From Selaginella moellendorffii (taxonomy: Eukaryota; Plantae; Lycopodiophyta): DNA of 61,380 nucleotides. Position numbers and translations under genes: made by a program. Where the stretch lies: assembly GCF_000143415.4 (NCBI RefSeq), contig NW_003314311.1, positions 225,629-287,008 of the forward strand. Direction: 5' to 3'. This document shows positions 1 to 61,380 of this stretch, piece after piece; the stretch's first letter is position 1, and each line of letters starts with the position of its first letter. The notes beneath the pieces are model-generated. The model was not told the DNA's origin, ran no database searches, and worked only from the letters and a program-made list of their open reading frames with translations.

Positions 1-487
1 GACATTATAATTTTTTGCCCCCCCACATAAGTATGTTAAACATCTTTATCCATATTGACAATATGCTATTAATGGACTAAGATGCCTTAGTATACTTTGT
101 TTGGCCTTTACCGACACTTTTATTTCACAAAACGGTCTAGCAATTCCCTTTGTAACGGCCGATTGACAATTTTGTATCACAAACTTTAGCAGAGATCCTT
201 ATTTTCTTCTCGAAGTCCACGTACACTTGTGAATCTTCCTGGCAAATTGGTTGAAGGAAAAGTGAGAGAAAGCTAAAATTGTAGAGCTACTCACATATCT
301 AGAGCACTTTTTTCAGCACAAATGACAATGAACTCTTGATGAGCTAGATTCATGTGACAATCATTCTTCAAATTTACTTATGGATGGTAAATATAGTTAT
401 TATTAGTGATAAGTAAGAATATTAATAATTACTAGAAAACTAGAGTTAAAATCACAATTTTTAGATTAAAGAATATCCTAAAATATG
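1..487 (-). repeat. Decayed copia-LTR/5'-internal derived repeat (left arm of an inverted pair; runs off the window start)
   Basis: Reverse complement aligns with 858-1298 (gacattataat at 1-11 vs attataatgtc at 1288-1298) and with the PPT-preceded LTR at about 6920-7150. Confidence 0.75.
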
Positions 488-857
488 CCTGAATAATCTT
501 GGTATAGTCCTTATACCCTCTAGAAACAAAAATTGGTCATTAAATAAAATCTTATATACAATCTATTGTTCATTGTATAAAATAATTTAGTAAAAGCAAA
601 GTTGTAGATCTTAAAAAGGATCTAAAATCTAACTAGTGATATGTTATTTAACTGATTTTTCTCATTTATAAATAGAAATATAAATTATTGGGTAATTGGG
701 ATTATATATGCAATAAAATATAGGAAATTTAGCAAATCTTTTGTATATGAGTCCATTGAGGCTCTTAATTGTTTCCCAATCTTTCCTTGTCTGAAGAATC
801 AGAGCATTCCACTAATTCTTTTAATTGTGGTGCTAGTAACACGATGATGTGTGACCA

Positions 858-1456
858 CAATTTTAACTCTAGTTTTCTAGTAATTATTAGTATTCTTACA
901 TATCACTAATAATGACTATATTTACCATCTATAAGTAAATTTGAAGAAGGATTGTCACATGAATCTAGTTCATCAAGAGTTCATTGTCACTTGAGTTGAA
1001 AAATGTGCTCTAGATATGTGAGTAGCTCTACAATTTTAGCTTTCTCTCATTTTTCCTTCAGGAAGATTAACAATTGTACTTGGATTTTGAGAAAAAAAAT
1101 ATGGATTTGTGTTAAACTCTCTGATATAAAATTGTTAATCGACCATAACAAAAGGAATTGTAAGGCCCTGGAGTAAAATAAAAGGGTTGGAAAAGACCAA
1201 ACAAAGTATATTAAAGCATCTTGGTCCATTAATACATATTGTAAATATGGATAAAGTGTTTAACATACTTATGTATATGGGGCATAAATTATAATGTCTT
1301 GTAGACACCAAAGTGTTCTATTGCTAGAGTGCCATGGCACACTTGAATAATACACAAGTACATCTCACCATCAAGTATATACACCTGAGCATATCGATAA
1401 AGGAGATTATCCCAAAATTGAAGAAATCAATACTTGCTATATTAGGTTGGAGACAC
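858..1456 (+). repeat. Decayed copia-LTR/5'-internal derived repeat (right arm of the inverted pair)
   Basis: Colinear similarity to 6950-7170 and 7470-7840, with an internal deletion also seen in the 1-487 copy. Confidence 0.75.
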
Positions 1457-1472
1457 TTATAGAAATTGCCAA

Positions 1473-1662
1473 TTAGGTGGGTGAGGCAAGATGGGCAAGT
1501 GGACAAGACATGTGGGTGGGTGAGATGGATGAAGTGAGGAGCTTGGTGGGTGAGCAAGGAGCTACATGGGTGAAGTGGGTGAAGTGAGGAATGGTGGGCA
1601 TACATGTCTGCAAGGAATTGGGCAAGTCTGGTTTGCCGTTGAACCAGATTAGTTTGGCTACA
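1473..1662. repeat. G-rich dispersed repeat (GGGTGAG/GGGTGAAG sub-repeats) ending in GCTACA; second copy at 56265-56476
   Basis: Direct similarity, e.g. gggtgaagtgaggaatggtgggcatacatgt occurs in both copies. Confidence 0.8.
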
Positions 1663-1716
1663 GGCAAACGGGGTGCATGGGCAAGGAGATAGATGGTGTA
1701 GTGCACAGTTTTACCC

Positions 1717-1846
1717 NNNNNNNNNNNNNNNNNNNNNNNNNNNNNNNNNNNNNNNNNNNNNNNNNNNNNNNNNNNNNNNNNNNNNNNNNNNNNNNNNNNN
1801 NNNNNNNNNNNNNNNNNNNNNNNNNNNNNNNNNNNNNNNNNNNNNN
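1717..1846. other. Assembly gap (130 N)
   Basis: Run of N. Confidence 0.99.
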
Positions 1847-2722
1847 CAAGCATATAACCAAAAAGCAAAAGGATAAAAGCACAGAGGGATATAAGAATAG
1901 TCTTAGAGTATATAACAACCCAATGTTAAGACTAATATATAAAATAGAGCCAAATGATGGAGTCTTCAGCATACCAATAGCCTAACACAACAATATAGGT
2001 ATTCCACAAATTAGTATAGGCTTAGACCCAAACCAAATGTAGACTAAGGATAGACATGCCCAACAAGGAACTAAACTATGTCTTAGATTAGTCAGCTATA
2101 CTTGACCTACCCACTATCCCTTCTTACATTTAATGACCGATGTTAAGTCTAGTTTACTAATAATTGAACTAAGTATTTCAATTAAGTTATCATCCGATAA
2201 AACTAGTATAGTATAAGTCTTTAGCAATATAAGGTGCAAATACACACCTCAAGCTTTGTATATGTTATACATTTTATGCATCTAAATGCCAATGTCGTAG
2301 AAACCACCAAGATCATAGTTTAAAGATATAGAATATATCATTTAAGAAAATTCAATAGCAAGTATATAATTAATAAAACTTAAAGAAAATACTTAATGAC
2401 TAAATATTGTAGATAGTATGCTAAGTACAAAAAGGACACAAGTATCATTAATGGAAAACATCCTAATCTATTAGAACCAACAGTAGTAATAATCATTATA
2501 ACATAATGAATATTGCAAGGGTCAAAAAACACCTATATATGCTAATTATTATACTAGCCAGTTTGAATAAATCTCAGTCAATAATATAAAAAAACCTTGA
2601 GTTACATAAGCAAGTGTTAGCAACATTCTATTGATTTTTCAAACTCAAAAGACCAATCTAAATTAAACCACGAAAAACATATGGCAATACAGAAAGCTAG
2701 AAGCTATCAAGATAACAATTAA

Positions 2723-2822
2723 NNNNNNNNNNNNNNNNNNNNNNNNNNNNNNNNNNNNNNNNNNNNNNNNNNNNNNNNNNNNNNNNNNNNNNNNNNNNNN
2801 NNNNNNNNNNNNNNNNNNNNNN
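2723..2822. other. Assembly gap (100 N)
   Basis: Run of N. Confidence 0.99.
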
Positions 2823-3899
2823 CAATGAATAATGAGTATAAGAACTCAAGGACCAAGAGCTTAAAAAAATTTATAGCTAAGTCTCATATCATAATAATCA
2901 TGAGTCTTGCATCAACTAATTTCAATGTTAAAGAAGAATTCATAATGCAACCTATAATATTCTTCTTGATACATCCATAAGCTAAATTTCATAATGCAAA
3001 AGCTAATAAAGTATTTGCATCAATCCAAAAGTTAAGCATGACAAAATTATACTTAATAAGTGATCTCCAAACCGATCCTTTATAAATTCATCTTTTATAA
3101 CAAACATAACTCAGTTTATAATAAAATTCATCAATGATCCATGTAATCATAGAACAAGACAAACATGCATAGTAGGGAGCCAAAGTTTGTCTCAAGTTGG
3201 TCAGCTATATAATTTATTAACTATCCCCTACTATACATTTGAAACCCCTTACAATAACCAAACCAACCCCCCCCCCCCCCCCCCCCCCAAATCCTAACTC
3301 AAAACCCAATAAAGAATTAAAATTCTAATTGATCATTATATCTTTCTTTTGCAAGTCCATAATTAAATCACTTTTCAAAGAAAAGCTTAACCGCAACCCT
3401 TACTAAAAAAATTTCTAATTCAACCTGCCACTCAATTTATTTGAATGCCAATACAATTGTTAATTAGCTATAGCACACAAATGCCAATAACACAAATATA
3501 TGGCCAAACTATCAATAACATCTTCATCAAAACTAGCTAAATAAAATGTGAATCTATAATGAATTGAACTAATAACCAACCATCTAAATCACTATAAATA
3601 AAAAAATTTAATTGTTGTAGCGTCTAACTAAATACAAAGTGTAATTTACCACTATGCATAATGCTATAAAAAAAAGGTATAAGAGTCATCTTTCTAAAAA
3701 AGCATAATGACCACTTTTTTACTCTAACTCTAGCCTCTATTTAATTATTTTAGCCCCAAAAGTTAGCACCCTTTTTAGGTTGCATCATACAAAATACTCA
3801 CTAAAATCTAAGCTAACTAAAGTCAACTTTTTCTTCACTAGTTTATAATGGTTTTCAGGCAAAATGATTAATAGATTAATAATTCAAAATCCTTCCAGA

Positions 3900-4900
3900 C
3901 CATGACAGTCGTTGGTCACTTTTTGACTCCATTTGCAAATGTGAAGTGCATCTTGTTGGTGTTGCTCGCACCTAGGACCACAGCAATTGCATTAAAACTT
4001 AGGGGTGAAAACAAAGAAAGAAAGAACAGCTCGCTTACCAGATTGATTTCAGCCAGTTCCAGGGAATTTTTCTTGCGGGGAAGAAGAGAAACTGTACACA
4101 CGCGGCCGTCACTGTCGCTTGAGTTTGTACTTCTCAATCATTTGCCACTCACCTTGTCACTTTGCTGAGGAAAACAATATTCGCGAATCAGCCATGCAGA
4201 TTATATTACTAAAATCCCTGAAAAGCGCGGAAGAACCCTAAGGCGATGCGCTTTCTCGATACTGTGGAGCTCAAGAAGCATGTGGCGGCTCTCGAGTTCC
4301 ATACTGATGTAATCCGAAAACTGCTGCGCCAAGAACTTCCTGACTTGGAGGCACTTGTTTCTTTTTCCGCCGAATGTTGATTGAATCAAGGTGAATTTTC
4401 CCCAGCTTTCTCTGTGGGCTTGAAGACTTGGGGATCGAGCGGAAGAAGCTGCTGGCGAGAGGGGATGCGCTGGGAAACGCCCGTGAACCCTAATCCTTGT
4501 CAAGCAACAAGACAGACACTGTTTCGAAGACCAAAAAAACGAGCGGAATGCTTCTTCGTTTTTTGTTTCGGAGGGGTTCTCCTCAAAGAGGAAATCCCCA
4601 AAAGAGGGCTGGGTAGCTGGTCTTCGATCCTGCTTGTTAGTAGTTTCACACAATCGAAAATCCTACATCTAAGTGTGGGGCAGCCGGGGGCTTCGATTCC
4701 CCGACTTCCTCTCGCTTTGGCCGCCTCAACGTACTGTACAAAACAGTAGCGACAGCCCAAAACGAATACTGAGTAGCCACGTTGAGAATGGGCACCCCAC
4801 CGGTGTGCATTTTGATGGTTAGAGAAAAAAAAAACGCCTCCTCCCAGCGCCGCCGCCAACAGCGAAACCCAGCCCCCTCAAGACTTACCCTAAACACTAG
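3900..4900. pseudogene. CpG-rich, gene-like segment of unidentified origin (probable gene fragments)
   Basis: Genic base composition and short protein-like frames (MRFLDTVELKKHVAALEFHTDVIRKLLRQELPDLEAL at about 4246-4360); no complete gene model could be built. Confidence 0.3.
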
Positions 4901-4993
4901 CCTTTAGATATATTTCTACAGCGTCTCAAATTAAATCCGACGGCTATGAATTGTTTAGATCTAAGCTACTGAAGCATTATGCAAAATGCATGG

Positions 4994-6011
4994 TTAAATA
5001 AAGAAACTCATTAAAGTAAATGTGATAATAACTATTAACTCATAAAGGCTGGAGCAAAGTCTAATAGTGATTAATTTCTAGTTTAAAGCGGAAATAACCA
5101 AACAAGATCTTAATGTCTACTTTTTTTACTTTTAATTTTTTTTTAAACTTTTTAATTTCACCTAAACCACCATCTATTAAATTATATTTGAAGTTTTCAG
5201 AGACGTTGCAATTACTCTCGTATGCCTGTTGCCAAGACCCTCGTCGTGCAAAGTAGCTATACCCATGGCAGATACCTCTTCCCATTTTAGCAAAACAGTG
5301 CCTGTTTCAGGAATCCGATGCGGTTGGACTTTTTGTAGTCACAACAGCATGCTTGTCCTTCTCATTTTTGACATGTTGCAGTCGTTGCATCAATCGAACA
5401 CACTCCAACGAGTTCCATGATGGCATCCTGCAATTTAAGCTTGTCGAAATGGCGTGCTCATTCCAGGCAATGCAAGGTGCATATCTTTCCACCGAAAGAA
5501 GCCAGAAGAATGGGAAAGTGAAATCATTTTCAGTAACTCCAACCCCAGGCCACCTCATCGTCAGGAGTGTTTCCAGACGTTTGCAAGCTTGTCCGATGCT
5601 CAAAAGCCTTGCCTTGAGTGCACCTCTCGATCAGCTGTGCAACCGAGTAGAGAGACTCCCGGAACGAACAATGCTTCTTGCCACTTTGAGGCATTTCTCG
5701 AGATTGAAAAGTAATTTGAGAAGCTTGAGTGATCCTTGGTCGTTCTCCAATTCTAGAGAGCTCTTTCTCCCAAGCAATCGCCTGAGTTTTCAGATACATG
5801 GGAAACAAATGGGTTGGCACTTGCCAGAAAAGAAACAACTTCTGGAATTGCCTCCAAGTCAGGAGATTCTTGGCGCAGCAGCTTTCAGATTGCATTGCCC
5901 CACAGTCAAAAGAAGATCTAGGATTTAGTAGAATAGAAGCCCTATCCTAGCCTTCAAATGCAGAAATGGTGTGAACTTTTTTCTTCCTTGCTCCCATGTA
6001 GACTTGCGGAT
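4994..6011. repeat. Near-identical inverted segmental duplication (partner 60364-61380)
   Basis: Mirror ORFs 5353..5928/60447..61022 and 5229..5420/60955..61146; about 4 substitutions and one 1-bp indel seen by eye. Confidence 0.97.
5405..5603 (-). pseudogene. PLS-class PPR gene remnant
   Basis: Frameshifted motifs MRWPGVGVTENDFTFP and ARHFDKLKLQDAI/SWNSL resemble PPR consensus GV.PN..TF and FD.M..RD..SWN. Confidence 0.45.
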
Positions 6012-7840
6012 CCATCTTATTAGCATTCATGTATGCTTGTTGGATGCCAAGGTGGTTTCTTAATGAATGGTTGCCTAGGGCAGCCTGATATGATAGGATC
6101 TATCAAATCTTTAGCATCAACCCTATGTTTTGTTAAGAAGATCATGGTAGGAAACAAGAGTAGGTATATAAATACTTTCATAGGCTTTGCTTTAAAGCTA
6201 TAAGATTAGGACAAGTCAAAGTAGTTCTATTTATCATGGGTTGGGTACATTGATTTGCTACATATGTGAGTGACTATTGGTGGGCTTGTTAAAAGCTTGT
6301 AAGAAATCACTAGCTTGTTTGTTAAAACTTTTCTTTCATTTTGGTAAGAATTCTTTCCACACTCTCAATCTTGAAACCAGTCTCAAATAACTCTCTCAAA
6401 AAGCTCCAGTTACAGCTTTTTTTTTCTTTTGCTTTTCTCTCATCTTGTTGTCCTTCTAGAGGGCAGAAGGCTTACTTCAAAAAGGGTTCCCTTGTTTAAT
6501 GATCATTGTGTATGTGTCTTTAGAAAGGACCAATTAAGTGCAGCAAGGACTAGCTATCTCTTCGATTTGTATGTGTCAATATTGTTTGATTTGTAGCTTG
6601 TAAGTATTGGATTGCTTTGCAGTATTCAGAAGCAAATGTCGTCACACCTCAAAAGCAAGTGTGCAATGTTACTAACAGCACAATTAAAGGAATTAGTGGA
6701 ATGCTTTGATTCCTCATACAAGGAAGATATTTCCAAAGATCAGGATACCATTAAGAACCTTGACAGATTCATTTGAAAAATATTTGCTAAAAATTCTAAT
6801 GTGGATTAGCTTTGCTTTTATTTTATACAGTGAATGGACAAAGAAATGGTCCAAATTTTTTTCAATGCTCAATTTTTAGGAGGGGAGGGTGTGTAAGGAA
6901 TATGCTAAGATTATTAATACATATTTTAGGATATTCTTTAATCTAACGGTTTTGATTTTCTCTCTAATTTGTTAGTATTAATTAATATTCTTACTCATCA
7001 CTAATATAAATCATATTTACCATCCATGAGTAAATTTAAAGAAGGATTATCACATAAATCTAGTTCATCAAGAATTGAGCTAAAAAATATTCTCTAGGTG
7101 TATGAGCAGCTCTATAGTTTTAGCTTTTTCTTACTTCTCCTTCAACCAATTTAATAGGAAAATCAGAAATTACACCTAGATTTTGGCCTGTACTTTCTAG
7201 TATCTTGCTTAATGCTTATAACATGGTCTTTAGACAACACTCTTTACACATGCAATTCTTGGGCAAAGAATCTAAACAATCTCAATAAGAATTATATAAT
7301 ATTTTTGGCCACTAGAGTTTTGTTTAGAGTTTTTGTTGAAAAAGCACTTGTGTCTATGAGTAATACATAATGTCAGAAGCTCATTGTCAAAAGGAGAGAG
7401 ACAACAGAACTACTAATAAAATACTATAACAATAAAGAAAAAAAAGATCAATTTGTGTTTAGAGTATAAGGTCATTAATCGACCACAACAAAAATAGTTT
7501 TAAATCCTTGAGAAGGTGAAAGGTTGGTATGAAAATTTATATAGATAGATTTCCAAGATTTTAGAACAAGCAATAAAACATATCAAAGCATTTTAGTCCA
7601 TTGATTTATATTGTAAATATGTTCAACATACTTATGTATATGAGGCCACCAAGACTAGTTTTGGATACATTCCACTATTTTGCAGACAAAAGTATTATGT
7701 TGCTAGGGTGTTATGGCATGTTTGGATGAAACACAACTATATTTTGCCATCAAGTATATTCATATGAGCATGTCTATGAAAGAGCATATCTTAAAATTTA
7801 AAAAACTAACAATCATCATATTGGGCTAAAGAAACACCAA
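6012..7840 (+). mobile_element. Highly decayed Ty1/copia remnant: RT/RNaseH, PPT, LTR (about 6890-7223), PBS-like site, gag-like start
   Basis: Degenerate DAKVV(A)FL and LL.YV.D RT motifs, a T.KNL.D.F RNaseH-end motif, PPT aggaggggaggg followed by TG at about 6890, and taACA followed by tggtctttagac at about 7224. Confidence 0.55.
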
Positions 7841-9074
7841 AAGAAATTTATTGTCTACTTTTCTAAATAAATGAATATATGGCCTAGGCTACTTCAATTT
7901 ATGACTTGAAAAAATTATTAAGAGGATCAAAAAATTATGCAAAGCAGTTGATTTGAAAGTAAAAAGAATCAAGGAAAGTTTAATGCTAAAGGTCACATAT
8001 AAGATCTTTAAGTAACTATATTGAATAAGAGTATTAGCTTTTTCATTTGCTTTCTTTAAATTATGTACAATCATAAACAAAAAATGGGATAATGATTATG
8101 ATGACTGAGCATGATAGCAATTAAGAATATATACCAAAGTCTAATACTAAAGGTTGTTGTGATAAATGGTCATGTAGGATGAATTTTCAAAGAAATAACA
8201 CCAACTTTTAAAAGGGTTTACAATTGTAAGCAACTCTTTATTAAATATGTTATAATTGATTTTTGTAATGTTGAGAGTAAGTGAAGCTCACTTTTTGGTC
8301 CATTCTACAACAAGATAACGCTTAAAACAAAATTTGAAGCATTAATATGAGTAAAATTTAACTTCATGTTATCCAAATAGATGAAACTAGAGCTACAGTA
8401 AATATAAATTTTAGAAAATCAAAAAAGGGTTAGTCAACATAAAACCACATAAAAGGGGCATCTTTTATAGCAAGCCATATAAAAGGGAAATGAAATGCTG
8501 ATAAAAACTTATTGGATATCATAAATAAAAATTGGGTGTTGCCACTCAAAAATAGTGGAAACGTTGGTAGGATTCATAATGATACTACATGTGGAAATAA
8601 TATAACCTAAGAACTCCACTGAATCTTGATTTAAATAAATATTTCTCCAACTTTGCAAAAAAAGTTGTGTTATCAAAGACACTAGAGCACCACTGGAAAT
8701 ATGATAGTGGTGCTCTTCTTAAGTTCCAAAGAAAATAAAAATGTCATTAAAATAAATAACAATAAAAAGATCATGAAAAATATTATTTGCCATATATTAG
8801 AAAATAACAAGTGTGCTGATCATACCAAAAAGCATCACTATATACTCAAACATGTGTGTGTGTATAAAGATCCACTTGCGCCTTACTGGGAGGATCACAT
8901 CCTTGGCATATCCCTAAATGCTACTTCGGCTGAAGAAGATACTACAAGGCACAGCCGTGTAAAGTACAAGATTGATAGAAATTCTTTGAAAAAATTTACT
9001 TAAAAACCATCTTGCCCTCTGCATGAACTTGTCAAAGCAGCCTTAGAATTAGAAGAAAACTTTCTGGAATGAAG

Positions 9075-9190
9075 ATTAACACTAAAATATAGAACTGAAA
9101 CCAATGTTGGAAAAGCAAGAAAGATAAAGCAAGGGTTACCTGAGACTTATTTATTTGATAGAAAGTCGACAAAGAATTAATTTACAATTA
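9075..9190. repeat. About 115-bp dispersed direct repeat (second copy 59303-59418)
   Basis: attaacactaaaatatagaact...ccaatgttggaaaag...tttgatagaaagtcgac is shared by both copies. Confidence 0.85.
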
Positions 9191-9582
9191 GAAAAGATAC
9201 TACCAAGGAATCTCCAGTTCTTGTAGTGAAGCCAGGACTGTAGTAAATGAAATTAAAGTTTCAATTTGAAAAAAGATGAGAAAATATGGATTTATTTTTA
9301 TTAATATTTTTGGCAAATATTTTCCGATATTGAAGCACCAATTTTTCAATGTTTGTTTGCTTGATAGTTAATCTTTAATCTGGGATTTAGGGTTTCTTGC
9401 TGTAATTTAGGGTTTGGGGCTATGGCTGAACTTCAGCGCAAGAGCTCCGCGCGTCGGGAAAGCAGCGTCTCCTGATCCATCAATCGAGGGAGCTATCAGC
9501 ACGCAGCGATCGGTTGGTGAATCGGGTAAGAAAGAGCCATTTGAGCTGGCTGCAAATCCATCGCATCGTCTCGCAGGTCACG

Positions 9583-12379
9583 ATGCGAAAGAGGGACTTG
9601 GGAATTCTGATTATCTCCGCGTTCGCCATTTTTTTCTCCCTCCAGGTAAGAGAGAATGTGGTCGTTTTGATCGTTTTTCTTTGAATTCCTTGCTCTTGTT
9701 CCAGAACGAAGGGAACTTCTCGTTCAAAGAATCGTGGTTCCATGTCGTCGACGAAGCGTATCCCATCAAGCACGAAGCCGAGCGCTTGCCGCCCCCTCTT
9801 GTCACTGATCTAAACGCCGACGGTCGCAACGAAGTTATCGTCGCAACTCACGACTCCAAGTTACTGGTAAGGAAAAACTCGTCTATACGCTCGCGTGGTC
9901 AGCTCTCTCTTTTTCTCTCATTCTCCAGGTACTGGATCCTCACTCGAAACTCAATGAAGATGGATTCAGCGAGGCACGAACCGTTACTGAAGTTTCTCTT
10001 CTTCCCGAGAAAGTTAGAATATCGGCTGGGAGGAGACCTGTGGCCATGGCCGCCGGAGTCATTCAGCGATCTTATAACGAAGGAAAGCCCAGGAAGCAAG
10101 TTCTGGTGGTAGTCACGGCGGGCTGGGTGATTATGTGCTTCGATCACAACTTGAAAAAGCTCTGGGAATCGAGTGTACAGGTATTGTCTTTGCTCGCTTG
10201 ATGCCTAGTCGTGGATGGCTGCTGATTACTTTCCTCCAGGATGACTTTCCTCACGGAGCTTTTCACAAGGAAGTGAGCATTTCTATCAGTAATTTCACCT
10301 TGCGGCATGGAGACACGGGCCTTATAATCGTGGGAGGCAGCATGGAGGCTCAGTCTCAGGTATTCTTTTTCCGTGCTATTTCTTTTCTCCGCTAATCACC
10401 ATTTTGATTTCTTTTCTAGGTGTATTTGGATCCATTCGAGGAGGAGCTCCTAGCAGAAAAGGAAGAAGAGCGTCACCGGCATGCTGCAGATGCCAAAGAA
10501 GTAAGTAGACGTTCTTTCACTCGAAAGAGATGCAACTCGGAAGTTTGTTTCTCTTTTCCCATAGGGTTCCGAGGATGTTAATGCGGGAAAGACTCACCAT
10601 TTTTCATACTATGCTTTTGCTGGTATGACTGGGGAGCGTAGATGGGAGCACAAGAGTGCGGTGAGTCTTGCAAAAACTGTTTTCAATGTAAAGGTACTGA
10701 GCCAAGGCAGTGCAGGATTTTCATCGAGACCTCTCTTCCGCAGCTGAACTCACACCCCAGCACAATTACAGGCTAGATGCTGCTTCCCTTCAAGGCCGTC
10801 AGCTCGACGAGGTGCATTAGCGATTAGTATTGAGTTTTAGCTTCCTACTTATGGCTGTTGACAGGTTCATTGCAGGGACTATCGCCAGTCCATACTTCAA
10901 GTTTTGCCACATCGCTGGGTAAGCCACCGTTTATATTTTCCTTCTGTGAATGTTACCTGACTGCTATCCTTTTCGTAGCAAAGCAGAGATGATACTCGGT
11001 TCCAGCTAGTGCACTTTGTAAAGCACGAAAGGAAGCACCACAAGAAACAACCGGGTTCTAATAGAGAAAGGTATCCTCTCAAGCGTCCTAATGATCCGCA
11101 TGTTCCTGGTAAAGACCCTTCGAACAAAGTCGCTCAAGCGCTGGGAAAGGCTGCGAAGCTCGCCACTTCAGCCCGGCCAAAAACGGTACGACGAGCCGTC
11201 ATGGTTTCGAAGTAAGCAACTTTCGGTTCTTACTGCTTGCAGAGATACGCATACATCCCAGTGATTACCAATCAATCCTCATACTGGTGGCTGCCAAACG
11301 TTGTTGTGGCGCATTTGAAGGAAGGCATTGAAGCGGTGCATCTTGCGAGCGGTCGAACTGTTTGCAAGGTAACCGGTTTTCTTGCTTTTCTTCTTTTCGT
11401 TTGTGTTTGAGCGTCACTTCTATGCAGCTATGGCTTCAAGAAGGAGGATTGCACGCTGATATAAACGGCGATGGAGTTTTGGACCACGTCCAGGTGAGAG
11501 CTACGTCCAATGCGTTTTCTAAAGTTTGGATCTTTCAGGCAGTAGGAGGCAGCGGGACTCACGTAGCTCCAGGCACCATGGAGGCGATCAAGCCTTGCTG
11601 GGCCGTGGCCTCGTCTGGAACCTTAGTGCGCCAGCAGCTTTTCAATGGCTCCATATGTAGAAACTCGGGCTATGGAGCCTTCCAACAAGGCGAGTTCATG
11701 TCGAGAACGTTTGGACGGAACTTGGACGCCTCCCCCATCGAAGTTGTTCCTCCCGTCTTCTTTCTCAGGCCCACTGGCTATGGCGACGTGATCTTCCTCA
11801 CCAGCCGTGGCGAGGTACGTGTTCTTGTCTTGCAAGCTTCTAGTTCTAGTTCTAAGTTCTTGCAAGTTCTTAAGTTCCAAGTTCTTGTAAGTTCTTGTTC
11901 TAAGTTCTTGTGCATTGCAGGTAACCTCTTACACTCCAGCCGGTAATCAACGCTGGCAGATCGTCACGGGAGCTATATGGTCGAGCAAGCCAATGCTGTC
12001 GAGCTTCGGCGTGGATCGAGCTGTTCCAACGCTCGAGGTGATGGCGCTGCGAAAGAATGGCCGCGGAGAAGTTATCCTCGCGGCTGGCGAGCAGGAGGCA
12101 GTGCTTATATCCTCGTCCGGCCACCAGATCGCAACTCTAGCGCTTCCTTCGCCACCAGCGCGTCCGATCGTGGTGGCGGACTTTTCCGGCGATGGATTCA
12201 ACGACGTGATTGTGGTGACGGCGTCCGGGATCTATGGCTTCGTCCAGACGCAGCACCAAGGCGCGGTGTTCTTCAGCTTCCTGGTGGGCTGCTTGATCAT
12301 TGCGATGTGTGTGATCTTTGTAATGCAGCATCTGCAAGCTCCCAAGGGAAAGCCCAAGAAGAAGAGCACGGACTTGTAA
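9583..12379 (+). CDS. NERD1: FG-GAP repeat membrane protein, NERD1/At3g51050-like (multi-exon)
   Basis: Spliced product begins MRKRDLGILIISAFAIFFSLQ-NEGNFSFKESWF...ERLPPP. It has DLNADG, DINGDG and DFSGDG FG-GAP motifs, a C-terminal TM helix plus basic tail, and GT-AG introns. Confidence 0.9.
11821..11910 (+). repeat. Intronic degenerate (AAGTTCT)n tandem repeat
   Basis: Repeated gttct/aagttct units in the last intron. Confidence 0.8.
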
Positions 12380-12543
12380 AGAAGTTTTGAGAAACTGTGA
12401 GTCCATCTTGGAAGATTGAGCAAATATCTATGTACGAGGCTTGTATCTATGATTTTTCTCTCCTTTTTAGCTATGGTTTCGCACTCTATCTAGCCAGCAA
12501 GAAGAAAGCAAATGCTTACCAAAGTAGAGAAAACTCAACTTCT

Positions 12544-13157
12544 CTACTGCATTGTTTCCTCTTCGTCCTCTCCATCGCCCTCTCTAAAAGCCTTTTGTGC
12601 TTTGTCCTTGTTCTTGGTGGTGGAAGTTTTCCTTTTGCTAGTTGAGGTACTGCTCTTCTTTGGCATAGATTTTCTCCCTGCCTTGTAGCCTGGAAGATCC
12701 ATAAAGAGGTGAGAGGGGGCTGAGAAAAGTCTAGAAAACGATGGCTTGATTGGAGAATCGTGAAAACAAAGGCCAGGAAAGAGAAGAAAAGAACCTTCTA
12801 AAGAGGCTCGCAGTGGCTCCACAAACTCTCCAAACTCCAAATCGTCCAGCGCGCGTAGCACATCGTCGGCATTGATGGTCTGGCGCTTGGTTTCCCGGCA
12901 AATATCGTTGGCACTGGACAAAGAAAATCGATCAACTAAGAGAGAGAGAGAGAGAGCGATAGATTTCTCCCCTACGTTGCGGACAAGTAATGGATGAAAA
13001 TCCTGGTGCTCTCCGCAAACGCCTGAAACGCCTCCTTCTGGACCGGAATGTCGCGCTCCTGCCCTAACTGCGACCTGGCGAGCTCCGCGAGCTTGGCCTT
13101 GACAATCCGCTTGATATTCGCGCGCGGCAGCTCCTCGCTCTCCGGCGGCACGACCAT
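12544..13157 (-). CDS. DPB4: Histone-fold protein DPB4/POLE3 (NF-YB11-like), 3 exons
   Basis: MVVPPESEELPRANIKRIVKAKL...FAESTRIFIHYLSAT-ANDICRETKRQTINADDVLRAL...EFVEPL; basic then acidic tail. Confidence 0.88.
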
Positions 13158-13169
13158 GGCTCTCCCAAC

Positions 13170-13315
13170 AACCCTAAAATCTGCCCCAAAACTCGAGCGG
13201 GAAAACTCCCTCTGCCCTAATTTGCACGCGTGGCGGTGACGCGATCTGCCAACGTGGCGTGACGTCAACCAGATATTCTCCTTCTTTTGAATTTAAAACC
13301 CTTGTGGGCGCCAAA
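13170..13315 (-). promoter_or_regulatory. E2F sites and telo-box upstream of DPB4
   Basis: TTTCCCGC (reverse complement of 13197-13204), TTTGGCGC (reverse complement of 13308-13315) and AACCCTAA at 13170-13177; fits a replication gene. Confidence 0.55.
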
Positions 13316-14446
13316 AGAGGGGGCGAAAGCGACCCTCCTCTTGTAAAGATACCCCAGTACGCTGTTGTGTGTAGCGTAGTGTAATATCCGCCCAAGTAGC
13401 TATTTATACACGTAGGGCCAAGGGCGGCCAGTTATATAAGCAGGTAGCTTGGGGCAGGGAATATGCCGTGATAGCGGCACAAAGCCTTTCCAGCGTTACG
13501 CCAACAAAGAGGGTATCGATTTCTTTGGTGGCGACAATGTACGGTCCCCCCTAGGCGATTTAAATTGTGGCCATGTGGCGCAAGGATGGGGAGGCCCGTC
13601 ATGGTTGTCCTCTTTTGTCCCCCTTCTTCTCGCTTCTATTGGATTTTGTAAGTGTGTGTAGTTACACTCCAACAATGGCGGAGCTCGCGGAGCTGTGGAG
13701 CTACCTGAGAAGAAGACGATCGCAGCAACAAAGAAAGGCCAAAACAAAAGCGGAGAGAGAGAGAGAGTGAGAAGAAAGTTTGGGGGAAAAAACCAATTTT
13801 GATGGAAGGAATGGATTCTAGTCTCAATGCAAACTAACTACACGAACCTTAGAAACGATAAAAGTCTTCCTATAGCTCTTGCGAGACGTAGAGGTCACTG
13901 GTGCGTTAAACAATTCACGTAGTTCTTTTTCTTCGTGTTTTGATGACCCTTTGATCTTTGCAAGAGCTAACACCTGGATCTCCTTGAACAATCAAATCAC
14001 GAGAAATAGAGGTTAGAATCGAAAGAAGAGTAAAATAAGGTGGAAAACGGGGATAAAAAACTCGACTTTAGTGAATTTACTACGTAGCTTTGTCCCGACT
14101 CGTCACCACCATTACCGAAGAGGAGGCTGCGTCTCTGTCCAGTCGATGCTCTAAGATCCATTTGAGTTTGTCCCTTCTATCATCTGTCCGGAATAAGAGT
14201 GGCCAAGAGATGTGGCTTCCTCCTCTTCTTCTCGCTTCTCCAAAGCTTGAGGAGCTCGCAGCTATAAATTTCCCAAAAACTTCCCCATCGCCACTCCATC
14301 CATTCCCGAGCTCTGCGTTTGTGTTGCGTTGCGTTTTGCGTTCCTGGAAGATATTGACGTAGTTCTTGAGTGGAGATCGTTGTTTTTCTTTTCCTCCGCT
14401 GGTAACAATTGATGTCCTCGCGCTCCACAAGGATTTATGCGAATTC

Positions 14447-15901
14447 ATGGCACTCCAAGTCACCGCTGCTGCTTCAAGCACTGTTTCTTCGGCGCCACTA
14501 GCATTTATCCCTGCTCGTCCCAGCACTTCCAAAGCGGCAATGGACCTTCCATCGTCATCATCTAAAGTTTTCCCTGAGAGCCACAGGTGGCCGCCTAGTG
14601 ACTGTCCCAAAGTCTTCCACAATCAATACATCCGCGGCCTGGAGCTTCCGGTGATCGATCTGGACGAGGACGAGCGTGTCTGCCTCGAAAAGCTGCGCAA
14701 AGCCTGCGAGGAGTGGGGATTTTTCAACGTTGTCAGCCACGGTGTGCCGCAGGATCTCATGAAATCCATGGAGGGATTATCAAAATCGTTTTTTTGCTTG
14801 CCAGTCGAAAGTAAGATCCAAGCTACCGAGGGAAGCTGGAAGTTCCGTCTCTATGAGAGCTTCTCCCGCAAGAAATACACGGCGTGTTCCTGGGTGGAGG
14901 GACTCAATGTACACGACCTGTCCGCCATTCCCCAGATTGCGAGCTGCGCATGGCCGGAACAAAGCACAACTATCAGGTAGCGGAAAAAAAAGGCCTTAAT
15001 TCCGAAGAAAAAACACTTCAAAGATCATGCTTTCTAAAGTTGTATATGGCTGTATGCAGCAAAACTTTCACGGATTACCTGGGAGAGATGGACAAGCTTG
15101 GAAAACGCATACTTCGGCTGCTGGTGCTGAGCCTGGGAGTGAAGGAGTCCACCGCCAGCGATTTGCTGAGCGGCTGTGGATTCACTGGAACTCGCTTCAA
15201 TTACTATCCATCGTGTCCGGAGCCGAGCATGGCTCTCGGCCTTGTTCCTCACACAGATCCAAACTGTGTGACAATTCTCCACCAGGACAGTGTTGGAGGC
15301 CTGCAGATAGCGAGAAAAGGTCAGTGGATAGCGGTAAAGCCAATAGACAATGCCATCGTGATCAACATCGGCGACAGCTTCCAGGTATCAGGATTGTTTT
15401 TTACCTTGTATTGTCTGTTGTTCTTGTTGCTCTGGACTGGATCCAAACTTTCCTTGTTCTTGCTGCTGCTGTTTCCTTTGTTTTTTTTTTTTTTTTTTCA
15501 TTTTTGTTGATTGCTTCCTTATCTCTCCCGGAGTTGAGCTGCTCTAACGATCGATTTTTTTTTTTTTTTTTTCTGTGAATTCCTTGTGATCTTTCCTTTT
15601 TCTCCTCCCTAAGGCCTGGAGCAATTGTAGATATAAAAGTGTGGAGCACCGCGCCGTTGTCAACTCGGATACTCCCCGAGTTTCCATCGGCTACTTCTAC
15701 GGGCCCGTGGCAGAGGACTTGGTGATCCAGGCACCGAGCGAGCTGGTTGACGGGGATCATCCTCTCGTGCACAGGCCTTTCCGCTACATGGACTACATGT
15801 CGTGGAGAACCACCTCAAATCTTTTCGGGAAGAACGCGTTCAACGTCTTTACGAGCCTGGATTTCCCAGGAGCAGCAGCCGCTGCGAGCGAAAAGCCTTA
15901 A
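14447..15901 (+). CDS. 2-oxoglutarate/Fe(II) dioxygenase, gibberellin-oxidase-like (DOXC), 3 exons
   Basis: LPVIDL, ACEEWGFFNVVSHGV, NYYPSCP, HTD, HQDSVGGLQ, NIGDSFQAWSN, EHRAVVN and RVS motifs; exact GA-oxidase subclass not assignable by eye. Confidence 0.9.
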
Positions 15902-18768
15902 AAAGAAAAGGTTTTTTCGTTCTTGCTGCCTGCAAGCAAAGAAAGAAGAGAAGTTTTACGATAGACAGTACGAAAGATGAGCTTACAAACTAAATTTTGT
16001 TTGGTGCTTTCAAGAGAAAGCATCCAGCAGTTTGATCTCCAAAGATGCAGGAAGCTGCAGTTTGCTTTGGAGCCAAAGAAAGAGAGAAAAAAAAAAGAAA
16101 AACCGCCGAACTAGAGCAGAGAGAAAGAACACCAATAAAGACACAGCACAGCACAGCCATGGAACAAAATTCCAAGGACAAAGGAGTGTCTCCTCTTGAA
16201 AAAAAACGTGTGGAAAGAGTACCTCTGTGCGTCTTGTCGTGGCATATTCGCTGCCTGCCAGAGTCGTCGCTATAGCGAAGGCAAAATCCCTTTTGGTACA
16301 GCGATGGATTCGCCTCTACAGACAGCCTGGGACCGAACAGATGCTGATCGCGATCCATTACCTTCCAAAAGCCCTAAAACTGTCAGCCTAAGAGCCCTAA
16401 AAATTCCTTTTGTTGTGGAGAATACTACTTAGAGGCCGCTTGAACGTGAAAAACAATTAAGTAAAAAATCACTCTTTGTATTCCGATCTTGTACAGAAAA
16501 GTCTAGTGTCGTTATATTGTAGATATAGCGAGCCTATATTCGTGTTTTGTCCCTTGATCTCAAGCTGGAGAAGCTCGCAGCTGCTGCATTGAATTGGAGT
16601 ATATTGACGTTGAGAAGAGCAATTGATTTTTTGTTGCTTTCCTTTTCCTCAGTTTGTAAAAAGTGATGTAAGCATTCAATTAAAAAACTGGAGCACAGCT
16701 CTCCATAAGGATTTATGTGAATTAATGGCCCTGCAAGCTTCAAGCACTGTTCTTTGGTGTCACTAATTCCTCTATTCAAGGTTTCTTAATCTTTATCACA
16801 ATGTGGTGATGGATTTTGTATTTCAAAAACAAGAATTGCACTGTCAAAGAGAAGAATCAATAAAAATACAAGGGCAAAAAGACAATTAAAAAATGCCCAT
16901 TTTTAATGCCTTTATTATATCTTTATAATAATTTGCTGCTGTAATGCTTGACTTTCTTTAGTTATTTTTATGTAAATGAAGATAAATTTATTTTGAATAA
17001 ATTAATTTAAAGTTAATATAAAACCCATACAATATTAGAAACCAAAAGTATTCTGCAAAGAAATTGACAATTATTTCAGCTCTTTATGAGAAAATAGAAA
17101 ACAATACATAAAGATTATGCATGCTGCAATCCAAGTTGTGGTGGGGATTCACACTAGGATGTGCTGGTAAAAGTTGGAAAGAGACGTGTGTGATTAGTTT
17201 TTAAAATCAATGAGAGGATAAATTAAGCACAATATGTTTTCAATCACTTTAACACTTCGATAAGTACACCCTCCACAAGCAGTGAAGCTATATTGATTAT
17301 TAGATTTGCTGGAGCTTACAACAACCCAAGCACTAATACACATACATATAATAAAGCACAAAAGGACAAAATTTAAAAAATTGGAGAAGAAAAAATATTA
17401 AGAAAAAAATCCCACGTGAAGCATATATTCTGAAATATTGAAGATTGAGTTATAAAGATTTTTATAATGTCTACATAATCTTGTAACTATAGCGCCTAGA
17501 TTTTAGCCAAGTATGGCTATGGGCTAAATCAATAGTACTCCCCACTTCTTTCTATAAATTTTTGTTTCTTACACGGTTTTGACTTGAATCTTTAGTGGTT
17601 TTTCTGATGATTATTGCAAACCTAAAACCATCTCTAGATAGATCATGAATCTAGTGAAAGCTTGCAAGTGCTAGAATTTTAAACATAATTTGTATTCATG
17701 ATAAAAGAGATTATTAAAAATAAAGCTTGATTACAAATGAATTATAAATGAACCTAAAGGTTTTCTAAAGCAAACCAAAAGCATGACATTTTTTATCTTT
17801 ATAAAACACTTCTTAAGAATCAAAATCTATTTAAGCATTGAGAAAACATTCTTTAAAGTGTTATATATAAAAGTAAGAAGGACTGCAAAAGTATAACATT
17901 ATAAAGTTAATTGATATATTTAATATAACTCAATAAATTTCACTATGATGAAAAAGTATATTATTATTATTACAGAAATTAGTACTACAAAACTTTTCTT
18001 ACTTAATTTAACTTGGATACAAAAATTATCAACAGTTTTTTGCACCTTTAAAATAAGATTAAAGAAAAGTAAATAGTTTATAATATTTAATATCAATTTT
18101 ACCTTTTTTAATAAAATAGTTCAAGATTTTCCTACTTCAATGTACTAAACATTTTTAGAGTTCTTACAACTGTAAAAAGGTAAGCTATTCACTTTTAATT
18201 ACTTTGTTCTCCAGTTCTTAATTCTTAATATGCTTAGAATATCTAAATTTTTCTTTTAAAAAAAAGTATTTAAAAACTTAAATATAATAATTATAGAGTT
18301 TAAAATTTGATTTCTCTAAAATTATATTAATTTCTAATATACCTACATTGACAGAGAGAGAGAGAGAAATTTTATAATTCTCATTCTCAATCTTTGAGTT
18401 GAGTGTTTTTTATCCTTATACTAATTTAGATGTTATGCATGTGCATGAAGTTGAGAATTTGTTTTTGCTTCTTTCTCATTCTCCCCCCTTATCTCATGTT
18501 TTCTTAAGTTTCTTTCATTCTTCTCACTTTTATTCTACTTTATCTTACTGTTTCTACCTTTACTTCTATCACTTTTATTTCCCCATTACTTTCTACTATA
18601 TTTATGTCTTGCTTCTTTATTCCTTTTTTATATTCTTCTGACGATCTTTATGTTGTAGTAATTAACTGACTTAAGAAGGAGTATGCTGACCTTTTTGACT
18701 TTAATTTGTCATCTGTTAAGATTATAACACATCATCCTATTCCAACCAAGGATGTTCATCAAATCAAG

Positions 18769-19988
18769 TGTTGCAAATGTGATTTTGGGTATCGAAAGTT
18801 ATTTGTTAGATAATCCTTTTGAATATTCTTTCTTTACTGCCACAACGGTAGAAGGTTGATATTGCTAAACCCTTTATCAGTCCCTCTTGTGTTAGTAGAG
18901 TTAATTGGGCATTTTGAGTGTATTTAGACTGAATAAACATAAGGACAGAATTCCTACATGCTATTAACTACGCATACTTACCCCGGTAAGGAGTTTTTGT
19001 CTCATTATGTTTTGCATTGGTTATTGTCAAGAACCCTCAAGTATTGAGACTAGTCCTTTAATATCGCTAGATGATAGCTTATTGTGTCTCCCAAACACCC
19101 TCACTATCATGCCCTTTGTGTTAATCTAAATCCCACCATCGGCTCTACGAGCCTACCTTTATGACACTTCTTACTTATGTCTAGGTCTTTTGCCAAGACC
19201 AATATGGTTGTCTCTTATGCCAAATGCTATTTATGAAAAATGTCTAGATTTGAGCATTTGGCATCTCTATGAAATGTAGAGATTGTTTTGAATACAATAG
19301 TGTTCATCCCATATCTAAATTCGTAATCTAGAGACATTTCATATTTAGTAAGTTTCAAGTCTGTCCCAGAGACTAACTCTTGGTGCTAAGGGTGGAAGGG
19401 TGGAAGGGTGGCTAAGGATGAATAAAGCATGTGTTCCTCTAGGGGGGGGTTGTAAGGGGTTCTAAATATATAGTAGGGATAGTGGGTGTGTTGAGCATGG
19501 CCAACCAACTTAAGGTATAGTTTATCTCCCACTTGCGTGCTTGTTTTTATTTTGCATTTGGCTTGAGTCTAAGCCCAAGTTACACACCATGCTAGTGAAT
19601 AGAGTATTTATATCCTACGTTAAGCCACTGGTATGCTAAAATAGCACTATACTTCATTTGGCTTCGTTTTATGTGCTAGTCCTGGCATTGGGATGTTAAA
19701 AGTTCTATGACTGTTCCAAGTCACTCCGTGCTCCTGTCCGTTCGCCCCTTGGGTTGTATGCTCGGGAGTCACTCCGTGCTTCAATTCCGTCACTCTTTAA
19801 CTCCATGCTTGGGAATTTGGCTTTATTCTTTCATTAAGTGGCCTAAGGCTCTAAAGCTTGAGTTCCACTCCACTATTCTTTAGACACGTGGCATATGACA
19901 TATGGCATATAAAGGGTTTAGGTTCTACTTCATGGTTATCCTATGGTAAATCACCATAGGATAAAGGGTGAAAACCACATGTGCTACA
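18769..19988 (+). mobile_element. Solo LTR, family 1, TSD TCAAG
   Basis: TGTTGC...GCTACA flanked by TCAAG at 18764-18768 and 19989-19993; uninterrupted host sequence visible at about 36980. Confidence 0.93.
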
Positions 19989-22582
19989 TCAAGGTTTTTA
20001 TTCAATATCCATCACCAAAGGAGATCAAAATTTTATATGCAAATGTCAAAAAGATGTTAAAGAAGGGTGTTATCTGAAAGTCTCAAAATTTTTAGATATG
20101 TGAACCTCATCTTATGATGATGAAATGTATATATACATTTTTATTCACATTAGTGATGCCATTCAATTTGAATAATGCTTTAGTGACTTTCTAACAAATG
20201 ATAGACAAGGTTCTTTGTGGTATGTTAAAGGTGATTGCTAGCTTCATTGATTATGTCTTAATCCACTCCTAGGGGATGTTGAAAAAATACAACATGATTT
20301 ATATTAAAGACACAATTTATCATAGATACTATATTTCTCATGAAGGTTTACAAGTTAATTATGACAAACTTATAACTGTTTTAAAGTTCTTTATTCCAAA
20401 GTGTGAATGATGTACAATGCTCCCTAAGCAAGGTGTAATATCTCAGTTATTTCATTAATCATACTTCTAACAGTACTACACTATTGCAAGTATTACTAAA
20501 ATTGTTGACATCATCTTTCATCTTATGAATAGGCATTTACAAATCTTAAAGAGTTGTTAATGATTCTTCCAATTTTGGTATATCCTAACTATATTTAATC
20601 TTTCATTTTGTGTGTGGATGTTTTGGATATCAATCTTGAAGTTGTGTTGATGCAAGAGAGTATGAGTGTGCTTGGTCAATGTCATCCCATTGCATACATT
20701 AGTTGTATATTACAACCAATAGAAGTGAAGTACTCTATAATAAAGAAGGAATATTTAGCAATAGTTTGGGGTTTTGAGAAGCTTTATGTATATTTATATG
20801 GTTTTTAGATATTACTAAAAGGTGGTCATGCTCCAATTACTTCATTATTAAAGTGGAAGAACTTAGTTAGTTATATTGCTAAGTGGGTTTTGAAGTTTTT
20901 CAATATATGATTTCAAAGTTGTTCATTGCCAAGAAAGTTTTATAGTTAACATTAACACCCTTTCTCGAGCTTTTTTCCCTTCTTCACTCTTTTATCCTGT
21001 TCCTTACGAGTATGTTATTTTAGCATTAGTGGATTTGTTAGATAAGGATTTCATATTGTGATTGCTATACTTAATGTTTAGTGTCCATAAAGTGCAAAGT
21101 AAGATTTATCTTCTCTTGATGAGGTTCATGACGCTAAAAAATTGAGCTATGGATCCAAAGGCTTTGTGAGGGGTTTGAAAATCTTACATCACTTATGGAT
21201 GACTTGTCGTTTCGACATTTACCTTCTCAATATCATCATAAAGACAAGCTTCTTTATTTTGTAAGAACTAATTCTAATGATCATTTATGGTTGATAGTGC
21301 CTTCAATATTTATTCTATGCTTTCTCTATGCTTATCATAACTCTTTTATAGAATATTGTCATGTGACTAAGAAGTTAAGCAAGTCTTTTTATTAGCCGAA
21401 GATATTATTAGGTATATGCATAGTTGTGTTTGGTGCCAAGCTTATAAAACTCCCCTTATGTTGTAAAAGAAGGGTTGGAATTAATTAGAGTTTTATATTC
21501 ATTTGATTTAGTGGTGTTTGATTTGATGAAGCCTTTTCCACAATCAATTATAAGCAATGAGTATGTCATTATTGCTTTCGACTACTTAATTTGTTGAGTG
21601 AAAGTCAATTCTCTTACTAATGCATTTGTGACTATTATTGGGTACTTCTTCCTTAATCGAATGGTATTTCAACTTTTTTGTTTGGAATGAATTCTTTTAG
21701 ATAATGGTCCCACATTTATGGCTGAGGTATTTCACGTTTTAACATATTGGCTAGGGATATGCCACACTTTCACTAGTGTTTATCATTCACATTGAGATAG
21801 TTTGGTGGAATGATTCATTCAAACCTTCAAAAGGATAATTGCAAAATATATAAATTATCAATATTTAAATTGGGCTGGTTACTTATCATCTCTTTAATAC
21901 ATATATGCTATAGGGTGAGATCATGTTTCCTTTTCTTACTCTGTCCTCGTCAAATGTTGGCTTATTTCCAATGGCACTCTGATCTGCCTTTCTTGCTTAG
22001 CTCCTCAAGGTCTCCCTAGAGAGTTCTATTAGTGTTTCACCATATAAACTCTTATATGGTCATAATCCAATACGGTTAATGGAATTGAGTTTACCTTCAT
22101 GATTGCTATAAGTTGTCGATATTAAATCTTAGAATTAGTATTTAATAAGCATTCTTCCATTGGTTCCAGTGGAATCCATTGAACACTTGGGCCGTGTACA
22201 AGTGGGACAACAATAGCGTTGAAACTCCCATCATCATCCACATATGAAGTACAACGTGGATGACTTTGTGTTAATCTGTTTTCTTAATCTTACTATATAT
22301 AATTTTTTTAAAGGGATCCTTGCAAGTTGGATCATGAGTTTATAAGGTTTAGAATGACATTTAATAAGCCAATCCTCCAAAAATTGTACATATGCAACAG
22401 TTAAAGCATTTTATATAAAAGGATTAAAAACAACTAACACCATTTATAGATCCACTAGTATCTCCTCCTTATATTCCTCTAGATTCTAGCCTATTAACTA
22501 GAAAACCTTGACTTACATTCTTATAAGCTAGATCCTGACCCATTGTTTGGAAAACCTTGACCTACATTATTATAAGTTAGAT

Positions 22583-22738
22583 GTTAATCTCAATCTCAAC
22601 ATGAGGTGTGATTCTCCTAGCCAATTAACAGAGTCGAACCTGAGACCCCTCTAATACCAAATGTAAGTTCCTAAATTTGGACTTTCTAGGAGGTTACCCA
22701 ACTCAATACTATTCAAACCTAAGGATCAAATATCCCAA
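22583..22738 (-). mobile_element. 5S-containing short LTR plus PBS fragment (continues at 33251-33354 beyond the family-1 insertion)
   Basis: Reverse complement of 58007-58275; reads TGGGTAACCTCCTAGAAAGTCC...CTTACA-TTTGGTATTAGAG. Confidence 0.75.
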
Positions 22739-25249
22739 TGTCGTGAATGTGACTTCAGGTATCAAAAGTTACTTATCGGCTAGTCCTTTCGAATATTCTT
22801 TCTTACTATGACAACGTCAGGAGATCGGTATTGCTAAACCCATTATCAGTCTCCGCCTAAGCTAGTTAAGAAACTAGTCTTCGTGTGTGCATTTGACCAA
22901 ATGAGCATAAAGAAGGAATTCCTAAGTGTTTATTTAGTCAAGCATACTTGACCTGGTTAGAGAAACTCGTTCGTTGATTTGCACTTGCTAATGTTGGGAA
23001 CCCCCGCGATATTGAGATTGGTCTCTCAATATTTGTTAAATGATAGCTTACTATGTTTGCCAAACACCCTCGCTATCATGCCTTTTATGTTAGTCTCATA
23101 TAAGTCTCAAATGTTATTTATGGAAAGTGTCCAGATTTGCTCATTTAGCATATCTATGGAATGTAGAGATTGACATGAACACAATGGTGTTCGTCCCGTG
23201 TCCAAATTCGCAATCTAAGGACATTCCATATTTAGTAAGTTTCAAACTTGTTCTAGAGACTAACTCCTGATACTAAGGGAGGCTTGGGGTGAAAGCCCAA
23301 AGTGTGTGGGGGGGGGGGGGTTTCAAATGTATAGTAGGGATAGTGGGTGGGTTGGGCATGGCTGACCAACTTGAGGTATAGTTTAGCTTCCACTTACATG
23401 CTTGTCCTTGTTCTGCGTCCAGCTTGGATTTAAGCCCAAGTTCCACACCATGCTAGTTGGTGGAGTACCCATATTCTTGCGTTAGGCCACTGGTATGCCG
23501 AAATAGCGCTAGACTCCGTTTGGCTTTGTTTTGCATGCTAGTCCTAGCATTGGGATGCTAGTTGCTCTAGGACTATTCCAAGTTGCTCCAGGCTTCTGTC
23601 CCTTTGCTCCTTGGGCTGTATGCTTAGGAACTGCTCCGTGGTCCGATTTCGTCACTCCTTGGCTCCATGCTTGGGAATTTAGCACTATTTCTTCATTCAG
23701 TGGCCCAAGGCCCTAAACCTTGGATTCCACACCACTGTTCTAAGAACACGTGGCATGTGACATATGGCATATAACACGTGGCACATAGAGGGTTTAAGTT
23801 CCGCTTTGTGGTGTTATCTTATAGTAAATCACTATAGGATAAAGGGTAAAAACCACATGTGCTACATTTGGTATTAGAAGATATGTCTCAGTGAGTACTA
23901 TCCAATAAGATTGGGCAACTAGTCTTGTTGCATATGCAGAGATGAATACGATGATCCGAGTGGGTACACGTTTGGGTGCAAAGACTTTGCATTGGTTCCT
24001 TGGGTATGGATTTGGTTGCTTTTTTAATATCGTAATAATGTGAGCTTGCTCTTGGGCTCATAAGAGGGATTGAGTTGGCAACATGGATTTGAGATATACC
24101 ATTTTGCACTTTGAGTTGGTAGGATTAATGTTAGCCTATCGGTGGTTCCATGAGTTGTTCCATGTACCGTGGGTGAAAGTAAATTTTCCTTGGATTTGCT
24201 ATGAGTGGCAAATAGGCTTGTCCGTAGCTGTTTAGCATGGCATTAGCAGATCCTTCTTAGACATGATTACAAGTGGATCAACCAAGATTATAGGGATTAA
24301 TCTATTGGTTCAAGTAATCATTATCATGCTCTCTCATAAATTGTTTTTGGATTAGACTGAAGGCAGTGCAAAAGCAAGCTTGAGGTTTAGTAAAATATGA
24401 GACTGAAAAGAGAGTTATCAGGGACAAAGGATCAAACACGTAAATCATCTTCTCTTATTGGAGAGATAATTTGCAACGAGGTGTTAACTCATTGCTCGTA
24501 TTCACATTATACAACTAAGAGTCTCTACCTTGATGCATGTTGGAAATGATGGTTTTACAAATGGTGAGTTGTGGGATGGATAGCGGTGAAATGCAAAACT
24601 GTTTTGTCTAGGCTTGCTATTGAAGACTTGGATTACAGTGCTCAATTTTTTTCCAAGAACCTTGCTATTACTCTTGGAGTAGCTTGGTGTTGGATTAATT
24701 TTGAGTTTGGTTAAATAGAGAGTGGTATGAGCTTATTTGTGTTGTGAACAAAGTTGGTGGTATTCAATGTTATAAAGCTCTATCGGTGGAATGTGGCATT
24801 TATATTGCATTTTGTCGAATCAAGTTGGCACTTGATATTCATATAAACCTTTGTAGTAGTGATATAGGCATTGCTTGTAGTGTTGCTCAATTGATGATCA
24901 AGTTATTGTGATACTTATATCATATCTATGTGATAGTGAGCAATGTGTTTATAAAGTTGCTTGGTCAAAAGATGATCAACGCCAATGTGGTTGATGGTGA
25001 AGCTAGTCTACTTACACAAAGTAGCATTGAAGTAGTTTTGACTAAGTTCTCGATAATGATCTATGATATGCTAAGCTCAAGTCGGTTCCTTAGTTCTTTG
25101 AGTTTGCCCATTGAGATGTTGGAAAAGGGTTGTAGCATTCATTTGCTATAGTTCATTAGTTGATCTGTTAGCACTTGGAATAGATTGTTGAATGGAGAAG
25201 GTGTGTAGTTAAGGCATTGACATTGCTAGCACTTATGTTAGTGGCATTA

Positions 25250-27147
25250 TGTAGCGCACGTGGTTTTGACCCTTTATCCTATAGTGATTTACCATAGGAT
25301 AACACCACGAAGCGGAACCTAAACCCTCTTTGTGCCACGTGACAGATGCCACATGTCACATGTCACATGCCACGTGTCCATGCCACGTGTCCATAGGAAC
25401 CCGAGGTTCAGGGCCTTGGGCCACTGAACGATAGAACAGTGCCAAACTCCCAAGCATGGAGCCAAGGAGTGTCGAAACCGAACCACGGAGCAACTCCCGA
25501 GCATAAAGCCCAAGGAGCGAAGGGACAGGAGCCCGGAGCGACTTGGAACAGTCCTAGAGTAACTAGCATCCCAATGCCAGGACCAGCACGCAAAACGGAG
25601 CCAAACGGAGTTTGGCGCTATTTCAGCATACCGGTGGCCTAACGCGAGAACATAGGTACTCCACCAGCTAGCATGGAATGGAACTTGGGCTTAGACCCAA
25701 GCCGGACACAGAACAAGGACAGGAACGCAAGCGGGAGCTAGACTATGCCTCAGGTTGGTCGGCCATGCCCGACCTACCCAGAGCAGCAAGGGTGGCTGAC
25801 TCCGTTGGTCATTTCCTTGTCGGCGACGGCCGGAAGGTGTCTGAGCTGATAGCGCATCCACGTTAGACAAAGAGGTTGCTCCCTAACTCATTTAAGTTGG
25901 TGCATTTCTCACATAGTGTGAGTACCGTGAACTTTTTCTGGAGTTGTTTCCTTGGCGGTATTCTAGACTCGAGTATGCATCGACGAGGACGTCGATCTTC
26001 CCAAGGGGGGGAGAGTGTCGCAAATGTGACTTCAGGTATCAAAAGTTACCTGTCGGCTAGTCCTTACGGACACTCTTACCTTACTGCCACGATGGCAGGA
26101 GGTCGGTATTGCTGGTTCCTTTTATCAGCCCCTCTTGTTTAAGTGTTAGTTTACTGGGCTTAACACCTGTACTTAGCCAGATGGACATAAGGTAGGAACT
26201 CCTATGTGTTTCTAGCTGAGCATACTCGGCCTGGCTCTTAGTTCTCTTTTGCTCTGTCTTGCACTGGCTTGACAAGAACCCTCGCGTATTGAGATTGGTC
26301 CCTCAATATCGCCGGATGATAGCTTACCGTGTCTGCCAAACACCCTCGCTATCATGCCCTTTATGTTAGTCTCATTTCGGTCCCAAATGCTATTTATGGA
26401 AAGTGTCTAGATTTGCTTATTTGGTATATCTACGGAATGTAAAGATTGTCCTGAACACAATGGTGTTCGTCCCGTGTCCAAATTCGCAATCTAAAGACAT
26501 TCCATATTTAGTAAGTTTTGAGCTTGTCCCAGAGACTAACTCCTGATACTAAGGGAGGCTTGGGGTGAAAGCCCAAAGCGTGTGTACCTCAAGGGGGGGG
26601 GGGCTGTGGGGGGTTCCAAATGTATAGTAGGGATAGTGGGTAGTTCGGGCATGGCCGACCAACCTGAGGCATAGTCTAGCTCCCGCTTGCATGCCTGTCC
26701 TTGTTCTGCGTCCGGCTTGGGTCTAAGCCCAAGTTCCATTCCATGCTAGCTGGTGGAGTACCCATGTTCTCGTGTTAGGCCACCGGTATGCTGAAATAGC
26801 GCCAAACTCCGTTTGGCTCCGTTTTGCGTGCTGGTCTTGGCATTGGGATGCTGGTTACTCTAGGACTGTTCCAAGTCGCTCCGGGCTCCTGTCCCTTCAC
26901 TCCTTGGGCTTTATGCTCGGGAGTTGCTCCGTGGTTCGGTTCCGACACTCCTTGGCTCCATGCTTGGGAGTTTGGCACTGTTCTATCGTTCAGTGGCCCA
27001 AGGCCCTGAACCTCGGGTTCCTATGGACACGTGGCATGTGACACGTGGCATCTGTCACGTGGCACAAAGAGGGTTTAGGTTCCGCTTCATGGTGTTATCC
27101 TATGGTAAATCACTATAGGATAAAGGGTCAAAACCACGTGCGCTACA
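25250..27147. mobile_element. Fold-back family-1 derivative: inverted half-LTR (25250-25780), 3' internal segment with PPT (25781-26015), full LTR (26016-27147); TSD CATTA
   Basis: Starts TGTAGCGCACG and ends CGTGCGCTACA; CATTA at 25245-25249 and 27148-27152; mirror ORFs 25439..25642(+)/26775..26978(-). Confidence 0.93.
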
Positions 27148-30100
27148 CATTAGCATTATTGTTCGAGTGATGAAGAATTTTCCTTAAAACTTGATTTTCT
27201 ATGTCATTTTTCTTGTTACTCTTTTGGCTTCACATTGGATCTTGAAGGTGGTTAAAGAAGAGTATTAATGCAATGTGGCTATCCAAACATGTGGTCTTCG
27301 TGATCAAGCCTTAGATGTTTATTTTGCATTTTTATGGATGTCAGTGTTGGATATAAAAATATGTGGGTGAGATGTTCAATGCTTAAGCATATTATGGGTC
27401 ATGAGAATTAGTGTTGAAGTGAACCTATATGAAGTGGTAGGTAAGAGGACGTTGGTTGAGTCTTGAAAGTTTGTATTCTTGGACTGAGAGTCATTTTTTC
27501 TTTAAGATAGAAAATTTTTCCACAAGTTTTCTTAGGATTTTCCAATGGCTGATCTGTTGATCACTTTGCTCAAAAACCATTCCGTTTTCATAAGCTAGTA
27601 CAAACTAGTGAAAGGGTTGGAATTAACTTTGGTAAGCTTAGACCTTGGTAGGTAGTTTTTATAATGCAACTCGAAAGGGATACTAATTTTTGGAGCTAAG
27701 GCAATTGAATTGGATAGAGTGTGGAATTGTTATAGAAAAATGGCTATTGCGCTTTTCTGAGAAGGGTGACCCCTGTGCCTTTTTTTTATAGTATTGTGCT
27801 TGGTGGCAAGTTACACTTTGCATTTTGGTAAACTCTATGAGAGTAGTGAGCTCTCACTGATCTTGACTTCGTCTTGGTGGCCCTATGCCTTGACTAAGGA
27901 TGGTGATGTCCAATTTAGTTGTTTGAAGTCGAGGTGTTACCTGTATTATAGCCTTGTTTATGAGGAGGTTGTGTACAAATATGAGTCCATCTCATGGTCT
28001 TCACTTTAGTTTCAGCTAAGTGTTGGTCATGCATAACTAGCCTCTTCAAGGCATACTCAGAATTATTGGTTAGACGTGTTGGTGAGCTTATTACAGTTGA
28101 GTTGAATTCAAATAGTCATTTAGTTCTTGCTTATCCATGAACCTTTATCTCGTATCTGGGATATTATGTTCATGTTAGACAAGTATATAACTTGATGACA
28201 TGAATTTAGTGTTTGGGTCTTATGAAAATAAGTTGAGCGGTGATTGTTAGTTGCTTTGTGACTAGTGATTGCTTATTGACTTCGTCAAGGACTGTTTGAC
28301 ACTTGCTTTGCTCGATGATGATTTAGCAATGATGAGCTTGTTTTATCAGATGGTGTTGCAGAGGATCGTGTCATTAGACTTACATGTTGTTAAACTTTCT
28401 ATGTTGGCATGTTGACTCTACCTTTGTCGATATTATTTAGATATATTTAGTCCGTAGTGTTGAGTCTTGAACATGGTGAATTATTCCTTGAGGAAGTGTT
28501 ATCTGTAATTGAGTTTTGCTAAAGTATTGGTCTCGGATACTGACTAAAGTATCTTTGACTTTGGTTAGTTTGGTTGCTAAAGAGTTTTTGGTGGTGAATC
28601 ACTCTTGCTTTCTTTTAGCTTTGTTTTGGTGTTGATGGCATTGAAGTGATACATTCTCATTGACATTGTTAATGTTGAGATTTGAGTGAAATGAGATGTC
28701 TCTCCGAAAAATTGATGTCAAGTTTCATTAATTTTGATGAAAATAGTGTTAATGATTTGGCTATGGCTTTGAGTTATTAGCATTTATGCAATTGCTAGTT
28801 AACAACTATGTTAGTGTTCAAACGAGTTGAGTGGCAAGTTTGAGTTAGTTGTGTTCTAGACAAGATTATTTAGTAAGGGTTGAGCTTTAACTTTTCCTTG
28901 AAAAGTGATTCAATCATGGACTATGTTAGCTTTATGAGACGAAGAGTTAGTGATCGATATTGAAATGTTTGAATCCTTGTTGGATTTGAGTTTGAATATA
29001 TTAATCATTGATGATTTTTCTTGTGTTTGTTATGAAGTGAATTAGATTCATGGTAGATTATTTAGTGATCATTTGTTAAGCATAGCTTCATTGTGCTTGG
29101 CTTTTGGATTGATGCAAATATGCTCATACTTGTGGATGTGTTGGGGAAGATGTTGTGGGTTATACCATGACTTTTTCTTTATCATTAAAGTTGGTTCATG
29201 CGAGATTTGTGATCATTGTTAGACAAGACATGATTATAGGCTTCTTCAAACTTTTGGTTCTTTAAGTTTTTATGTTCATTATTCCATTTGTTAAAAGTTG
29301 TTAGAAGGGCATTTTAGCTCAATAGCTTTGATGAAGTTAGTATTTGCATCTAGCAATCATTTGTGATGATTGACTATCGTTTTAGATAATTAATTATTCT
29401 TATCGAAGGTTTTGCTTGATTGTTATTAATATATAATGATTCGTTGTTCTTTGGGATGGTGGATATTTTTTTTTATAATAATTATGCATCTCTTTATTGA
29501 TAGGATGATTGATGATCTTTCATGATGGTTAGTTGTTCTTTTTGATGGCTTATGGCTTTTTGCAATACCACATATTCTTTGTGGTTTGTTCTAGATTGGT
29601 CTTTTGGGTTTGAGACATCAGTAGAATGTTGTTAACACTTGCTTAGGCAACTTGAGTTCCTTGGTGTTATTGGCTGGGATCTATTCAGATTGGCTAATAT
29701 GATAGTTGGCATGAATGGGTGTTTGTTAGTCTTATCGCATTTATTTTGTTCTATTGATTATTGCTCGAGTTAGTTCTAATAGGTTGGGATGTTATTTCTT
29801 TTGGATGATACATTTGCAAGCATTGTGCTTGTCAGTCAATGATACTTTGTGTTCTTTGGGTTATCTTTAATAAGTTGTTTGGCATACTGTTTGCCATCTT
29901 CGGTAGTTAAGTTTCATCATTGAGTTTCCTTGAGGATATACTTGCTATTGAATTTTATTGGATAGTGATTCCTATGTTTACCAATTATGATGATCTTGGT
30001 GGTTTCTATACTATAATACTGGTTTATTAGATGATAATTTACTTGGAATACTTTTGTGTTCTAATCTAAGATTTATTCAATGATAATTAAGTCTCTAAGA

Positions 30101-31535
30101 TATCATTGTTTATGACTTTGATATTATCCATCTATTGATCTTTGAGTTTGGGCCAGTATAGGCAGACTGGCTTCGACACTTCATGTGCATGGTGAAATAT
30201 TTAGTCATGGGGTAGCTACTGTCGATTGGTCATATCACTCACCTCTCTATCGATGTTCCTTATTCCATTAAAAGGGCATGACCGTGTAAACAACTCTAAT
30301 TGCCTGTTTTGCAGTAGTCTATCTAAACTTTACTGACGAGTTTAGTTTCTTTGCTCATGAGGGTTGGGGCCTTTGGCTTCTCTCTTTATATCCCTGCAAG
30401 CAGAGGCGTATCACACTTTTGTAAGCTGGGTGACAACCAGAGCATCAAGGGTGGCTAACTCCATTGGTCATTTCCTTTTCAGTGATAGCTAGAAGGTGTT
30501 TGAGTTAGTAGCGCATCCGCGTTAAACAAAGAGGTTGCCTTCTAACACATTTAAGTTGGTGCATTTCTCATATAGTGTGATCATTGTGAACTTTTTCTAG
30601 AGTTGTTTCTTTGCCAATGGTCTAGACTCGAGTGTGCATCGACAAGGACGTCGATTTTCCCGGAAGGGGAGGGGGAGGGGGCGGGGGAGACTATTGCGAA
30701 TATGACTTTGGGTATCGAAAGTTACCTATCAACTAGTCCTTTCGGATATACTTTCCTTACTGCCACAACGGCAGGAGATCGGTATTGCTAGACCCTTTAT
30801 CAATCTTCGCCTAAGCTAGTTGAGAAATTGGTCTTCGCGTGTGCACTTGACCAGATGAGCATAAGGAAGGAATTCCTAAGTGTCTATTTAGTCAAGCATA
30901 CTTGACCTGGTTAGAGAAACTCATTCATTGATATGCACTTGCTAGTGTTGGGAACCCCTATGATATTGAGATTGATCCCTCAATATTTGTTATACGATAA
31001 CTTACCATGTCTGCCAAATACCCTCGCTATCATGCCCTTTGTGTTAGTCTCACTTTAGTCCCAAATGCTATTTATAGAAAGTGTCCAGATTTGCTCATTT
31101 GGCATATTTACAGAATGTAGAGATTGACCTAAACACAATGGTGTTCGTCCCGCGTCCAAATTCGCAATCTAAGGACATTCCATATTTAATAAGTTTCGAT
31201 CTTATCCTAAAGACTAACTCCTAATACTAAAGGAGGCTTGGGGTGAAAGCCCAAAGCATGTGTTCTTCAAAGGGGAAGGGGAAGGGGAAAGGGGGGGGGG
31301 AGGGGGGCGGGGGGTTCCAAACTGTATAGTAGGGATAGTGGGTAGGTCGGGCATGGCTGACTAACCTAAGGCATAGTCTAGCTTCCACTTGTATGCTTGT
31401 CTTTGTTTTGCGTCTAGCTTGGGTCTAAGCCCAAGTTCCACACCATGCTAGCTAGTGGAGTACCCATATTCTTGCATTAGGCCATTATTATGCCAAAATA
31501 GCACCAAACTCTATTTGGCTCCATTTTGCATGTTG

Positions 31536-32951
31536 TGTAAGAGACTAAATTTTCCATTCTACTTTAGTCACTTAACCCCACCTCTAACCATTTGTAGGAG
31601 TCTCACTCACAACCTCCGTAAGTTCTATTTTAGACTTAGGGACTTGCTAGCCCCAAGAATGGCATCCATGCCACTCAACCATTGCATTTGGTCCAAGTGC
31701 TCCACATGTCCGATCCTATAACCGACACCCCAAGGTACCACCGACATATCAGCCTGTTACGCTAAGGCCATGCCCATTCACCTTGGTCACATCAGTGGTC
31801 TAACACTACCTACATCACAATCCAGTCTCTCAAAGACTGAGCCATCCATCCATGAGTGATCATCCCAGATCCACTCCTTAGCATCCTTAGGATTCTCGCA
31901 GACATGGGGAATAGCCTTCCCCAATATCCCTTTTCCAGTCCTCAACAAGTCCCTTTCTGCCCCTGGCCGTATTCGCCAACACTGCCACTAGATCGAGGCC
32001 CACAGGCCCAACCACTAAGTCCCATGGTCCTTTGGGACTTCCTCACCACACAACTGTATCCTTGGTCATTACACCAAAGGACTACTCCTCTTCCTTTCCA
32101 CAATCTGGGCCTTTGGGACAACATTTCAAAACACCGTGGCCTTACCCGAGCCTCATGGGTACTCTCCCTGCTTTCCACTTTTGGATGCTCTAGCCATGGG
32201 CTTAGAGCGAGGTTTCGTTGAGCCACGCCAGGTATCCAAGTAAGTAGTGCCACCCACACTTGGACTAGGAGCATTGACCATTCGATCTCCCAGGGGAACT
32301 AAAGCCAGCTTTTGAACACTTCACCAAGCTACCCCGCTTGTCGGTCCATATTCACTTTCATCTTGGACTTCCCAGTGGTCAACTCATCACCCAACACCTG
32401 GGTACAGCCTTCCTAGGCCAAACTGGCTCCACTGGGCTCCAACCCCCACACTCTCCCTACTATACTTTTGGAACCCCCCGTAGCCCCCCCCCCCCGGGGG
32501 GACGATCGCTTTGGGCTTTCACCCAACAGCCTGTATTAGTATTCAGGCTCGGACTCAGACTCAGTCTCAGTCCCAATTTCAGACTCAGACTCAGTCTCGG
32601 TCTCGGTCTCGGTACCATCTCAGACTCCATTTCGGACTCCATCTTGGGTCCATCTCAGACTCCATCTCGGACTCCATCTCGGGTCCATCTCGGACTCCAT
32701 CTCAGACTCCATCTCGGGTCCATCTCAGACTCCATCTCGGGTCCTCTTGTATCCCTTTTCTAGAGACTCATTTATCACTCACTTCATGTTTGTTCCTTGA
32801 GCACTTCATTGGGAGTTCCACTCCCACTCTCAACCTTTCAAGTCGGAGGTTTTGGTCCAAACGTGTTACGCTTGTTTGGCTTTCGCTTTGGCCACTACCA
32901 CATGGCACCCTTCTGGCTCCACTTTGGGGCCTAGGGATTTTGTGTTTCATA
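31536..32951. mobile_element. Solo LTR, family 2, TSD TGTTG, inserted in the family-1 3' LTR
   Basis: TGTAAG...TTTCATA flanked by TGTTG at 31531-31535 and 32952-32956; host LTR resumes in register. Confidence 0.88.
32545..32745 (+). repeat. 6/12-mer tandem array (CTCGGA/CTCAGA, CTCGGACTCCAT) in family-2 LTR; decayed counterpart at 34630-34920
   Basis: Direct inspection. Confidence 0.9.
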
Positions 32952-33638
32952 TGTTGGTCCTAGCATTGGGATGCTGGTTGCTCTAGGATTATTCCAAGTT
33001 GCTCTGGGCTCCTATCCTTTCGCTCCTTGGGCTGTATGCTAGGGAGTTGCTCCATGGTCTGGTTCTGTCACTCCTTGGCTCCAGTTTGGCACCATTTCTT
33101 TGTTTAGAGGCCCAAGGCCCAGAACCTCGGGTTCCACACCACTGTCCTAAGGACATGTGGCATATAAAAGGTTTAGGTTCCACTTCGTGGTGTTATCTTA
33201 TAGTAAATCATTATAAGATAAAGGGTAAAAACTACATATGCTACACCCAAAACCCTTAATTGATTAGAAAAAAGGGTGCACTCTTATTCATAAGCTCTTT
33301 CCCTTTATATTTAAACCTTTATGAAACATTTTCTTAAATTATTCTCTTTGGTTGCTTCCAAAAGGAGGGGATGATATAAAGACAAAGTGTGACTATAATA
33401 CTATATACTTATGTTAACATAGTAGGATTTTAATAGATATTAGAGTGGTTTCAATTTAGACCATTCACTCTTATATATAAACTATAGTTTTTTGGTTAAT
33501 TGATATAAACATCTCTATATTCTATTTCTATATTCTATACGCTCATATTAGCATAATGGGCTTTTGATAGCCATTGGATTAATTTCAATCCAGACCACTC
33601 ACTTTTATATATAAGCTAGAGTTTTTGGACTAATTGAT

Positions 33639-35148
33639 TGTAACCGATTAAATTTTCTATTCTACTTTAATCTCTTAACCACACTTTTGACTACTTGGGG
33701 CAGTCTCACTCCCAACCTTCATAAGTCTTATTCCCAACTTGAGGACATGCTAGCCTCGTGAATGACATTTATACCACTTAACATTTGTATTTGGTCCAAG
33801 TGCTCCACAAGTCCAATCCCATAATAAACACCCCAAAAGTATCACTAACATATCAATTTGTTACTCTAAGGCCATATCCATTTACCCTTATCTCATTGGT
33901 AGTCCAAGATTACCTATATTATAATCTTATCTCTTAAAGATTGGGCCCTCCATCCATAAGTGGTTATCTTAGAACCACACTTTAACATCCTTATAATGCC
34001 TAAAGACATCGAGAACACCCTCCCCAATGTCCCTTTTTCAGTCCCCACTAAATCCCTCTCCATCCACAGTCGTGCTCACTAACACTACCACTGGATTAAG
34101 CCTCAAAGGCCCTACTATTAAGTCCCATTGACCTCTAGGACTTCCTCACCACATAACCATGCTTATGGTCAATATGCAAGAGCATTGTTCTTTTTCCTTT
34201 CCACAATCTAGGACTTTGGGACAATATTTTGAAATACTGTGGCCCTACACTAATTTCATGGATACTCTCCCACCTTTTGCCCTTAGGTGCCCTAGCCATG
34301 TGGTTAGAGTAAAGTTCTAATGAGCCACATTAAGTATCCTTGTAGGTAGTGCCACTCACACTTGGATTGGGAGTATCAACCATTCAATCTCCCGAAAGAG
34401 TTAGAATCAACTCTTGAACACTTCACTAAGTTACTCTATTTGTCCATTTGTGTTCACTTTACCCTTACCTCCTCAATGGTTATATCATCACCCATCATAT
34501 AGGTATAACCTTCCTTGGTCACACTAACCTTTCCTGGCCAAATTAGTCCATTGAAGTCCTCCTTCTCCTATCTTTTTGGAACTCACCACCTAAGGTCTGG
34601 GAGATGATCACTTTGGGCTTTCACTCTTGGATTCGGACTTGAACTCGGTCTAGCACTTGGACTCGGACTCAAACTCGGTCTCAGTCTTGTTTTTGAACTC
34701 AGACTTGGACTCATACTTGGTCTCCGCACTAGTCTCAATCTCGATCTTGGTCTCGGTCTTGGTTTTGGTCTTGATCTCAGACCCGGACTTGGACTTCATC
34801 TCGAACTCCATCATGGACTCCATTTCGGATTCCTTCTTGGACTTCATCTCAAACTCTATCATTTGGATTCCTTCTTGGACTCCTCAAATTCATTCTCGGA
34901 CTCCTTCTTAGACTTGGTCCTAACACTTCCATGTGTTAATCCTTCTTGTGTCCCTTTATAAAGATTCATTCATCAATTGCTTTGTGCTCATTCCTCAAAC
35001 ACTTTATTTAGAGTTCCACTCCCACTCTTGACTTTCCGGGTTAAAGCTTTTGGTCCCAATGTGTTACACTTATTGGATTTCTATTTCGACCACTGCCATA
35101 TAACACACTTTTGGCTCTACTTTGGGGCTTAGGGACTTGTGTCTCACA
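33639..35148. mobile_element. Solo LTR, family 2, TSD TTGAT, inserted in the gypsy LTR
   Basis: TGTAAC...TCTCACA flanked by TTGAT at 33634-33638 and 35149-35153; colinear with 31536-32951. Confidence 0.9.
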
Positions 35149-37832
35149 TTGATATACACACTTTTGTATTTCATTTCCATATTCTATACACTCATATTGG
35201 TGGAGGTGAGGGGCAATTTTGATTGTCCTTAAGGAGTGTTTGGATTTAGAATTTTGGTTTAGATTTAGCTTTTACATGATCTATATCTCCCTTTTTTTAT
35301 AATTTCTTCTCTTTTACTTTTTCATTTTCATTTATCTTCATATAGAGGAACAACCTTCTCCTCCTTTGACTTTGGAGTAGCAGTTCGTGCAGTTGCTTGA
35401 TGCTATGTAGTTATAGTTGAATAATTAGACTCAATTGATCAAGGCATTCACAGCGCATGGTATAACTCTTTCTGCTCTTAGTGCCAATCCTCGCGTTTGA
35501 CTAGAGTTCTTTCGTGGGAGTCCTAGGGATGATGTGTATAATTGGTTCGATCACTTTACAGTGATTGCCATATATTATTTTTGGGATGATGCTTGGCATT
35601 TGCATGAGTTTCCCACATGTCTCCAAGGGACGGTGTTGCAATGGTATAATGCTTTGAGCATACCCACGCATGAGGATTGGAGCATTCTCCCAAATCTCTT
35701 TAAATACGCATTTGGACATGTTTACAATTCTGATAATGCCTTCCAATAATTGCATCATTTTCATTAAAGGTCATCTAAGTCAATGATGCAATTTAGCATT
35801 CATTTCTGAAGCCTCTTGCTTCTTCTAAAGCCAAATATATCGGAGTGGATCAAGTTAAGAATGTTATGGCCAACACTTCATTAAAATCTTGTAAGATTTA
35901 TGCATGCACTTGCTCCATCCACCCTTGATAATGCTCTTCACTTGGCACAATGTTATGAAACGTTGCCTATTCCACTTCTTGCTGCACATCCTTCAACCCC
36001 ACTTCTTGTAGGAAGTGGTTTTATTCCAATAGAATTTGATGCTATTACTACTCGAGTTCAAGAATAAGAGCAAGGACATGGTTGTAGCCATGATGTCTAC
36101 TGTTGAGCATATGATGAAGTTAATCACACTTATTGGCGTTGCCGATGTTTTCTGAATTAACAACCTCTATTTCTTAAATGAAGACCTTGGTATCAACAAC
36201 GTATTATTGGTGCTACTACTGTAGAAGGTCTAGACACCAAGATGCTCTTAGGAAACAAGGAGTTACACAAGTAGTGGAGAGTCTTTGCATGAATAAGTCA
36301 ATGACCCTTCCATTTTTCTTTTGGGAGTATCATCAAGGGGTTCACTTGGCACCAATTCATCAAGTGTTTACTTCCTAAGCTTATTTTTATAACAAGAGGT
36401 CTTTTATTATTCTCTCCATCTTGGTTGATATAAACTCAAATTTATCCTCTATTTTTCAGTTTGTTGCCACAAGTTATCATTTATATTTGCATCATGTGAT
36501 AGAGCCAGTTTTCATTCTTTATGGCAATGGCTATATACATGCATATGCATGGGATGAGGCAAACATAGTTATGTATGTGTGAGATCTTGAGCTTGAGCTG
36601 CAGTTATTGTGGGTAGTGCCAAATCAAGCTTTTGACTTCATTTTTAATATAAATTGGTTGTGGTGCAATTATGGCAAATATGGCTTTAAAATTTCTCCCC
36701 TTTGTTTTATACTTTTTTATATTTTTTTCATTCTTCTCACTTTTGTTCCTCTTTATCCCTTTGCTTCTACTTCTGCTTCCATCACTTTTTTCTCTCCATT
36801 ACTTCCTTCTATATTTCCATTTTGTTCCTTTATTCCCTTTTTTGATCCCTTTGATGGTCTTTATATTATAGCAGTTGACTAGCTTATAAAGGAATATGCT
36901 GGTCTATTTGAATTTAATCTGTCATCTAGGGATAAAATTGCAACACATCATCCTATTCCAACTGGGGATGCTTGTCCAATCAAGGTTTTTATTTGTCATT
37001 GGTCACCAAAAAAAAACAAAATTTTAGGTGCAAATGTCAAAGAGATGTTAGAAAATGATGTTATTCAAAAGTCATGGAGCATTTAAACTTCATCTTGTCA
37101 CAAAGTCTGATAAGAGTATTTATTTCTGCATCAATTATCACCTGTTAAATGAAGTGACAATCCCAAATGTGTATCCTCCTCCTCACACTACTGATCTCCT
37201 GAATTATCTAAGAAAATGTTGTTGGTTCACCAAGTTAGATCTTGTTTTTGGGTATTGGCCAATGCTAATGGCCGAGGAAAATATTCCCAAAACTACTTTT
37301 TATACACTATTTAATTTATACGAGTTCTTGGTGATGTTATTTAGTTTGAATAATGCTTTAGCAACTTCCTTATAAATGATGGATGAGGTTTTTTGCAATA
37401 TACTAGAGTTGACTATTGACTTCATTGATGATATTTTGATACATTTGGAAGGGACATGGGAGCAATATGTTTGTGATGTTTATAAAGTGTTAGATTGGCT
37501 GCAGGAAGTAGTTTAGAACTAAAGTATTCAAAGTCCCTAAAGACACCACTTATCTTGGGTACTATTTTTTGCATAGAGGTTTACAAGTTGATCTTGATAA
37601 ATTTTTTATTGTTCTTAAGTCCCTTAAAGAGTATGAATGATGTGTAATGGTTCTTAGGCAAAATGCAATATCTCAATTACTTTATTAATAATCTTTTTGA
37701 TTGTATTGCACCATTGCAAGCATTGTTAAAGTTGTCAATGTTGTCTTTCAGCTGATCCATGGATTATGAATGGTTGTTTATGGATCTCAAAAAGCTGTTG
37801 ATGACTCCTCTAGTTTTGGCATATTTTAACTG

Positions 37833-38897
37833 GAGGAAGTATTTAATAGCAGTGATAGACACACTAGCAAAAGCTCTAACTTCCACCCAGTGAATCAAGT
37901 AGTCAGAAGCAATAATGATATACTCATTGCCAGTAATCGACTGTGGAAAAGGCCCCATTAGATCAAACATTACCAACTCAGATGGACGAGAAATTACAAT
38001 TGACTTCAATTATCCTTTCATAACACGAAGGGGAGTATTACGAGATTAGCACCAAATGCAACTACACACATACTAGATAACATCACATTACATTTCCAAC
38101 TAATAGAAAAACCTATACAACTTTTTGATCACAAGACCATATCCTATATACTTGCCTCAAATATGAAAATCATGGTAGATGTGAAGAAAACATGGAATAA
38201 AGATTAAAGACACCACCTACCGTATATGATCATTAGGATCTGTCCTTATAAAATAAAAAAAGTTGTTTTTAAGACAATATTAAGAATGTAAATGCTACAA
38301 TAGCAAATCATTAGTAAATGATGCAAAATTCTTAAATCCATTGTAAAGGCGTCAAATCCATGGCTCAACCTTTTGAGCCTCACAAACCTTATCAAGAGAA
38401 AGGTAAATCTTGCTTCACACCTTATAGATATTAAATATTATTAATGGCACAGAATCCTTGTCCAAAAAATCCATAAATGCTGGAAAAATAGGCTCATCAG
38501 AAATATGAGAAGAGCAAAGAAGGAAGAGGAGCTTAATAAAGGACATCAATATCAACTATAAAACTCTTTAGGCAATGAACAACATTGAAATCATATATCT
38601 AAAGCTTCAAAGCCTACTGAGCAATACAACCACCCAAGTTTTTTAGTTTCAATAATAAACTACAATATAATCACTTTCTAGTAATGTCCAAGAACCATAT
38701 AAATAGGCATGAAGTTGAAACCCCAAACTACTATTAAACACTCCTTTGTTATGGAGTAGTTCACCTCCATTGGTTGAAATATATAGCTGATATATGCAAT
38801 GGGATGGCACTGATTAAACACACTCAAGCTCTTTTGCATCAAAACACTTCCAAGACTGATATCAAAAGTATCTATGCACAAAATGAAAATCAAGTAT
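37833..38897 (-). other. Internal inversion of the RNaseH-integrase segment in gypsy element 2
   Basis: ORFs 38678..38935(-) (CHPIAYISY) and 37764..38009(-) (FDLMGPFP) lie on the opposite strand to the flanking pol; the same segment is on + in element 1. Confidence 0.88.
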
Positions 38898-40138
38898 TCA
38901 ATTGAGTGGTGTTTTAGCATTCTTGTCCAAAGCAAATTCTTTTAGATAATAGTCCCATATTTATGGTTGAGGCATTTTAAATGTTATTGTCTTGATTGAG
39001 GATATACCACACTTTCACGAGTGCTTATCATCAATAGTGAAATGGTTTGGTAAGAATGGCTTATTCAGACCTTCAAAGGGATGATCATGAAGTATATGAG
39101 CTTTTAACATTTTAATTGGGAGCCACGAGTTGCTGATGTTAGGTCTTAGGATTAATATTTGACAAGCATTCTTCCATTAGTTTGAGTAAAATATGCTATA
39201 TAAAAGTGGGACAATAATGGCATTATAACTCCTCGTCATTTACCTACAAAGTATAAAATGGATGACTTAGTGTTAGTTTATTTTCCCAATCTTATAGTTT
39301 ATGATTTGTCTAAAAAGCTTTTTGCTCAGTGGAAGGGACTATATTGAGTGTTGTGGCAAGTTGAACCACAAGTTTATGAGGTTCAGTATGACGAATAACA
39401 TGTTGATCCTCTAGAAATTATACATATATAACAATTAAAATGTTTAATACAAAAGAATTAGAAACAAATTGGCACCATTTATAGATTCACCAATGCCTCC
39501 TCCTGATATTCCTTTGGATCCTAGCCTGTCCACTAGAGAACCATGACTATCTTCCATCATTCCAAGAAAAGGGGATGATGTGAGGTCCAAATATATAGCT
39601 ATAATATTGTATATTATTATTAGCGTAATGAAATTTTAATAACCGTTGAATTGGTTTCAATTTAAACCACTCACTCATGTATATATGCTAGGGTTTTTTG
39701 GCTAATTGATATACACACACACATTCAATCTCTCTAAGTAACATAATAATAACAAAGTATTTTACTTTAATATTGATGTTCTAATATATATTGATAATTA
39801 TAAACAATAATTTCTAGATTAATTTAGATATAACAATAAGTTTAAATTATTTTTATATTTTTCTAGAAAAAATATAAATGATATGAAATTTTTGAAACAA
39901 ATAGAAAGTAATTTAGAAATTAGATAATTGCTAGGTATGAGGTGAATGCAATTAACCTAAATCATAAATATAAGATTTATGTTCTTTGATGTAGAATAGC
40001 TTTAATTACGTTGTAGAAGTATCTTGCTGAACCTAGCACATGTTGTTTTTTAAATATAGAAAATTGACCTTAAGGAAAAAAATCATATCTTTATAATTGT
40101 GCTCTGTTACTAGGGTTTAGTTAGGGCTTGTATGGGAA

Positions 40139-43100
40139 ATGGCGGAGATGCTGCTCCAGACGCTCGCCTCGCAGGTGAGGGCCGCGCACACATTCGATGA
40201 TCACGGCGGCGGCGGTGGTGCGGCGGTGGCTGCTGCTGCTCTGCCGCCGCCGCCGCTCCTCCCATCGGTCCAGGTATGCACGCTGCTCAAGATGAATCTC
40301 CAGATGCTCGCGGCGCAGGGGCTGGCATTGCATCCCTCGGCTGCATTGCGGCTGCTGGAGACAGGATCGCCGTTTTCGAATCTTCGCCTCCACCCCTGTC
40401 AGGCGATCACAAGCTCCGTGGCGGCGACCTATGTGTATTTCCTCCAGCACGGGTGCGAGAAGGTCGCTGTGGAGTCGGCGCTGTGCCTGAAAAGGGAGAT
40501 AGAAACTTTGAGCAGGAGCTTGGCGGGGAAGAAGGGGGCGATGGGGCTTGTGGAAGCCGAGGTGGTTTCCCTTCTCAAGTTTGATCTCTTGCTCCTGCTG
40601 ATGAGCGTGAGAGCAAATGCCGCGGAGTCACAGGTCCAGAAGGTGAAAAACATCATCAACTTCGTTCTCGAGAAGTCTGATCCTTTTGAAGCTCCCGTTC
40701 GCTGGCACTCGGAGCTCCAGTTAGCGGTGGTCCAGGCCTTGCGGAGAGTTTTCTCCTGGATAGTTCCTTGGGAGGTTGATGCCGAGGGAGCCATGGAGTT
40801 CTTCGGGAAATGCAGTGTGGCTATGGCTCGTGGCTTGGAGAAAGAGGTGGCAAGCTTAACCGTGAGGATAGAGGTGCTGGAATGGATCGGCGAGTTTCCA
40901 AAGTGGTTTAGGAAGCTGGAAGGTATGACTCTCCTCAGCGGCAGCTTGTTCGCGGCTTTAGTGGCTACTGCTTCCGACGAGGAGAACACAGTGAGGCTGC
41001 AAGCTTCTAAGACTTTCGGTGCTCTTCTTCGCCACAAGTGCTTGAGCTCTTCTCAGGTTTACTCCGTGGCGAGTGCGGCGTTCGAGCAGCTTGGGGATCC
41101 CGACCCGGGCATCCAAGCTGCGTTTTGCGAAGTCCTCGCGACGTGCGCCTTGGGTGCGCTGTGGGTGCACGGATGGAACTCGGATTTAGATGCGAAGGAA
41201 GAGGGGAACTTCGTTACTAAGAGGCCGCTTGAACGTGAAAAACACTGGAGATCGGTGCTATCAGCGAACCGTTTCGCGCTACAATTGAGCCCGCCACAGG
41301 TGGTTTGCATCCTGAATTATATATCTCAGCGTCCACAGAGCTTGCCAGCGGGGTGGCAGCAGCGTCTGGTTTTCAACTGCTTGAAGACCAAAAGTGCCGA
41401 CGACAAGAAGCAGGGTGATGGACTGGATAGAAAGGAAGATTGTAGTGTTGTGGAGGACGCTGCCCGTTTTGATCTGGTGGAGAGCTGGTGCTGTAGTAGC
41501 AACATGGCTGCTGCTTGGTTCATTATCCAGGAGCTAGCTCGTCACTGCATCACTGTGAGGTTTCGTACTCACCTTGGAGGACCAACGCAGACATTCGCAG
41601 CTCTCGAGCGAATGCTGCTGGATCTTCCCCAGCTTGTACAGTCGGAATCGTCCGCAGCCAACACGTCAGAGCTGCTACCAATGAGACTCCTTTTGGAGCT
41701 GGTTGATAGCTTACAGAGGAACATCTATAACGCCTACGAAGGCTCACTAGTTTTGGAGGCCCCGTCCTTCTCCAGCGGCCTCTTCTTCCGTGCCAACAAG
41801 AAGGTTTGCGAGGAGTGGTTTGCCAGAATCCGGGAAGCCTTGGTGAACGCTAGCAGCGTGATACAGTGTCACTTTGGGACGGCCCAGCACGCTCTCTTTC
41901 GGCTGCATGACTTGAGGCCGATGGCACTAGCTGCGCTGCGGGACTTGCCGCGTAGTCAAGCTGCTGACGGCGGCCTGACCTTGAAGGTGAAGCTCCAACA
42001 GGACGTTTTCCGTGTGCTTCGTCATGGATCTCTAGCACTATGCAAGCTGCACGAGAGCGACTCCATACTTGGACTTCAAGCGTGGGCAGTGACGGCGTTC
42101 GCTGGGTTGATCCTTGAGGAAGTTCACAAAGTTAGCTCTCCGCTGGGGCCGGTCGGGTGGATGAACGGATTGGCTTTTGAGGCGAGAGGAGAGTTTGAGA
42201 GAGCTGCAGCACATTACTCGCAGCTCTTCCAGTCCGAAGAAACTTTATCTGTTCTAGGCGCGGACGGAGTGCAGTTTATCATCGGCAGGATTGTGGAAAG
42301 CTACGTCTCGCTCTCGGACTGGGAAGCTCTAGAAGGCTGGCTCCAGGAGCTGCAGGTTTTGCGCGCAAAGCATGCGGGAAAGTCGTACACGGGAGCCCTG
42401 ACGACTGCCGGTATCGACATGAACTCGATACACGCACTGTCCCGTTTCGACGCTTCTGACATGGAAGGGACTTGGGGATACTTGGACTTGACACCTCAGA
42501 GCAACAACGAGATTACTATCGATCCTCGTCAGGCACTCCAGAGAAGCGAGCAGATGCTGTTACAGGCCATGCTGAGGAAGGATAGTGAAGTAGAAGATGC
42601 CGCTCGGGAGATGAAGCTTGCTAGAGCTATGCTGGACGGACCGTTGCTGGTATCTTCGCTCGACGACCTCAGTGACGCTGCTCCGTATTTGACACAGCTT
42701 CACTGCATTGAAGTCGTGGAATCTTGGAAGGGACCGTCTGAACGCCAGGAAGGGATACAGGATATCTCGCTGAAGTATTTCAACCATCCTGCGGACGAAG
42801 TGTACCAAGACTGCCACTTATGGTTGAAGGTGTTACGTGTTTACAAGACGGTCTTTCCTCACGCGGGCGTCACTTCGACGTTGCGACGGCAGTTGGTCCG
42901 ATTGGCGAGAAAGCATGGCAACTTCCGACTTGCTAGGAGAATGCTGAAAGAAATGGATGGCGAGAACTGGGATTCAAAGGTAGCGGCTTACGAGAACTCC
43001 TTGCTTCACTTTTCCGAGGGCCAGCATGCAAAAGCCATGACAGAGCTGTGGCCGCTGGTTAAGAACTTCATTGCCGAAAGCGAACGGGCACTTCCATTCG

Positions 43101-46100
43101 AAGGTGATGTTATGGCTGCAACGTCGTGCTTAAAACTTGGTTCCTGGCTACAAAAGAGGCGAACGGAGAATGATTTTGCCGGGTTGCTGTCGGAGATGGA
43201 CCTGACCAGTGGATCTGGTGGCATGATTTTGGAGGAAGTCACTGGCGCAGCAGTGAAAGCGGCAACGCTCCATTGTCCGTCTTTTGGAAAGGCCTGGTTT
43301 TCTTATGCTTCGTGGTGCTACTCACTCGCAAGGTGCGGTTTTTTCGGCAATGAGACGCTGTCAAAGGCTAGCATCTTTCCGCAAGTACTGGAGAAAGAGC
43401 TGATTTCAAGTTCACCTTCCTTGACAGACGAGGAAATGATGAAAATTCAGGCGATGATAAAATCTCTTGGTGGTGAACTAGAGGACGCCATCTTGGAAAT
43501 GCTGGTGAAGCGGGTAGTATTTTTGCTGGAAGCGGCAGCAAGGGAAGCAGGCTTTGAAAAATGGGATGGAGAGTCTCTCAGTTTGCAGCTGCGCCAGGAA
43601 CTACAGGTTCTCAAGCCGAGCAGCGTCCCGGGCCTTATAAATGAGCTCCTACAGGTTTGGTGGGGTGTTCGAAAGAGAAGAATATCCTTGTTTGGGTACG
43701 CTGCTCACGGGTTTCTGAAGTACATGAGCTTGTCGAATCGAACCACCGTGAGATCCAACCCGCTGAAACAAGACTCGACTCTGAGCGCTTCGTTGTTTGT
43801 GCTAAATATCCTTCAGACTTGTGGAGTGGAGCTTGAAGATATACTTCAGCAGGGACTGTCCTCTATACCGCCATCTCCATGGAAGGTAGGACTTTTTTCT
43901 CTTCGTTTTTGGTTCTCCTTATTTTTTTTCCTTTTCTTTCTTGTTTGCTGCATTGTAGGAAATCACGCCTCAACTTTTTGCATGCGTAAGCAGTCATCCA
44001 GAGGCTAAAGTGAGGAAGCAGCTCGAGGGACTGCTAATGAGCCTTGCGAACGTGTATCCGTGGGCTATAGTTTATCCGACACTTGTACATTTTAATGCCT
44101 CAGAGGGCCAATCGTCCGAGGAGTTGGAACGCATCTTGAACTCTCTGGTAAGATTTTTACAGTTGTTGCCATTTCTAACTTGTTTAATTTCTTTTACAGT
44201 CAAAGTTGCATCCGAAAGTAGTGAATGACGTGCGGTTGATGATAGCTGAGCTCGGATCAATAACGTTTCTTTGGGAGGAGCAATGGCTGACTACGCTTCA
44301 GGATCTTCATGCAGGTAAAATATTTGCTACACGATTAAATGATTTCCCTTTAAAATGGCTTTTGTATTTTTTTTAGATGTGAGTCGTCGAATCATCACTT
44401 TGAAAGAAGAGGCCGCAAGAATAGCTGAAAATCAGACTCTTAGCCCCGACGAGAAGACAAAGATAAACGCAGCCAAGTATGCAGCAATCATGGCTCCAGT
44501 ATCGTATGCATTGGAGCGACGGCTCACTCTTACATCGAGACCAGCAGAAACGCCACATGAAGTCTGGTTCCAAGAACACTTTGGTGGCCAACTCAGAGCT
44601 GCAATCACAACGTTTAAGACGCCTCCGGGTGGGAACATTACTCTAAATGACGTCTGGAAGCCATTTGACGCCATCGCAGCATCTTTATCAAATCATCACA
44701 AAAGGTCGGCCGTGGTTTTGCAAGACGTATCTCCACGCCTCGCTGCCTTGACGCACTCAGATGCGCCAATGCCAGGCCTTGAGTTCCCAGATGCGGACTT
44801 AGTAACGGTGGCAAACTTCAACGACCAGATTACGATCCTAGCAACGAAAACAAAGCCAAAGAAGGTCTCTGTGACGGGATCAGATGGTCAAGTTTACAAC
44901 TATCTGCTCAAAGGAAGGGAGGACCTTAGGCTGGATGCGAGAATCATGCAGCTACTTCGCGCTTCAAACAAGATGCTACGGGCGTCTAGCGCTACGAGAC
45001 GTGAAGGCTTGGCTGTCAAGTGCTACTCCGTGACGCCGATAAGTGGTCGTGCCGGCTTAATTCAGTGGGTTGACAATGTGACGAGCCTGTACTCGGTTTA
45101 CAAGGCTTGGCAGCTTCGCCAACAGGCAGCACAGCTCTCATCGAATGCTGTCTCAGGTGCTCCTCCACCTCTGCCACGCCCCAGCGACATGTTCTACGGG
45201 AAGATCATTCCAGCTTTGAAAGAGAAGGGACTGCGAAAAGTCATATCCCGGAGAGACTGGCCACAGGATGTCAAAAGGAAAGTCTTGCTGGATCTTATGA
45301 AAGAGACACCGAGGCAGCTACTATACCGAGAGCTTTGGTGCGCAAGCGATGGATTAAAAGGATTGAACAAAAAAATTAAGAGGTCTGTGATGCTCGAATC
45401 ATTTGATAATGGACTAACTTGTTACCTTTTTTGCTAGATTCTCCGGCAGCGTTGCGGTTATGAGTGTGATTGGACACGTTCTTGGCTTAGGCGATCGTCA
45501 CCTAGACAACATTCTAATTGATTTTAGCTCCGGAGACGTGGTGCATATCGACTACAATATCTGTTTTGAAAAGGGTCGGAGGCTGAAAGTTCCCGAGATC
45601 GTTCCATTTCGACTGACACAGACTATCCAAAATGCGCTTGGGCCTACTGGTGTGGAAGGCTTCTTTCGAGCTAGCTGCGAAGCTGTTCTGAGCGTTCTAC
45701 AGAAGAACAAAGAAGTGATACTTATGCTGCTGGAGGCATTTGTATGGGATCCTTTGGTGGAATGGATGAGGGGAGATGGTCACGATGAGGCCACGATTGG
45801 AGGTGAAGAACGTAAAGGCATGGAACTTGCTGTGAGCCTCAGCTTATTTGCTTCACACGTTCAGGAGAATCGTGTTGCACTTCAGGTAAGAGTTCACATT
45901 TTCTTTCATGAAAGGATTTTACTGAAACAAGATGCATTGTAGGAACACCATGATCAGTTACTGCGGACGCTCCCCACAATACCCTCTACTCTTCAGGTAA
46001 GTTTTATTTATATATTTTTACTAATTTGAATCGCTTCCCCAATCTCATGTGCAGAGCTGGGCAGCTGGATACGAAAACTTTGAAAGATGCTCGACTCTTG

Positions 46101-49100
46101 CCTACCATATAAACCAGAAAAAGTATGCTGCTGAAAACGCGGAGGTCGCTGCTAGGAACCTTTTAGCTGAAGCCTCTGGTTCTCTAGAGAAGACACACGT
46201 GACATACGAGATACAGGCTCGCGAGTTCGCCCAGTCCAAAGCACGTACTGCAGAGGCAGCTAGAGAAACCACACAGTGGATTGAGCAGCGCAGCAGAGTT
46301 CTCGATTCTCTCCGAACGGACACAGCTCCAGAACTCCAGGCACTGGGACAACTGACTCATTCGACAGACGCTGTTTCCTTGCTACAAGCAGTAGTTGCGT
46401 CCGGAGTAGCTTTGACAGTCCTGCCCGAGCCGACACAAGTCCACTTCAGAGAGGTTGACAGGGACATTTCTCAGTTCACATCAGCGCGGCACGAAGCTTT
46501 GCTGCATGCCCGAGCAACTCTGCAAGCCTATTCTCTAGCGTTGCAGAGGCTTCTGCCAGGGAACTATTATACAACGAGCTACGTACATAGTTGGGCGAAG
46601 ATACTCCAGTTGCTAAGCATGCAAGTCACTCCGGAGGTGCTGGGCGTGACCAAACGGCAAGCAATAGACATTACTGCGGGAGGACGTGGAGATCACGACG
46701 ATGTTATTTGCCAGAAACACGAGAAACTGAGGTCACACGTTGAGCTTCTCGGCGAAGAAGTCCAGAAGCTAGAGCAGGGACGTCTACAACTTGAAGAATC
46801 AGTCGATCCGGATGCGGAGAAAAGAGCCAAGGACAAACTCATGGGGATTTTTCTTCGTAGCCTCCAGCAGGGAAAGAAAGATGAGGATGACGCGGGTTTA
46901 TACGATTTCGAGGAAAGGCGGCTCAAAGTTATTTTGGTTCTTCAGTCTGCTGCATCAACTATTTACAGTGAGATTGGGAATCATGCGGCTAATCTTCAAG
47001 GTATTGGAATGGAGGAGTCCATACGAAGGTGGTGCTTTCCAGAGCTCGAGGGACTAGTTGAGAGGGCTGTCCTCGTCTCGGACGTATTGAACGAGCTTCA
47101 ACAGTTCAGTGGGAAGGCTACTGGATATCGTGCGAATCCGTGGGACTCAAACTCGAGTTTTACTGCAGAGTTGAAGGGCTTTACAGACTGTCTTGCTGGT
47201 ATTGATCACCTCGTGAAGCAGATGATAGGCGTGGTGCTTCCAGAGGCTGTGAAGGCTGCTCTTTCACAGGATCCAGCCGTCATGGACGCGTTCGCATCTT
47301 TATCCCAGATACGAGGAGCTATTGACACAACTCTTGAGAAGGTGGCGGAGATAGAGATGCAGAAGTCGGCTTTGTTAGAACTCGAGAGAACTTATCCTGA
47401 CAGGCTGGAAGAGCTTGTGAAGCGGAAAACATTCCTGGAAGAGGCAGCTGCTGGTGGCAAGGATGATCTTTCCTGGGAAGAGGCTGAGGAGCTTGCAAGT
47501 CAGGAAGATCTCTGCCGAGAGCAACTGGAGACGTTGCAAAAGGCTTGGTCTCAACGCAGTGCACAGGCTTCAGCTGTGTTAAGAATGGAAGGACTCGTGC
47601 GATCAGCCTTAGCGTCCGCAGACCAACGTTTCGAGGCACTAGTAGCACTGGACAGGGATGATCTTCACTTGATGAGGGGAAAGGTTCTCTTGGCAGCTTT
47701 TGCGAAGCTGTTCTCTGGGCTTGAGTCGCTGGATGCCGCTCTGAGAAGAGTTCCAGTTGCGAAGACAACGCAGGTTGAGTCTCCTGGGCTTGAATACATT
47801 TGGAGAGCGTCAAACGTCCTCCAAAAGAAGACTTTCTTCGTGTGGAAGGTTTACGTGATGGACATTCTTCTGGACTCATGCGTTCGTGACGCTTCCAACG
47901 ATTTGAGTTTGAGTTTGGATCAAGTTATAAGCCAGCACAAAAGACGACTAGAGGCTCAACTTCAGGGCGTGCTGGACTTATATCTGAGAGAACGCGTCTC
48001 GCCAGCCTTTCTGGACATTATTTTGAAGGAGGCTACCATCTCGAGTTTTGCTGACAATTCCGACAGTTCTAGAGAGGGGGAGGCTGCAAAGAAAGCTGTG
48101 AAGCTACTTCGAGAATACTGTGATGTCCACGAAACAGTCCGAGCGGCAAAGACTGCAGCCTTTGCTCTGAAGATACAGGCGGACGAAGCAAAACAGAGCC
48201 TCCAAAATGCTCAGATCGAGATTGCTCAGATGGAGTGGCTTCATGAGACCGTTTTGCTACCTCGCGTCCAGTTCGTTGCCATGCCATCTGGGCCTTATCC
48301 CGAGAAGTCGACGAGCATTCGGTGGTGGAGTAGAAAGCAGATATTGGACAACATACGAAACTCGATAGCTGCTATCTCGAGAGCTACTGAGGGCTTGCAG
48401 AAAGCGGAGCGGGCAAGTGTGTCCGCTGAAGAGCAGCTAGAAAGGACGATGGCATGGGCTTCTAATCGTGCAGGTACTTCTCAGGAATTCCGTGAACGTC
48501 TTCAAAGAAGGCAGCAACTTCTCTGGACTGGTCAAGAGCACGCCACGAGTACCGTGAGACTTTGTGTTACAGTTTTGGAGTTTGAAGCTTCTCGCGAAGG
48601 CTACCTGGAGTCAAGCTCGAGTAGCTCATCTAGCGACGGGAAATCCTGGCAGCAGTCTTACCAGAGCTTGATCTTGCGGCTGGAGGCTGCCTACATTGCG
48701 TTTACTAGTAAGTTCATCAGTATTATCCTGAATTCTTATTACTTGGAGCGGTTGTTTATACAGGCTGTGACATGGAATGGAAAGCCGCTCAAAAAGCGTT
48801 GGAAGCCGCGAGTGCCAATCTATCTGGTGTACTAAGAGAGCGCCAACTTGTATTTAGCGAATCCGAGTCGAGTGGAGGTTAGTATCTGCTTCATATTTTG
48901 TCTCTCTAAGATCACTGTGCAGCTGAACTACAATCCATATTCTTACAACTAAGACAACTCACTCTTGAAGCTGCCGGGGCTGTGAATGCATTTTGCAAGG
49001 GTGTGCGAAGTCATTCAGCTCTTACCTCCGAAGGTGCCGTCATGCTTGATGAGGCAAGTATTTTTAAAAGTTGGTTCACTGGTGCTAGTTAATTCACCAT

Positions 49101-50312
49101 TCTCAAAACCAGGTGCTGGCATTGACGGAAGGAGCGGATGGAGCGAGTGATGTGCATTCCCTCGCGAAAGAAGCTATCACAGAAAGGCAGAGCCTAATAA
49201 GTGATCTTAAGAAGGTGTGGTCGGATCGGATGATATTTGCCAGGTTTTGTGCTGACTTATTTGTGTCAGGTGCATGCTGCTGTGGCGCCTTTGGAGTTGT
49301 TGCTTCCATCAACAGCAAACGCCATGAGCGCCGACCTGGATGTCAAGGCGGTCATCAAGTCGGGGCAATCGCCTACGTTGCAATCTTTGGATTTAAAGAT
49401 CAAGGAGTCTCTCGCAGATTTGCCTCTGCACGTCTCCAGCGTTCTCGATGCCGCACAAAAGCTGCACTCGGCTCTTACTAGCTTGGGGCGTGCTGCAAGT
49501 GTAGACGCCGGTACTCTCAACAAGGCAAGTCCAAACGTTTCTTAATGCGTGTCTTTCTCTAATGAGCACCTTTTTTCTTGTGTAGGCCTTTGAAGGTATG
49601 GACGAAAGTCCACCGGTATCGGTTTCCACTGAGGATGTTTTCCCGTCTCAACAAAGCAACCTTCAACCTGTGGCGAATCCGCTCGTTGAAAAGGATGTGC
49701 TGGAGGACGATGACTCGTGGATATCCCCGCCGGGTACACAGTCCGGGGACTCGGACTACAGTGTTCAAGAGTCGACATCAACACAGGACCATGAGGTGCA
49801 GCAAAGAAGCCAGGCTGAGAACGTCTCTGTGATTAAAGCATTGGCAGCTGAGGCGATTGAAGGCCAGACACGGGCGAAGGCTGGAGTGTCACAGCATTCT
49901 TTGTCCTCTGAGTGTGACAAGTTACACAGTGGAGAAGCTGCAAGGCCCGGAAACGACCAGAAGCAGCACACCTTGAAAGGAAACTCTAGCAACGCTTTGT
50001 CTGCAAATGTGGATCATCAGTCGCGAGTAGTGAGAGGTATGTTTTTGTGGTTTGTGCACAAGCTAGAAATTGATTAGCTTCTGTTTGCAGGGACTGCTGT
50101 AAACGTTTTGAAACGAGTCCGAACTAAGCTTGAAGGACGTGACATAGATGAGACCGGGTAAGGCTCTCTTGCGTGAGCTAAGATAGTTAAGTTTTGGCTG
50201 TTTTCCAAACAGGCAGCTGAGCATTGCCGATCAGGTGGACCATCTCCTTCGACAGGCGATGAGCATTGACAACCTTTGTAATATGTACGAGGGATGGACA
50301 CCATGGATCTAA
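40139..50312 (+). CDS. SMG1: Serine/threonine PIKK kinase SMG1 (nonsense-mediated decay), multi-exon
   Basis: YLLKGREDLRLD, GLGDRHLDN, HIDYNICFEKG and VPEIVPFRLT kinase motifs; long insertion between kinase and FATC (MYEGWTPWI*). Confidence 0.95.
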
Positions 50313-50551
50313 TCAGGTACCGTTTTGTCTGTTCATTGCAAGTCATGTCTAGCTGACAGTCTTGATGATAGACACCGCGATACTCCGAGGAAAGAAAGCT
50401 GGAGATGACAGGCAGGAAGAATCCATTCTTTCAGGCGCAACTCCGCCGAGAAATTCGCCAACTGAAAGGAGGTAAAGTTTCACAACTCGGGGCTCGACTT
50501 TATACTGTTTTTTGCCAGTTCAGTCAAGCCCTACAAGCACAGATCCAGAAG

Positions 50552-51193
50552 ATGTCGAGCGTGAAGGAGCTGCAAGAATTGCTTTCTCTGACGCCACATC
50601 CCGAAGGTGGCTTCTTCTGCGAGAGCTTCCGCGACGACTCAGTGATACTTCGCAAGGAAACCCTCCCCTCGCAATGTGCGTAGTTCTTTCTTTTTTCATC
50701 TCTCACAGGACTGTCTTGCAGTCAAGGTGGACAGGCCCGTGAGCACAGCCATCTACTTCTTGCTTCCATCCGGGTCGGTCTCCAAATTGCATCGCATCCC
50801 TTCTAGCGAAGTGTGGCATTTTTATGCCGGAGATCCTCTTACAGTAAGTCGCTATTTCCTGAAGAAAAAAAGCGAGTTTTTCCTTGACAGGTTCTTGAGA
50901 TCCATGACAACGGCGAGGTGAAGCAAACAGTCATTGGCCCCGATCTCGCGGCTGGACAGAAGCTGCAGTACACTGTCCAGCCGATGGTCTGGTTTGGGGC
51001 TTTTCCAACCAAGGATTTGATCGACACCACCAAGTGTGTCAAGGCTTCTCCACGAGACTCGGACAAAAATTTCTCGCTGGTTGGGTGTACCGTCGCTCCG
51101 GGCTTCGAGTTTCAGGACTTTGTCATGGGAGAAAGCGAGGAGCTCAAGAAGTTATTCCCCCATTTGGCTGACGTGATAGAGTACCTTACTTGA
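50552..51193 (+). CDS. Cupin_5/DUF985 (RmlC-like) protein, 3 exons
   Basis: LTPHPEGGFF.E, STAIYFLL, HRIPSSEVWHFYAGDPL, QYTVQPMVWFGA and LVGCTVAPGFEFQDF motifs. Confidence 0.92.
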
Positions 51194-54100
51194 TAGTCGA
51201 GTCAAGTATTGCTTTTCTTAAGAATAAATCAAAGATTAACAAAGCTATCTTTGGCCTTTTCATTTCTCTAGAACTTATCCTTTTTCTCGCGGGGAACCTT
51301 GAAGAATCATGTAGTGGCGTCAGTCGACTGGGGTCCAGGAGCTTTGCTTTTGTTTCTCCAGTCTATGACAAGGCACAGGAACTTGAATAGTCGATAACAA
51401 CTCCTAACATTAATGCCACCACCACAAACCCTACATTTGCTGAATTAGCAGCTCAAGATCTGCATATGATAAATATAGCAACACCTTTAAGATGCCTTAC
51501 ATAACTTGCATATGCTTTCTGGAAGTCCATATAAAGCTCAGCCTAACAAACACATACATTGTTTTGGAAATGTTTTGGAAATAGTTTCAAATGCAGTATA
51601 ATAACATAAGAAAGGGCCCTAAAATAGTTGGCATATGGTTTGGTATGATGAGTGTGAAGAAATATTCAACATAGTGAATTTAGGAGAACCATAGTTTGGT
51701 TTACCCTAAGAGACTATGCTATGGTGGAGCTAGAGGAAAAACTAGGTTTGGGTATGAGCAAGATGCGTTGCCTCAACAAAAATCTTTACTAATGTCTTAG
51801 CTCTTCTTCTTCCTTTTAGTTCCAATCTCTGCCATTTCACTCTTTCTTATCTATGCTTGAGCTTGCTTCACGCTGTTACTGTAGACCCTAGTTTAGATGC
51901 TGAATTTTGCAAACTCTCAAAAGTAAACAACCAAAGTTTGTCTTACTTTTAGTTTAGATGCTGATGATTGTGCAAAAACTTGCAAGTAAAGCTACTTAGA
52001 CAACCAGAGTTTGCCTTACTTTACAAAGAAGTTCATATAAAGGAGTAAGGACAAGCTCAATGAGTCTAAATTTCTTTTTCCTACAAAGAAGACAGGATAA
52101 GAGATTAAGATATGAAAGATGAATAAAGTGAGTCTGTACCTAGATCTATGATGCTAGACAAAAGACAAAGTCAATGAGACAAAGCTGACTAGAGAGAAGA
52201 AACAAAGATGAAGTTTTATATAGCTTTTTATTTCGATATTATAATTTCAAAGTGTTTTGCAACTATATCTGAAGTTGCAGCTGGTTTATGAATATTACAT
52301 AGTTAAACCTTCTATATCTATTGAACATGATCAGAAACTTATGGCATCACCATTATCTAAAGAAGGAATGCTTTTACTTTTTCTGTTAGACAATAGTTCT
52401 TCTAGAATTACAAAGAAGGATATTAAAAATAATTATATATATAGTTTCTAATTTGATTTCCATGTTTGCAAAATAGTATCATAAACAACAAGATAACCTT
52501 CATTTTCAACACATAATGCCCATTTATTTTTCCAATATAAATTATAAGACGAAATCACACTGTTATTATTATCATAAATTACAAGATTGCCATATTTTTT
52601 TAGTCTAAAAAAGCATATTACTAGTTTTTTTTTCCCAAATTACAAATAGCCCTTTGTATAATACTAAATTATAATCAATTTGCATATACAAAATATAGAA
52701 GTGATTTAAAGATTTCAGAAAATCCTCATATTTAAGATTAAAAAACCTTGAAAAATTTGGTCCACTTCTTACACATACCATATAAATATTAAAATATTTA
52801 ATATTTGCAGTTTGACAACTAGTTTTATATTTTCTTTTTGTATTATCATCTAATGTAAAAGAGATTGAATATTTTTCAACTATATTCTCTGCTGATAAGT
52901 AACAAAATAATTAAAAACATAATCTTGAAAAAATTTAAAAACTGGTTCTGTAAATAGATTCCTTTAAAAATATTTGATAAATTAGCAATAAAAGCACAAG
53001 CTAGTAAATCATATTTTTATTAAAACATTTCATCTATATCACTTATAGTTACAATTAAATTTTTTTTTTCAAATTTTATATAAGATAATAAAAATCCAGC
53101 ATATAAATTTTCCTTGTTACTAGCATCTTCAATAAGTTATAGATTATAGGTAAGATAATATTTTTTCTAGATGGAACGGAAAGAGCTTGTGGTCTTTCAT
53201 AATACTTAATGAGTATGTAAAATGAATAGGAACAATAATGCAAAAGAAATCATTATTGTAATATATATTTTCTTCAAATTATTTTAAAATAGTTATATTG
53301 AGACATTCCATGCACTCACAAGACTAAATAGAAAAAATATAAAAACATGAGATATAAACAATATAACTAGATAATATAAATATTAAACTTTTATATATTA
53401 TGATATTTAGGTTTTTATAATATAAAATTAGGTGAACCTTAATTGTTTTAAAAATTTATAATGTCTGCACTAAACTACAATTGAGAATTCAATTTAGCTT
53501 GCACACTAAGAGTGGTATGCACTTGGGATGCTCATCCCTAAATGGCCAGTAAATTAGTTTATTCCCCCACACCCCCAATAAAAGGTGATTGTTATTTTTT
53601 CTTATGTAGAGGGGTTTTAATTTGGCCTCTTGAATGGCCAAATGGTTATACTTAATTGTGCAATGGTGGCCAAATTATGAATAACCATATTCAACCATTT
53701 TAAGGTACAAATTGTTATAGGTGTCTGCACCAATTCCACTGGCAGCATTGAGGATAGTAGCTTCTAGGATAGTGAGAGTAGTGTAGAGATTGAATAGGGA
53801 CATGATAGATGTTCCTTTATTTGAAGTTTCGAATAAGTTAAGATCACAAAAGAGACTTGTGGGCTTTGTTTGACACTTATGGTACTTGCTTGTGCAATAC
53901 CCAATCTTGGTAAGCATATATAGTACCTTTTCATGCTATGGTGGTGTTTGAAGCAAGCATATTGGAGCTTTAAAGCAGTTGTTTCCACTGCAATACATCT
54001 ATTCTTTGCAATTGCTTTCATGATGTCATGAAAACCACAATTCTTTAACAGAAGAGAGTCAAGTAGTGTGGGCAAACCAAGGAAAGATCTATTCAAACAA

Positions 54101-54273
54101 AACACATAGAGTATAAAGGCCTTTCACCCAAAAAATCTACTTAAGAGCCATATTGGAACTGGTTTGGAAATCTTAGTAACTCTCCTTTTTCCTTTGGTTT
54201 CAAAGAGCCTTCATCATCCACATACAACTGTTGACCTTGTTTAGCCACAAAATCATCTAGTGATATCATGCAG

Positions 54274-54716
54274 GGATAATGCAACTAGTGCAAGCCTTCT
54301 GAAATCCTGGAAGGAAAAGGGAGGTGTCATGCTTATTGGCTATGCAGCATTTCGGAATCTTTCGACGGGAAGTCATGTGAAGGACAAGGAAACAAGAGAT
54401 TCTCTATGCAAGTGCCTGCAGGTATTTATTCTTTACTTGGTGACCATGACGGTTATATTTGTGCTTGTATTATCTAGGATCCTGGCGCTGACATAGTTGT
54501 TTGTGACGAGGGTCACACCATTAAAAATGACAAGGCGGACATTACCACGGCACTCCAGCGAGTGAAATCTGGCCGCCGAATAGCCAGGATCTCCTCTACA
54601 AAACAATCTGATGGAGTACTATTGTGTAAGTATTCGATGGTGGATTAATTGATCTTATAGATGGTTGACTTTGTGCGGCCTGGGTTTCTGGGTCCTAAAG
54701 CGATCTTTCGTAACAA
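54274..54716 (+). pseudogene. ATRX/CHR20-like SNF2 helicase fragment (3 exons, frameshifted)
   Basis: WKEKGGVMLIGYAAFRNLS, DIVVCDEGHTIKN, RRIA-(frameshift)-GSPLQNNLMEYYC, MVDFVRPGFLG; introns retained. Confidence 0.85.
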
Positions 54717-54894
54717 GTAAGACTTTCGACTGCTGGAAAGTTACTTGGCCAGTCCGTATCACGAAGGGATGGTGGCAGGCCTATCTTTGATCGCTACTAA
54801 GATTGAGTCATGCGTATCTTCCAAAGAACAGGCATGGCAATCAAAGTGTTTCCTATTTTCTGCTTGTGACAAAGAATTAATCGTCAACTACTAG

Positions 54895-55520
54895 TGCACA
54901 TTCGTGTGATGATCGTTGGGCTTGGTGCTGGATTGCTTCCAGTGTTTCTGTACAAGCATTTTCCCTTCAACAGCATTGAGGTAAAGTGTTCTCTTTGTTT
55001 TTCGTTACATGACAAAAGTTTTTTGCTTGTTTAAGGTAGTGGAGCTGGATCCGGTTGTTGGATTTGTGGAAGACGATCGCATGCAGGCATGAGAGTCCCC
55101 CAATTTTCTTTTTCTTCTTAACCAATATATTCTCTTGCAGCTGAGACTTGGAGATGGATTAGCCGCTGTCGATGCTATAGCAAAACCAGAGGTATGACTT
55201 GAAAGATCAAACTTGAAAGAAGAAACTCTCAAATATTTCTTATTTCAGATGGAAGAACAAGCTAACAGCGAGAACACTAGACATAAATTGCACATACTAC
55301 TCATTGACGCTGATTCCTCCGATCCAAGGTGCGGTTCTGTCTTTTCTGTTGATATTTGTTGAAGTGATCAGATAACTCCGTTGCAGTAAATGGGCTAAGC
55401 TGCCCTCCAGAGGAATTCCTTCTCGAAACATTCCTCCGCAGTGTGAAAGCTGCTCTGGAACCCGAAGGAATCCTCGTCATATACGTTGTTTCGCGGGCTC
55501 GTGAGCCTCAAGCTCGCTAG
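54895..55520 (+). pseudogene. METTL13-like (C-terminal spermidine-synthase-like methyltransferase domain) fragment
   Basis: IVGLGAGLLPVFL, EVVELDPVVG, GDGL, LIDADSSDP, GLSCPPEEFL...FLRSVKAALEPEG; introns retained, premature stop. Confidence 0.75.
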
Positions 55521-56264
55521 ACGAAGAAAAAGGTCTGGTTTTATTTTCTTTCCATCTTTTCGCATTCTCTGTGGGGGTTTTTGCGCGAGTTTTCTCTAGA
55601 GAAACGCACTGTACAGATGTACCATTGCTATACTTTTTTTTGCAAACAAAAGAGTCCTAAACGATGATCCTTGGTGTGTCATCGAAATCAAAGGAAAGAT
55701 GGTTTTTTGTTCTCCTGCCAACTGCATGAGAAGATTCATCGCGTGAATCTCTCAGAAAGCCACAGGAGAGATCGACAAGATTTAATCTGTGCATTGTGTG
55801 AATGAGCGACACGCACTGGAAATTAATCGCGTGTAGCCCCAGAAAAGATGCACGAAAAAGCGAGAGAATGAAGAATCTCTCCTACATGAGATGAGATCTT
55901 CGTCCAGAGAAGAAGAGATGAAAGAAATCCCAGGACATTGCGAAAGAAGATTAGCAATGTAGCATTAGCTGAACGGGCAAAGCACACGCGATAGAATCTT
56001 CGCAGTGTCCCAGTACTAAATGCGCGAGAAAAAAAAGAGAGAGAGAAGAAGGCGCTGTGGCGTCCATCAGTCGAACAAGGCAGCGAACAACGAATCGCTG
56101 ACCCGTGCCATGGAAGCCGCGAGAAATCGTTGTGGCATCCGCGTATAAGCGAGCCGCAAAGAAAGAGCGGCGCCCTCAATGTTAAGATGCAAGAACCCTA
56201 AAAATGCAAAGCCCTAAAATCGAGACTCGCTCTAGGGCACATACACAATGCGGCAAAGAGGAGC

Positions 56265-56476
56265 AGATGGGTGAGGCGAGATGAGCAGTTGGAGAAGGTA
56301 TGTGGGTGGGTGAGGAGTTGGGCAGGTAGATGGGTGAGATGGATGAAGTGAGGAGCTCGGTGGGCGAGTGAGGAGCTAGGTGGGTGAGGTGGGTGAAGTG
56401 AGGAATGGTGGGCATACATGTTCATAGGGAATTAGGCAAGTTTGGTTTGCTGCCGAACCAGACTAGTTCAGCTACA
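56265..56476. repeat. G-rich dispersed repeat, copy of 1473-1662
   Basis: Direct similarity; ORFs MYAHHSSLHP.HP occur in both copies. Confidence 0.8.
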
Positions 56477-57990
56477 AAAAAGACAAGTGAAAATGAAACA
56501 AAGAAAAAAGAAAGAAAGATTAAGAAAAAGAAAAAATAGAAAAGAGAAGATGGAAACATGAGACTAAGTAGGAGAACCACTTATCTGGACTCCAACTTAA
56601 AGCCTCTTCACCTCTAGAAAGTGCCTTAAACATAGTCCAATTGCTCTCAAAGTTCCAAGGGAATGAAGTGATGGAAGTGAATGTGTTGCTCAAGAATGGT
56701 AACTGCAAGAATAATGGAAGACAGCAGCCTAATAGATGGACAGTGATGGTTGATTATAATGGAGTGATAATGGCTGAAGTGGTTGGCAGCATGTGTGCTT
56801 GTCACAGAAGAAGAAAAAGCTTGCAATCTTTGCAAACATCTGTTGAGATCACTGTGTACTGTTGCTGTAGAAATGTGGGATTGGATAAATGTTCGTCCAA
56901 AGTAATGCCTAGTTTCTTATGCTCATCAGATCTAACTGACTCTTAGAATCAGTTGTTAAGTGTCCTAGATTTGTCTAGACTTGTTGCATTGAGATAGTCT
57001 GTGTTATATTTTGAGTTTGGCACGTTAGATTTTGCTGCTTTTTGATGCATTTGCTGTGTATGGTGATGATAAATAGAGTGACATAATTGGATCCCTAGAT
57101 CATGCGTACATGGTGAGAAAAGTGAAGAAATGTGAACTAGGCAATTTTAGCAAGTGATAAACAATGGTGTAGCAAGTAGCAAAATGAATGGATTGTGTCT
57201 GTGAGTTATGGAGAGTGATATTGATGATATATTGAATGAAATCATGTGAAAAAAACCCAAGAACCGTAAATAGTAAATTGTGAAATGGATGAGCTACCAG
57301 ACGAGAGGAGTTAATGCAGTCTTATGATGAAACTCCAGGCTCGTGCTTACTCCATCCTAAGAATCACATCTTTGATATGACAACGAAGAGATGAAAGCAG
57401 AAGAAAAGAAAGAAAAATAAAAGAAACAGAAGAAAAAGAGAGTGAAATACTGCCAAAAGATCTTAAGGTGGCAATGGTTGTGAGTGTGTGGCAACTCTTG
57501 GCCTACCTCACTATAAGGATGTAAACACCACCTTCAATGTGTTTCTTGATGAAGAATGGACTGAGCCACCTAGGGGAAAACTTTGCGAGTGATGCAAAAT
57601 CTTGGAGCATCACAAGTTTTCCCTTATGAAAGGGCTTGCCTCATTGGAATTGCATGGATTGAGTAGTGATTGAGCCTATGCTAGGAGGTCCCAAAGAGTC
57701 TTGAAAGAGGCCAAAGATGTTGCAAAAGCTGGCCATATGTCCCTCTAATGTATGATGTTATGTAGGCCCAAAGTGAATAACATTACCAAAATGAGGAAAT
57801 CTAGAGCTCAACTGTGTGTGGCAATGTCTAGAGCCCCTAGAGCATAGAGGGAAGAGTCTCCAAAGTAGTGAATGGAGTCATAAAGGCTCACAAGAATTTG
57901 GTGGTTGAGTGAAGTATCAGTGATCATGGAAGATGCCACGATTGTTGTAGGTGAGGCCACAATTAATATCCTATGGCTAGAGAGGTTTAG

Positions 57991-58198
57991 TGTGACATCC
58001 CTATAACCAACCAAAGAAAACGACTTGAGAGATGATTCATGAGGTTCAAATATATTAAAAAAAAGGGGCCTATGAACAAAAATGCACCCCCTTTTTCAAT
58101 CAATTAAGGGTCTTGGGATATTTGGGGTTAAACGTCTTTGGGTTTGAATACTATTGAGTTGAATAACCTTCTAGAAAGTATAAATACAAGAGGTTATA
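57991..58198 (+). mobile_element. About 208-bp LTR with decayed 5S rRNA internal promoter (Cassandra-like), followed by a tRNA-iMet PBS
   Basis: TGTGACATCCC...GAGGTTATA, then TGGTATCAAAG at 58201; 58127-58179 aligns without gaps to the plant 5S A-box to C-box region. Confidence 0.7.
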
Positions 58199-58685
58199 TT
58201 TGGTATCAAAGGGGGTTTCGGGTTCGACTCTGTTGGTTGGCTTAAAGGAATCATACTACATATTAAAATTAACATTTGGCAGGTCCAATTTACTTTTGAC
58301 TGGGCTTGATCTGAGGGGTAGGATGTCAAAAGAGTAGGGCTCAAGAGAGAGCTATAGCTCTTAACTTCCATTCATAAGGGCATAAATTTGTAGGGACTCA
58401 AGCTCCATGGCATATGTGTAGGTGTCACAACATTGCTAGTGGCAATGTTTAGTGACTTTCCTTTGAAACCGGGGCTTGAAACCTTGTACAAAGGCTAACA
58501 CTCTCATGGACTTCTACTATGTCACTCTCTTGTTGAGATGGTGGAGATCACTATGCCATCCTTGGTTAATTTGCAGTTATTGGTTGATACTCAGGATCTC
58601 TAGAAATGTCTTTTGGCATCTTTGGAGATTCAGTAAGGTTTAAATAGATTACTATAAATAGGTAGTTAGAGTTGTTTACACAATA

Positions 58686-59210
58686 ACCACATATTAAAAG
58701 CTTAAATACTACTAAATTAACCAATAGTATTCTCTTTGTCATTTTCTTTCCAGTTTTAGAAGATCCAGCCAGAAACTATACTCCAAGAGGTAAGCCTCAA
58801 GAAAGATGTGGATGGCCTCCAGGATAAGTTGGCTCTCGATGATTTCCAGCAAATTTTCATGCCATGCATCTCATGAGCTTGCCTAGAGCTTCTTACTTGA
58901 TACAAGAAAGGAAGAAAGTGGTGGTCATTGGTTGTAGCAACATTGTTGGCCTTCCAACAGTGCTACCCCAGAGATACAATGCCATTGTCACAATCATAGA
59001 TAAGCATACACAAAACTAGTAGATTGATCAGACTGCTGATATCCTGGTCAGGAAATCTTATGAGAAGAAGCTGGATCAAACCTGGAGCTTTCATTATAGA
59101 CATAAGAATGAGACAAGTAAAGGTGTGTAGAGCTTGACTTTTTATCTCCAGTGACCCTAGCTCAGAAGAATTGCTAGAAGGAGCATGAGAAAGTATCAAT
59201 CTCGATCACA
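58686..59210 (+). pseudogene. FolD-like (methylene-THF dehydrogenase/cyclohydrolase) pseudogene fragment, left arm
   Basis: KKDVDGL, FMPC..ACLELL, KKVVVIGCSNIVGLP, TADIL and SWIKPGAFIID motifs with frameshifts. Confidence 0.85.
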
Positions 59211-59519
59211 CCTATTTCTGGACTGGTCAAAGTACAAAGTGTTCAGAACCTGTTTGTACCTGGATAATTTGAGTTGCATGATTATATATATATATATATA
59301 AAATTAACACTAAAATATAGAACTAAAACCAATGTTGGAAAAGTAAGAAAGATAAAGCGGATGAAGTCTAGATATATTGATTTGATAGAAAGTCGACCAT
59401 AAAATGATTTACAATTATAATGTATACTAGATAGTGGTCAAAGTACCTCTAGTGTCAATGTCTTTCTCTCACATTTTTCTTTTGTAAGGAAGCAGTTTCA
59501 TCCTACTCTGTGGTAATGC

Positions 59520-60037
59520 TGTGATCAAAGTCGCTACTTTCTCACCTCGTAGCAATTCTTCTGAGTGAGGATCCTGGAGATACAAAGTCAAGCTCTACAA
59601 ACCAAGTGTGGAGAGAGACACACACCTTTACTTGGCTCATTCTTATGGCTCCAGGTTTGATCCAGTTTCTTCTCACAAGATTTGCATTTCCTAATCAGGA
59701 TATCAGCAGTCTGAGCAATCTACTAGTTTGGTGTGTTCTTATCCATGATTTTGACAGTGGCATTGTGTCTCTGGAGTAGCACTGTTGGAAGGCCGACAGT
59801 GTTGCTACAACCAATGATCACCACTTTCTTCCTCTCTTATATCAAGTAAGAAGCTCTAGGCAAGCTCACGAGATGCATGGCATGAAACTTGGCTAGAAAT
59901 CATGAGGCCATCCACGTCTTTCTTGAGGCTTATCTCTTGGAAGACAGTTTCTGGCCGGATCCTCTGAAACTGGGAAGAAAACAATGAAGGGAAGACTATT
60001 GGTTAATCTAGTAGTATTCAACCCTCTAGTATGTGGT
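59520..60037 (-). pseudogene. FolD-like pseudogene fragment, inverted right arm
   Basis: Reverse complement aligns along 58686-59210 with scattered substitutions and indels. Confidence 0.85.
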
Positions 60038-60363
60038 CAGTAGAAAATCTTCTGACACTTCATTCATTTGTTGGAACTTGTGAACAATGTGGATGTGTAC
60101 TCTCACAGTACAAAGACTAGCTCACTGGGAGTGCGGACTAGAGCCTGAAAGATCTCACATGCTGCACTGAAGATAAGCAGCTCTGAATCTCCTTTTCTCT
60201 CCAATCTTGTCTACTAGATGAGCATCAAAGTACGATTCAAGCAAGAATGCTAGAAAGGGCTGTTAATCATGTAAAATCTAGTAGTACATTTTCCATAGTT
60301 TACTGCAGAATGCTTGGTTTGCTTTGGAAAAAAAATTATTCTATTGTTTTTGTTGTTAGAGTT

Positions 60364-61380
60364 ATCCGCAAGTCTACATGGGAGCAAGGAAGAAAAAAGT
60401 TCACACCATTTCTGCATTTGAAGGCTAGGATAGGGCTTCTATTCTACTAAATCCTAGATCTTCTTTTGACTGTGGGGCAATGCAATCTGAAAGCTGCTGC
60501 GCCAAGAATCTCCTGACTTGGAGGCAATTCCAGAAGTTGTTTCTTTTCTGGCAAGTGCCAACCCATTTGTTTCCCATGTATCTGAAAACTCAGGTGATTG
60601 CTTGGGAGAAAGAGCTCTCTAGAATTGGAGAACGACCAAGGATCACTCAAGCTTCTCAAATTACTTTTCAATCTCGAGAAATGCCTCAAAGTGGCAAGAA
60701 GCATTGTTCGTTCCGGGAGTCTCTCTACTCGGTTGCACAGCTGATCGAGAGGTGCACTCAAGGCAAGGCTTTTGAGCATCGGACAAGCTTGCAAACGTCT
60801 GGAAACACTCCTGACGATGAGGTGGCCTGGGGTTGGAGTTACTGAAAATGATGTCACTTTCCCATTCTTCTGGCTTCTTTCGGTGGAAAGATATGCACCT
60901 TGCATTGCCTGGAATGAGCACGCCATTTCGACAAGCTTAAATTGCAGGATGCCATCATGGAACTCGTTGGAGTGTGTTCGATTGATGCAACGACTGCAAC
61001 ATGTCAAAAATGAGAAGGACAAGCATGCTGTTGTGACTACAAAAAGTCCAACCGCATCGGATTCTTGAAACAGGCACTGTTTTGCTAAAATGGGAAGAGG
61101 TATCTGCCATGGGTATAGCTACTTTGCACGACGAGGGTCTTGGCAACAGGCATACGAGAGTAATTGCAACGTCTCTGAAAACTTCAAATATAATTTAATA
61201 GATGGTGGTTTAGGTGAAATTAAAAAGTTTAAAAAAAATTAAAAGTAAAAAAAGTAGACATTAAGATCTTGTTTGGTTATTTCCGCTTTAAACTAGAAAT
61301 TAATCACTATTAGACTTTGCTCCAACCTTTATGAGTTAATAGTTATTATCACATTTACTTTAATGAGTTTCTTTATTTAA
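60364..61380. repeat. Inverted duplicate of 4994-6011 (includes PPR-like remnant at 60772-60970); runs off the window end
   Basis: Near-identical reverse complement. Confidence 0.97.

Follow-up and report, generated by a model that had tools for sequence, protein, structure and literature searches.

An insertion of 1898 bp at positions 25250–27147 of the window (the whole stretch of 61,380 nucleotides that was analysed, from contig NW_003314311.1 of Selaginella moellendorffii) is a piece of an LTR retrotransposon in which the U5 end of the LTR faces outwards on both sides. This element probably derives from an aberrant extrachromosomal cDNA that carried a U5 att end at both of its termini and was inserted into the genome in one integrase step.

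Anatomy of the insertion

The insertion comprises three parts: an inverted partial LTR, a stretch of sense internal sequence that runs into the polypurine tract (PPT), and a complete LTR. Its features, together with the bases directly outside its termini, are as follows.

25245–25249, no strand: left copy of the apparent 5-bp target duplication, CATTA
25250–25780, minus strand: left arm, consisting of LTR positions 622–1132 inverted, with the U5 terminus (TGTAGC) outward
25778–25780, plus strand: CCA microhomology (3 bp), present in both the inverted LTR arm and the internal sequence
25781–26002, plus strand: sense internal sequence of the family, collinear with 30440–30661 of the host element
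26003–26015, plus strand: PPT of 13 nt, adjoining the LTR start
26016–27147, plus strand: complete LTR of 1132 bp, TGTCGC...GCTACA
26618–26641, plus strand: TATA-like block of 24 nt, invariant in 4/4 LTR copies
27028–27063, plus strand: three ACGTGGC (G-box/ABRE-like) motifs forming an array in the right arm
27148–27152, no strand: right copy of the apparent target duplication, CATTA

The outer termini read TGTAGC... (at 25250) and ...GCTACA (ending at 27147), and thus present the U5 end on both sides in the TG...CA form of integrase-mediated LTR insertions. The arms, at 25250–25780 (531 bp) and 26637–27147 (511 bp), are complementary in two ungapped blocks of 402 nt at 98% and 131 nt at 93%, and blastn aligns them at 94% over 531 nt with a 20-nt gap counted. 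Both the alignments and the termini bear out the original prediction, in which the left ~530 bp were the reverse complement of 26637–27147 and each terminus was a U5 att end.

At the sharp junction of 25780/25781, the inverted LTR and the internal sequence share no more than the CCA, and from 25778 onwards the insertion is collinear with the host internal region at 30437–30661 (84% identity). A switch at this CCA had been proposed and stands; the accompanying distance of 235 bp upstream of the PPT does not, as 235 bp runs to the LTR start and includes the 13-nt PPT, with the switch point itself lying approximately 222 bp upstream of the PPT.

The window contains three other LTR copies (18769–19988, 22739–23866, and 30692–33245), with each of which the LTR at 26016–27147 aligns over its full length. 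Of the two direct LTRs, primer binding site (PBS), and PPT of a standard element, the insertion retains the PPT and the 3′ LTR; the 5′ LTR and PBS are absent, their place being taken by the inverted partial LTR. No ORF longer than 89 amino acids was found within 25250–27147. The left-arm counterpart of the ACGTGGC array lies at 25334–25389 and is expanded.

Host element, target site, and age

The insertion sits in the internal region of a larger element of its own family, which spans 22739–33245 and is flanked on both sides by a CCCAA duplication. The relevant features of the host and of a further family member are listed below.

18769–19988, plus strand: solo LTR (A) of the same family, with a TCAAG duplication
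22739–23866, plus strand: host 5′ LTR (B), with CCCAA at 22734–22738
23869–23880: host PBS-like sequence TGGTATTAGAAG, decayed, tRNA-Met-type
30662–30691: host PPT
30692–33245, plus strand: host 3′ LTR (D), with CCCAA at 33246–33250

No long ORFs were found in the host internal region, and its ten open segments gave no credible Pfam match; hence, the family is not assigned to either the Copia or the Gypsy superfamily, and the host may be a gene-less element. The host 3′ LTR is itself interrupted by a 1.4-kb solo LTR of a different family at 31536–32951 (TGTAAG...TTTCATA, with a TGTTG duplication), and a copy of that LTR (70% identical) lies just downstream at 33639–35149. The DNA at 18479–22513, around solo LTR A and upstream of the host, is repeated at approximately 70% identity at 36693–39548, partly in inverted orientation (20591–21652 versus 38897–37832); the LTR family inserted into this older layer of repeats.

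The sequence CATTA is found directly outside both termini of the insertion, at 25245–25249 and 27148–27152, so that the 1.9-kb insertion is bounded by CATTA as originally described. The right flank reads CATTA-G-CATTA, with a further CATTA at 27154–27158, 6 nt downstream; the case for a duplication is therefore built on the precise position of a single 5-mer together with the habit of the family. This habit is evident at two other insertions of the family in the window, solo LTR A (TCAAG) and the host element (CCCAA). The family thus makes 5-bp duplications, as the CATTA pair requires, and the flanking repeat at 25250–27147 is of this family-typical length. From one 5-mer match, expected by chance in about 1 in 1000 cases, we infer a CATTA target duplication, with the natural recurrence of CATTA 6 nt further on counting against it. 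A history of two independent insertions followed by a deletion would require the flanking 5-mers to match by chance (~1 in 1000). A blastn search with both flanks found no paralogous empty site within the window, the only hits being weak matches of the flank 27599–30008 at 2298–3847.

Several measures place the insertion later than its host. The two arms differ by 12 substitutions (10 transitions and 2 transversions) and 20 gap columns, giving a Kimura two-parameter (K2P) distance of 0.024, whereas the host LTR pair has reached 0.152 and distances from the new LTR to the host LTRs are 0.20–0.23; the contrast between 0.152 and 0.024 is in keeping with nesting at a later date. Identity between the left arm and the right LTR of this element is 97.6%, compared with 84% and 76% between the left arm and other copies, and the observed/expected CpG ratio is 0.61–0.71 in the new element against 0.38–0.50 in the other three LTR copies. 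Two proposals of the original prediction are upheld by these figures: nesting within an older element of the same family, and a younger age reflected in better retention of CpG.

The 12 arm differences were polarised with the other LTRs as outgroups, which assigned approximately five derived states to the left arm and six to the right. Each of the 10 transitions is a C-to-T or G-to-A change affecting a CG or CHG/CHH cytosine, which is the pattern of cytosine decay. The arms were thus nearly identical at the start; since the derived states are split about evenly and every transition is of the cytosine-decay type, they were probably fully identical at insertion and then decayed independently. 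Two tandem duplications within the ACGTGGC array, of 13 and 7 nt, make up the 20 extra bases of the left arm, and the right-arm array has the form found in LTRs A and B. Small extra duplications in the G-box array of the left arm had indeed been predicted, and read as compatible with either two different co-packaged RNAs or later slippage; two RNAs are needless, as the arm differences look like post-insertion decay.

Independent decay in both arms also argues against an artefact of assembly, that is, a chimeric or mis-joined inverted repeat, which would have given identical arms. Inverted repeats are prone to mis-assembly, but the 12 differences, the two small duplications, and the decay-type changes in both arms, along with ends that fall at exact element termini with matching flanks, render this explanation extremely improbable.

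A normal two-LTR element that was later altered, either by chromosomal inversion and deletion or by a fold-back replication error, is very unlikely to account for the structure. Replication errors are known to produce fold-back inverted duplications with microhomology junctions, and the element is old enough (K = 0.024) for subsequent events to have taken place. The outer end of the inverted arm, however, matches the U5 terminus and the 5-bp flank to the base, and because of this coincidence a later rearrangement would need a breakpoint exactly at the boundary between element and flank.

Other features of the window were recorded alongside. A 1-kb inverted repeat with 99.5% identity is present at 4994–6011 and 60364–61380, its copies 54 kb apart and the second running off the window end; each copy contains a 191-amino-acid ORF (5353–5928, plus strand, and 60447–61022, minus strand). 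A further inverted repeat of approximately 520 bp (58686–59210/59520–60037; 78% identity) has a 310-bp AT-rich spacer and lies beside a Cassandra-like LTR; neither this repeat nor that at 1–452/860–1298 displays obvious TG...CA ends or a duplication. Large GC-rich open frames at 40139–50077 carry SMG1, FAT, and PI3/PI4-kinase Pfam domains and look like exons of an SMG1-type kinase gene, and an open frame at 14366–14977, in a GC-rich stretch located at 10–16 kb, contains the N-terminal domain of 2-oxoglutarate dioxygenases (DIOX_N).

Proposed formation of a cDNA with two U5 ends

Integration of a U5/U5 cDNA is the preferred origin because it covers, in a single account, the exact termini, matching flanks, near-identical arms, and the lack of a 5′ LTR and PBS. 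Here, we infer that the molecule arose by reverse transcription, which short DNA was its partner, and that integrase took part. As a younger family member replicated, one minus-strand DNA would have been extended past the LTR and PPT and a further ~222 nt beyond. At the 3-bp CCA/TGG microhomology, it would then have joined a second, short minus-strand DNA, which may have been strong-stop DNA or a product paused approximately 15 nt into U3. If each of the two annealed minus-strand 3′ ends then primed extension on the other, a fully double-stranded molecule would result, and tRNA primer removal would define both of its ends, leaving two normal U5 termini. Integrase would subsequently process both CA ends and insert the DNA within the internal part of a decayed, older relative, with duplication of CATTA. 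The product of this insertion is a dead end, unable to replicate again, as it has neither a 5′ LTR nor a PBS and its left arm has no promoter.

The nature of the short partner depends on where the arm ends relative to the start of R. The inner end of the arm (26637) lies 14 nt after the first T of the TATA-like motif. The left arm excludes the TATA-like block, which is invariant in LTR copies that otherwise differ by up to 29%. The usual spacing between a TATA box and the transcription start is approximately 30 nt; with such a spacing, R would start near 26650, and the arm would reach some 10–20 nt into U3. If the start site were unusually close, the arm would correspond exactly to R-U5. The left arm is therefore about the length expected of strong-stop DNA, judging from the position of the TATA-like motif, and may represent strong-stop DNA. 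The position of the inner end beside a conserved TATA-like box, close to the expected R start, counts in favour of the U5/U5 cDNA, and the somewhat greater length of the arm than that of strong-stop DNA under normal TATA spacing counts against it. Also on the opposing side are the 20 extra bases of the left arm, which call for additional slippage, either at reverse transcription or afterwards, and the observation of only a single locus with this structure.

Runs of 11 and 6 G residues at 26593–26613 in the LTR resemble a PPT, and the length of this tract varies among the four LTR copies. The block could form a G-quadruplex; that pausing at such a structure caused the arm to end where it does, with the G-run block 24 nt away, is an idea only.

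The same like-ended DNA could have been made before integration by microhomology-mediated end-joining of two broken linear cDNAs in inverted orientation, with integrase then inserting the product. Linear retroviral cDNA is a substrate for end-joining in the nucleus, where it forms 2-LTR circles, and a sharp junction with 3 bp of microhomology is equally compatible with end-joining and with a template switch; indeed, a template switch and the joining of two broken cDNA fragments would be predicted to leave the same sequence. End-joining is nonetheless rather unlikely. It requires two breaks and an inverted ligation, and the location of the arm's inner end beside the TATA-like box, near the expected R boundary, becomes a coincidence.

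No second copy of the junction at 25780/25781 was found within the window when up to 3 mismatches were allowed (≤3), and scans of metagenomes with the junction and with a conserved 22-mer from the LTR end returned 0 matches each.

Comparison with known systems and hairpin potential

Insertion through two like ends has a precedent in an animal virus: Colicelli and Goff (J Virol 62:633-636) reportedly described, in 1988, a Moloney murine leukemia virus provirus with inverted LTRs that had integrated via two U3 ends. In both cases, the same att end is found at both outer termini, and a like-ended substrate was apparently accepted in vivo. The viral example is, however, U3/U3 and concerns an animal retrovirus in culture, whereas the present insertion is U5/U5 and an ancient, natural insertion of a plant LTR retrotransposon. 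In vitro, retroviral integrases insert pairs of U5/U5 donor DNAs in a concerted manner, two U5 ends being enough to give a duplication of the correct length. Those donors are test-tube substrates, whereas the present insertion would be a natural, genome-fixed product.

DIRS-like elements also have inverted terminal repeats; they encode a tyrosine recombinase and insert without a target duplication, and this class was rejected for the present insertion, which has no coding capacity and possesses a 5-bp flanking repeat. The 5′ inversion of L1 elements by twin priming similarly produces an inverted segment from two priming events joined at microhomology. It differs in that a non-LTR element is copied by target-primed reverse transcription at the chromosome, with no cytoplasmic cDNA inserted by integrase.

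Complex LTR insertions with three LTRs, the middle one shared, and one target duplication are accounted for by a template switch that precedes integration (Sabot and Schulman 2007, PMC1950507; rice survey, bioRxiv 10.1101/452573). They share with 25250–27147 an abnormal LTR structure within a single duplication and a presumed pre-integration error. Their LTRs are direct (LTR-internal-LTR-internal-LTR) with normal U3/U5 ends, whereas here one arm is inverted and the ends are U5/U5; the template-switch model of the Sabot and Schulman type was thus set aside, the extra LTR segment being both inverted and partial.

Ginger and GingerRoot transposons (PMC6839031; PMC2836005) likewise combine inverted termini with short duplications made by an integrase-related enzyme. 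GingerRoot, which is present in Selaginella, has 6-bp duplications, terminal inverted repeats (TIRs) of 100–150 bp, mostly TA...TA ends, and a transposase gene (PMC6839031). Duplications are 6 bp in GingerRoot and Ginger2 and 4 bp in Ginger1, as opposed to 5 bp here, and the insertion has LTR-derived arms of approximately 520 bp (531 and 511), a PPT, and no gene; membership of this group was rejected.

The occurrence of integrase-related DNA transposons in Selaginella (PMC6839031), together with the long inverted ends, TG...CA termini, and 5-bp duplication of the insertion, could point to one copy of a repeatedly mobilised, TIR-like non-autonomous family moved by an integrase-type enzyme. This is highly improbable: both arms clearly come from an ordinary LTR family, the element lacks any means of excision or re-transcription, the window and the metagenome scans contain no second copy of the junction, and the GingerRoot duplications, TIR lengths, and mostly TA ends do not correspond.

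A literature search of partial coverage found no description of a natural U5/U5 insertion of an LTR element, which is weak evidence of novelty; in vivo, like-end integration was found described only for the U3 ends of the mouse retrovirus. The insertion of a U5/U5 cDNA, which remains the favoured origin, suggests that the integrase of a plant LTR element pairs two U5 ends in vivo.

In a predicted RNA fold of the insertion, pairing with the right arm takes up 501 of the 531 left-arm bases, the longest unbroken helix being 135 bp, and the minimum free energy is −1385 kcal/mol versus approximately −640 for shuffled sequences. The potential hairpin of about 500 bp that had been proposed is therefore recovered in the fold. 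A transcript covering both arms would have to start outside the insertion, for example, in the host 5′ LTR, which lies 1.4 kb upstream in the same orientation. Silencing of the family by siRNA derived from such a hairpin is a possibility only.

As a single dead copy, the element has little direct biological weight. It is, however, a preserved record of an error in reverse transcription or in the steps before integration. That like-end integration is a recurrent by-product of LTR-element replication in this genome, and not a one-off event, is unlikely. If frequent, it would be an overlooked source of long inverted repeats, and possibly of hairpin RNA triggers, in retrotransposon-rich DNA, one that annotation pipelines expecting direct LTRs would miss or misclassify. 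If true, it would yield TIR-like inserts able to form hairpins, which, when transcribed from the surrounding element, could seed silencing of their own family, and it would show one way in which LTR retrotransposons could evolve towards integrase-type DNA transposons.
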